The notes beneath the pieces were generated by a model. That model saw only the letters and a list, made by a program, of their open reading frames with translations, was not told where the DNA came from and did no database searches. Shown one piece after another: positions 1 to 64,000 of a DNA stretch of 64,000 bases (positions within the stretch are counted from its first letter, which is position 1; every line of letters begins with the position of its first letter). The stretch is from Octopus sinensis (taxonomy: Eukaryota). The stretch lies in assembly GCF_006345805.1 (NCBI RefSeq), contig NC_043010.1, positions 16,616,001-16,680,000 of the forward strand, read 5' to 3'. A program made the translations under genes and the position numbers.

Positions 1-330
1 TGCAATTACAGGTACTGTTCTGCTAACAGGGTCCCAGGTGATGTCCACCAAATTTCATTGAAGGCATTGATCAACTTGACATTACGGTAGGCAACAACTG
101 ACCAAGATGTCCCCACAGTAAAAGCAGAGCCAAGCCAGGGAGTTGTGAAGCAAACCCTCTACACATGACCATACCTGCATCTACACACACACACACACAC
201 ACACAGTGTCCCAAAGTAATGCAGCATTTAAACATATGGTGTATTTGAAAACAAGGTAAACTTTTGGACAGATGTTGTGTGTGTGTGCGTGTGTGTGTGT
301 GTGCGTGTATGTGTGTGTGCATGTGTGTGT

Positions 331-372
<42 letters not shown>

Positions 373-1082
373 GTACACACACACACACACACGCATGCAT
401 ATGTATAAATATAAGACAATAGGTTCAAGATGGTAGGAAACCAGTTGACCGATGTAATGGTGTAGGAGTTGGTGGTGGTCAGAGGGTGTGAGTGGAGAGA
501 GAGAGAGACAAAAAGTTGATTGTGTGCAAGTCAGTCTAATTATGAAGGACATAAATATTTAATGGTTCAGTTAGACAAATTGTATCTTCAACAAAAGAGA
601 CTAACAATAGAGTTAACAACAACAAACACCTGACTAACAACAACAATACTTGACAACAATGACCTGTTCCTTGCCCACCACCACCTCTCTCACACACAAC
701 CGAAGAAATCAATATTGTAAAAACTCATCTCTCTCTACAAGTGTATATATATATATATATATACATACATATATATAAATATGCATGCTTCTAGGCTTTT
801 TGGCTAAGTTCAAAGCATGTGAGGGTATGTGTGTGTGTATATGTAGGTGTGTGTATGTACACACACACACACACACACACATATATATGTATATATATAT
901 ACAGACACATTTTACATCAATATGTACATATATATGTGTGTGAAAGAGCAACTTGTATATATATATATATATATATATATAAGGAGAGAGAGGGAGATGA
1001 AGGTCGAGTTTACACGGTGGTAGAAGAGTTATTAGGTAAAAAGGAGACGGGATAAAATGCACAACTGCGTGGGTGTAAGGTC

Positions 1083-1124
<42 letters not shown>

Positions 1125-1377
1125 TTTCTCTTTCTCTCTTTTACTTGTTTCAGTCATTCGACTGCGGCCATGCTGGAGCACCACCTTTAGTCAAGCAAAC
1201 CCCAGGACTTATTCTTTGTAAACCTAGTACTTATTCTATCGGTCTCTTTTGCTGAACCACTAAGTTATGGGGTTGTAAACACACCACCATCGGTTGTCAA
1301 GCGATGTTGGGGACAAACATATACACACACACACACATATATACACATACATATATACGACAGGATTCTTTCAGTTT

Positions 1378-1790
1378 CTTATTTCTTTATTGCCACAAGG
1401 GGCTAAACATAGAGGAGACAAACAAGGATGGACAAACGGATTAAGTCAATTGCATTGACCCCAGTACATAACTAGTACTTAATTTATCGACCCTGAAAGG
1501 ATGAAAGGCAAAGTCGACCTCGGCGGAATTTGAACTCAGAATGTAACGGCAGACGGAATACTTATTTCTTTACTACCCACAAGGGGCTAAACACAGAGAG
1601 GACAAACAAGGACAGACAAATGGATTAAGTCGATTATATCGACCCCAGTGTGTAACTGGTACTTATTTAATCGACCCTGAAAGGATGAAAGGCAAAGTCG
1701 ACCTTGGCGGAATTTGAACTCAGAATGTAACAGCAGACGAAATAGCGCTAAGCATTTCGCTAACGTGCTAACGATTCTGCCAGCTCGCCA
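1378..1790 (-). mobile_element. Head-to-tail dimer of an abundant tRNA-derived SINE with a MetaSINE/MESC-like core (one copy 5'-truncated)
   Basis: Two consecutive copies of ...gtcgactttgcctttcatcctttcggggtcgat...gtaccagtta...; the same family occurs at 14791-15022, 20410-20550, 21540-21665, 31952-32180, 50900-51065 and 52150-52290. Confidence 0.75.
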
Positions 1791-1794
1791 CCTT

Positions 1795-1947
1795 CTTTCA
1801 GTTTCTGTCTACCAAATTCACTCACAAGGCTTTGGTCGGCCTGAGGCTATAGCACAAGACACTTGTCCAAGGTGCCACGCAGTGGGAATGAACCTGGAAC
1901 CATGTGGTTGGTAAGCAAGCTACTTACCACAAAGCCACTCATGCGCC
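1795..1947 (-). mobile_element. tRNA-derived SINE head family
   Basis: ggctttgtggtaagtagcttgcttaccaaccacatggttccaggttcattcccac...; related copies near 12170-12310, 14480-14640, 15770-15900, 16215-16345 and 21950-22100. Confidence 0.65.
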
Positions 1948-1964
1948 TATATATATATATGCAT

Positions 1965-1998
<34 letters not shown>

Positions 1999-2669
1999 TA
2001 CATATACATACACATAAACACTCTCGCTTTCTCACCTAAATACTCTTTCACTCAGTGCTCATCCTTCTTTTGTACATGTTATATAATAATATTTAGTTTA
2101 AATTCTAAATGTTAATATATAAGTTGTTATTACGACTATGTTCTTGGTGTTAGCTTTAGTCATATAACCCCAATTTCTCTGTAATATGTCTGTGCATTAG
2201 CAACAGAACAGCTGATGTTGCTGGTGGTGGTGGTGGTGGTTGTTCAGTAATCAGGACACTATTTGAGATTTCCCTGTGATATGTGACCTGGCACCACTTA
2301 ATATTTATGTAGACCCTTATGTTGGCCAGCGAGGATAACAGGTTCTCCTTGGTATAATTATTACTATTGTCATTCAGATTCTTATGCATGTAACGTTTGA
2401 ACCAAGTGCAAGAGTTTGCACTCCGTAATATGTCCTAGATGGGTGCTACATGTATATGTATATGTATGCATGCACACATACACACACACATGCACGCCCC
2501 CCCCCACATTTTGCACCAATAAAGAAATTGTGGATATATACTTGTAAACATACACAATATATATCAATAATGTAAGAGCTGTAAAATATATGGAAAGTAT
2601 GCTTTGTTCAAACATTCTGATATGAAATTCAATAGTTGAGTGGGGAGGGTTAGAAATGTTAGTTATATG

Positions 2670-2754
2670 AAAAGTTGACAGTCCAGTCAGAGTTCGATTG
2701 TGGACTGGGCTGCTCTTGATTGTCACGAACAGTCCAACCTGACTGTCAACTTTT
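2670..2754. repeat. 85-bp element with perfect 14-bp terminal inverted repeats
   Basis: aaaagttgacagtc / gactgtcaactttt, plus an internal tggactg / cagtcca pair. Confidence 0.7.
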
Positions 2755-3691
2755 GATGCTATAAACGTGTGTCACCATCATCATCATCGTTTAATGTTCA
2801 TCTTCCTTGCTTGCATGGCTTAAATGATTTGAGTAGATCTGGCAAGCCAGACGGCAGTGTCCTGCTCCAGTGCCTACTTTGGCATGGTTTCTATGGCTGG
2901 ATACCCTTTCTAACACCAACCACTTTGCAGAGTGTTCTGGATGCTTTTGCATGGAACCTTTATTTGTTTGACTGCTCCATTGTTGAACGGGAAAGGAGAC
3001 AGTTTCTAAATAAAGTCAATTGTCACTGGACAATGAAAACAGTCACTTTGTGGTTCTTACTGGCAAACGAGAGACAACTTTTGGCTTCCTATTTACTTTT
3101 CATTGGAATCAAATTTCAGCTAAAATTCATGGAATGCTATTATCAGCCAATGTTATTCTATAAGTCTTTGATTTGTAAAAGTTTTGTCATTTCTTGCAAG
3201 TTGAACACATGTTTTTGCAATGGCAAAGCAACAGTTAGCCAGAGACCATGACCAGAACATAAAAAAAAAGCACACTTCCTTAAGACTTAAACAAAAGAAG
3301 CACTCCATCACAGAATTTGTAGTGAGAACTGTAGAGTGCCACAGCTGGCTTCAGGTATAGATATTTTTATGTTTATGATAGTTATGGCCATACCATTGTT
3401 CATGATCCTGGTACTTAGTATCTGTGTATAGAAAATAAAGTCGGAAATCTTAAACTCTAATATTTTATAAATCTATTGAGGCAGATTGAGAATCTGTCAA
3501 AAAATTGAGACAAACGCCTCCATACAAACATACCTATAGCATCACTGTCAACACCCTCATTCAACATTCCCCTTCCCATGCTGGCTTTCATCACTGGAAG
3601 TCCTGCTCAACGCCAACAACTTTACAGAGTGTATTGAGTGTTCTTTATGTGGCACTAGTGAGCTCATTAAAATATATATATATATATATAA

Positions 3692-4165
3692 CGCGGAGTG
3701 GTTGGCGTTAGGAAGGGCATCCAGCTGTAGAAACACTGCCAGATCAGACTGGAGCCTGGTGCAGCCCTGGTTTCCCAGACTCCGGTCGAACCGTCCAACC
3801 CGTGCTAGTGCGGAAAACGGACGTTAAACGATGATGATGATGATGATGATGATATATATATGTAAAAGGGCACCATTTGAGCGTGATCGTTACCAACATC
3901 GCCTTACTGGCACCTGTGCCGGTGGCATATGTAAAAAGATTTGAGTGAGGTCATTGCCAGTACCGCCTGATTGGCCTCATGCTGGTGGCATGTAAAAAGC
4001 ACCCACTACACTCTCGGAGTGGTTGGCATTAGGAAGGGCATCCAGCTGTAGAAACTCTGCCAGATCAAGATTGGAGTCTGGTGCAGCGATCTGGTTCGCC
4101 AGCCCTCAGTCAAAATCATCCAACCCATGCTAGCATGGAAGGTGGATGTTAAACGATGATGATGA

Positions 4166-4168
<3 letters not shown>
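3692..4168 (+). mobile_element. Two copies of a SINE/LINE-tail family ending aaacgatgatgatg (RTE-like 3' end)
   Basis: Shared gtggttggc(g/a)ttaggaagggcatccagctgtagaaac...gttaaacgatgatg. Other copies at about 2765-2950 (-), 9130-9335, 46410-46575, 47870-48080 (-), 55690-55950 and 62330-62815. Confidence 0.75.
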
Positions 4169-4207
<39 letters not shown>

Positions 4208-4596
4208 AATTGGTCACATCATTTATGTAGGTCATTTATCATGATCATTTAACATTTATTTTCCATGATGGCATGGGTTGGACAAATGTATACACACACA
4301 TTTTTGTCCCTGGTTGATAATATATGCTTACTTTTTGTGTTGTTGGTTTTGAAAGTTACATATTATCTTACGAGTGGTGTGAACCTGTTATATAACATGT
4401 ACATATTTGGTTTTTTCTTTGCTGCTATGTCTTGTAATTCCAAAACAGTGTTTGTGGTTTTGACACAGTTTACATCATTGATATGAATGGTACAGTTTGT
4501 GTCAAAACTACAATGATTTTCAATACAACAGCTGATGATGGGATTTTTAGGTTTATTTAAATGATATACACACACATTTATACATACATATATCAT

Positions 4597-4955
4597 AAAA
4601 CAAGTCTTGTCACCCCCAACCGGAAAGTGCTAAGAACAATAGAGGAACAATATAACAACATCAAACACATGTCCTGGTTTTAGTACTTTGTCATTGACAC
4701 TGACACTACCACACATCGAGAAGGTTTATATGAACACCAACAGCTTTGTAAAATATCACACAGGACATGGCATCACATCATTTTCTGCCATGAAAATTAT
4801 GGTGTTCATATAAACCTTCTCGATCTGTGACAGTGTGAGCATAAATGAAAGTGAAAGTACTAAAACCAGGACATGTGTTTGAATATTATTATATTGTTCC
4901 TCTGTTGTTCTTAGTACTTTTTGGTTGGGGGTGACAAGAGTTTTGGACCACCCTA
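4597..4955. mobile_element. Fold-back MITE with long (~140 bp) imperfect TIRs and a Tc1-like right terminus
   Basis: tcttgtcacccccaacc...gtcctggttttagtacttt is mirrored at 4855-4945, and atcgagaaggtttatatgaacacca is mirrored at about 4800-4824. The right end reads ttttggaccaccctata. Confidence 0.75.
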
Positions 4956-7900
4956 TAGGTTATGGCATATAACTGCTCCATTGAATATTGCCACCAGACA
5001 ATATTGACGTCTTTTCAGATATGCAGGCCAATGATAAAAAATATATTCCTGTGATATTATACTGAGCATGGTTTTGCTTTTTGAATTATGGTCAGCTAAT
5101 TAACATTGTGTGTGTACATATATACATATACATATATACAGAGAGAGTAAGATCAGTAAATATGTATGTATGCATAATTATACCATTATTACGTAATACA
5201 AATTATAAGGAAAATATATAATTAAAACAAAAGTTTATAACAAACACACACACACATATATATATATATGCATGCCTATACATACATACAAATGAAAGAT
5301 GAGAGAAAAGAAAACACATACATTTACAATAATATATGTGCATACAGAAACACACACATCATATGGGTAGGTCATATCTATACAAGTACATCATATGTAC
5401 CGTGTGTGTATTTATACATCCAGCCATCCATACAAATGCACAGATATATTGAGACACATACAATAATATATATCTCTTTAACTAAAAAGAAGACAATGAA
5501 TAAATAAATTACTTGTGAATGTATAAAAAGAAAAAAAACTAGCATTTTCATACATATACACATCAATTCATATAAATGCACACATAGATATGCTCATAAA
5601 TTTATGTAAATACATACATATGCACACACACACGCACATCAATGAATTTAAATGTACACATGCATAAATTCATAAGTATACAACAAAAACATAGTGTATG
5701 TATATATATATAAATATATATATATATATAATATGTATTTGTCCAATTCTGGCTCAGCAAAGCCATTTTAATTGAAGACTCTACAACACTGAGACCGGCA
5801 GATATGTTGACAACACAGGAGGCTACAGTTTAACAAGAATAACTATTACATTCATAATGATAATAATAATAATAACAATAATAATGTAGCATCATAGCAA
5901 TTAACAATATTACATTGAAATATTTCAGTCGAACAATATTTAGGCTGGTATCCCAGGAATGCGATATTTAGCCATCACAATCACATCACTATCACACAAC
6001 TACAGCCAGCACAATCAATCACATAGCTACAGCAAGAGACACTATTACAATGATATATATATATATTTATACATATATATATATGTTGAATAGGTGCTGG
6101 GCTGGGATACCAAAGGGTTGATATTTAGTGAGGCAATATCGGGCTGAAAATAATGTGAAACAACAGCAAGACACCAATGAAAGCAGCTTAGAGGGAGGTG
6201 GAAATGATACGAGACTGAAGCTGGAGGTATGGTACAATAAAGAAAAGGTTTGAGATGAGCAACAGAAGCTGGAAGTATGCAACTGTGTGATAGATGGGCA
6301 TTGTTAGTGAAACAATAGCCAGATGGTGATATAATAGATGTTTAAAGATGCTGGATGAATGAACTGATAAACAAAAGATGATAGGATGAACTGTTAAACA
6401 CAAACTGAAGTAATTGAACAGTAAAAAGAAGCTGAAATAGGATGGAAGTGTTAAGTAGTCATTGAGACCCTAAGGGTTGCTCGGAGACTGATGTAGGGAG
6501 TAGATGGCGTAGATGGCACTATAATTAAAGCCAGAACACAATTGTTAACAGATACTGGAGAAATGACATTGTAAACAGAAGATGACTGAAAGAGACTATA
6601 AACAAAAGCTGATTGGAAGGAATTGATTTAAACTGAAGTTGAAGCTGTCAAGTCATTTATACAAGCAAGGACAGTAAAATCTGGTTGACACGAGCAATAG
6701 ATATTTATATGACAGTGTTACAGAACTGGAGACCTTGAGGACATGAGCAGCAGCAGCAGCAGCAGCAGATCCGATACTATGACAGAACAAAAAAAAAAAA
6801 AGACACTATTATGCAAGACCAGTTGAAAGGCTGAAAACTGAACACAGTTATAGGATTGGAGGAAACCTGATCATGTGACCTCAGCAGGACATTTGATGTT
6901 ATTACTCCAGGTTAAAGAATATTGTTTTGGGTGAAGCTTTTCGGGTTGGTTTTGTAATTTCTTTGATATATTTTACTTATTTTATTCCAATGTGTCAAAC
7001 AGAAATGGGTGTCAACATCAATCAATAAATTATCAAAGTTATTCACTTCCCCCGAGAAAAGAATGGGATATTCCACTAGTCACACATGTATGTGAATAAC
7101 ATTTACATAGCCTTAACTACCCACAAAACAGGGATTTGAACTCCACCACAAACAAAGAGATACTTATGAATTATTTATACCTAGGTGGACTGTGCCTCTG
7201 CAATGATTTCTCTTCACCATTAAAGCTACCCCAACCACACCACTACAACTATAGCCCCCATAATCACTACAAGCACACTAATAATAGTCATACTACTTCA
7301 ACCACAACACTCAACTGCAACCACAACCATAACCACTTCTACAGTCACACAACTACAATCACCACAGCACAAGGTAGCTTCAGTGAGGGGAGAGGAAGTC
7401 ACAGTAATTTCGTTAATAAAAGAATCCTTTAACTATTGGTCGTTTACTACCATCCTTCAATTAATTTGTAGACAGGAAATTAATTAGTGACCACCGTAAT
7501 ATAGAAGTGAATGAGAGATTAGATGACCAGCTCATACATAGTCTTTTAGCCCCAGGCCAACTCTGATCATGTAAAATTATGATCAGACATTTCAGCCATG
7601 ACTATCACTCTTAGGAGGATGTAGGACAACGCAAGTTATGCATTCAGTAGGATATGAGTGGAGGGAGATTAGGCTGCTATTTCTACCAGATTGGTTGATT
7701 TCATAGAGGCTTGCTTGGTGGTATTGCTGGTGGAATGGGTTTCAAATTTCCTGAAAATATGTGATTGTTTGTCTTGGCAGATTAATTCTTCAGATCTGAG
7801 TTTTGCAAACTGTAAGAGAACAGGTAGGTATGAAATCCTCTGAGAGTAAATGTTGTTCATGAATGACTAGCTTCTTATCCAGTGGGGAGACAGATTTCTG

Positions 7901-9628
7901 TGACATTTAATGCATTAGTTTCTAAAAATTATCCCTAGTTGGAAAAAATTGAAGTAACTAACCCCTATAGGTATAACTAACAACAATGACTTTGTCATTG
8001 TTAATTACAGGTAATCATTAATCACAGGTGGAATAAATGATGGTCATGGATTACTTTAAAGATATTCTAGGAATAAGTGAAATAACTAATGCTGGGATTT
8101 AATCCTGTATTAAACACTTTGTTTACTGGTAGCTTATCTGGGATTTTAGCATTCTTGCTAATAAATTCTAATCTCAAAGAGTCTTGTCTACCCAGGAGTC
8201 TAATCAAGAGAAATTATGAAGACTAATATCCACCCCACCCACGCACCTCCAAAATTTTCATTTTACCATTTTGTTTGATTCCAGAAATATCAGGAGTAAG
8301 ATTTTAATTAGCATTTTTTGGAAGTCTATTGACTGGAGTTCTGCAAAAACCTCCTACTGGGTCTGTTACCTCTGGTGTTTGGGGTGGGGATGAGTTGTGT
8401 CAGCACAGGTCCTTCTTGATACTCACCATTATGGAATTGGTCAGTCTTCTCTCTTTAATTCATGGGAATCATAAAATGGAAATAAAATGTTTGTGATGAA
8501 CATTGTTAATGGTTGGCATACACACACACACACACACACACATGCACACACACACACGCACACACACACACACACACACATGCACACTGGTTTTAGAATT
8601 AGAAAAGGTAGAAAAATCCTGCTAGGTTTCTCTTCTTTTTTCAAAAATTTAAAGAGTTTCTTTCATAATGAGCTATTTAAAGACCCATTAATATTGATTT
8701 GCCTTTGTTGTTAATGAGAAAGAGGAACAGAACTCTGAACTGGCTGGGATGCCAAGTCAACTCTGCTAAACTGGGACAATCCAGGTCAGACAAGTGCATA
8801 TGATAGCCCCTCATATAGATATATATATTTATACATACACTTCATACCCATGGCTTGCAGGGAAACTCTGAGTGCTATATTTGAATGCACCATATATGAA
8901 TAATATATCAAATAGGTTCTTCTAGGTCAATGCTATTGAGGTCTTCTTCTTTCGTTGTTCCACATTCTGTCTCTCTTATTCCCCTTATACCTCTTGACTC
9001 ACATCTCTCTCTCTCTGGATGGGAAAGCCATGTATTCACCTCTTCAGCAAAACACCTGCTCCTGAACCTCTAAGTTTCTGATCTCTCCAGTCTACACCCT
9101 ACACAGTTGAGAGGTCTTGTCTTGTGGGTACTTGGGGTCCTCATCAGGGCTGGTGCCATGTAAAAAGAACCCAGTCCACATTCTGTGAAGTGGTTGTCAT
9201 TAGGAAGGGCATCCAGCTGTAGAAACCCTGCCAAAACAGACATTGGAACTTGGCGAAACTCTCAGGTTCATCAGTTCATGTGAAATTGTTCAACCCATGC
9301 CAACATGGAAAAAAACTATAAAGGATGATGATGATATATGCATGAGATGACTAAATATCTCAACAAATGTCAGAAAGCAGTCCTGGAGAAAACCCATTCA
9401 ACACATGTGGGTGTGGAAACATGGACATAAAGTGGATGGTGATGATATGAAGTGCATTCCAGAAGTTTTGATAATTTTTCGGGAGAGGCAGTTATCACTG
9501 TCTTACATTATTGCAATTTTAGTATATTATTATTATTATTATTATTATATATCTAATAAGCTGACCTGCCACCTTTTGTTATTCTAAATTGAAAGGGACA
9601 GCTGCAACCACGCTTTGATCCCACCCTA

Positions 9629-10262
9629 CAAAACACTGCTTATCACAGCTGACAAGTTTGCAGAGTACAGTGAGGACGCGAAAACAGTATGGAAGCTCAC
9701 TATGCCATAAATGGGGGAAAAAAGCGAGAGATTTACAAAATTCTCCAATTTGCTTATGGATTAATTTGTTTTTTCAGTGACACATGAGGCCAGGCAAAGC
9801 ATGAGGAAACCCTTCTTCAACAGCTAGGGCATCATCTATATCTACAGGGTTCCTTCTGACCAGATGGTCAATAGAGAATACTTTGTAGAGGTTTTGAAGA
9901 AGTTTGGGAAGAGATTTCATCACAAAAGGCCATGGCCCCTGCACCAGTACACAATTCCATACTGACAATCAACAACTTGACAGAGGTGGGCATGAAAACT
10001 GTCCCTAACCCTCCTGCCTACAGTCCAGACATTGTTCCCTGTGACTTTTGGTTGTTCCCAAAGCTGAAGGAGAAGGTGGAAAAGGCTGTGGCAAGGGTCC
10101 TGGAACCCTGCACTTTGGAAGACTTCCATGGCACCCTTCAAGAAATGGTTGGAACACTACAATGAGGAGTGCATTGAGTTCGGAGGATCTTACTTTAAAG
10201 GAGGTTTGAAATTAATGTCTCTCTTGAAAACATCTCAAAACTTCAGGAATCTACCTTGTAAG
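9629..10262 (+). mobile_element. Internally deleted mariner fragment
   Basis: Fragments APVHNSIL...PAYSPDIVPCDFWLFPKLKEK and KWLEHYNEECIEFGGSYF. An N-terminal MEAHYAI-like remnant lies near 9690. Boundaries approximate. Confidence 0.8.
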
Positions 10263-11020
10263 ATATGCACACAAATAAGCATGTGTGTTTACACACACAC
10301 ATACACACATACACGCACACACACACTTATGTAGAATTGATGTCAATATTAGTTTTCCTATAAGTTCATTTACGTTTCTGTAATTATTATATTTTTTCTT
10401 GTTTATTTTTCATGTGAGATTATTTCGGAAAACAAAATGAATAGCTTTTATAGAATCATGATAGTCGTTTGTTTGTCATGGTTTTCCCTTTGTTCTTGTA
10501 GCTATTATTATTGTTGTTGTTGCTGCTACATGTTTTTCTATTTAATTGATTGAAAGCTGTGATGCAGAACAAATCTATCACCTTTCTTTTAGACACACAC
10601 ACACACACACACGCACGCACACACACACAGATGAAAATTTCTTTGTGATAGTAATGGAAGCAAACAGGATATTGAAAGCTTAGAACTTGGTAGAAAGCTA
10701 GTTTAATAAATTTGCATACGGATAGGTACATACACATGTATCTATATGCATATAGATGTATGACTGTGTATAAATGTATAAGTGTATACATATGCATGTG
10801 GCAGAATATTTAACTTCACTTCTTATCTTCCTGCCTACCCACCTTCCTACTTACCTACCCATCCATCCATCTATCTATAATAGTCATAGGAGTTTGAAGA
10901 ACAATTTTCACATTAAGTGCTCCACCAATTGCAGGCCTAACAAGAATAACTGGTTGAAGTTAGGGTAAACCTTGGCGTCATTCTGAAAATCCATGAGATA
11001 CACTGGTGCAGAGAATCTAT

Positions 11021-11297
11021 ATAAATAGAACAGATGAGAGAAGAGAGGTGAGAGAATAGATGTTTATTGTTTACAGCTGTTTCATATTCTTGTTAGTTGT
11101 ATAATTGATGTTACATCAACATTAACATGCATATAAAGTGTACGTACACACACAAACACACAAATATGTATATGTACACTTTATATGCATTTTGATGTAA
11201 TATCTATCATATAACAAGATTATAAAACAACTGTAAATGAATGTAATAAACATCTACTCTCACGTCACTTCTCTTATCTCTTCTGTTCTATTCATAT
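11021..11297. repeat. Imperfect inverted repeat (~123-bp arms) around a CA-rich loop
   Basis: 11021-11143 mirrors 11174-11297 (for example tgcatataaagtgtac / gtacactttatatgca and tagatgtttatt / aataaacatcta). Confidence 0.7.
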
Positions 11298-11649
11298 GTG
11301 AGTGTGTGTGTGTGTGTGTGTGTGTGCGTATGTGAAGTATATTTGCCATCTAAATATGGCTAACCACTAAGGGTGGATGTTACTGTAGCTTGTAGCCCCA
11401 GGAGAACATCTTCTCCAGCTGGCTATTGACACACTTTCTGTGCCCTATCGGTATTTGCAAAGGAAGCCACCCTTCCCATCGTCAACCTATGTGATACGCA
11501 CGGACCAGGGTTTCTGGGTATATACCTCGTTCAGAGATTTATATATATATATATATATTGGCCTGCTTGCATCATTTGAAGGCTAAAACAATGTGAAGCG
11601 CATCATGACCAGCGATGTGTAGCAACATCTGATAGCCTGGTCGGTCACG

Positions 11650-11684
<35 letters not shown>

Positions 11685-12427
11685 AGGATTATATGGTGAT
11701 ACTTGAAGCTCTCGTTTGATGTTCTTTACAGTTGACCATAAATGCCAACAAGTCAAACGTAATTCTAAACTTGTTGATCACATGAAGCCTTTAGATATGA
11801 AAACAGATTCTTGTTTGCCTATGTACAATTATAAAAGTTTTCACATTTCTAACATTAAGCTTGATTTCGTTTTGGACAAATAAAGAAAAACGAAAAAAAT
11901 ATCAGTAACTAGAGACACATCCACGTACATCATCGTTTCATCCTCAAAGCTTTAATGTCCATTTTTCCATGCTTGCATGGGTCAGACAGAATTTGTGGAG
12001 GCAGATTTTCTACGGCTGGATGCCTTTCCTGTTGTCAACCCTCACCTGTTTCTAAGCAAAGTATTAATATTCACAAAAGATAAGAAATGAAAGACACAAC
12101 TTGTATGACAGTGAAACTCATTTTACAACAATCACACAGTCAAGTGAAGAAGAGACAAACAACCAAACACACATTTGACGGGTTTCTTTCAGTTTTTGTC
12201 CACTAAATCCCCTCACAAGGCACTTGGTCCAGGGCTATAGTAGAAGACACTTGCTCAAGGTACCATGTAGTTGGAAAACAAACTTCTTAACCACACAGTC
12301 ATACCTCAATAATATGTATTCAGCCAACCTGTGCTAGCATGAAAAACTGGATGTGAAATGAATGAATATATCATCATCAGTTAATGTCCATCTTTCTAGC
12401 TGGTATGGGTTGGATCATGTGTGAGTA

Positions 12428-12466
<39 letters not shown>

Positions 12467-13707
12467 TTATATATTAATAGCAAAAAAAAGAAAATTTTTT
12501 GAGAAATTTATCATAGATCAAAGAAAGGAAGTATCTACATTTCCAACAAAATATGCTACAGGTTTCAATTGCTTAAAAATAACAATCTAGTCATGGTAAA
12601 ATAAAAGGAAAAATTTATTAAAATAAATTGAATTAATTTTTCATGATATTGGTTCTGGAATTCACATTTTTCTTTCTCTATGATGCAGAAACAATCAGAA
12701 GGAAACAAAATTTTAGCACCACAAGTGATTTTTGTAAGAAAATTCCGTCAACTTCCAGAACTGATTTCATGAAAGAGTAATTTGATTTAGATTTTATTTA
12801 TTTTTTCCTTTTATTTCATTATGACTAAATTGCCTTTTTAAGCAATTAAAACCAGTCATGTATTTAGGTAAAAATACAAATACTGTCATTTTTCCATGAT
12901 AAACTTCTCAAACCAGTTTCTTCTTCTTGTGTTTCAAATATAAATTTACTCATGAGGAATCTCTCAACCTTTTCAGTAATATATACACACAACAGATAGA
13001 GAGAAAGTAAGAGAGAGAAAGAGAGAGAGAGAAAGAGAGAGAGAGTGTGTGTGTGCAAGCTAATATTGACTTTCAGATACATGTCATGTTTGCTGTTCTC
13101 TTTAGGGTCCACAAATTAAACACACATTCACGCATATTTATTTAAAAGTGACTTAACTTGCTGTTGTAACGCATATTTTAGAGAACGCAGGAATTAATTC
13201 TAACTCCCATTCTTTTGATGTATGTTAGCTTACAACTCTGCCCTCTTTGTTATGAAGCCTACACCATTTCCTGTTACACTTTTTAATATTTTACTCAATA
13301 GAAAGCACATTGTTTACTTTATTCTACCTGACAAAGCCAAAACACTTGCACTTTAAAGAGTGTTTGTCTGCCAATAGGACCAAATCTACTACAATTTCAT
13401 ATTTCCACCCAGATAATTCTATCTCAAATTTAGATCTGTTAAACACGTAAATTCCTCCCCATCAACAGAGCTATTTAATTTTTTCATATTTCTCTAAGGA
13501 AAATATAAACTAACCACATCTCTTGTTATTGTTAACATCATCATCATCATTTAACGTCTGTGTTCCATGATAACATGGGTGGGACAAAACCACAAGAGCC
13601 AGCCATTATATAAAGCCTTGTTAGTGAATTTGTTAGATGGAAACTGATTAAAGAAACCCTATCTATCATACACACAAACATTTTACATATATCTATATAT
13701 AAAATAT

Positions 13708-13743
<36 letters not shown>

Positions 13744-14790
13744 GTAACAATGATAGAAAGAAATTTGATAGAATTAATGGAGGTACCTTTTCTTTATACA
13801 CTGATATAAAAAAATCTTTGAATTCTACTAAGGAAACGAGATGGAAACTGCTTAAGTTTTTTTTTATCTTGTTTGTTTTGTTGTTTGTCCTGTCTTTATA
13901 TATGAGTACGTATTTGTGTGTTTGTTTGCAGTTGTACTTGACAAAAGTCATTCACTCTGAGCAGTGTTGTTATCATGTCTCCTGTTAATTGTTCACTCAC
14001 TTCATGTTCAATAAGAGATCCCTTATTTGAAAAACAGGTAAGGACTAGGGACAGGAAAGGTATTTGGCTGTTAGACATTGTCTCAATAATAGGTACTCAT
14101 TTAACACGTGCTAGCATGGAAAAACAGATGTAAAATGAAGGAATGAAAATATAAATACACACATATATAAAATGTAATACTGTACTATTTTGGTATATAA
14201 ATGTATTGTTACAGCATGTTAAATATTACAAAAACAGTGCAATGTAAATGTTTGTTCATGCTAGCATTATCAAGGCTTTGTTTTACAGCTGGATGCCTTT
14301 CCTGTTGCTAACCCTTACCTGTTTTCCAAGTAAGGCATCTGTTATTTCACATCTTCAAAGGCACAAAGCAAATGAGTGTTTGTTGACAGAAGGAATGACA
14401 GTAACAACATCATGCATAGCGACTTTTGACCACCGATATAAGCAGACATATGCATACTTCTGCACATTTGTATGCGTGTACATACAAAACAGGCTTCATT
14501 TAGTTTCCATCTACCAAATTTGCTTAAGGCCTTGGTCAGTTTAGACCCATTGTAGAAAACATATGCCCAGTGCTGCACAGTTGGACCAAATCCCAAACTA
14601 CGTAAGTGGGAACTGAAATTCTTGACGATGCAGCTTTGTGGTTATATGTTTAAAGTTGAAAACAACTTAACATGGAATAGATTTTTTTTTTTAATTTAAA
14701 TGGAAGAAAAAAATTATAGCCAACCAAAAGGAAAGAAAAAGCAACTAAACAATCGAACTGTGTACTTCTAAATTCTCTTCTAGATATATG

Positions 14791-15022
14791 TATTTCTTCA
14801 CTACCCACAAGGGGCTAAACATAGAGGGGACAAACAAGGACAGACAAAGGGATTAAGTCGATTACATCAACCCCAGTGTGTAACTGGTACTTTATTTATC
14901 GACCCCGAAAGGATGAAAGGCAAAGTCGACCTCGGCGGAATTTGAACTCAGAACGTAACGGCAGACGAAATACGGCTACGCATTTCGCCCGGTGTGCTAA
15001 CGTTTCTGCCAGCTCACTGCCT
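14791..15022 (-). mobile_element. Full-length SINE, same family as 31952-32180
   Basis: Reverse complement of the same consensus. Confidence 0.8.
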
Positions 15023-16361
15023 TCTAGATATATGACAACCTTTTAGAATGCTCAATAAATATGATCTAACATTTTAGAGTGATTAATGTGATTTAGGTAA
15101 ATGGGACAACATTTTCTTGAATTGCTCAGCATACCTTCAGTTTTGAGTGCTCAGCATCCTACAGGCATACAACATACTATCATAATAATAGCTGCTTGCC
15201 TCTCGATTTGTTTTTCTTCAATGAAGATTGTAGCAAACATGTGAAACTTTCAACTTGAAGTCTGGTGTATTTAAAAAACAAAAATTAATTTGATATTCAC
15301 AAAATACATCTTGCCTTGTTGCCAGATACACTGAAATATGTAATTGCACAAATATTTATGCAGCTCTATTGTTATTACATTGAGAACTCTTGTTACATAA
15401 CAATGTCTGCGCAGACAAATGGATGTAAATAGAACATTTACAAACTCACACACCAATTATGCTTGCATTCATCCCCAATGTATGTGTGTTTGTATGTGTG
15501 TGTATATATATATACACATACAAACACATGTATGCACATATATCTTTTCTCTTTTGTGTGTTTCAGTTATTGGACTGCAGTCATGCCGGTGTGGGGTGGC
15601 ATTGCCTTGGAGACATTTCAGTCAAACAAATTGACCCCGGTATTCTTTTTTAAGCTTGGTATTTATTTTATTGGTCTCTTTTGCCAAACTGATAAGTTAT
15701 GGGGATGTAAACACACCAACACTGGTTGTCAAGCAGTGGAGGGAGACAAACATATACACACACACACTCACAAGGCTATGGTTGACTCAAAGTTATGGTT
15801 GACCCAAGGCTATGGTAGAAGACGCTGAAGGTGCCATGCAACCCAGAACCATGTGGTTGAGAAGCAAACTTCTTACTACAGAGCCATGCTTGTGTCTATA
15901 ATTATATATACCTACAAACAATATTTCGATATATATATATGTGTGTATATATATATGCACACACACGCAAAACATGCACAAAACACATATATAAAAACAA
16001 GAAGGAGAAGGACCCCCTTCAGTCATGACTGACCATGGGATTGCACCTAGAAAGTTACCCTCCAAGGCACAAGTCTGGGCAAGGTTGTTCATGGAAGACC
16101 AGTCGCCCATGCATACCAGCCCCTCTCGCCACACCACCGATGTTATCCAAGAGAAAGCAAAGGGGCCGATACAGCTTGGAACCAGTGACATTGCAACTCA
16201 TTTCTACAGCTGAGTGAACAGAGCAACATGAAATAAAGTGTCTTGCTCAAGAACATAACACACAGCCTGGTCTGGGAATTGAACTTACAACCTCATGATT
16301 GTGAGCCTGATTCTCTAACCACTGAGCAATGAGTCTTCACATAAAAGCATATATATATCTA

Positions 16362-16395
<34 letters not shown>

Positions 16396-16457
16396 TTGTT
16401 TTTGGATTTGGTTTACAAGATTCTTTATGTGAGTTCGTGTGTTGAAGCATATTCTGT

Positions 16458-16730
16458 TGTGTCTGGGGAGAACATTCTCTTTTAGTGCCTTATAATTTAA
16501 CACACTCACCGGTTAAATTTCCACTCATTTACTTATTTATTCTTCTGAAATTTTCATTGCCTCTTGCAACCTTTTCAATAGTTGTTGACTCTATCCTTTA
16601 TTCAAGCTGTGTTCTTTTTGTTTGTTTGTGCACATGTGTGTGGGTCAGTGTATATAAATGAGTGGAAATTTTACCGGTGGCTGTGTTAAATTATAAGGCA
16701 CTAAAAGAGAATGACTCTCCCCAGACACAA
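16458..16730. repeat. Inverted repeat with ~75-bp arms and ~120-bp spacer
   Basis: ttgtgtctggggag...ccactcattta (16458-16532) mirrors taaatgagtgg...ctccccagacacaa (16655-16730). Confidence 0.85.
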
Positions 16731-16933
16731 CAATATACATACATACATATATATATAGTACGAAGTAAGATAGGGGTTATGGGTGTAATCCACTATGGGA
16801 TATCATTTATCCAATATACTGTTGGTAAAGTACCCAAATTCTTAATACATATATGTTTATAATTGCAATGCAATTAGTCATTTATTGTATTAAACGAGTG
16901 AAGGTAAAGAAATATTTTTACCGTAAATTTATG

Positions 16934-17199
16934 ATACAAATAAGAAAATGGAGAAACAAATTTGGTTTATTCATCAACTTACGGATATTATAATGTTGGA
17001 TTATTTATTCATTTTACAAATGAGAACATCAAAAGCATACAAAAATATTATATAAATCTATTATCTTATCTATTGATCTATATAATATTTTTGTATGCTT
17101 TTGATGTTCTCATTTGTAAAATGAATAAATAATCCAACATTATAATATCCGTAAGTTGGTGAATAAACCAAATTTGTTTCTCCATTTTCTTATTTGTAT
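16934..17199. repeat. Near-perfect long inverted repeat (121-bp arms, 24-nt spacer, one mismatch)
   Basis: 16934-17054 is the reverse complement of 17079-17199, except tcatcaac versus tcaccaac. Confidence 0.95.
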
Positions 17200-17254
17200 A
17201 TATATATATACGAGCTTTATACTCTACTCTACTATGTTCTTAACAGAATATAAG

Positions 17255-17289
<35 letters not shown>

Positions 17290-17295
<6 letters not shown>

Positions 17296-17490
17296 GATAA
17301 ATCTCAGAGCGAGTTATAAACAGTAGCGGTAACACATCGTGACGGGGAGGATGACTCCCCTTCACAAATACTGAGAGGACACAGATAGTGTGTCTATAGC
17401 CAGCTGGAGGAGATATCTTCCTGGGGCTACAAACTACAGTAGCATCCACCCTTATGGGTTAGCCATATTCAAATGGCAAATATGCGTCAC
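17290..17490 (-). repeat. Unclassified dispersed repeat family
   Basis: Homologous to 11341-11540 (+), 44250-44410, 38341-38440, 54700-54845 and part of the Helitron (26858-26925). Confidence 0.65.
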
Positions 17491-17617
17491 TATATATATA
17501 TATATATATGAGTAGAGTATAAAGCTCGTCCACCTTCAGGTTCCTCCTGGTGCTATCCAGCAGTCGTAATATACGTACTGTTAGATTTGCATTGGGACTT
17601 CTATGGTGTGTGAATGG

Positions 17618-17727
17618 ATAATTGAATGAGTTGGAGTCAACAAGAAGGAGTACGGAGGAACCTTGTAGTGACTACAAATCAATGTTCCTCTGCACTCTTT
17701 CTTGTTGACTCCACTTTATTCAATTAT
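17618..17727. repeat. 110-nt hairpin (44-bp imperfect stem)
   Basis: 17618-17661 pairs with 17684-17727. The loop contains a second small stem, ttgtagt-g-actacaa. Confidence 0.85.
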
Positions 17728-17975
17728 ATATATATATATATAAATGGATGAATGAATTATCCTTTGTTTACCGTTAACATGGAAAATTCGATAAACAGTT
17801 ACCAGGGTAGCAAAATTCACGCAAGTAACATGAATGAAGCGACCTATTCACAAGTTAATGTGCAGTAATTTGAGTAGTATAAGTAAATAAATGGAGTTGA
17901 ACACAGTTGTTATTCAAATTCTTTTGAAAAAGAATTTTAATAACATCTACGTTCAACTCTATTTATTTATTTACT

Positions 17976-18017
<42 letters not shown>

Positions 18018-18048
18018 TATACATATATATACATACACACACACCTAT

Positions 18049-18096
<48 letters not shown>

Positions 18097-18595
18097 CACT
18101 TCACATATATATAAGAATATGTACACACACATGCGTGTGCATACACACACACATTCTGATGGTGAATCAATGTTTTCTAAAATCTCCTTCAGTGATCAAC
18201 ATATTTGATGATTGCAATGGCCAGAATCTTGGTCTTGACAAACCATAAATTTTAATTTGTTTTATATACCTATTGCAAATGTACACATGAACACATGCAC
18301 ACACACACTAATACAAATGTATACACACACTAACATGAAAGTATACACATAGAACCATAAATGTATATATGCATCAGTAAATGTAAACGCATGATGCTGA
18401 GTGTACTTGCTCTCCTAGTTAAGCTTTGAATATCATATTCATCAAATACACACGCACGCACACACACACACACACAAGTCAAGAAGGGAGCCTCTGGACA
18501 GTTATTCAATGTATTTGATATAATAGTCAAAAGCCCCCATCAAAACATAATGTCTTAAAATAGGAAGGTCACAGTGGACAATGTTGTCCTAGATA

Positions 18596-18736
18596 TTAGG
18601 TTGTCCCAAAAGTTCGTAAACACTTGCGAAAATTGAATTTTTACTCGCCAAGTACTAACAAAAACAACAAAAATTATTCCTCAAAATAAAGACCATTATT
18701 TTCCAAGACTTTCTACGAACTTTTGGGACAACCTTA
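18596..18736. mobile_element. Mariner-derived MITE
   Basis: TIRs aggttgtcccaaaagttcgta / tacgaacttttgggacaacct, in a TA context. Confidence 0.8.
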
Positions 18737-20572
18737 TATATACTGAGATGGACTGGTCAAGGCTGAAATGTCTTTGATCATAGATCTGTGTACCCAGGGC
18801 TGACCAGGGACTAAACAAACGCTAAGTACACACACACACACACACACACAGAAAGCATGGAAAATGTACAGGATGTGCAGCACATAACCGTTTACACTAG
18901 ACCTTCTCTTTTCAGTGGTGAAACGTTTAGGTGGTGGTGGTCGTGGCAGTGCTGCTGTAAGTAGTGGTGGTGGAGGTAGTGTAGGTACGGACGACCGTTA
19001 GTGAAGATAATAGTATTAGTGGTGGTGGTGGAGGTGGTTTGTTTGATGGCTGTGGGGGTTTCAGAAATAGTGATGGCCATAACAGGCAAATGGCGATGGT
19101 GATGATGATAGTGATGGTGATGGCGGTAGTGATGGTGGTGATGATGATGATGATGATGATAACAATGATGTGTTATTGGTCTACATTACTAAGTCAGCAT
19201 GCATCCAATGTAGCAACAACAACAACAACAACAGCAGCAGCAGCCAGCTCAAAACAACAACTACAACAACAACAACAACACTGCATTCATTTTGTCAAAT
19301 GAAAATATGAAACCGGATGACAGTAGAGGTGGTGGTTGTGGTGGTGGGGGAGGAGGAGGGTCCATTTAGCGGTTGCATGGAGGAGGAGGAGGAGGAGGAG
19401 GAGGAGGATTCAGTATAGATTACAGAATTCTGTTGTTGGTGGCGGTGGTGGTTGTTGTGCTGAATAATAGTCACTGTGAAGAAGGCTGCTTGATGTAAAC
19501 ATAGTTCGGGTAGTAGTACTACGAGTGGTGATGATTTGGTTAACTGTTTACTACTTAAACCAGCAATATCTGATCCAAATAATCAACCTGTTTTCTGAAC
19601 TTCATTCCGTAACCATTGTCAACCTGTTTTATATTCAAACTGGCCATGTCCAGCTTCTCACACACACCCTACAATGTTGTTGAAAACAAGATGAATAAAT
19701 ACGAATAATGTTTGACAGAGTCACTTGAATGCTGAAGGGTTAAAAACTACAATTGGTATTTAGTCAAATAATGAGCAACTCTTTTAAAAGAAGACTATCA
19801 GTCGTTTACATTTGAGTGATGATTGAAAGTTTTAGCAAGATAGCTGTGGTCAACTTTAGTCAAGCAGTATTGGTCATCAGAATTTCTTAGGAAGGAGTAG
19901 TTATTGACCCTCAGTACATAACTGGTACTTTATCAACTGCCTGGATGATGAATCAGACAAAATCAGTTTTAGAATTTTCTTGACACTTTGGATTAATCCT
20001 CCCTCAAGATAGAGAAATGGCTGGCCACATGTAGCATCATGCTTTTACTTCATGTTCTCAGTGTGTGTGTGTAGTGATGAGCTGACAAAGCCATTGTTTT
20101 AGTCCTCCTGCCCTTGATGCAGTGGAATATCAAGGATGAAACAGCTGGAGATAGGGAAAGAAGGTTGCCCCAACTGGAGCAACAGGAAATGGAGTGGCTT
20201 GCTCAAGGACACAAGTCACTCCCCCCCCCCCAGTCTGGATATCGACTGGACAATCTTAATGATCAGAAGCTCTGCTCATACTCTTTCATCTAATATTCAA
20301 ATTCAGAAGACAAGGACTAAATGCCACTCTGTACTTAAGCAGCCATTTCACTGATTCTAACATTCTGTTGCAGCATTATCAAATAATAATGGTAATAATA
20401 ATGGATTCAAATTTTGGCACAAGGCCAGCAATTTTGGGGGTAGGGGTAAGTTGATTACATTAACCCCCCCAGTGATCAATTGGTAATTATTTCATTGATC
20501 CTGAAAGGCAAAGTTGACCTCAGTGGAATTTGAACTCAGAATATAAAGCTAAACATCTTTCCCAGCTGGTCG

Positions 20573-20620
20573 TCTTAATAATAATAATAATAATGATGCT
20601 GATGATAATTATAATGATAA

Positions 20621-20670
<50 letters not shown>

Positions 20671-20788
20671 TTGATTATAAAAATAATAATGATAATAATA
20701 GTAATAATAATAATAATGATAATAATTAGAATAATCATAGAATAATAATAATGATAATAATAATAATGATAATATAATAATAATAATG

Positions 20789-20821
<33 letters not shown>

Positions 20822-20845
20822 GAATGATAATAAAAATAATAATAA
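20573..20845. repeat. (TAA)n microsatellite, ~270 bp, degenerate
   Basis: Direct reading; explains the poly-Ile ORFs. Confidence 0.95.
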
Positions 20846-23139
20846 AACCTTGTCGTTATTGTCAGTGTCAGTAGTTGTTGTGGTAAGATGGTGGCTGTTG
20901 TAGCAGTGGAGATGGTTGTTTAGGTGGTAGTTATAAGTTTGGTAGCTTGTTTAGTGAGAGGGTAATAGAGCAATCTCTACAACTATGGGTGGAAGTGTTA
21001 GTACAGGTAAATATGAAGTAGTTTTAGTGGTAGCAAAGGATGACTAGTAAAGGTGCTAGTAGTGCTGGGTGTTTTTACATGTTATGGTACAAGTGATTGT
21101 AATGGTGGTACTACACTAGAGGTGATGGTTGGAGACAGTTCTACGGGTATACTACGGCTGTTAGTACAGGCAGATGTGTAGGTGCTAGTATCGATGGGTG
21201 AATCTGTGCTGACAGCAGAGGCGATAGTTTCATAAAAATGTACCCCAGGTGGTTCTTAAGTAAATATACTAAGAAAAGTATAGGTGCATCTACAAGTGGT
21301 GATATGGGTGATGGTGTTAAAAGCGGTGGATCATTTGGAGGGTGGTGTTAGTGCTATTATTACTAAGCTTCCTGTAGACTCTTGCAGGTTATATGATGTT
21401 CCATTGAGTCTCTCATACAACGATGGCCACAAGGATACAAAAAGCTCAACCTTGACATCTTTATCCCGTTTTCCTCCTCTTTTCCTTGTATATTTTTTTT
21501 CTTTTGAGAGGAAGGGATAAGCCTAATACCTGACTGCTGCTTTATTTTATTGATACTGAAGGAATTAAAGGCAAAGTTAACCTTGGAAAAATCTGAACTT
21601 AGAATCTACGAAAGCAATACCACAAAGCATTTTGTACAACGTGTTAACGATTCTGCCAGCTTTCCATTTTAATGATTATTTCATTGTCCACTTTTACATG
21701 CTGGCATGGGTTGGACAGAGTTTGTAGAGGCAGATTTTCTACATAAGGGATGCCTTTCCTGTTGCCAACCTTTGCCTGTCTCCAAGCAAGGTAATATTTC
21801 CTCATGGCCAGACATGTTTTTGCAGAACATTGAAAATGAATGACATTAATTTACAGCAATCCACACACACACACACACGCATGTACAAGCACACATGCAC
21901 GCACACAGGCACACACACATGCATACACTCCTCCCCCATATATACATGATAAGCTTCTCTGTTCCAGTCTGTGCCCAATCCACTCACAAAGCTTCAGTTG
22001 GTCTGGGGCTACAGTAGAAGCTACATATGCCTTAGGGGTGCCATGCAGTGGGACTCAGGTTGGGAGGCCAACTTCTCAACCACACAGCCATATTGGCACA
22101 TATAATAATAACAATAGGGGTCATGGTGAGAAGGTTCATGTTGAGGTATGAATAATGTATTGCCCCCATTGTTTGGAGAAGGGTTTCTGTAATGGAGATG
22201 ATTTCAATAAACAAAGGTGCTGATTTGATTTATTAGTTTTTTTTTTGTGTTAGTCAGGAATAAGGGCCTCTGCCCACAACCTTGCAAACTCTCTGAGAGC
22301 GATGAGACTGATGTGATAGATGCTATAGACCTAGAAAGGGTCATTGGCTAAGCTAATACTGTTAGCATTTGAATTCAAATCAGTAAAGGATGTGAGTAAA
22401 TGCCACACAGCAGTCAGTGTGACACACATGCACACACACGTTCACACACACACATATATACACACACATACACGCATGCACACGCACACACATACACGTA
22501 TGGACACACACGCATACACACACTAGTTTTTCAAAGTGAGGTGCAATTTTAACAATTCACAAAGAAAGGAATGAGAATGTGTGATGTTGTTTTTTGCCAA
22601 TGATGTTGGAGATGCACCGATGTGAAGCAGGAATCAAGAAGAGTGGGATGTGAATTTGATTTGTGACATGAAACCAATGATTTATTCCTGGAAGAAATGG
22701 TGGACATTGTAAGTTTATCTGGTCAAGAATTTAACTGCTAAACACTTAATCTCTTAATCTCTTGATCAGGGTTTTAGAAAGACGATGAAAAAGAAGAATG
22801 ATACCAACATGATGATGATGATGATAATGATGATGATAACAGTGGTGATGATGATGGTGGTGGTGGTTGAAGATTATGATGATTGTGGTAATGAAAATGC
22901 TGGTGTTATGATGATGATGATGATGATGGTGATAACAGAAACAACAGTGGTTACTATAGCAACGGCGATAACAATTCCCATGGATCATTTGCTAAAACAA
23001 CAAAAACATCAACAACAATAACAACAATGTCAGCAGCAGCAGCAGCAACATCAGCAGCAGGAGCATCGGCAGCAGCAACAACATTAACTAATAATGGCAA
23101 GGATCACCAGAAGAACATCGAAACAACAACGAAATAGTT

Positions 23140-23450
23140 TTAGTAGCAAATAGAAAAGGAAGAAGAGAAGGGGGAAAGGAAGAGGAAGCAGAGAAGAGGG
23201 GAAAAGGAAGAGGAAGGAGAGCTGATGAAGAGAAAAACGAGGGAAAGATTCCACAACAGAATTATTGGTAAAGCTGACCAAGACATGACATTTAAAGCAT
23301 GAAAGAGAGAGAGAGAGAGAGGGGGGGAGAGAAGAAAGAGAAGAGAGAAAGCAAGAAAGTGGCAGAGACTGGAGTGACTGGAGCAAGAGAGTTAATGAGA
23401 GGGAGAGAGAGAGAGAGACAAAGATAGAGTGAAAGAGCGGAAAAGGCGGG

Positions 23451-23484
<34 letters not shown>

Positions 23485-23640
23485 CAGAAAGACACAGATA
23501 CAGAGACAGAAAGAATGAGAGAGAGAGAGAGAGAAAGAAACAGAAAAAGTGAAAGGGTGGGAGGGAGAAGAAAGAAAGACTGAAAGAAGAGAGAGAGAGA
23601 GAGAGAGACGGACAGACAGACAGAGAATAATGAAAGAAGT
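23140..23640. repeat. Purine-rich (GA/GAA/GACA) low-complexity tract
   Basis: Direct reading. Confidence 0.9.
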
Positions 23641-24337
23641 ATAGCTTGAGAATGTGTGAACACCTTGCAATGGCTGACTGGAGCTTTTGGTGAGGCCAAG
23701 CAACTCCCCTGGAAGTAAAAAGAGAAACAAACAAAAACAATGGCAAACAGTCAAAGTTTAGTCAGACAGACAGGCAGCAGTGTTATTGTACAACAACAAC
23801 AACAACTACAATAATAGTATTCTTCTGATTATTACATTAAACATTGCACAGCAGAGTGCAGCAGTGTGATGTTAAAAGATAGCAGTGTAATCCATAGATG
23901 ACTGCAGTGTAATCTAACAGCAATTGTGCAGTGTCATTTTAGCAGTAGCGGCAGCAGCAGCAGCAGCAGTGTAATGGGGTTGAGCAATGGAATTTGACTG
24001 ATAACAGTTGAATGTGTAACAAATGTCGCAAACATGTTTTAATGCAACATTGATTAACCAAAGCTGAAATCACTTAAAAGTAGATTAATTCAATGAAAAC
24101 TCGTTTACTCAAGCTCAACCGACCACCAAACTACTAACTGGACCAAGTCTTATTAAAAATTAGTATTACCTAATGGAAACGAACCTAAAATAAATAATCT
24201 GACCTTGCATAACTAAACTAATTAATTTATCTAACCCAGTTAATTTGACGATTGCAAACTAATCTAATCAAACTGAATTCATCAGGTATATTTGATTTGC
24301 AGCCTCTGTTTCTATGTTTCGCTGCAGGGGGATTTAT

Positions 24338-24368
<31 letters not shown>

Positions 24369-24856
24369 GAGTTTCACAACACTAATTTGTCCTTCCTGCA
24401 ATATCTGTAACATTTAGTCACTTGTGTACTAAACACACTATGCCCTATATACATATATATATGTAGTATACACTCACTTCCCTATGATGGGTTTTGTTAT
24501 GATGTAATCTAAGAATGCATCACTAAAATGCTACTGAAACAGCTGTTGTGAATTTTGAATCACATGTTTTTCTTTTCTACATTTGTTACACTTGAAACCA
24601 GTCATGGTTTGGATCTATGGTTTATATTGGATTTGGTACCTGTGTGTGTGTGTGTGTACATACCTGTAGTATACAACAAATAAGTGACAACAAACGGTTC
24701 TTTTACCTTACTATCAACTCAATACTAAGTATCCAGCCAGTCCCAGTGTCCTACTTGTTGATATGCCTGGATTCTAATGAATCCTATACCTAATCTATCT
24801 ATCTATATATATATAGTATAGTAGCTATAGCCTATGGTTATACATAAAGTAAACTC

Positions 24857-25278
24857 AGATCTTTTCTGTTTGAACGGTAGTTTTTAACATAATTTCTAGG
24901 TAACTAAAAAATTATAAACTTCGTATACTGGTAGAATGTGTTTATAAAACATCTTTTTCTCTTGGCTTTATTGAGAAAATTCTATAGTTTGTAAGATATT
25001 TGTTTTTTTTTCTTCAATTTCTGCAATTTCAACCAATCAATGACGTCCATTGAGGTAAAAAAGCATTCTGTGCCGTATGAATATGTTCCTCGTTTAAGAA
25101 ACAGATTGGGTTTATTTACATTTGTGAAGAAAAAAGATACCCTTTCCCCTACCTAACCTAACTAACCCTAACCCTAAAAGAGATTGAAATGCAATAGATC
25201 GATACTAGGGTCATAATTATGGGTGACAATTTCATATGACACCGCTAGAAAAAACTTCCGTTCAAACCGAAACGATCC
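24857..25278. mobile_element. MITE with 8-bp TSD (Merlin-like termini), containing TAACCC-like motifs
   Basis: TSD GTAAACTC at 24849-24856 and 25279-25286. Imperfect TIRs (a/g)gatc.ttt...tttgaacgg.agttttt. acctaacctaactaaccctaacccta at about 25151-25176. Confidence 0.75.
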
Positions 25279-25994
25279 GTAAACTCTATACAGGCATGCA
25301 TCAACTTATGCCATTTCAAGTGACATCTTTTTTTGGTGGGGGAGAAAGAAAGCCTGACTTTTGTCAACTTATCCAACTTTATGTTTCTGTTCCAGCAAAC
25401 ATATTTGAAAGTATAAAAATTAAACAAACAGCAACGGGGGAAATCAAATAAAATACTTGTGAAAATGTGTACAAACTATTTGTTCAATCAGCTATGATGT
25501 CATATTTAGGATGTTGGGCTGTAATTGTCAGTTTGTGGTGTTGTTTCTCAGACTTAGCATTACATCAAGTTCTTGAGTAAAACACTTCAATCACATATTT
25601 ATTCAGTGTTATGCCATTTTTCTAGATAAGTTGCATGTCTTGGAAACTGATTACCAATATAAGTTAAACTATGCCTGCATAGCTGTACTCTATAAATGTA
25701 TCTATAATATGCTTTGTAGATATGTATAGTATATGCTGTGTGTCTGTACCCCATAAATATACAGAGAGGGTGGTGAAAACAGTGATCAGACCTACATTGG
25801 ATGGTGTTTGGGTGAGTGGAACTTTCTTAAAGCTAATGCTTCTTTAAAGAGTGGGGCAGGGGAAACTCATCATCTACCCCCATGTGGCATAAACTCTAAC
25901 TATACTGCTGATATAGTAATATCACTCCCACGATAATCATTATTACATATCTTGTGATAATATTGTCTCTGTCTAGTTAAGAAATAGTAAACAT

Positions 25995-26315
25995 TATAAT
26001 ATAACCTTACATACATACATAGATACATACATACATAGATACATACATACAAAGATACATACATACATACACACACACACATACATACACACACATACAT
26101 ACATACATACACACATGCACATATACATACATACATATACATATATACACACACACACACATATACATATATATATACACACACACATATATACACACAC
26201 ACATACATATATATATATACACACACACACATATACATATATATACACACACACACATATACATACACACACACGCACACACACACATATACATACATAC
26301 ACACACACACACCAT
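25995..26315. repeat. Compound (TACA)/(CA)/(TA) microsatellite
   Basis: Direct reading. Confidence 0.95.
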
Positions 26316-26606
26316 ATGTTTGATAATACAAACATTTGTGTAATGGTCACTGTCTCTAGATATAATTGTGCACTTCTATAGGAAATATAAGCAAAGGACT
26401 GGGAGAATATTGGGCCTTGTTGGTGCAGAGTTCTTTGAGAAGATAATATGATTTACTTCTATGTGGGGTTTCTGAATCCTTATTGTTATAAATTCTAAGA
26501 TATTGAATAACATATATATGAATTATATAACATAAAAGAATTTCCTTAGGATATCTTTATGATTTGTTTAATGTAATAATGATAATAATAATAATAATAA
26601 TAATAA

Positions 26607-27002
26607 TCTTTATATATAAACATGAAGTTGTGTGTCTGTCTCCTACGATTTAGATTCCTAACTACTCCCACATTTTGTGGTGCAGTGTAACCAAAAGCGG
26701 GTATCTTATAGTCGTGATTCATATCGAGCCCTTCTGGGTATTAGTGCGCATCTACGATGAGTCTACGATTAAAAAAACAATTTACCATCATTTTTTCCCA
26801 TTTTTAATGCATTTTTTTGCTATTATATAAGGGAAGTAACTCTCTAAAAATGTATTATTAAATCTCAGAATGTAAAAAGCTACAGTAACACCCCTGCTTT
26901 GTGGTTAGCCATATTGAGATGGCTATTATACTTTACATCTCTAAAAATGCTTATATAGTTATTTCCCTTACAAACCCGAGTAACGCCGGGCGATACTGCT
27001 AG
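26607..27002 (+). mobile_element. Non-autonomous Helitron
   Basis: Inserted between A and T, with 5' TC, a subterminal hairpin CCCG-agtaacgc-CGGG (26975-26990) and a 3' CTAG. Confidence 0.8.
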
Positions 27003-27683
27003 TAATAATTATAATAATAATATGGTGAATGACAGCATATGATGTCATATTTAGGATGTTGGACTTATAATTGTCTGTTTGTGGTCTTGTTTCTCAGACT
27101 TAGTTGTTACATCAAGTTCTTGAGTAAAACACTTCATTTCACAATCACTCCAATCAATTCAGCTGGAGATAAGTGCCAGTGACGTGTAGGGTTCGTGACC
27201 CTTTCAGGGAGTGGGGCACACTTTTCTACTAATTTTGTCCCTTGTAAACCACAGACATTGGGATAAATTGTGGCCTAATGAGCCTGTAGGTTCATGGTAG
27301 ACCTTTATATCTCTCATAAGCACCACCCCCCATCGGAGAATGGTTACCCATTCCTGGTGCAAACCTAGATACCATGAGGATCTTCATTTTTTTTTTGTCA
27401 TCTGCATGCTTATGGGGTTGTGACGTTTTTTGTTTTGCTTTTACTTAAGTTTGTATGAATAAAGAACTTAATTGAGGATGTTTAACTCAAATAAACTGGG
27501 TTTGTATGCCTATCTGCAGGGATCAGAAACAGTTGTCACCAACCTAGCTGCCTCCTAGTCTTTTATGTAAAGATCTTTGGTCTGAAAGATTTCAACACTC
27601 TGGATGGAGAACATAATTTGTCATTAACATTATGATACATCATTAATAACATAATCTCCGTAGTAGTAGCAGTAGTAGTGATT

Positions 27684-27970
27684 AAGGCACATGGTCTAGT
27701 GGTTAGGGTGTTACACTCAAGATCACTAGATCATGGGTTTGATTCCCAGACTAGCTGCACATTGTGTTGTTGAGCAAGACACTTCATTTCATGTCGCTCC
27801 TGTCCACTCAGCAGTAAGTGGGGGACGCTGATGGAGTAGCTGTCCTATCAGTGGGGAGGCTGGCATGCTCACTTAGTCAGCAAGGTGGCTTTTCATTCCA
27901 AAGCTAAAACAATGTGAAGTGCATTGTGATCAGTGATGTATCACGATGTCTGACAGTCTGGTCCATCACG
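27684..27970 (+). mobile_element. tRNA-derived SINE followed by an (AGT)n tail
   Basis: A box tggtctagtgg and B box ggtttgattccc. The 3' end resembles 11560-11650. Confidence 0.7.
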
Positions 27971-28189
27971 AGTAGTAGTAGTAGTAGTAGCTCTCTGACA
28001 TTGTAGACATAATATATAGTACAGTCTCTTTATACACACAATTAACGAAAATTTGTAACTTTGACTTAAGATGACAAACTTGCAAAGAGAGTGACTGGAG
28101 TTGATTAAATTGATTGATTACACAATTGATACTGACTAATGCGTGTTTTAGAAAACTCAGATGATTTGAAGGAATAAAACTAAATGCTA
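27966..28189 (-). CDS. Candidate next/terminal exon completing the macrodomain
   Basis: Acceptor cttccttgcag| is in phase 1 with the previous donor and in frame with the 88-codon ORF 27966-28232. It reads ST-V-AFSFIP...LVSINCVINQFNQLQSLSLQVCHLKSKLQIF, comparable to the helix-strand-helix end of macrodomains. No nearby polyA signal was seen, so this is uncertain. Confidence 0.45.
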
Positions 28190-28597
28190 CTGCAAGGAAG
28201 TATCTAGTGCTGTGCTGTTTCATTTCTGCCATTTTGCTGCCCTCCTCTCAAACATTACAAATATTATTATATCATTGATAATATCTCAGAACTTCAAAAA
28301 CACGCAATAAACATTGCCATTCCATATCTGTCAAACATCTAACACTGGAATCTGCTATAGATTATCTATAGACTACCATTATTAGAGAGATGCTAGGCTA
28401 CCATAACAATACAATGTGTTAAAATATTAGAAATCAACCATTTACAATTGTCATAATTAAGCTATTGTCAGGAATTGATATACAAGTCTTCTACATAGAA
28501 CATGTTTGACAGAACTTCAGAACTATTTATTAAATTTTAAAGAGAAAACATTAAAAAGTAAAAAAAAGCAAACATATTGAAGGATAAGAGAACTCAC

Positions 28598-31190
28598 CTG
28601 TACTTATTGGAGGAAATGCTATCGACCTGGCTTTTAACTTTCCATTTGCGTAATTAATGCAGTTGATATAACTATGAACCAATGCGCTGTGACATTGCTT
28701 GATATCAGCATAATCATTAAAAAATGGGGCAGAGACATGGATAACATAATTTGCCCTTAATAGCCCACCAGCTCTGGTACACACTATGTTGCTAACATCC
28801 AACAAGCCATTTTTCAGGGATATTTCCCGGCACATCTTATCAAAATCAGGGCCGGCAGCATGAGAGATGGCTTGTGCGATACCGCCAGTGCTCTGGAGAA
28901 GCTGATTGGCTGGGCTGACAATGACTGTCGTGTCGATATGGGTAATACTTTCACAAAGTACAACAACAGAGATACCACCTTGAAAATGGAGAGAGAAGTT
29001 AGCTAGGAATTGTAAGTCTTTATCCCTGAAGCCAACGCACCGCGGTATTGCAGACTTTGATTTGCACTCGCTTGCGCTATCATCAGTTTTCTGTTTACAC
29101 TGTGTAGTATTGCTACAGTCACTCATTTTATCAGTAGCACTTTTAGCTTTGATTGGTGGATTTTGTCGTTTAGGTTTCCGTCTTCTCCCACGAGGTGGAT
29201 GCACAGGTGAGTTGACATCTTCAGTTTGTTCTTCACTCGAGTGTTGCTGGTATCCCTTTTCAGATACCCCTGTATCCTCATGACTACTATGTCGGTGTCT
29301 GTCTCGCCAGCTCTTAACTTCACATTGGTCATCTTGTCGTGATGGGGAGCAGTTAGTCTCCACACTGTCGTCATAGCTACTACGTCTCTGCCGGACCAGC
29401 GGAGAGCGCTTTCCACCTTTAGCCTCCCTGCTGCTCTGATGGGTCTTGTGTAACGATGGACAGTGATTTGAGTCGGCAGAATCCAAGACACTGTTTCCAC
29501 ACTGTCGTGGAGATGGCAAACTTGTATTAACATTTTCAAAATTGCTACTTCCACGACGGTAACTCCCTGGTGTGTTAGGGTCCAGTGGTTCATGTTTACT
29601 GCTTTTATGGCTCCTTGTTTCTGAGCTCCCCCTCTCGCGACATGTTCCGCGGTGTGGTGATGGGCTGTTGTCTGATGACCCATCAACGCTATTGTTACGA
29701 CATCGACTAGAAGTTTTCTCAACAGAAGTCCACGCTGGATCTAGCCGATCTTGTTGGTTATCTCCAATACTACCTCTTTTTTCAGTTGACGTCTTAATTT
29801 CAGTCCAATGAGCACTACGTCTTCGTGCAGGACTTTCATGTGTTCTATCAGGGGCTTCACTTAAACCTCGGTAATGCAAGTTTTGACTCTGGCAACTTTC
29901 GCTCCGATCCCGATTTGGTGAAAAGCTGCTACTTCGACTACTGTTTCGATGTGAGACACTTCCCCGGTGAGTTCTACGACTTTTTGCTCTGCTTGAACTG
30001 ATGCAAGATTTTTCTAGATCTCTCTCATCACAGATTCGGTCTCTAGAGTGACATCGGTTACATTTGTTGCGGGTACAAGTTTCTTTTGTTTTCTCTAAAT
30101 GTTTGTGACATTCACGAGTATTTGCGGCCCCATAATCTTTATCCTGAGAGTTTTTACATTGATTTCCTACTCCTTGACACTCCTTAGAGCGTGGTGTCGG
30201 GCTAGTTCGTCGGGAAGATCCCTCACAGTTTGTGCCAAGACAGTTTTCCCCTGAGCAATGGTAATCAGCCTGTTGGCAAGAAGATGGCACCACACCATCA
30301 GCTCCTTTCTCATATTCAGAGTCACCTTTAATATTGACTGACTTTCTCACATCTTCCCAGTAAAAACTAGATTTGCGAATATGACATGGTGAGGAATCTC
30401 TGTGGTCTGCTTCTTTCAGCCATTGTCCCTGGACTTTATCAAGATGGTTCAAGTCATGGCATTGAGGTTTTGCTGCATCACAGCCATCTGGCTTTAACAA
30501 GGAATCCCCGGCTTGGTCTGAGATTTTCTTGTCTCGATCTAAGCTATCATCTCTATTTGAACGTGTGCTCCAGTTACGCATCCTTCCTTCTTTCTTGTAC
30601 AGCTCCCACTGGCTGTCGGGGTAATGATACTCATCATAGACCACTGTTGATTTGTCAGGTTGGTAAAAGGTCGATAAAAATCGCTCACGAGCCAGTTTCA
30701 TGTAAGCTCGACGATGCCTGGGGCTGTCAAAGTCGATGCCACTGTATCCACCAGACTCTGGCTTCTGTTTATCACTGGTGCCATCTGCTACAGCACATGA
30801 CAATGTTGGCACTGTTGTGGTTGTTGTTGTTGGGGATGTTGTTGTGTTTGTTGTTGTCATGTTAGTGTCTTTTAGCTTTGAGTCATTTAATTGATGGAAA
30901 GGGCTGTTACTTGAGAGGTTTTCTTTCTGTGGATCCAGATTTTCATTTAAGTTGTCTTTGCTGCTCTTTTTCGGCGACTCACATTCAGATCCACTCTCCT
31001 GCATCTTCTCTAATAGAACCTTGGCACACTCCAGTGAATACCAGGTTCCTTCCAAGCCATAAAGTGAGGTACGTTTATCAATACCGAACCGGACTTTGGG
31101 GATTGAAGTGAGTTCTCGGATGTACTTCTCATTTCTCAACAGCAGGTTTGTGATATCGGGGTCGAGAGTTGCGGTCATTGACACAAAAAC
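28598..31190 (-). CDS. Large exon (2593 nt): KH-like segment, Ser/Arg-rich disordered linker, macrodomain
   Basis: Lies within the 877-codon ORF 28551-31184. Acceptor ttttctaaacag|GTT, donor ACAG|gtgagt. Macrodomain motifs IVSPAN..GGIAQAI..AAG, TRAGGLL.A.YVIHV and ARSIAFPPISTG. The N-terminal VSMTATLDPD...LEGTW...AKVLL resembles PARP14/DTX3L KH-like repeats. Confidence 0.92.
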
Positions 31191-31248
31191 CTGTTTAGAA
31201 AAGAAAGGAACAAAGTTAGTCTCTTTTAAAATTCTTCAAATGCTGCTG

Positions 31249-31284
<36 letters not shown>

Positions 31285-31951
31285 GATATCAGATGTCTTG
31301 CAGGTGTTGAAGACATGTGCAGAGATGTGGCTTGCATTCTTTTTTTAAAAATCACTCAGGAAATTTAACTGATTCCATCTAGAAATCGATGCCAGGTCAT
31401 GGACCAATTTTGAGAGGAGTGTAACCACTAGTCTTTGATGTACATCCTGGAGGTGGATTCCTAGTAGTAGTAGTAGTAGTAGTAGTCATATTATTAACAA
31501 CAATAACAAATCCTTACATTATTGGTGAGAAGCCACATATTTTTATAAAAGAGATAGAACGAAATAAACTCCAGTACTTACTGCACCCTGGAGGGTCCAA
31601 AACTCAAAAACTGAATCTATCAGGTTATGACCTCAGCATTTAGAGAAGAATAACATTAAATACTTCTAAAGATCAAATTCACTTCCCACTGCACATCTCC
31701 AACTAATTTTTATCATATTAAATACTAAAGTTCTCTCCCTTGCTCTATTTCCATTGTTAATAACACTGATGACTTTTCTTCTCGTTATGAGCGGTGTTCC
31801 AAGTAATTAAAAATTGTTTCTAAACCATTACACTTTGTTAACTCGCACGTAACTATGGGTTTCTTATACTGAAGACTGCTGGGAATTTAGTTTCATGCTC
31901 GACTATTCTTGCTAACACCCTGCCCTAAGACATTAATGATAATAAAAATAA

Positions 31952-32180
31952 GGTGGCGAGCTGGCAGAACTGTTAGCACGCTGGGCGAAATGCTTTTCGG
32001 TATTTTGTCTGCTGTTACGTTGTGAGTTCAAATTCTGCCGAGGTCGACTTTGCCTTTCATCCTTTCGGGGTCGATAAATTAAGTACCAGTTACGCACTGG
32101 GGGCCATGTAATTGACTTAATCCGTTTGTCTGTCCTTGTTTGTCCCCTATGTGTTTAGCCCCTTGTGGGTAGTAAAGAAA
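31952..32180 (+). mobile_element. Full-length SINE of the MetaSINE/MESC-like family
   Basis: A-box-like ggcgagctggcagaa, B-box-like gagttcaaattc, then the core cctttcatcctttcggggtcgataaattaagtaccag. Confidence 0.8.
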
Positions 32181-32197
32181 CATAATAATAATAATAA

Positions 32198-32660
32198 ACC
32201 ACGGAGAGTGGCAGAGTCAGAGACTGGCAAAATCCTCTGGGATTTCTCAATCCAAATAGATCAGGACCACATATGCTATATAATTGATGTTGCAAGCCCC
32301 CCTTGACATAGGAATAGTCAGGAAGGGAGTCAAAAAGATAGATACAACCCTCTTAAGTATGAAATAGCCCAGCTATGGAAAATGAAGAAGGTGAAGATAA
32401 TCCCAATCATTGTTGGGTCGTTGGGAACAGTATCAGAAGGCATCAAGAGGAATATAAAAGAAATTGGAATAGAGTGCCTAGTAGAACTGTTACAAAAGGT
32501 TTGCTTCCTTGGCACTGCCAGAATAAGCAGGAAAGTATTAGATAGCTGAAAAAAATAGATAGCATGGTACTGTAGGCTGTAGGTAGTAAGCCCGCTACAC
32601 ATGCAAGACTTCAGGAGCTCCAATAAAACTTGTGATAAAGAGATAATAATAATAATAATG
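32198..32660 (+). mobile_element. 5'-truncated R4/Dong (restriction-like endonuclease) LINE 3' end in a (TAA)n tract
   Basis: Frameshifted translation KILWDFSIQ...IIDVASP...LKYEIAQLWKMKKVKIIPIIVGSLG...LQKVCFLGTARI.RKVL. AATAAA and a (TAA)n tail at the 3' end, (TAA)n also on the 5' side. Confidence 0.78.
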
Positions 32661-34589
32661 CTATAGTGCACCCATCCTGAAATGGACACAGGTGGTGGTT
32701 TTGTTCAACATCCTCAAACTACCCTTATTCAGAGACATTTTGAGTGGGATGGGCTACTCAATCTGAAGAAGATTCTAACTGGGCCCCCACCTGCAAGGCC
32801 ATGCACTGTTTATCTTGGTATGCGATCGCCATGTCACGTACATGGTTGTGATGCATGTGCCTGGTGTACCCTAATCAGACGGGCAGTCATGATGGGTATA
32901 TTGGGCTTTGTATATTTTCCCCCAGTGTCACTTTGATGGCATGCACTGCTCTCTCACTCAATAATAATAATAATAACAGTAATTGTTTCTAGTTTAGGCA
33001 CAAGGACAGCAATAACTGAAATGATGGATATAAAGAGAGAAGATGGAGAGAGAAGTGTGAACTGATTGTCTGTGACAACTTTAGGAAAGAAATTCAGACT
33101 GCTGAGAAAACATGACTGAAGAACTGTTGCTTAATTGAAGAAATGTTCAAAGAAGAAGAAGAAGAAGACAATGTCAACAATGATTTAGTGTTTAGACAAC
33201 AACAACAACAACAACAACAGAAGGAACAAGATGAAGTTGATCCCTACAATAGAAATGAAGAGATCTTGTTCTCATTACAACAGTTTCACTGCCTCCTCTG
33301 CAACTTACCCCAATGAACTCTAAACAAGGAAGGTTAATAATTTCAAAATGTCTGAAGGATGATGTTACCATTGTCTATTTTGGTGCAAAATTTGCTCCTC
33401 TCAAGAGAAAGGGTTCTTTTTTTTCCCTAGAATTCAAAGACACACATAACATTTTACTCCTAATCTTTATAAGTATTCACATTACCTCCTTGCAAGCACA
33501 CATGCATATGAAGTAAAGTCTTGCTGGTCTCAGTACACCCTCTTAAAACTAATAATTTTATGAACAAATGAGGGAGCCTCTGTGTTGTTTGAACTCCTAT
33601 AAATAGTAGCCAAGTTTTCCTCAAATGATAACATAGTCCTAGATACACTGTTTCATAAAACTGGATATGTATGGCTAAAAGTAAGCTGGATCACAAATGA
33701 CCAACGGCTAAATAACAATAACTTATAACCATTTAAACTTATAAACCTGAATTTCATTCATGATTTTACCTGAATAAAGTTTGTCTTTTCCACAGTTCCA
33801 ATCTTCTTGTTAATACTTCAATACAGAAAATATAAATGACTAAAGATTAACCAAATAGTCAACAATTTTGACTATCATTAGTCATGTCAAATACCCAGAA
33901 TTCCTAACTGATGAGAAAAGGTACAATAATATCCTCTCTATTTCCTAAATCTTATCAAAATGTGAATTGTTTAGCAAATATAACATTAGAATAATAATAA
34001 TGATAATAGTGTCTGTCTCACCGAAATGATAGTGCGGTATTGTTACCTGATTTTGTCATTTCAAGTAAAACATTATGACATTGATGTATGCGATGCAATC
34101 ATCATCATTGCATTTGAAATTGCTTAACGGTTGATTTCTGAAAACTTTCAGACAACGTTTCCCATCCTCTGTATCTACTGATTTTGCTTTGTACACCGCT
34201 ATTAATAATAGTAAATAGTTAATCTTATAGTCTTTGGTGGTTTGTATATAGGATGGTGGTGTTGTCAACTAAGGTTTTCATTTTCTATGTAGTTTCATTT
34301 CATTATATGTTCTGTAATAGCTGCTGGCTGTAATTGCATGCTATTGGAGCCACATGTGCTTCTGATCAGCCTAAAGTTAAAACACTGCTATCTCTATTCC
34401 ACAACACTCCTAGCTATAAACAACCACAGAACTGAGTTATGGTTCACTGTTACAAATTCACAAGTATTTCATTAGGGTATCCTACTAAACCTAATCTCTT
34501 TTCTAACCGCAAAATGCTTTGCTACTTCAAACTGATTTGCTTAGCAAGAATTACACATCAATAATAACCATCTGACCTAATATGTTATT

Positions 34590-34975
34590 GGATTTGTACG
34601 TGTGTGTAACAAGAGTCATGTGCAGTATGTGTATGTGTGTGTGTACTGTGTGTGCTTTGTGTATAGTGTGTGTGCGTGCCGTATTGTGTGTGTGTGTGTG
34701 CATGCTGTATTGTGTGTATGTGTACTGTATGTGAGTGTACTGTGTGCGTGTGCTGTATGTTTGTGCTGTATTGTGTGTGCGTATGTGATTTATGTGTGTA
34801 CTGTATGTGTGTTTGTGTGTGTGTGGTGTGTGTGTGTGTGCATGTGGTGTGTGTGTGTGTGGTGTGTGTGCATGTGGTGTGTGTGGTGTGTGTGTGTGTG
34901 TGTGCATGTGATGTGTTGTGTGTGTGTGTGTGCATGTGGTGTGTGTGTATGCATGTGGTGTGTGTGTGTGTGTCA
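34590..34975. repeat. Compound (TG)n / (GTGTGTGCATGTG) simple repeat
   Basis: Direct reading. Confidence 0.95.
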
Positions 34976-35302
34976 AAAGTCCAAAATCTAAAAAATGCCT
35001 TTCTTTGAACCGCTGAAGACAAATTTGTTAAACACGGAATGCGGAATTCTCACCCCCACCCACTCCCCACCAATTGGTTTATGATATTTCTTAAATTTGT
35101 TGACCTTATTTCAGGTGCTCACACCTGCCTTACCAACAGAGAAGAACATTTCTGTTGTCGACTTTATTTCAACGATGACCACCACCCCTACTGCCATTCC
35201 CAAAACTCCACTAGTCAGACAGTAGTCACATTGAGGTTTTAATGATCTTGAAAGACCAAACTTCTTTAAATTCATGGCCAATGAAACGCCTTTGAGGAAA
35301 CC

Positions 35303-35332
35303 GTTGCAACCGAATTGAGTTGCCATGGTTAC
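35303..35332. promoter_or_regulatory. RFX X-box (GTTGCCATGGTTAC, 35319-35332) with an adjacent GTTGCAAC palindrome
   Basis: 13/14 match to the palindromic consensus GTTRCCATGGYAAC, in non-repeat, relatively CpG-retaining sequence. Confidence 0.5.
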
Positions 35333-36789
35333 AGGGTGGGTTTGTATCTGTTTATTTGATGTAACAACAAGTAATTCAAACAGTTCACCAAACCAAAGAT
35401 AAACAGACTGTCCATCCGTAAGCATACTTTTGTCATAAATATTGGTCGTGAAAGAAAACATGGCATTGAAGAGCAATAAACTGCAACTATGAATGTAATG
35501 TGTGGCACTTTATAGATCATGTGACCAGCTTCTGATGTTGGGTTTAGGATTAAAACCTTTCAACAGTTATTTGTCAGTTCTTGCAACCAACTTGATGATG
35601 GTTACAATTGCAATAATAAACTCAGTCTGTGCAAAATGTTTAAGTATGGATTAACCAAACACACAAATGTAAATGCGTGTGTGCATGCGTGTGTGTGTGT
35701 GTGTAGATGCATATTTTCACACAAGATGACAGAGTAAGATTGGTTTACTTTTTCTATCTACAAGTTTTGTTAATGCAAATCCTGGATTCTGTTTACACAC
35801 ACACACACACACACACATACACACAGACAATATCCAGATTCCAAGATTGGGGATGCTGGTTATAGTAGCCGCAACACTTTAAGAAGTAATGACCCCTAAA
35901 GCCTATAGAAATGAAGGCTCCAAAGCCAGTCCTTCCTTGCTGACCAATGGATTATAAAACCATCCTAATCATATGCACCCCTGTTTCTGTTTTTTTTTTT
36001 CTCCCAAGCACAATGTATCTGGGACTACATTGTTTAATGTGTCAATCCTTTTTGATGGCAATGATTATGATTTCCATTAGATTTCTGCAGAGGCGCAATC
36101 ACATGGCTTTATGTTCAGTCTCCTTGCACACCACTTTGGGGAATTGTGTTTTGCTGCAACCCCAAACAGACCAATGCCTTGTGAGTGCATCTGACAGAGA
36201 GAAACTGTACAAAGAGCATCACACACACACACACCTAAACAAACACAAATGTATACACAATATGCCCATACTCACCTAAACCAGCATAAACATCATCATC
36301 ATCTACCGTCCATTGTCCATGCTGGCATGGGTTGGACATAGACACACACACACAAAGGCCTTCTGATTGAATTTGGAAGGCAGAAGTTCCTGTTGTGTGT
36401 GTACATGTGTGTGAAAGTGTTGATGCCTCCTAACAGAGAGGAGGGGTAATATATATATATATATATGCGCACACACACACATATATACATCTAGACATCT
36501 AAATGCCAAGCAACAGAGGCAGACATTATTTTTATGATACGCAGTACCAGACATGTCTGCTCAAAACAGATTGAAGCAGATACGTGAACACCCATTCCCA
36601 TCTCCTGACACACACACACACACATTTTAAATTAAAAAGTAAAGAGCAACCGTTCAAAGGCAAATGTGACATGGACCCTTCATTACCAATTCTTTCATCT
36701 TTTTATTGATTTCAGGGACTGGTCATGCTGCAGTACTGCCTGTGAGGTTTTGCAGTCAGCCACATCTAGTGCCAATACTCATTTTATCA

Positions 36790-37830
36790 AGTGGTCAACA
36801 TAATTTCTTTGATAGAAATGTCAAACACATAAGCACTAATACAGACCCACACATGCATGTAAAGGCAGGGGTGGCTTCTTCTAGATTGCCCATGGGCAAG
36901 GGATGGCAGTACAAACGCTTCTGGGGGTAGGGTGGCAATGAGGTCATGGGTGGAGTAGACATAACCTTAGCAGAGAAATGGGTTGATGAAAAGATGGAGG
37001 TGGAGAGTGTGAAAGGAGTGATACGATTAATGGTAGATGCTAGAGGCTGGACTGACAGATGGACAGAAGGAAGTGTTTCTCTGAGGCTCGTCTGCAATTT
37101 ATCATGACGATGGATGATAATTACATTCTCATCGCTGATGACTTCAACAGACATGGTGGACTGGACTCCAGTGGATTTCAAAATATTCATACAGGTTATA
37201 GCTTTGCTACTAGAAATGAGGAGTGAACAAGGTTGCTGGAGTTCTGGAATGAAAATGAATTGTCGATATCCGACACTAACTGAGGAAACCTGCTAGCCAC
37301 CTGGTCACCTATTGATCTGGTGGGCACACAAACTACATTGACTACATTCTCACCAGAAATAGCAATAGGCCGATGCTGGTGAATGCAAAGTCCTCCTTTT
37401 CTAGTGAAGAATATACTTCCTAACATAGGTTGATAGTGAACTAGAAGGATTCAGAGAGAAACCAATTTAGAAAAGGAAGATATGGAAACTTAAAGATCCA
37501 TGAAACAGAGATTTAATGGTATTCTAATTAAGGAATTTGATAAGAAGGAAGAGGAGACAGAGACCTGTGATGTAGAGGACAACTGGAACGTCTTATGGGA
37601 CAACCTACTGAGGGTCACAGAACAAACCTGTGGCTTGTGCAAAGTTGCAGCCAGATCAAAGGTTACATGATGGTGGAACAGAGAAGTAGACAGAATCATA
37701 AAAGCAAAGAAGAAGGTTTGGAAGTTTTTGAAGAATGTGGGTAACAAAGAACTCTACTATGTACCTAGGGGAGAAGCTAGAAGATAAGGGTTATTAAGTA
37801 AGGGGAAAAGCAGAAAGGAAGAGGTTTGTC
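36790..37830 (+). mobile_element. Decayed RTE-clade LINE fragment (AP endonuclease region and linker)
   Basis: Broken frames give YK.FW.G...GGVDITLAEKWVD, GF.NIH.GY.FATRNEE..RLLEF and WWNREVDRIIKAKKKVWK. Boundaries approximate. Confidence 0.8.
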
Positions 37831-38437
37831 AATATTCTACCTAATTAGTGTGGTGGTGGTGGGTCAATGTGTATGTATCTATGAGTCTAATTCAATAGAA
37901 GAATTTCATATATAAAAAAAAAACCTTATTTGTTTCAACATGAGTTGATGAATTTCTTTCAAATGCAACAAATAACTTCCTAGCCACAAACTCTATTCAG
38001 GGTGTATCGTGTTTATTTCTTGTAAAGGTGCCTACTTCTGGTTTCCATTGGATACTACATTTTTTTTTAGTTCTATTATGTGAGGATCTATTATGTGCTG
38101 CTTCCGTGTTATCAATGTATTCTATGAAGCAGACATCTAAACTGTTGTTGACAGACCAATAGAGTGGGTTTTGTTAACACATCTTGTCACTGTTACACTG
38201 CAGCAGAATAATATTACAGGTAGATTCTGTGTGCAGTTTCATTCCATTGAAACAACTTTTAAAGCATTTACATTCTTCTTTTACCAAATTCTAAATAATT
38301 TTAATAACATCAAGTGATGGTTTGTTGCCAACTTAATGTTGCAGTGCCAGGAAAGGGAATAATGCTACTGCTATTTGGCCCCACGAAACATCATTTCCAG
38401 TTGACTGTGTGATACAAGCATTCTGTGTCCTTATCAG

Positions 38438-38913
38438 TGAGGAGGGTGCTTGTTGGACACTGTGCAGGACGTAAAATAAGACCTGTCAAAGAGCAGTCAA
38501 TGGCTATCCAACAATATGTGTACATGTATATGCATGCGTGAAAATACCTGGGTTAGTGTCCAGGCACACGGTTGGCCCACTGGGAGTGGGAGGACTCTCT
38601 ATTATTGTCATAACATTTGTCAAGGAGAGGAAAACTCGGAGAAAACCTGTGACACTGACAATATCCGATGATGTAGACTAGTTCTTCTTTTCGAGTTTAT
38701 TTTGTCCATGTTCAGGGAGTGGGATTGGCTTTGTGAAAATCCTTTCCCTCTATAAAAAAATCATTATGCACAGGTATCATTTGAAGAAAGAAAAAAAAAC
38801 CTATCACAAAGATGGCTGGTCATAGCCCTCGCATGTGTGGGACTTTCGATCAGGTGATGGAAATACTCAAACAAGCTTGCAATCACACACACACACACAC
38901 ACATACATACACA
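38438..38913 (+). repeat. Flank of maT copy 1, duplicated in inverted orientation at 49453-49912
   Basis: Sequence from gtgaggagggtgc to the left TIR is the reverse complement of 49453-49912, apart from small indels. Confidence 0.9.
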
Positions 38914-40212
38914 CACTGGGTGCAATGGACAAATTGTTGCCATCTTACATTTTTAATTTTGCGTATGTGTATTGTTTTTGATTTTTCAAGTACACAGTAT
39001 AGTAGGGTCAGTTGAGCAGCATCTGTGAAAAAGACACAGCACCATGATGCAGTTCTCTCTGCCAGAAATTTGGAAATGACATGCTGTACTGCTTGACATT
39101 CATGCCGGAAGCTCCAATGCGAACATTTAAGAGTGTTTGGGTGTCAATCTGAGGACAGTGCAGAGAATTCAGATAGAGTTGGATGAATGTAATGGTGATT
39201 ATGAAGGTATGGCAGCTTGGAAAACTCACTCTGATCATTCCGATAAGAAAAGAACTCCTGAATCTGTTGGTGAGATCCAGGCCGTAATGGACAACAAACC
39301 CTCTAAGTCAGTCAGGCCCATCGCCAGGGACATGGGAGTGTCTGAGTTTCTTATCACGCAGGTAATGCATGAAGATGTTCAGTATTCCTCATACAAGATG
39401 AGAAAGGGCCAATTTTTAACCCAAGACATCAAGGACAAGAGGAAAGACCATGCTACGAAGCTTTTGAACAAATGCAAGCATCCCCTCCAACCAAACATGC
39501 TTTGGCTTTACAGGAAAAATCTCTGCCAAGATCAGGCAGTGAACATACAGAACAACCGTTGGCTTACCATGTCCCCAAAACATGTATAGAAACTGATAGA
39601 AATCAAACATCCAGTCAACATCATGGTGTTTGGAGTGATCACTAGTGATGGCGACGTTATGCCTTCATTCATCTTCCCACACAGCTTCAGACTCGACATG
39701 GAGGCCTACATCAAGTGCCTGGAGGAGGTAGTGCTGCCCTGGATCAAGAGGGTGGCTGCTGGAAGACCCTATGTCTGGCAACAGGACTCTGCACTATGCC
39801 GCACAAGCAGGTGAAACCAAGTTATAGCTGTCAGACAATTTCTGCAACCACATCACCCCTAACATCAGACCACCTAACTCCCCACACTGCAACTGCCTTG
39901 ATTATTATGTGTGGGGTGCAGTTGACCAAGAGACCAACAAAACTCTGTGTAACGCCAAAGATGAACTGAAGGCAAGGATTATGGCAGCATTCACCAGCTT
40001 AAACAAGGAAACCGTCCAGAAGAGTTGCAGGAGATTCTGAAATCGTCTGGAGACCCTTGTTGAACCCAATGGCAATTTTATGGAATAAATGTACTCTTTA
40101 GTATTTCAAGATATTTTAATGTAATTTTGGTAAACATATCTGTTAAAATGAGATGTCATGTCATTTTCAGTTTTGCATAATTTAGATGACAGCTTATTCA
40201 CTGCACCCTGTA
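38914..40212 (+). mobile_element. Defective maT-type (DD37D) Tc1/mariner DNA transposon, copy 1
   Basis: Imperfect TIRs (cactgggtgcaatggacaaattgt / cttattcactgcaccctgta). Transposase fragments at 39137-39589 and 39623-39814 continue to WPPNSP-like...LDYY. 37 residues lie between QQD and the final D after correcting a +1 frameshift. Confidence 0.9.
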
Positions 40213-40235
40213 TATGTTATATATATATATATATA

Positions 40236-41492
40236 CACAGGGCTTGGACAAAATAATGGCATCATAGCATCATAATTTTGAAATATCTATAAAACTGTCA
40301 AAAGCTTGTTTAATTTTATGATTTTTGATTTATTATTAGTGTTGCTTTATATGTTTTGCTAAAATTGCTGTTTCTTTTGAGATATCATCAGAAAAAGGTA
40401 ATTAAAATTTATTAAAATGCCAGATCTGTCGGACTTTCAAAGAGGTCACATTGTTGGTGCTCGTAAGGCAGGCACTAGCATAACAGAAACAGCCAAAATG
40501 TTTGGTGTATCAAGAAGTACTGTCTCGAAAGTAATGACAGCCTTTGAGAAAGAGTGAAAAACCTCCTCGTTGAAACAAAACACCGGAAGAATACCAAAAC
40601 TTTCAGATAGGAACTGTCAGACTCTTACACAAATTGTTAGAAAGGATCACAAAAGTACAGCTCCCAAAATTACTGTAGAGAACCTCGAGAACCCATTTTA
40701 CACAAAAATTGTTTGCTGGGAACTGCACAAAGCCAGATTTCACAGGTGGGCTGCAATCAGAAAACCACTACTTTCAAAAACAAACGTTGCAAAGCATTTA
40801 GAGTGGAGCAAAAACTTACAGAATTGGTCCCTAGAGCAGTGGAAGAATGTTATTTTCTTAGATGAGTCATCCTTTACCCTATTTACGACCTCCGGCCGAG
40901 TATACATGTGGAGACAGCTAAAAGAAGCATTTGACCCAGACTGCTTTCTTCCAACTGTTAAATATGGAGGAGGATCTGTGATGATCTAGGGGGCTATATC
41001 TTGGAAATCTGCCAGCCTAGTAGTTTCTCTTCATGGCAGAATAAATACTCAAGACTATTTAAGCATTTTATCTGATCAAATTCATCCTATGGTTGCGGAA
41101 CTGTTTCCGGGGGGAAACACAATCTTTGAGGATGATAATGCACCAATTCACTCAGCTAAAGTTGTTACTGAATGGTAGAAGGAACATTCTCGTGAAGTTA
41201 AACATCTTATCTGGCCGCCACAGTCCCCAGCTCTCAATATTATTGAACATTTATGGTGCATTTTAGAAAAACAAGTAAGGAGTCGATATCCTCCACCATC
41301 ATCACTACAAGAACTGGAGACTGTTTTAGCTGAAGAATGGACAAGAATTCTTTTGGAAACAATTCAAACTTTGTACGAGTCCATACCTTGTAGAATTCAA
41401 GCTGTAATTACTGCCAAAAGCAGTCCTACCCTATATCAAAATAAATTTGTTTGAAATTTTAAGGTGTTTCCATTATTTTGTCTAACCCCTGT

Positions 41493-41493
<1 letters not shown>
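40236..41493 (+). mobile_element. Full-length Tc1-type transposon with DD36E spacing (Incomer-like); transposase has three nonsense codons
   Basis: TA-flanked TIRs cacagggcttggacaaaataatgg / ccattattttgtctaacccctgtg. The frame from ATG 40417 reads MPDLSDFQRG...WKNVIFLDES...EDDNAPIHSAKVVTEW*KEHSREVKHLIWPPQSPALNIIE, with 36 residues between D and E. Confidence 0.92.
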
Positions 41494-41528
<35 letters not shown>

Positions 41529-42382
41529 TTGTATATAGTATGGGTAGATGGAGAACACCAGTTTGACTGAATTTTATTGGTCAACAGCAGTCGGATGGTT
41601 GGGTACATCATCAACTTAGCAGAGAGTGTTGGGAGTGGGTGGGGTAAGATCTGGCGATTTGGCAGAAAATGACATGGATGAGTGACACTTGCAGCTGATT
41701 GACCTTTTCACAAGGGAGGTTACTGGGATTGGACTGAAAAATAAATCCATAACAAATATTTGATAGCAAAAAGATAAAGTCTTAAATCTGTTATTCTCCA
41801 GTCTTGTTAGTTGGGTCATAATGTGTAATTTTTCTGATAAACATGAAGAGTATCATCATACTCCCTCTCTTTATCTATCTATCTATCTATCCACACATAC
41901 ATACATACACATACACACACACAGATATATATGTGTGTATGTGTGTGAGAAAGAAAGACAAGCAGATAGGCAGAGAAAACAACAGGGATAGATATAATGA
42001 AGCTAGACTGTTTAGCTGTGCATTTTAATGGAAACACACTTTAAGTATTAAATAAACAGGAACAGCAACAACAGCATCAGCCACACTAAAACCTGGAAAT
42101 GCCTACAGTTAGAGCTGAATGAAAAATGAAGATGAACAACAAGAGAAGCAGCAGATCGAAACAACAACAACAACAACAACAACAAAAATAGCGGAAAATA
42201 GCACCAAGAAGAGCAGCGAAAGGAAGGAGGTGTAAGATTGAAGGAAAATGGAAGTATAAAAGAAGACGCTGACAAAAACAGATGAAAATGCCGTCAGACC
42301 GATCAAAGAAGCTCGGAACATCTACTTAAAACCAATCAAAACCAAACATCTCATCATCAGGCTTAAAACATGTTTTGTATGC

Positions 42383-42433
<51 letters not shown>

Positions 42434-42712
42434 TGTTTGTGTGTGCGTGTGTCTGCATTTCCTTCCTTTTTCAAACTCGCTCACTCTCTCCATCAACGTT
42501 TATGTAATCTTCTCTTATTTGTGGCTCATTTTTCTCTCTGCACCTCTTTCTATGTCATAAACTACCTCTTTACTTGTTAGTCTATCATCCTCTCTAACAA
42601 TACAATTACCTACCTCTGTATCTAAATATATATATATATATATATATATTAACCAATCTCTATTGATCTATCAACCATGCTACACCTCTCTTTCTCTTTT
42701 TCCCTCTCTCCC

Positions 42713-42759
<47 letters not shown>

Positions 42760-42760
42760 C

Positions 42761-42791
<31 letters not shown>

Positions 42792-44399
42792 TGTGTATAT
42801 CACTCACTATATTGATATTCTCTCCACTGCTCTCTCTCCCTCTCTGTTCTATCTACTTCGTTTCATGCACACTCTCCCTCCACCCAATTATACACATATC
42901 GATCAGTGTGTCTTGCTTATGCAGTCTTTCTCCAATCTTTTGCATTTCCTCAATGAACTTAAACCAAAGTATAACAGGAGAAAAAGGAAAAAAAAATATA
43001 ACAAACAACAACAACAACAACAACAAAAAAACAACCAATCAAGAAAATAAAATAAATTACAAATGTGAAGAGGAAAATAAATCAATAAATTATGATAGGA
43101 GGGTGGGGGGGAGAAGTTTAATGAAGAGAAATAAAAATTGAAAACGAAAAACTGATAAGGAAAAACAAAACTAAAATGCTGCTATTATGTTCACGGCCAA
43201 CCCCCAAAACTGTTCAATGTTCAATAGAAGACAAAATAAATAATTTATCGATTGTGTTGTTGTTGTTTTTAATGTGTTTTTGTTGCAGTTTTAAATTCAA
43301 ATTTAAAACAAAAGAATTTTTAATCCCTCAACAGTGCTTCAAGAGGAATGGAAAGATTAAACTTTGACAGACCCCAAATGTCACCAGGGCAGCTCCGACC
43401 CTTTTCAGTTTTTGTACCTTTTGCAAACAAAAGTTTGCTTTTAATGATCATCCTTTGAAACAGAAATTCTTTCGGATACTTGTCATGCCACCCTCTTTCA
43501 CCTTCTCGCTTAATTCCTTCTCCAATTTCATTCTTTGTTGTTCTTTATATATATCGTTTCATTTATTGTTTTCTGTTGCTTATTTCCCCTTCCCACCTCT
43601 CTCTCTCTTCCTCCTCTCTTTTACACCATTTCCAATTCATTTCTGTCCAAGTATGTTTCCCTGTTCTGTTTCCTATTTTCTTTAAATATTTACCATTTTC
43701 CATTTATCTAATACTTTCTCCACACACACACCATTTATCAAAACCATTTTCTCTCAATGTTTGCCCTACCCCCCCACCTCCTTAGTCTCTCTTTCTCTGT
43801 TCCTCTTGTCTCCCTCTATCTCTCACACTCCCCTTTCTCTCTCTCCCTTTCTTTATTTTCTCTCTCATATTCCTCTCCCCCCTACCTCTCTCCACTTTCG
43901 GTCCATTTCAGGTTTTACTCTTTGCCTTCTTAATTCTTTCTCATTTACAATCTTCTCCTTTTACTCTCCAATTTCCTCTTACACTCAACACCTCTTTCTC
44001 TCTCTCTCTCTCCCTCCCTCTGTTTCCTCTCACCCATTTTGCCTCCAACTCCACCCCCACTCAGGCCCCACACAAACCACCATGTCAAATCCTTTCTCCT
44101 TTGGACAGAATGTCAACCCTCTGGAATCCCTTCCCACAACTGCTCACTTTTTAATTTTACTTGTTTCAGTCATTGGACTATGACCAGGCTGAGGCACCAC
44201 ATTGAAGGGTGTGTGTATATATATATATATATATATATGCTATATTAAATCTCTGAGTGAGATATAAATAGTAGCAATACGGAATCATAACATTTAATTG
44301 CCAACCAAGTGTGGTGTCCTATACAGGACAGTGCTACTGACATTTATAGCTCCAGGAAGACATCTCTTCCAGCTGGCTAACGACACACATTTGTGTCCG

Positions 44400-44795
44400 A
44401 TTAGTATACTTGGTTGGCAAAAATCAAATTTGCTGACTGGCATCCGTGCTAGCGGGGTGCAAAGAGCACCATACGAGTGTGATTGTTGACAGAGCAGCTA
44501 ACAGGCTTCCATGCCAGTGGCACATAAAAGGCACCATTCGAGTGTGATCGTTACCAGCGTCGCCTTACTGGCACTTGTGCCCATGCTAGTAGGGTGCTAA
44601 GAGCACCATCCAAGCATGATCGTTGCCAGAGCGGCTAACTAGCTTCCGTGCTGGTGGCACGTAAAAGGCACCATTCGAGTGTGATCATCACCAGCGTTGC
44701 CTTACTGGCACCTATGCCGGTGGCATGTGTGAAAAGATTCGAGCGAGGTCATTGCTAACACGGAAAGCGGATGTTAAACGATGATGATGATGATA
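44400..44795 (+). mobile_element. RTE-tail family element with internal tandem subunits
   Basis: Repeated gcaccat(t/c)c(g/a)ag(t/c)(g/a)tgatc...gtggca units and a (GAT)n tail. Confidence 0.7.
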
Positions 44796-44806
44796 TATAT
44801 ATAGAT

Positions 44807-45183
44807 ATAGACATCACTAAAATAAATAAGGGTGCTAGTCAGCACCAGCATTGCTAGAAATATGAATATAGTTTAGCCATGGGGAAGCACTTATCTAATG
44901 ACTGACAAAGGAGACAAGCTCCCTACAGCAAGCAAGACAGAGCCAGATCATCGATGATTTCGGATTTGATTAATCCTCATCAGTGATTCTCACCCAGTTG
45001 CTGAGGGTTAAAGCTAACTCACTTTGTCAGTTTATAGAAATCAGAGGCTGATTCCATAAATGGTAAAAGTGAAAATTGTAAATTATTAAAGTAGTTTATT
45101 TGCAATTCACAACCAAAAGGCACAAGTATAGATGTCACTAAGGTGACCAAGGCTGCTAGTCAGTGCCAGCATTGCTAGAAATA
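44807..45183 (-). mobile_element. Hammerhead-containing unit with ~56-bp terminal direct repeats (period 321 bp); non-LTR-retrozyme or Penelope pLTR-like
   Basis: Direct repeats 44807-44862 and 45128-45183 (about 80% identical by eye) bracket the ribozyme. No ORF. Confidence 0.5.
44939..44990 (-). ncRNA. Type I hammerhead ribozyme
   Basis: Minus strand reads AGAAUCA-CUGAUGA-GGAUU(AAUCA)AAUCC-GAAA-UCAU(CG)AUGA-UC|UGGCUCU. All core nucleotides are present. Stem II has 5 bp with G10.1-C11.1, stem III is palindromic, the cleavage triplet is AUC, and stem I has 6 of 7 pairs. Confidence 0.82.
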
Positions 45184-45195
45184 AGAGAACAACAA

Positions 45196-46396
45196 TTAGG
45201 TTGGCAAGAAAGTAATTTCGGTTTTTTAATGTGAAGTAAAAGTCATTTAATCAATTATATATTTTCCATTTTGTTTGATGATCTTTTGCCATCATTCTAA
45301 CAACATCATGATTCTGCACTCATTGACCTTCTGACCCTTATCAGCCAAAAACTGAAGCAAGTGTGATTTTAGGTCATCGTCATTATTAAAAGTTTTACCT
45401 TTCAAAGAATTTTGCAAACTTCAAAATAAATGGTAATCTGATAGTGACATCACTTCCCAACCAAGCTCCAATGATTTTTCACAAGTTAGCAAAGACATGT
45501 GTGGTCTAGCGTTATAATTGTGGAACACGATTCCTTTACGATTTGCTGATTCTAGCTGTTTTTCTTTTATTGCTTCCTCCAGTTTCATTAGTTGTTGACA
45601 GTAAACATCTGAATTGATTGTTTGGTTCCTTGGAAGCAGCTCAAAATACACAACACCTTTGTAATCTTACCAAATTGACAGCATGGCCTTTTTTGATGCA
45701 GTTCAGCTTTTGATGTGGTTTGTGCTGTTATTGTAGACAATCCACTTTTCATCACCAATGATGATTCGTTTAAAAAAATAGGTTGATTTCATTGTGTTTG
45801 AGATGCATATTGAAAATATTGATTCGTTGTGTTAAGTGAATCTCTTTCAGTTTATGTGGAACTCAAATATCGAGCTTCTTAATGAGTCAAAGTCATTTTA
45901 AGTGATTTTCAATTGTTATGTGTGATACATTTAACCTCTCTGCAATCTCTCGCGCAGTTATATGACAATCAGATTCAATTATGGCTTTGATTCGGTCATC
46001 ATCAACTTCGGGAGGCTGACCAAAATATTAGTCATCATTGAGTGAAAAATTTCCAGAAGGGAATTTTTTAAAACCATTTCTGACATGAGCATTCTGTTCA
46101 GCAATCAACACCATAAACTTCACATATCACTTTGTGAGGCTCAGCACCTTTCTTGCCTTTACAGAAATAAAAAAAAAAGCAAATTATGGCGAAAATGTTT
46201 GTTTTTGCATTCCATGTTAAAATTGGCACTGAACTAACAGCTGTAAACAAAATTACGTACAATTTGCTTTTAAAGTAAGCTAAAAGTAATGACCATCAAT
46301 TGTCAAAAGGAAGAATCATAACATTGACAAAAGTAATTTAAAAAATTGTAACTCTATCTACTTGCGAAAAACGAAATTAGTTTCTTGCCAACCCAA
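45196..46396 (-). mobile_element. Decayed mariner element (mellifera-like sequence)
   Basis: TIRs ttaggttggcaagaaagtaatttcg / cgaaattagtttcttgccaacccaa. ORF 45421-45651 contains YCQQLMKL..IKEK...KGIVFH.NARPH...LGWEV...DYHLF. Confidence 0.88.
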
Positions 46397-46588
46397 TATA
46401 TATATATATATGTCTACACTCGCGGAGTGGTTGGCGTTAGGAAGGGCATCCAGGTGTAGAAACACTGCCAGATCAGACTGGAGCCTGGTGCAGCCTCCTG
46501 GCTTCCCAGACCCCGGTCGAACCGTCCAACCCGTGCTAGCGCAGAAAACGGACGTTAAATGATGATGATGATGATATATATATTTATA

Positions 46589-47804
46589 TTAGGTTGTTTC
46601 ACATGAGACGTCATATTTGAAAGGTAACAATAAAATGTTTGCGAAGTGTTAGAAAACTGATTTATTTAATCAAAGTATGATCCATGTTCATTTATGACCT
46701 TTACCCAACACTTCTCTGTGTCATATATTCCATCTTTAAAAAGAAATTCATCTTTTGCTGTGATAAACCGTCCGTATGCTTCATTTACCTCTTCTCTATT
46801 TAAGAATGTTTTATTGCTTATGAAAAGCCAAACATACTTAAATAAGTGATGATCAGTAGGAGAGATATCAGGGGAACAGAGAGGATGTTGCAAAATCTCA
46901 TAATTTAGGCTTTGCAACTTTTGGACCGTAGCTTGAGGAGTGTGAGGACGTGCATTGTTGTGGAGCAACATTGGGTCATCTCTATTCACTAGTCTGGGTT
47001 GCTTCTTTTTCAAATTCTCATGCATACACTCAGTTTCCTGTTGCAAAAATGAATAATGAATAACTTCCTTCGCAGACTACCATACAGTGACCACAAACTT
47101 TTTAGGGTGCAATGGTGGGTTTGGGTAGTGTTTAGGTGATTCCCCTGCATCTAATTACTGTCCTGTTCTGCTGCTGTTGTCAAAGAGTATCCATTTCTCA
47201 TCACAAGTAACGATTTCATGCAAAACTGGTCTTTTTCCAGTTGATAAAGCAGTAAGGAGTACACTTTGATGTGTATGTTTTTTTGAATCTCATTCATTTG
47301 ATGTGGAACAAACATCCATTTTCTTGAATTTTCCAATTTTTTACAGGTGTCCAAAAACAGTTATGTGAGATGTTTGGAGTTCTGACGGAAGTTTCCGAAC
47401 CTTTTTTCTCGGATTTTGTTCAACCAAAGCATTTAATCCATCATGACGAATAACTGATTTTGGCCTACTCCTTGGTCTATTTCCAAGGCTATCATCTCCT
47501 GAACGAGAGCTTTGGAACCATCTCTGAACAGTTCTGATGTCAACAAAACCATTACTAAAGGCCCACTTAATAGTCTGTAGAGTTTCTGCAGCAGAGTGAC
47601 CCATTTTGTACTCATACGAGAAAATCGTTCAACATAGTTTGGTTGTTATCATTTTCATAAGGTCTGTGGGTACGAATTCTGTATACCAATATTGTTGGGA
47701 AAGAAAAAGAGTCAAGATTAAAGGTAAGGCATACATAATTGAGTTTTTAAATGACTGAAATAACAAGTAATTAAAAATGCAACATTTCATGTGAAATAAC
47801 CTAA
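46589..47804 (-). mobile_element. Decayed mariner element (DD34D spacing, Hsmar1/cecropia-like sequence)
   Basis: TA-flanked TIRs ttaggttgtttcacatg / catgtgaaataacctaa. ORFs 47341-47604 (HTH: AETLQTI...RTVQRWF) and 46666-47046 (LLHNNARPH...SPDISPTDHHLF...GSYFD). Confidence 0.9.
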
Positions 47805-47811
47805 TATATAT

Positions 47812-47865
<54 letters not shown>

Positions 47866-48143
47866 ATCATCATCATCATCGTTTAATGTCCATTTTCCAT
47901 GCTGGCATGGGTTGGATGGTTTGACTGGGGTCTGGGAAGCCAGGAGGCTATACCAGGCTCCAGTCTGATCTGGCAGTGTTTCTACAGCTGGATGCCCTTC
48001 CTAACACCAACTACTCCGAAAGTGTAGTGGGTGCTTTTTACATGCCACTGGCACAGGGGCCAGAGGAGGCTGGCATCGACATATAGACACACACACACAT
48101 ATATATATGTATGTATGTACATGTGTGTATGTATATATATATA

Positions 48144-49452
48144 CATAGGTTGTGCTGAATAAATTGTAACCTAAATATCTAAGTTATGTACAAATGAAAA
48201 TAACATTGACATCTCATTTTAAAAGATACATTTACCAAAATTACATAAAAATATCTTGAAATATTAAAGAGTAAATTTATTCAGTAAAATTGCCATTGGC
48301 TTCAACCAGGGCCTCCAGACAATTTCGGAATATCCTGCAACTCTTCTGGATGGTCTCCTTGTTTAAGTTGGTGAATGCTGCCATAATCCTTGCCTTCAGT
48401 TCATCTTTGGTTTTACAAAGACTTTTTTTGGTCTCTTGCTCAGCTGCGTTCCATGCATAATAATCAAGAGAGTTGCAGTGTGGGGAGTTAGGTGGCCAGA
48501 TGTTAGGGTGATGTGGTCGCAGAAATTGCCTAGCAGCCATAACTTGGTTTCACCTGCTTGTGCGGTATAGTACAGAGTCCTGTTGCCAGACATAGGGTCT
48601 TCCAGCAGCCACCCTCTTGATCCAGGGCAGCACTACCTCCTCCAGGCACTTGATGTAGGCCTCCATGTCGAGTCTGAAGCCGTGTGGGAAGATGAATGGA
48701 GGCATAACGTCGCCATCACTAGTGATCACTCCAAACACCATGATGTTGACTGGATGTTTGATTTTTATCAGTTTCTATACATGTTTTGGGGACATGGTAA
48801 GCCAATGGTTGTTCTGTATGTTCACTGTCTGATCTTGGCAGAGATTTTTCCTGTAAAGCCAAAGCATGTTTGGTTGGAGGGGATGCTTGCATTTGTTCAA
48901 AAGCTTCGTAGCATGGTCTTTCCTCTTGTCCTTGATGGCTTTAGGATAAAAATTGGCCCTTCTTCATCTTGTATGAGGAATACTGAATGTCTTCATACAT
49001 TACCTGCATGATAAGAAACTCAGACACTCCCATGTCCCTGGCGATGGGCCTGACTGACTTGGAGGGATTGTTGTCCATCACAGCCTGGATCTCACCAACA
49101 GATTCAGGAGTTCTTTTCTTATCGGAATGATCAGAGTGAGTTTTCCAAGCTGCCATACCTTCATAATCACCATTACATTCATCCAACTCTATCTGAATTC
49201 TCTGTACTGTCCTCAGATTGACACCCAAACACTCTGAAATGTTTGCATTGGAGCTTCTGGCACGAATGTCAAGCAATACAGCATGTCATTTCCAAATTTC
49301 TGGCAGAGTGAACTGCATCATGGTGCTGTTTTTTTTTTCACAGACGGTGTCCAACTGACCCTACTATACTGTGTAGTTGAAAAATAAAAAACAATGCACA
49401 TACGCAAAATTAAAAATGTAAGATGGCAACAATTTGTCCATCGCACCCAGTG
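48144..49452 (-). mobile_element. Defective maT-type (DD37D) Tc1/mariner DNA transposon, copy 2 (inverted relative to copy 1)
   Basis: ORFs 48941-49276, 48550-48741 and 48277-48540 are near-identical to the copy 1 fragments. TIRs at both ends. Confidence 0.9.
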
Positions 49453-49912
49453 TGTGTGTGTGATTGCAAGCTTGTGTTTGAGTATTTACATCACCTGATC
49501 GAAAGTCCCACACATGCAAGGGCTATGACCAGCCATCTTTGTGATAGGTCTTTTTTTCTTTCTTCAAATGATACCTGTGCATAATGATTTTTTATAGAGG
49601 GAAAGGATTTTCACAAAGCCAATCCCACTCCCTGAACATGGACAAAATAAACTCGAAAAGAAGAACTAGTCTACATCATCGGATATTGTCAGTGTCGCAG
49701 GTTTTCTCCGAGTTTTCCTCTCCTTGACAAATGTTATGACAATAACAGAGAGTCCTCCCACTCCCAGTGGGCCAACCGTGTGCCTGGACACTAACCCAGG
49801 TATTTTCACGCATGCATATTGTTGGATAGCCATTGACTGCTCTGGAGCCCTTCTCCCCTTTGACAGGTCTTATTTTTCGTCCTGCACAGTGTCCAACAAG
49901 TACCCTCCTCAC
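49453..49912 (-). repeat. Flank of maT copy 2, inverted duplicate of 38438-38913
   Basis: See 38438-38913. Confidence 0.9.
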
Positions 49913-50744
49913 CAAGCAAGCTTGATGGGGTTGCCAATTTAGTCACCGATGACCCAAACATGCAGCAGGTTGTACTGGGTTACATGTTACCAGTAGCATT
50001 CAAGAGCGACCTGACATAATATATATGTATATATATATGAAGAAGGGAACATTGAATTTTTGGAATAATAGATCTGTGAACCCTACTTAGTCAGTAGGGC
50101 CACTTCCTATGTCTTGTAAGTTCTACTCAATCAGAATTACACACCAACAACTACTAGAATATTTTTTTTTACTTGTTATGTTCTTATCAGGATTATGGAA
50201 TCAGTCCACTAAAACCTTAAACTCTGGCTCATCATTTGATGGTACTACCAACTCCATCTCCTCTAATTGGTAATTAGATTAATTACATACTTGTTACATT
50301 GCTTGGAAACACACAACATACCTAGCGAAATTGAATCATCAGACTCCCTAATATGTTAGAAATATGAGTTGAAAAGTTGCAGCTCTGCCGATGACACTTT
50401 TTCTTAGATTATTTATGGAAGGACTTTCAAAATAATTAAATAAAAGAAAGAACTTGCAAAATTGAAGAAAAAAAAATTATTTAAAAAATCTGTAAATAAG
50501 AATTATTTTGCAAAGGATTGGTAAGATGATCCCTCAAACTTGACTCACATCATGTTTTTAGATAAATTTCTAATAAATCCTCGTTTGTCGATGCCCAAAA
50601 TCTAATTTGATTACTTTCACTGCCACAAACAATCAAATCAAAATCAAGGAAAGTGGAAATTTTAATGCTTTACATTAGGATTTACATTTCAACAACAACA
50701 AGAGCAACAATCCAAAAGAAAGGAAGAAAATTTGGTCTTCTTAC

Positions 50745-50818
50745 TGGTTTCGGCAAAACTTTGAGCGTCAACTGGGCATTTTCCAACTGGTGATTGCTCT
50801 GTGTCAGTAACTGTACAC
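50745..50818 (-). CDS. Second coding exon (74 nt) completing the RRM-like domain
   Basis: Acceptor attctgttgtag|, donor CCA|gtaaga. It enters in phase 1 and exits in phase 0, exactly bridging exon 1 (phase 1) and the large exon (phase 0). It encodes (G)VQLLTQSNHQLENAQLTLKVLPKP, similar to the 'VL..xHxLxxxxLxVxP' end of such RRMs. Confidence 0.8.
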
Positions 50819-52426
50819 CTACAACAGAATGGTTAGATCTGAGAGTGTTGGTTGGTAGTATTAGTGCTAAGATTTGTTTCAAATTTTTGCACAAGGTCAG
50901 TTATTTTGGAAGAAGGCTCAACTGGTACTTTTTTTTATCAACCCCCAAATGGACAAACGACAAAAATAGCTTCAGCAGAATTTGAACTCAGAACATGAAA
51001 ATGGACAAAATGCTGTTAGGCATTTCATCTGGCATGCTAACAGTCTTGCCAGTTCGCTGCTTACTGCGTTGGTGATTATATTACTCTAGTGAGATGAGAT
51101 TTGTTTGGATGGTTGGATGGAGATGTGAAGTTCAGTTGGAGGTGTGGGTCAGAAAGGATTTTTTTATCCCTGTTAAAATGGCAAAAATTGATAAAGGGTC
51201 AAGGTAATAATGGTCAGCAAGTTTAGGACACTGAAGAGGTTTTCTCTGTTGACTCATTTTTTAAAAATATCTTTTAATATTTTTATGAAGAAAAGTACTG
51301 ACACCACAAAAAAGGCACCCAGTACACTCAGTAAAGTTGTTGGCATGAGGAAGAGAACCCTGCTGCAGGGACCATACAAAAGCTACAGACATGCAGCTCA
51401 GGTCAGGAAAACAAGCGTTATGAGATGCCACTTGAAGACTGTAAAGAATCTGGCTGGAGTGCAGTACACTTTCCTGTAGAAGTTGGATGGAGATGTTTTA
51501 TTAGAACCAGATTGAGACAGTGCCTGCTGTCATTTGGGTGTCAAACATTGGTAAGCAAATGCCACCTTGAAACAGATCCATGTGACAGTTAAGGGATCCA
51601 GCTAGAGAGGAGATGATCCTGAAATGGACTTAAGATTGAATACTAGTCAGTCAAACCAGTAAGTGGGGCCTCCATGAGCATGGGGCAATCAGTGTGTTGT
51701 AAAACTTTTGAGAGGAAAGTCCCTACTGGTATTTAATATGCAAAGTTTTCGACTGACTATGTTTGCACAAGCAAACTGTTTCCAAGTCTCTCCATGTTGC
51801 TATGGATCTTTATTTGTTTTTGATCCATTTTCCCACACAAGCATGGGTTAGAGGAATAAATTACTGAGGCTTTAATTTGCAGCCAGATGTCCTTCCTGTT
51901 GCTGGCTCTTGTCTGTATTTTCAAGTGAGGGATCTCCTATGTCACATATCCGCAAAGGTATTAAATGAGTGGATGATTTGTTGACAGAAGTGACAGCATC
52001 TGTATTGTTTGTAATTTGTGACTTAAATACAATGCAAATGTAAACACACACATGCACACAAACTCACACACACACACAAACACAGATGCATTAAGTGATC
52101 AACTGGCAAAGTCATTTGAGCTGAGCAGAGGTTGTTTTGCAATAATTTTTCTGGCTTTCTGTATTCTGAGCATCCCATCAAGGTTAACTTTGCCTTTCAT
52201 CCTTTGGGAATTGAAAAATAGAGTACTTCTCATGTACTGGGATCAATTCTCTCTCTTTCCCTTTCTGGAAAAAATCAGCTGTGTTCAGACATAGTGAAGA
52301 GTAGGTCTGCCAGATCTGAAGAGGAAAAGAAGGAAGGCAAAAACATACTGTATGTCACAGTGGCCTACTAGCAACTCCACAAGGAGTTGTGGGCCTAAAG
52401 CAGGGTGATGTGTGTGTGTGTATGTA

Positions 52427-52639
52427 TTCTGTAAATAATAATTTTTAAGCTTAAAGCTTGTAAGTGATTACCATGTTTTGGCTAAAAAAAATAATCTAAT
52501 ATTGGTGCATAAATGCCCTCGATGTTAAAACGGGTTGCATCAAAGGCTTCTATGCCTCAATATTTGACTATTTTTTTAGCCAATTTACAGTAATCACTTA
52601 TAAGCTTAAAGCTTATAATTATTATTATGATTTACAGAA
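52427..52639. repeat. Imperfect inverted repeat (~75-bp arms), MITE-like
   Basis: ttctgtaaat...taagcttaaagcttgtaagtgattac...ttggctaaaaaaaata is mirrored by tatttttttagccaa...gtaatcacttataagcttaaagctta...atttacagaa. Confidence 0.7.
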
Positions 52640-52713
52640 CTGTCATTCATCATCACTTCTCCATTTAGTGCAGAAAATGCATGTGTATGTATGTATGTAT
52701 GTATGTATATATT

Positions 52714-52748
<35 letters not shown>

Positions 52749-53113
52749 CTACTACAAATATAGTTTCTTGGTGTTATTTGTTCTAAATTAACTATCATAC
52801 TCTTTTACTTGTTTCATTCGTTTGACTGTGGCCATGCTGAAGCACCACCTTTAGTTGAGCAAATCGACCCCAAGACTTATTCTTTGTAAGCATGGCCACG
52901 GTTAAATGACTGAAAGAGTTAAAAGAGTTAACCAACAATAAGATCCATATCAGAATTTTAATAAAAAGAAAGTTAAGAGTTTGAAACCAGCTGTTCCCTG
53001 AAATATATTGGTGAAAACATGACTTAATTGTAAAACTGAAATTTCAGGCAGAAAGGAAGACACAGAAAATAGGTGAGGTGATCACTGCTGTGTGAAAGTG
53101 AAAACAAACTCAC

Positions 53114-53298
53114 CTTTATGATGTTTATAAAGAAGTACAGCCTCATTGTTACGCAGCGGGTAGGCTATATCCGTTATGTAACTGCCCCCATGTTCCTGAC
53201 CATTGAAGTACTCCAGAAGTTGACTCTTGTCGAAGTTCTCTGGAATGTTTGATACATGCACCTCCATACCTCCACATACACTGCACATTTTGCAGCCA
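53114..53298 (-). CDS. Identical tandem duplicate of the first coding exon (downstream copy); ATG at 53288
   Basis: Same 185-nt exon and same splice sites, offset 682 bp from the upstream copy. Confidence 0.7.
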
Positions 53299-53342
53299 CT
53301 GCAATGAGAAAACAGAGAGAAAAGGGTGTAAGTTGGAGAGAG

Positions 53343-53381
<39 letters not shown>

Positions 53382-53795
53382 AAAAGGAATCAAATAAACC
53401 CAACAAGAAATTACACACACACACACACACCTACTACAAATATAGTTTCTTGGTGTTATTTGTTCTAAATTAACTATCATACTCTTTTACTTGTTTCATT
53501 CGTTTGACTGTGGCCATGCTGAAGCACCACCTTTAGTTGAGCAAATCGACCCCAAGACTTATTCTTTGTAAGCATGGCCACGGTTAAATGACTGAAAGAG
53601 TTAAAAGAGTTAACCAACAATAAGATCCATATCAGAATTTTAATAAAAAGAAAGTTAAGAGTTTGAAACCAGCTGTTCCCTGAAATATATTGGTGAAAAC
53701 ATGACTTAATTGTAAAACTGAAATTTCAGGCAGAAAGGAAGACACAGAAAATAGGTGAGGTGATCACTGCTGTGTGAAAGTGAAAACAAACTCAC

Positions 53796-53980
53796 CTTTA
53801 TGATGTTTATAAAGAAGTACAGCCTCATTGTTACGCAGCGGGTAGGCTATATCCGTTATGTAACTGCCCCCATGTTCCTGACCATTGAAGTACTCCAGAA
53901 GTTGACTCTTGTCGAAGTTCTCTGGAATGTTTGATACATGCACCTCCATACCTCCACATACACTGCACATTTTGCAGCCA
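53796..53980 (-). CDS. First coding exon (upstream copy) of RRM/NID-KH-IDR-macrodomain gene (PARP14/PARP9-like N-terminal architecture); ATG at 53970
   Basis: Pyrimidine tract plus acceptor ttctcattgcag|, start in AAAATG context, donor AAAG|gtgagt (phase 1). It encodes MCSVCGGMEVHVSNIPENFDKSQLLEYFNGQEHGGSYITDIAYPLRNNEAVLLYKHHK, which matches the pattern V-x-V-x-N-I-P...L-x-x-Y-F...GG...AV(L/I) of NMI/IFP35/PARP14 RRM-like domains. Confidence 0.8.
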
Positions 53981-56900
53981 CTGCAATGAGAAAACAGAGA
54001 GAAAAGGGTGTAAGTTGGAGAGAGAAAGAAAGAGAGAGAGAGAGAGAGGGAGAGAGAGATTGCAAAAGGAATCAAATAAACCCAACAAGAAATTACACAC
54101 ACACACACATGTTAACATATGATTAATACCACTGACCAGCATCTTGGCCATTTATTTTTTTTCTTTCTTCAGCCTCCAGTTGACCAACAGTCTGTGTATG
54201 GTATTTGATATCAGAAATGTGTGTGTGTGTGTGTGTGGTCATCCCTCAGAGTTGAAGATGATTGTTCATCAGGTTTAACTCCTCTTGCACCTATATAGCA
54301 CAGGCCAATGTAAGGTCCACAAGTCTAGTGCTGGATCAGGTATTTGTTGTCTGTGAGGTTCCTTCATATGGCTTTCTACACAAACATTTATCAGTGAACC
54401 TTTGGGTTTGTTAACCTCCATCAGAAACACTTCACCTACACTAGTTTTGGTTATTCTCAATTGTGGGAAACACTGAGGATACAATTTTATTACGGGACTG
54501 TCACATTGAGTTGACAGTATATGACCACTAAATCGCTCCACCACCGCTCATGTCTCTGAGACATTTAGAAATTCAATATTTCTAATTTTGGTGATCAGTA
54601 AATAAATTTTACTGAAAATAGCATATATTTGCGAAGGGGTTGCAGTCATCTCAGCGAGTGAGACAGGCTACCCTGAACTGACGGCAAGCAATAGACTCAG
54701 AAACATATGTCTTCAGGTGCTAGTCCCAGCTGGCGGGGGTGATTGCCTCCCCATTGCAAATATAAGGACACAGAAAATGTGTCAAAGCCGACAGGAGACG
54801 TCGATGTTTCCTAGGGCTAAATGGTGGTGGTGTAATTCCCTTACTAGACTGTCACATTGAGTTGACAGTATACGACCACTATACTGAGGATACAGTTTCA
54901 CAAGTTACCTTCAAGTATGTCTTTACACTATTTTCTCTGTCCTCTTGATTTGGCTTTTATTCAAACTGATATTGTGGAAATGATGCCTTCGTAACATGAG
55001 ATATTCTTTCCTCTATTCTGTCACTGAATGGATGTGATTTTTCTCAGACATCTCTGCTGATATATTCCCAGTTTATGGAGATGTTGTCTAGACCTTGTCC
55101 AAATTTCAAAACCATGAATGAGAACACAGCAATAACTCTATACACCACACACTTGGTTGTATCATGTCATCATTTTTATACATCATTTTATGCACCCATC
55201 TTCTTGGAAATATATATTGATAGTCTCTCTCTCTTTCTCTCTCACACACACACAAAGAGACATTGATATATAAACATATATTAATGTTTAATTATATCAT
55301 TCCTTGTTTTAAATCCATAAATCATTGTCAAAGGAATTAGACATAAATTTCCAACAGAATTCTTTAGAATAATGACAACTTGACAGTGAACATTTTGGAG
55401 AGTTTTACCTAATTTACCAGAATTCTACCCTAAGAAAAAGTAAAACACTAATTTCATAGTTTTCAGACACTGTGCCTCAGTGTGCTGATATATCACAGTG
55501 TACAGATGTGCCACAAGGACATGTAGCTAGACTTCAAATTTTTAAAAATATAATAATTTAAGATTTTAGAAAATCTATATAAATGAATTTATATAATTCT
55601 TTTCTAAAATTTTAACTGTAAAATAGTATTTTTAAAAATCTTTCCATGTGGACCAGTGAAGTGTTTTTTTCATCTTTTGGTGTGCAAGGTGACACGTAAA
55701 AAAATTAAAAAAAACATGATTTTTTCATGACTGTTGCCAGTACCGCCTGACTGGCCCTTGTGCCGGTGGCACGTAAAAGCACCTACTACACTCTTGGAGT
55801 GGTTGGCATTAGGAAGGGCATCCAGCCATAGAAACTCTGCCAGATCAAGATTGGAGCCTGGTGCAGCCATCTGGTTTGCCAGTCCTCAGTCAAATTGTCC
55901 AATCCAAGCTAGCATGGAAAGCGGATGTTAAACGATGATGATGATAATGATGATTTCCACCACAAACTCAGATTGGCGGCCATTGCACTAAACTCAAAAA
56001 ACTTCACTGAAAATTGTTAATATTGAGTTATATTTCATTATGGTATATGTACATATACTCATATAGATTTACATGTACACCTGTACATTTACATATACAT
56101 GTATATGTTTACATATAAGAGACCAAAGTGTACGTATGCCACTATATTTCTATGAAAAGGAATACCAAAATTGGGACAAGAACGCAAAACAGACAGATGA
56201 TACAAAAAAGGGACAACAAAATATCCAGACAGATGATACGAAAAAGAAGGATGAGTCATTTGGAGTTTTCTTTCCTCAGTCAAGTTCCAGATTATCTTTG
56301 TAATTTCGGCTAGTTATACTTGAGACTGCTCCAATCTGGCCAGCCCCAAGGATAAACTAAGGTAAGAGCACTAGATTCCTTGGAAGAAAGCAGTGAATGT
56401 ATACGAAAACAAGGATGGAAAAAATGGAGAAATGGTACACAAATACAAATGCAAATAAAGGACATTAACAACAGGTGTCTTTCGACTAAGGATGAATTAA
56501 ATTAAGCTGGTGTGTGTGAGAGTGAAACCTTACAGCAGGGACATAAGAGATGACAGGCATGGGGGGGGATATAGATGTTGCACAGATTGTAGTTGAACCA
56601 AGAAAGAAAGGTCAGGATTGGCCAAACACCGATCACTTGAAGAGAGATGAGAGAGGTAGATGCAGAGGGATAGAAGAATTAGGGAGGGACACATGCATAT
56701 ATTCACATGTACATATCATCATCATCATCATACACACACACATATATATTTACTTATCCATGTATATATTTGCATACACATATATATTTACATATAGACA
56801 TATATTTACATATGCATGCACACACATATATCTGTACACACCAACTAATGGAAGAAGGACATCCAGCATGGAAGACAGGCATTAAATAATGAAGCTATCC

Positions 56901-57904
56901 ATGCTAATATTTAAAGGAAATCATCTCAATAAATCCATGCTTCCTCTTCCTCCTCCTACAAGCACTGAAATCTCATTGGATGCATGGATGCACACCTGAA
57001 TGCACAATCAACTTAATCTACTGTCTCACGCATGTACACACACACACACACACACACACCAGTAGTAAGAACACAAGATTAGGTCTTTAGTCTATTCTTG
57101 TGTATCTGTTTTACTGATTGTTTTTAATTCTTGCAGTATTTTCTATGCATGCATTTTTTTCCCCACCCCCAACACAGACTTGCACACATCTGCAACATGC
57201 ACAATCAATTCTGCAAAATACATGTTTATTCACCTCAAATTAATTGTAATGAAAATTGATGAAGCAGTAAATTGCTATTTGTAAATCCCCATTCTTGCAT
57301 CTGTGTGATTTATTCACTTCAACACAAATCTATCATTAAAACACAAGAGACCTGTTTGGTGGTGTTGCCGTTGTTATTGAGGCATGGAGAATGAGTTACA
57401 TAACATTTTGGGTAGAATTCATTATACTTATCAGGAATGGTATCTCTTGAATAATAAACTCACAACAAACAAACGTTCGATGTATGTTGATCTGCCCAAG
57501 CAGATATTTCTTTTCCTTACAACAAACATATCTGCAGATCTCATTAACATGTTTACCATATTGACACTCAAAGATGGAATTAGATTAAATGGATTAAGCT
57601 TCAATCCTATAACCAACAGTGTATTGTAAGTATGGCCAAGGCACTGGATCTAGAACTGTAAAAAACTAACTACAAAGTAAGACCCCAGCTGCCTCCAATA
57701 GTCAGAGTCTTGTAAAATTGATGAGTGGTTCATAAACTTGTGATTATTTCAATTCCACTTTGGAATAAAACTCAGAGGGGGGCATGGATTCCATCAGGTT
57801 GATTTTCCCAATTTAAACAATATCTGTAGTAGGGACCCACCAATCTTTTTGTTTAAGGGTTTTGTCAATATTGTCCACACATTTTCTCACATATGCCCCT
57901 ACAA

Positions 57905-58110
57905 ATTCAACTGTGAGAACTAGATCATCAGCATAAAGGAGTTCTCATAGACAGCCAGTCTGAAACTCCCCAGTGATGACTTATAAGACTATGATGAATA
58001 GGAAGGTGCTGAGGACTGAGTCTTGATGGAATCGAAGACTCAGTTGTTGAGTCTCACTTCACCTACTACATCTTGCACAGCTCTCACAAGCCATTCATCA
58101 ATGCCTTCAA
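57905..58110 (-). mobile_element. Decayed RTE-clade reverse transcriptase fragment
   Basis: HQDSVLSTFLFIIVL*VITGEFQTGCL*ELLYADDLVL (YADD motif), preceded by LEGIDEWLVRAVQ. Confidence 0.8.
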
Positions 58111-59372
58111 GTTGTCTTCCAATGTGTTCTTTGATCCTATCTATTAAGTATAGTATTTCACTTTGTTGTGAATTTACCATTTATTTTAACTAGATCAGAT
58201 TTTCTTTTGATCTCAATGAATATTTAAGTAGCTGAACAGATCAAATTGATTGTTAAGCATAATATCTTTCAATCTTTTTTGCTGATTATATTCTGAATAT
58301 ATAATTTTAGTCTGGAAACTGATATTTAAACCCCAGAACGATTTTAATTTATGCAGTAATGAAATTCTTGGTCTACAAGAAAAGTTGTAAAGTTGTCATT
58401 TTTGAGTGTTTCTTGATGGCATAAAATAGTGTAAGATAGCGCTTAATTACAATAGAATCAAGTATGTAATTCTAGTCAGAGAAAATTGGTCACGCAATGA
58501 GAAATGAAAACTAGACATTTCTATTAATAATACATGAAATTTAGAAACCACTTTCATATATAAATCTGTATAAACAGATGAAATATCTTTCTGGAATTTT
58601 TGGCCATTCTTATAAAATGGCACCTCTCAAGAATGGCCATTGTTTTTATCTCTTAATACTCAATGTATCTATGCATGCATATACACACATATATGTACAC
58701 ACAAACACACACACATATATATATACACACACACAGATATATGAACAACTGCAACTACATACACACACACCACTCTCTCTCTCTCCCTTCTTCCTTTTGT
58801 ACCTGTCCTCCTCATTAGCCCCGAAATTTCCACCTCTTTTTCCTTTTAAAGCTTATACTCAAACTATTGATTCCATATCTATCTCTGATCTACAACCAAT
58901 CACTTTCCCAACATATTTGAAGAAAATAAGAATGAAATGCTTAGAGAGTCAATAAACACTTCCCAGACTTGATCCTGATCAGCCCCACCCCCACCGACCC
59001 TCCCCCCACCCACTTAGACATTTTTAAAGGTGTTCAGCTTCTCTTTTTTCACTCCCGTCTACATTATTGATATATAATTACCATAGCCTGTCTTTTGGCT
59101 GCCCTATGGCACCCATTATACTTATAAACCATTTACAGATAAACTATCAACACATACAACATTGATTCCCCAACCCAATCTGGCCTCCCCTCCCAGAAAA
59201 AAAAACGCCACAAGCTACACCACCATTCAATAATCGACACCTTATAACACACTTGATAACTGATCAGGAAATTTATTTGATACTGTTTTGTTTTTTTTTT
59301 ATTTTTGCATTTCATTCAGTTTCTCATATTATAAATCTGTGATTACAATGTTTCTGAGGTGAGCTGCAGGCA

Positions 59373-59413
59373 ATTGGCTTTCACTTCCTGGTTACAGCCG
59401 TTTCACTTCACTT
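59373..59413 (-). promoter_or_regulatory. Candidate promoter/enhancer motif cluster: CCAAT, ETS-IRF composite GGAAGTGAAAG, second AAGTGAAAC
   Basis: Minus strand reads gtaagtgaagtgaaacggctgtaaccaggaagtgaaagccaattg, 5.4 kb upstream of the first coding exon. Motif match only. Confidence 0.3.
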
Positions 59414-60688
59414 ACTAATACCCTTTGGTTATGAAGAAAGGAAATCTTACTATTTCCCACTCCCCATTGACTCTATCTCAATCTATCTATCTATCTGTCT
59501 GTCTGTCTGTCTCTTTTCTTCTTTTTATTTATTTATTAGACTTCTTCCAAGAATGAAGCATCAAGTTTTTAACAAATAAACAAAGCTCAATCATTAAAAT
59601 CTGATAAAAACATTGAAAATTGTTACATTGAACTTTAGCTAAGTCTCAGATATTTTTACTGTTCCACTTAGAGATTGTATCAGTAAAGTGCATGTAAACT
59701 GGTCTTTTTCTTTGCTACAAGTTCTAACGTTACCACATTCTCGTATCTGCAAGGCAACTAACATCTATGATTATACATGATTTGTCTGATTTACCTAGAT
59801 AACTATGTCAGGCCTGCTGTGTTTACTGTTGGTAACGTGAATGTTCCAGCAATATTTTTTTTGTTGATATGCATTGACGTATGTGTATATATGTAACCCA
59901 CGATAGCTAAAATGAGGAGACAACTATTATCTAGGCCCTCTAGTGAAAGATATAGTAACTAGAATTGGCAAGGCTTGAACTGCACTAGGGGAAAATGGAT
60001 ACATTGTGGAAAAGGGACCTCACCTTGCAACCCCCCCCCCCCAAAAAAATACCGAGCTTTCAAGTCAGCCTTAAAAACACTATTTCTCTGTGGAGTGTCA
60101 TATTGGACTCTCACTCTCACTAGAGAAGTAACAAACATGATGAAGAGCAAACCTCACAATAAACAACTAAATGGTAACATCTTCAAGGTTACTAAAACTC
60201 TAATTTAGTCTAAAGTTGGACCCTCATGTTTAGCTCCCTTTTAGCCCTGATTCAATAGACCTATGTTGAAAAGGTATTCTAGCTGGGACAGTCTTGTCTT
60301 ACTTCCAGGTATAGTTTATCTAGGAGTACATTAAGAAGGTAGGCTGTGGTGTGAGGAGGGAGATTGGGCTTCTGTTATTAGCGGATTGAGTGGCATAAAA
60401 GTAGAATAGTGGCCCCAGGTCAGCTCTAATTAAGTAACCGTAAGATCAAAGGCACTTCAACCATGACCATCCCATCTTCCTATGTACAAGGAACTTACGA
60501 TTCAATGTGTACCTTTTTAAGTTGTTAGGGTATGATACTAAGGAGATTTGTCTGCTATTTCTTGCAGGTTGAATGGTCATGTGGAGGCATCCATATTAGC
60601 TTCAGCTGAGTAGAGTGTGAGAGGTCAGTTTGGTTAGTTTAGTTGGGAAACAATTACCATATTTTGATGGTCAAATAAGGAAACCACT

Positions 60689-60752
<64 letters not shown>

Positions 60753-61329
60753 TGGCAAGACAGAGACTTGAGCTTGCTACACCTCTGCCCAGTGACATAT
60801 ATCCACTCATCTACACACACACAGACTGTTCAAAACAAGGTGGTTATAATTAAGTTAGCTTTTATAGAGATGAACTACTTTTAATATGGAAAGCTAGGAC
60901 GACAACAACAACAACGGCAACTCTCCTATAAACGTGAAACCACGTGCTGAGGTGGGAGAGAAAATAATCAATACGAAACCATTTTGTCTGCCTGTTTCTG
61001 TTAGTCTTTGATTCTCACTTGTTACCATTTCACTTCACTTTTAGTGTAAACATCCCTTGGGAAAGGCATGAACATCATACACTCTTGTTCATCTTCCACT
61101 GAAATTTATTATCTTAATGCTTATGTAATTAATATTGATTCACTCTGAGTGTGTGTGTGTGTGAGACAGAGAGAGGGAGGAGGAAAGATGGAGAGGAGAG
61201 AGGGTGAAAGACAGAGAAGAAGAAAAAGGAGAGGGAGTACGTATTCCTGTCATCACACAACAAAAGATGGTATTGATGAAGAAAGAAGGAAAGAGAGGAA
61301 GAATAGAGATGTATGGTTTCATGTGTGTG

Positions 61330-61362
<33 letters not shown>

Positions 61363-61754
61363 GCATATACACACACACACACTCTTTCACTCACCCACAC
61401 ATGAAGCCTCAGTGTATAAATATACACAGTGCTCTATTTACCCAGTGAGATTAAATGTGTGGAAACATGTAAATTTATTTACAAACTTTCCTGCAAACAA
61501 GCTATTCCATAATGGTAATTAGTGTGTGTGTGTGTGTACATGCGTTTGTGCATGTGTGTGTGCGTGCATGTATGTGTGTATGTGCATTTGCATTTATGTG
61601 AGTGTGTGTGTGTGTGTGTGTGTGTGCACATATACAGAAGAATTAGGAAAGAGAAGGTACAAAAATGAGATGAAAAGAAAGGGATGATGGAATATGTTGA
61701 AAGATAGATGCATGTGTGTGTAATTGGAGAGAGAGAGAGAGAAAGAGAGAAAGT

Positions 61755-61796
<42 letters not shown>

Positions 61797-62329
61797 AGAG
61801 ATAATAAGACCTAAAAATGGGAGGAAATTGGCAGAATTTTTGAAAGAAATCTATCATTAGTTCAGATGCATTGGTGGCCATTTGGCCATTGATGTGTGTG
61901 TGTGTGTTGTGTAAGTGTGTGTGCCTGAAAAAGAACACACACATGCACATTTGAACTGCAGATAGATAACATGTATATATTGTAGCACGGCCAATACAAT
62001 TGATTAGCTTTGTATAAAAAAAAAAACACTCCTATCTTTTTGCCTTTACAACTTTACTCCTGTGCTGCTAATATTCAAATGCATTCCATTAATTTAAGTT
62101 TTACAAAGATGCAAATTTATTGCTCACAGCCTTTATATACAGCAACAGGCTTTAAAAATTATCCAAGACATAAGTTTTTCTGAAATAACAATATATTTAA
62201 TATTCTAGAATTGTCAGAAAATCCAGGATAACCCAATACGGTATTGATTCTCTGATCTTTTGCCCTTGGTCACTTTTGCTCTCTCCTGATGGAAGGATCA
62301 CAGCACTGCCATTCAGGTGGATGCTCTAC

Positions 62330-62815
62330 CTGTCATTGCTGTAAGCTGTAACCCTGGTGTCTTCATAGATCCGACAGATCCACTTATATAGAAGCCATCC
62401 GAGCGAAGAGCACCATCCGAGTGAAAAGCACCACCCAAGCGTGAAAGAGCACCATCCAAGCGTGATCATTGCCAGAGCGGCTAACTGGCTCCCGTGCCAG
62501 TGACATGTAAAAGGCACCATTTGAGCATGATCGTTACCAGCGTTGCCTTACTTGCACCTGTGCCGGTGGCAAGTGTAAAAAGATTCAAGTGAGGTCATTG
62601 CTAGTACCACCTGACTGGCCCCCATGCCGGTGGCACGTAAAAGCACCCACTACACTCTCGGAGTGGTTGGCGTTAGGAAGAGCATCCAACTGTAGAAACT
62701 CTGCTAGATCAAGATTGGAGCCTGGTGTAGCCATCTGGTTTGCCAGCTCTCAGTCAAATTGTCCAAACCATGCTAGCATGGAAAACGGACGTTAAACGAT
62801 GATGATGATGATGAT
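62330..62815 (+). mobile_element. RTE-tail family element with 17-19-bp tandem expansion at 62393-62465
   Basis: agcaccatccgag(c/t)g units, the family body, and a (GAT)n tail. Confidence 0.7.
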
Positions 62816-63412
62816 GTAGCCAAAGGATAGGGAAGTCTTGGTAGAACATAAGCATCACATAGTTCTTAGCTGGTTTTGGTTTGCCATCATGGCCAGACCA
62901 TTTCACCTCATTGTTGCATATGGCATAAATATAAATGGTGTAGATTGCCAGGTCTTGTCACCCAGCATGTAAAAGATCACACAAGACGGTCTTCAAACTA
63001 GAACATGCTGGAGTTTGGAACTGAGAGGAGTATAGTATTAAATGGATTAGAAAACAAGATGGACCTCATCAACAACTGTAGCACTTAGAAGACAAACAAA
63101 TGGTATTTGGAACAGGTAGGATATCTGTCAGTAATTCAATTCTAACCTGTACAACACTCTTATTTTCCAAATTACAGCTAACATTTCAGAAGCATGGACC
63201 TTCAAATTTGAGGCTACATTCCAGCTAAGTTTTGAAATGCAGTGCTTAGGGGCTAAACAAGGAATAACAATATGAGACAGGTGGAGGAATAGTACCATAA
63301 GAAAAGATCTTCAAATGATGCATATATAAACACACACACACACACACAGAGCTACAAACACACAAACACCTCCCCACTTTACACTAAAGGACCATAAGCT
63401 GGATTTCTTTAA

Positions 63413-63633
63413 CCCTTTCGTTACTGTATATATTTTGAGATGCTCTGTGTTTCTTCCAATTATTTTAAATATAAGAAAGAATTTAGTAAAATAACATCGT
63501 TATCATTGAGCTAGTGTTAGGAACATAAATTGTGACTAAAATTTGGTGGAAATTTTGAATTCAAAACTTATGAAAACAAGACATTTATACTAAAGAGCCA
63601 GAGCTGGTTTCAGCCGGGTTGGTAACAAAAGGG
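63413..63633. mobile_element. piggyBac-like MITE
   Basis: TTAA on both sides. TIRs ccctttcgttac / gtaacaaaaggg. Confidence 0.8.
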
Positions 63634-64000
63634 TTAATAAACCTCTCATCAGACTTATTTCCCCCACGAAATCTGATGATGTTTTGGTAAATGTATTCTT
63701 GATAGGAGTATCCCTATCATAAGCTGAGCACAAGAGATGTGATCACTTGGTTCCACATTTTCCTAACCAAAGCTAAAACTTCTTCTCTCTGGGTTGATAT
63801 CTCTAAACTCTTATTCCTGTCTTTCTCCCCATTCTTGTAAACAAAACCTGAAAGATTTGCTAAGAACCTCTCACCTTTATCTCACTCAGACATTGATGTT
63901 ATTTCGATATGGCACAAAACTCCCTTTTAGCATTTAACAATAAATGATAGTCCTGAACGGCCACTAATGACTAGCTTCAGAACAACCAGTAACTTGGTAG

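What the first reader, a model, noticed from the sequence alone, without database searches (positions are those of the whole stretch)
44939..44990. Intact type I hammerhead ribozyme in sense orientation within the intron of the macrodomain gene
Seen: a complete core (CUGAUGA...GAAA...UC), stem II GGAUU/AAUCC, stem III formed by the 12-nt palindrome AUCAUCGAUGAU, stem I AGAAUCA/UGGCUCU with one mismatch, and predicted cleavage after position 44946. Established: minimal type I hammerheads with palindromic stem III occur in Penelope-like elements and non-LTR retrozymes and often cleave as dimers. It is on the same strand as the host pre-mRNA, and the core is intact although the surrounding repeats are about 20% diverged. 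Inference: it may cut the nascent transcript co-transcriptionally and affect splicing of the 19.5-kb intron or gene output.
Basis: partly seen in the sequence, partly recalled or inferred. Interest (0 to 1): 0.8.

Follow-up and report, generated by a model that had tools for sequence, protein, structure and literature searches.

The report
Retroelement-derived hammerhead ribozyme in an intron
A complete hammerhead self-cleaving RNA motif really is present in an intron of a PARP14-like macrodomain gene, on the gene's strand, but it looks like a lone leftover of a small ribozyme-carrying retroelement that needs a second copy to fold actively, so it is probably an ordinary passenger and not a regulator of the gene.

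Summary
On the minus strand, 44990->44939 reads AGAAUCA-CUGAUGA-GGAUU(AAUCA)AAUCC-GAAA-UCAUCGAUGA-U-C^UGGCUCU. This is a type I hammerhead with every invariant core base, G10.1-C11.1, a 12-nt palindromic helix III and a 7-position helix I (one A.C mismatch, one G.U). A descriptor finds only this site in the window and none in 300 shuffles.

It lies in a 321-nt, 38.6% GC, strongly self-paired unit (44866-45186) followed by a 60-nt partial second unit. A SINE-like tail and a mariner-like element flank it, and no RT or GIY-YIG ORF is nearby. It sits in sense in a 19,517-nt interval between consensus splice sites of a minus-strand gene with an RRM_PARP14_3 exon and a Macro exon.

The best reading is a solo unit of a non-LTR-retrozyme or Penelope-type hammerhead repeat.

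The functional inference is not supported:
- The monomer catalytic fold is 9-10 kcal/mol worse than a competing hairpin, against 0-1.4 for 29 control hammerheads.
- A double hammerhead is near isoenergetic, but only one copy exists here.
- Neutral decay at the observed divergence leaves the motif intact in about 1 of 10 copies.

Family copy number and orthologous conservation could not be tested. Interest is low.

The parts
44939..44990 (-). Type I hammerhead ribozyme motif. Helix I 5' strand 44990-44984; CUGAUGA 44983-44977; helix II and loop 44976-44962; GAAA 44961-44958; palindromic helix III 44958-44947; C17 44946; helix I 3' strand 44945-44939. Predicted cleavage between 44946 and 44945.
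   Evidence: Direct reading. Descriptor hit unique in the window, 0 of 300 shuffles. Energetics.
44866..45186 (-). One 321-nt repeat unit carrying the hammerhead. GC 38.6%, highly self-paired. The hammerhead sits at the tip of a long imperfect hairpin with arms 44894-44910 / 45022-45038.
   Evidence: Direct repeat spacing of 321 nt. MFE -91.8 kcal/mol, z = -4.7. Inverted repeat I20. GC content.
44806..44865 (-). Partial second unit or terminal redundancy. It is 60 nt, 82% identical to 45127-45186, and ends at a (TA)n/(GAT)n microsatellite.
   Evidence: Repeat family D4; blastn.
44444..44812 (+). Flanking SINE-like repeat with an internal 137-nt tandem duplication and a (GAT)n(TA)n tail. It is not part of the hammerhead unit and bounds it on the low-coordinate side.
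   Evidence: TRF. Other copies in the window at 62444-62647 and 3862-4189.
45195..46397 (.). Flanking internally deleted mariner-like element with 31-nt terminal inverted repeats. It bounds or truncates the hammerhead unit on the high-coordinate side.
   Evidence: Inverted repeat I1, 90% complementary. Pfam Transposase_1 and HTH fragments.
53114..53298 (-). Host gene exon: putative ATG at 53288, first part of an RRM_PARP14_3-like domain, donor AAAG|GTGAGT after 53114. The upstream boundary of the intron holding the hammerhead.
   Evidence: Pfam RRM_PARP14_3; sequence.
33486..33596 (-). Putative next host exon: acceptor TTTATAG| before 33596, 3' end uncertain. The intron 53113..33597 is 19,517 nt.
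   Evidence: Splice consensus. Joining it to the upstream exon raises RRM_PARP14_3 from 25.7 to 29.8 bits and extends profile coverage from position 52 to 62 of 82.
28554..31190 (-). Large host exon ending in a Macro domain. It establishes the host gene's strand and identity.
   Evidence: Pfam Macro, 75.6 bits, E 4e-21. Acceptor CAG| before 31190.

Best explanation
It is a genuine type I hammerhead ribozyme sequence belonging to a solo, old copy (about 1.2 units of 321 nt) of a small non-autonomous hammerhead-bearing retroelement. The closest kind is the metazoan non-LTR retrozyme or Penelope-like-element repeat.

In such elements, tandem units are transcribed. Pairs of hammerheads form a double hammerhead through their palindromic helix III. 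Cleavage releases unit-length RNAs with 5'-OH and 2',3'-cyclic phosphate ends. These are ligated into highly self-paired circles and copied back into DNA by a retroelement reverse transcriptase. This life cycle comes from the literature and was not tested here.

This copy landed, or was carried, in sense orientation in a 19.5-kb intron of a PARP14-like macrodomain gene. It was later boxed in by a SINE-like element and a mariner-like element. As a single copy it mostly adopts an inactive hairpin. It is therefore expected to cleave the host pre-mRNA rarely, if at all, and to have no selected function for the gene.

Shown here: the motif, its non-random nature, the repeat unit, the self-pairing, the strand, the flanking exons, and the thermodynamic preference for the inactive monomer or the active dimer.

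Inferred: family membership, the life cycle, and the lack of a host effect.
For: - Motif complete and unique in the window, with 0 of 300 shuffles giving any hit.
- 321-nt direct-repeat spacing with 60 nt of a second unit.
- Unit GC 38.6%.
- Unit folds with z = -4.7, with the hammerhead at a hairpin tip.
- These features match the published description of non-LTR retrozymes: roughly 150-450-bp units, GC below 45%, type I hammerhead, highly self-paired (PMC7229834).
- Monomer catalytic fold is -3.5 kcal/mol against an MFE of -12.4 kcal/mol. The difference is 9.8 kcal/mol, against 0-1.4 for 29 control type I hammerheads.
- The trans double hammerhead is -23.3 kcal/mol against -24.8 for two inactive monomers. 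This fits the dimer-type architecture described for metazoan and Penelope-like hammerheads (PMC4209133).
- No second hammerhead, and no decayed one, anywhere in the window.
- Neutral survival of the motif at the observed divergence is 8-11%.
- Intronic copies are common: 43.9% of Xenopus tropicalis retrozyme copies overlap introns (bioRxiv 10.64898/2026.07.22.740005).
Against: - No other copy of the 321-nt unit exists in the 64-kb window, and the source genome could not be searched. Multi-copy status, which defines a mobile element, is untested.
- Only one full unit with one hammerhead is present, so the tandem-repeat criterion is not met as it stands.
- No RT or GIY-YIG remnant lies nearby.
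- Helix III in cis (4 bp plus a tetraloop) is longer than the 1-2 bp typical of metazoan type I hammerheads. Nearest-neighbour energies ignore the tertiary stabilisation of the core. Appreciable monomer activity therefore cannot be excluded.
- Core, helix II and helix III together (38 nt) show no disruption. This has only about 1.5-3% probability under the crude neutral model if the ancestor was identical.
Confidence: 0.78

Rival explanations
1. Exapted intronic ribozyme. The hammerhead has been retained by selection and cleaves the nascent pre-mRNA in cis, tuning splicing or output of the PARP14-like gene. This would parallel the conserved intronic hammerheads of amniotes or the CPEB3 ribozyme.
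For: - Sense orientation within a long intron.
- All core bases and helices II and III are flawless although neighbouring repeats differ by about 18%.
- The motif lies about 8.1 kb after the donor and about 11.3 kb before the acceptor. A ribozyme with kobs of 0.1-0.8 per min, as measured for mussel and coral retrozymes (PMC7229834), would have minutes to act. This is my inference, assuming elongation at kilobases per minute.
- Precedents exist (PMC6155905; PMC10274809).
Against: - The monomer catalytic fold is disfavoured by 9-10 kcal/mol, and no second copy exists in cis.
- Intactness is expected for about 1 in 10 neutral copies, and the finding was selected for being intact.
- No conservation data are available.
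- Helix I carries a mismatch and a wobble.
- Slow hammerhead cleavage inside an intron did not impair splicing in the published experiments summarised in PMC2995048.
Confidence: 0.05
2. Remnant of the pseudo-LTR of an autonomous Penelope-like element whose coding part has been lost, and not a retrozyme unit.
For: - Penelope-like elements carry type I hammerheads in their terminal repeats (PMC4209133).
- They often show a short terminal extension and a bias for microsatellite targets (PMC8557442).
- Here the unit has a 60-nt terminal redundancy and abuts a (TA)n/(GAT)n tract.
- Retrozymes are themselves proposed to derive from these pseudo-LTRs.
Against: - No RT or GIY-YIG fragment on the hammerhead strand between about 43.3 and 47.6 kb; only mariner-type fragments.
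- The hammerhead has a 5-bp helix II without the extra base after A9, and it has a real helix III. The Penelope 'minimal' variants have a large helix II with a bulge and little or no helix III.
Confidence: 0.15
3. Chance resemblance: a hairpin-rich AT-rich repeat that happens to match the hammerhead consensus.
For: - Rfam reports no hammerhead family.
- The isolated 52-mer does not fold as a hammerhead.
- A loosely defined descriptor would, by my estimate, give a few chance hits per gigabase-sized genome.
Against: - 0 of 300 shuffles give any hit.
- The actual motif far exceeds the descriptor minima. By my estimate it is about 1e-8 per window and well under one per genome.
- Rfam also misses canonical control hammerheads.
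- A palindromic helix III plus a self-paired unit of about 320 nt is the specific signature of known hammerhead repeats.
Confidence: 0.02

Closest known systems
Metazoan non-LTR retrozymes (Cervera and de la Pena 2020, PMC7229834)
   Same: Type I hammerhead. Unit of about 320 nt, within the reported 150-450 bp. GC below 45%. Highly self-paired RNA with the ribozyme embedded. Helix III a short stem with a palindromic tetraloop. Invertebrate host.
   Different: Only about 1.2 units and one hammerhead here, not a tandem array. Family copy number, circular RNA and activity are unknown. Helix III (4 bp in cis, 12-nt palindrome) is longer than usual.
Hammerheads of Penelope-like elements, including the dimer-acting minimal variants (Cervera and de la Pena 2014, PMC4209133; Lunse et al. 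2017, known to me only from reference lists)
   Same: Type I topology. Palindromic helix III positions that allow a double hammerhead. Poor predicted monomer activity. Association with repeats and microsatellite-adjacent insertion.
   Different: No RT or GIY-YIG ORF nearby. Helix II is 5 bp without the extra nucleotide after A9. A real helix III is present.
Double-hammerhead satellites and viroids (newt satellite 2, avocado sunblotch viroid; described in PMC4209133)
   Same: The single-hammerhead fold is unstable, and the active structure forms between two copies through an extended helix III.
   Different: Those occur as multimeric transcripts. Here a lone copy is embedded in a Pol II intron.
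[quoted passage not shown]
   Same: Type I hammerhead in sense orientation in an intron of a protein-coding gene, thought to descend from retroelement hammerheads.
   Different: Those are defined by deep conservation and by loop-loop tertiary contacts that support monomeric activity. Neither is shown here, and Rfam HH9/HH10 models give no hit.
CPEB3 HDV-like intronic ribozyme (PMC10274809)
   Same: A self-cleaving RNA in an intron whose cleavage competes with completion of splicing.
   Different: A different ribozyme class, conserved across mammals, active as a monomer and tested experimentally.

Membership tests
Hammerhead ribozyme, type I | Invariant core: C3 U4 G5 A6 N7 G8 A9, G12 A13 A14, A15.1-U16.1 pair, H17 (not G) | tested here: met
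   CUGAUGA ... GAA-A ... U-C read directly; passes the descriptor.
Hammerhead ribozyme, type I | Three helices around the core, with helix I open-ended and helices II and III closed by loops | tested here: met
   Helix I has 6 of 7 pairs. Helix II has 5 bp plus a 5-nt loop, beginning G10.1-C11.1. Helix III has 4 bp plus a UCGA loop, or a 12-bp duplex in a dimer.
Hammerhead ribozyme, type I | Match to curated covariance models (Rfam Hammerhead_1, HH9, HH10 and others) | tested here: inconclusive
   No hammerhead family at gathering score or at E<=10. The same scan also reports no Hammerhead_1 hit for canonical type I hammerheads from metagenomes, only RAGATH-1-hammerhead at 26 bits, below its cut-off of 56.3.
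Hammerhead ribozyme, type I | Catalytic three-way-junction fold accessible to a single molecule | tested here: not met
   HHR fold -3.5 against MFE -12.4 kcal/mol. Difference 9.8 kcal/mol against 0-1.4 for 29 controls. A two-molecule double hammerhead is within 1.5 kcal/mol of two inactive monomers. Nearest-neighbour energies ignore tertiary contacts.
Hammerhead ribozyme, type I | Site-specific self-cleavage giving 2',3'-cyclic phosphate and 5'-OH ends | not testable with these tools
   Requires in vitro transcription or RNA end mapping.
Metazoan non-LTR retrozyme | Short tandem repeats (about 150-450 bp), two or more units, each with a type I hammerhead | tested here: not met
   One full 321-nt unit plus 60 nt of a second, and a single hammerhead. 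The flanks are occupied by a SINE-like and a mariner-like element, so truncation of a former array is possible but not shown.
Metazoan non-LTR retrozyme | Low GC (below 45%) and a highly self-paired unit RNA | tested here: met
   GC 38.6%. MFE -91.8 kcal/mol, z = -4.7, 0 of 100 shuffles as stable. The same z on the other strand shows this is a DNA-level inverted-repeat property.
Metazoan non-LTR retrozyme | Multi-copy family dispersed in the genome and expressed as circular RNA | not testable with these tools
   No other copy in the 64-kb window. The source genome is not in any searchable collection: searches found nothing, and searches gave zero matches.
Penelope-like element pseudo-LTR | Direct repeats flanking an RT plus GIY-YIG ORF on the same strand | tested here: not met
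   Minus-strand ORF fragments of at least 28 aa between about 43.3 and 47.6 kb hit only mariner Transposase_1 and HTH families in Pfam.
Domesticated intronic hammerheads (amniote HH9/HH10 type) | Sense orientation inside an intron of a protein-coding gene | tested here: met
   RRM_PARP14_3 exon at 53298-53114 and Macro exon at 31190-28554, both on the minus strand. Consensus donor and acceptor define a 19,517-nt interval containing the motif. This is a gene model only; there are no transcript data.
Domesticated intronic hammerheads (amniote HH9/HH10 type) | Conservation at the orthologous site across distant species | not testable with these tools
   No orthologous locus could be retrieved.

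The most novel reading that the evidence does not exclude
The lone hammerhead is a functional switch for the PARP14-like gene. Either it cleaves the nascent intron in cis at a useful rate despite the competing hairpin. Or it is cleaved in trans when abundant RNAs of the same repeat family pair with it through the 12-nt palindrome and helix I, forming a double hammerhead. In the second case retroelement expression would be coupled to the output of a macrodomain (ADP-ribose-binding) gene. It would be the first exapted intronic hammerhead outside amniotes.
Probability: 0.04. Interest if true: 0.7.

Novelty: new member of a known kind. Interest (0 to 1): 0.2.

Why it matters
If the ordinary reading is right, this is one more retroelement-borne hammerhead. 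Such motifs number in the hundreds to thousands in many invertebrate genomes and often lie in introns. Its value is mainly for annotation.

It also gives two practical warnings. Rfam hammerhead models as run here miss short type I hammerheads, so descriptor searches are needed. And an intact core is not evidence of selection at this level of divergence.

It would matter only if the site proved to be conserved, or proved to cleave in vivo. Then it would extend host-recruited intronic ribozymes to invertebrates and offer a tractable case of co-transcriptional self-cleavage competing with removal of a long intron.

Tried and rejected
- **Rfam.** I ran cmscan at gathering score on the whole window, then at E<=10 on 541 nt and on 91 nt. 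No hammerhead family appeared. I do not count this as evidence against the motif, because control hammerheads are also missed.
- **Host protein and organism.** A word-index search with the macro-domain region gave no hit. Exact look-ups of the big ORF with two alternative starts and of ten other window ORFs found nothing on record. Orthologous loci could therefore not be fetched, and the organism remains unidentified. The SINE-like repeats with a (GAT)n tail and the mariner load looked cephalopod-like to me from memory only. I do not rely on this.
- **Public collections, exact pattern with this helix III.** Metagenomes, viral contigs and GTDB genomes each gave zero matches.
- **Public collections, pattern fixing only helix II.** This returned 27 marine metagenome loci. 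Their hammerheads have GC-rich stable helix III and are a different group. I used them only as controls.
- **Penelope-type ORFs next to the motif.** I found none.
- **More copies in the window.** I looked for a second or decayed hammerhead and for further copies of the 321-nt unit, and found none.
- **tRNA-like heads in the flanking SINE-like repeats.** I found none.
- **Compensatory change in the 60-nt repeat.** I considered that the hairpin GGUGCU/AGCACC in the repeat shows a compensatory change between the two copies. By eye the changes give wobbles or a mismatch on the plus strand only, so I rejected this.
- **Papers not held.** Two papers could not be read.

Full report
**1. The observation**

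The plus strand at 44939-44990 reads AGAGCCAGATCATCGATGATTTCGGATTTGATTAATCCTCATCAGTGATTCT. Its reverse complement is AGAAUCA CUGAUGA GGAUU AAUCA AAUCC GAAA UCAUCGAUGA U C UGGCUCU.

- This is a type I hammerhead. Helix I is open, and helices II and III are closed.
- All invariant positions are present: C3-A9 as CUGAUGA, G12-A14, the A15.1-U16.1 pair and C17. Helix II begins with the usual G10.1-C11.1 pair.
- Helix III is the perfect palindrome AUCAUCGAUGAU. In cis it gives 4 bp and a UCGA loop. Between two molecules it gives a 12-bp duplex.
- Helix I pairs A-U, G-C, A-U, A.C (mismatch), U.G, C-G, A-U.
- Cleavage would fall between 44946 and 44945.

The motif lies on the minus strand.

**2. Is it more than chance?**

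- A CUGAUGA...GAAA...UH pattern alone is common: 12 matches against 5.8 expected.
- A descriptor that also requires the three helices finds only this site on either strand. It finds nothing in 300 dinucleotide-preserving shuffles.
- Allowing one core mismatch adds no further site.
- My rough calculation for a motif of this quality (five Watson-Crick pairs in helix II, a perfect 12-nt palindrome, helix I with at most one mismatch) is about 1e-8 per window. That is far below one per gigabase-sized genome.

Rfam gives no hammerhead hit at gathering score or at E<=10 on 541 nt or 91 nt. I tested what that negative is worth.

- A metagenome scan for the same helix II returned 27 loci with textbook type I hammerheads.
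- A permissive Rfam scan of four of these loci reports no Hammerhead_1, Hammerhead_3, HH9 or HH10 match.
- It reports only RAGATH-1-hammerhead at 26 bits, well under its cut-off of 56.3.
- The Rfam negative is therefore uninformative for short type I hammerheads.

**3. Surroundings**

The window is eukaryotic, AT-rich (37% GC) and dense with microsatellites and transposon fossils.

- The hammerhead lies in a stretch bounded by 60-nt direct repeats, 44806-44865 and 45127-45186. They are 82% identical and 321 nt apart.
- Read on the hammerhead strand, this is one 321-nt unit (45186->44866) followed by the first 60 nt of a second unit.
- On the low-coordinate side the partial unit ends at a (TA)n/(GAT)n tract. 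This tract is the tail of a SINE-like repeat on the plus strand (44444-44812). That repeat has other copies in the window.
- On the high-coordinate side lies an internally deleted mariner-like element with 31-nt inverted termini, 45195-46397. It carries Transposase_1 and HTH fragments.
- No other copy of the 321-nt unit exists in the window.
- Minus-strand ORF fragments between about 43.3 and 47.6 kb hit only mariner-type families. There is no reverse transcriptase and no GIY-YIG nuclease.

The unit has 38.6% GC. It folds far better than shuffles: -91.8 kcal/mol, z = -4.7. The hammerhead sits at the tip of a long imperfect hairpin with arms 44894-44910 / 45022-45038. The complementary strand folds equally well, so this is an inverted-repeat property of the DNA.

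**4. Host gene**

- On the minus strand, a 2.6-kb exon (31190-28554) ends in a Macro domain (Pfam 75.6 bits).
- An upstream exon (53298-53114, ATG at 53288) matches the third RRM of PARP14.
- The upstream exon ends in a consensus donor, AAAG|GTGAGT.
- A polypyrimidine-TAG acceptor precedes 33596.
- Joining the two exons raises the RRM_PARP14_3 score from 25.7 to 29.8 bits. It also extends the match from profile position 52 to 62 of 82.
- The hammerhead lies about 8.1 kb after the donor and about 11.3 kb before the acceptor, in sense.

Two caveats apply.

- The exon at 33596 and the Macro exon are not in compatible phase as I drew them. A splice site or a small exon is therefore missing.
- The first exon lies in a 693-bp segment duplicated in tandem at 99.86% identity.

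Neither caveat affects the hammerhead's intronic, sense position. There is no transcript evidence.

**5. Would it work where it is?**

- Nearest-neighbour folding puts the catalytic three-way junction at -3.5 kcal/mol. A hairpin in which the CUGAUGA box pairs with the UCAUC half of the helix III palindrome is at -12.4 kcal/mol.
- With 20-150 nt of native flanks, enforcing the hammerhead costs 11 kcal/mol.
- As a yardstick, for 29 metagenomic type I hammerheads the catalytic fold is the minimum-energy fold or lies within 1.4 kcal/mol of it. For this one the gap is 9.8 kcal/mol.
- A two-molecule double hammerhead, with the 12-bp intermolecular helix III, scores -23.3 kcal/mol. Two inactive monomers score -24.8 kcal/mol.

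The sequence is therefore built like the dimer-acting hammerheads of satellite repeats, retrozymes and Penelope-like elements. Published examples show the same pattern.

- Single copies of such hammerheads cleave poorly or undetectably, while dimers cleave well (PMC4209133).
- Axolotl retrozyme monomers reach 6-22% cleavage in an hour, against efficient dimers (PMC7229834).

Here no second copy exists within 64 kb.

These energies omit the tertiary stabilisation of the core. A 4-bp helix III is also not weak by the standards of invertebrate retrozyme hammerheads, which cleave at 0.1-0.8 per min. Low-level monomer activity therefore cannot be excluded.

Cleavage, if it occurred, need not matter. 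Published work summarised in PMC2995048 and PMC2288634 reports two things:

- Introns cut co-transcriptionally by a hammerhead are still spliced, because the exons stay tethered to the polymerase.
- Only a fast ribozyme abolished splicing.

**6. Is the intact core a sign of selection?**

- The two 60-nt repeats differ at 11 of 60 positions (95% interval 10-30%). This suggests roughly 10% change per copy, if they were identical at insertion.
- I mutated a repaired version of the 52-mer at 9-10.5% per site. The descriptor remained satisfied in 8-11% of trials, and the 13 invariant bases were untouched in 24-29%.
- That the whole 38-nt core plus helices II and III carries no defect is less likely, at 1.5-3%, under the same crude model. 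But the ancestor is unknown, the divergence estimate is loose, and only intact copies get noticed.
- Hammerhead repeats number in the hundreds to thousands in comparable genomes: 235 Rfam hits in the giant squid (PMC6962438) and about 5,000 in a mussel. About 44% of Xenopus tropicalis retrozyme copies are intronic.

An intact intronic copy is therefore expected by chance.

**7. Conclusion and comparison with known kinds**

- It works like, and most probably descends from, the hammerhead repeats called non-LTR retrozymes. A recent preprint proposes these to be non-autonomous derivatives of Penelope-like element termini.
- It meets the retrozyme criteria of ribozyme type, unit size, GC content and self-pairing.
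- It fails the tandem-array criterion as it stands, with about 1.2 units and one ribozyme. Its copy number and circular RNA could not be tested.
- It is not adjacent to a Penelope-type ORF, and its hammerhead is closer to the canonical retrozyme form than to the Penelope minimal variants.
- It shares position and orientation with the domesticated intronic hammerheads of amniotes. It lacks any evidence for the conservation that defines them.

I therefore file it as a new member of a known kind: a solo, probably inert, retroelement hammerhead.

Its attribution to Penelope or retrozyme-type elements is reasonable. Its functional inference is unsupported.

**8. What could not be done**

- The source genome and its relatives are not in any collection I could search. 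Searches found nothing, and searches gave zero matches.
- Family size, consensus, covariation and orthologous conservation, which are the decisive computations, therefore remain open.

Noticed in passing
window 52735-53427 and 53417-54109: A 693-bp segment is duplicated in tandem (682-bp period) at 99.86% identity. It includes the putative first coding exon (RRM_PARP14_3-like) of the host gene and its donor site. This is either a very recent duplication or an assembly artefact. It makes the first intron either 19.5 or about 20.2 kb.
   Followed up: partly
window 33486-33596 and 31190: As drawn, the exon starting at 33596 ends in phase 1, while the Macro exon after the CAG acceptor at 31191 needs phase 0. 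A different donor or a small unrecognised exon must lie between them.
   Followed up: no
window 28554-31235 (minus): A single 2.6-kb exon encodes about 770 residues of low-complexity, Ser/Arg/Asp-rich sequence followed by a Macro domain. A word-index search of the macro region against 5.8 billion proteins gave no hit at E<=0.001, so the gene is very divergent or its lineage is absent from the database.
   Followed up: partly
window 44444-44812, 46417-46590, 62444-62812, 3803-4189, 55726-55948: A SINE-like repeat family ends in GGA(C/T)GTTAAA(C/T)(GAT)n followed by (TA)n. The copy next to the hammerhead has an internal 137-nt tandem duplication (84%). ARAGORN finds no tRNA-like head between 40 and 50 kb.
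   Followed up: partly
window 45195-46397; also 44405-44431: An internally deleted mariner-like element has 31-nt inverted termini (90% complementary). A third, solitary copy of the same terminus lies about 790 bp upstream, on the other side of the SINE-like repeat and the hammerhead unit. This suggests nested or rearranged insertions.
   Followed up: no
window 44780-44849 (minus): A weak Rfam mir-598 match (17.8 bits, far below the cut-off of 69) is produced by the (GAT)n tract plus the start of the 60-nt repeat. The giant squid genome paper reports 172 mir-598 hits, which might reflect a similar repeat-derived artefact.
   Followed up: no
L011 (seven sites between 101 and 3666, minus); also L006, L017, L020, L023, L025: Marine metagenome contigs carry several type I hammerheads in the same orientation, at spacings from about 210 to about 1,270 nt. 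There are seven in the 4.2 kb of L011. Helix I and II sequences vary but stay compensated. Rfam hammerhead models do not report them. Only RAGATH-1-hammerhead scores, below threshold.
   Followed up: partly
window 42000-44100: A pyrimidine-rich (CT-rich) low-complexity block with strong negative GC skew (-0.32) lies just downstream of the hammerhead unit on the host-gene strand. Its origin is not examined.
   Followed up: no
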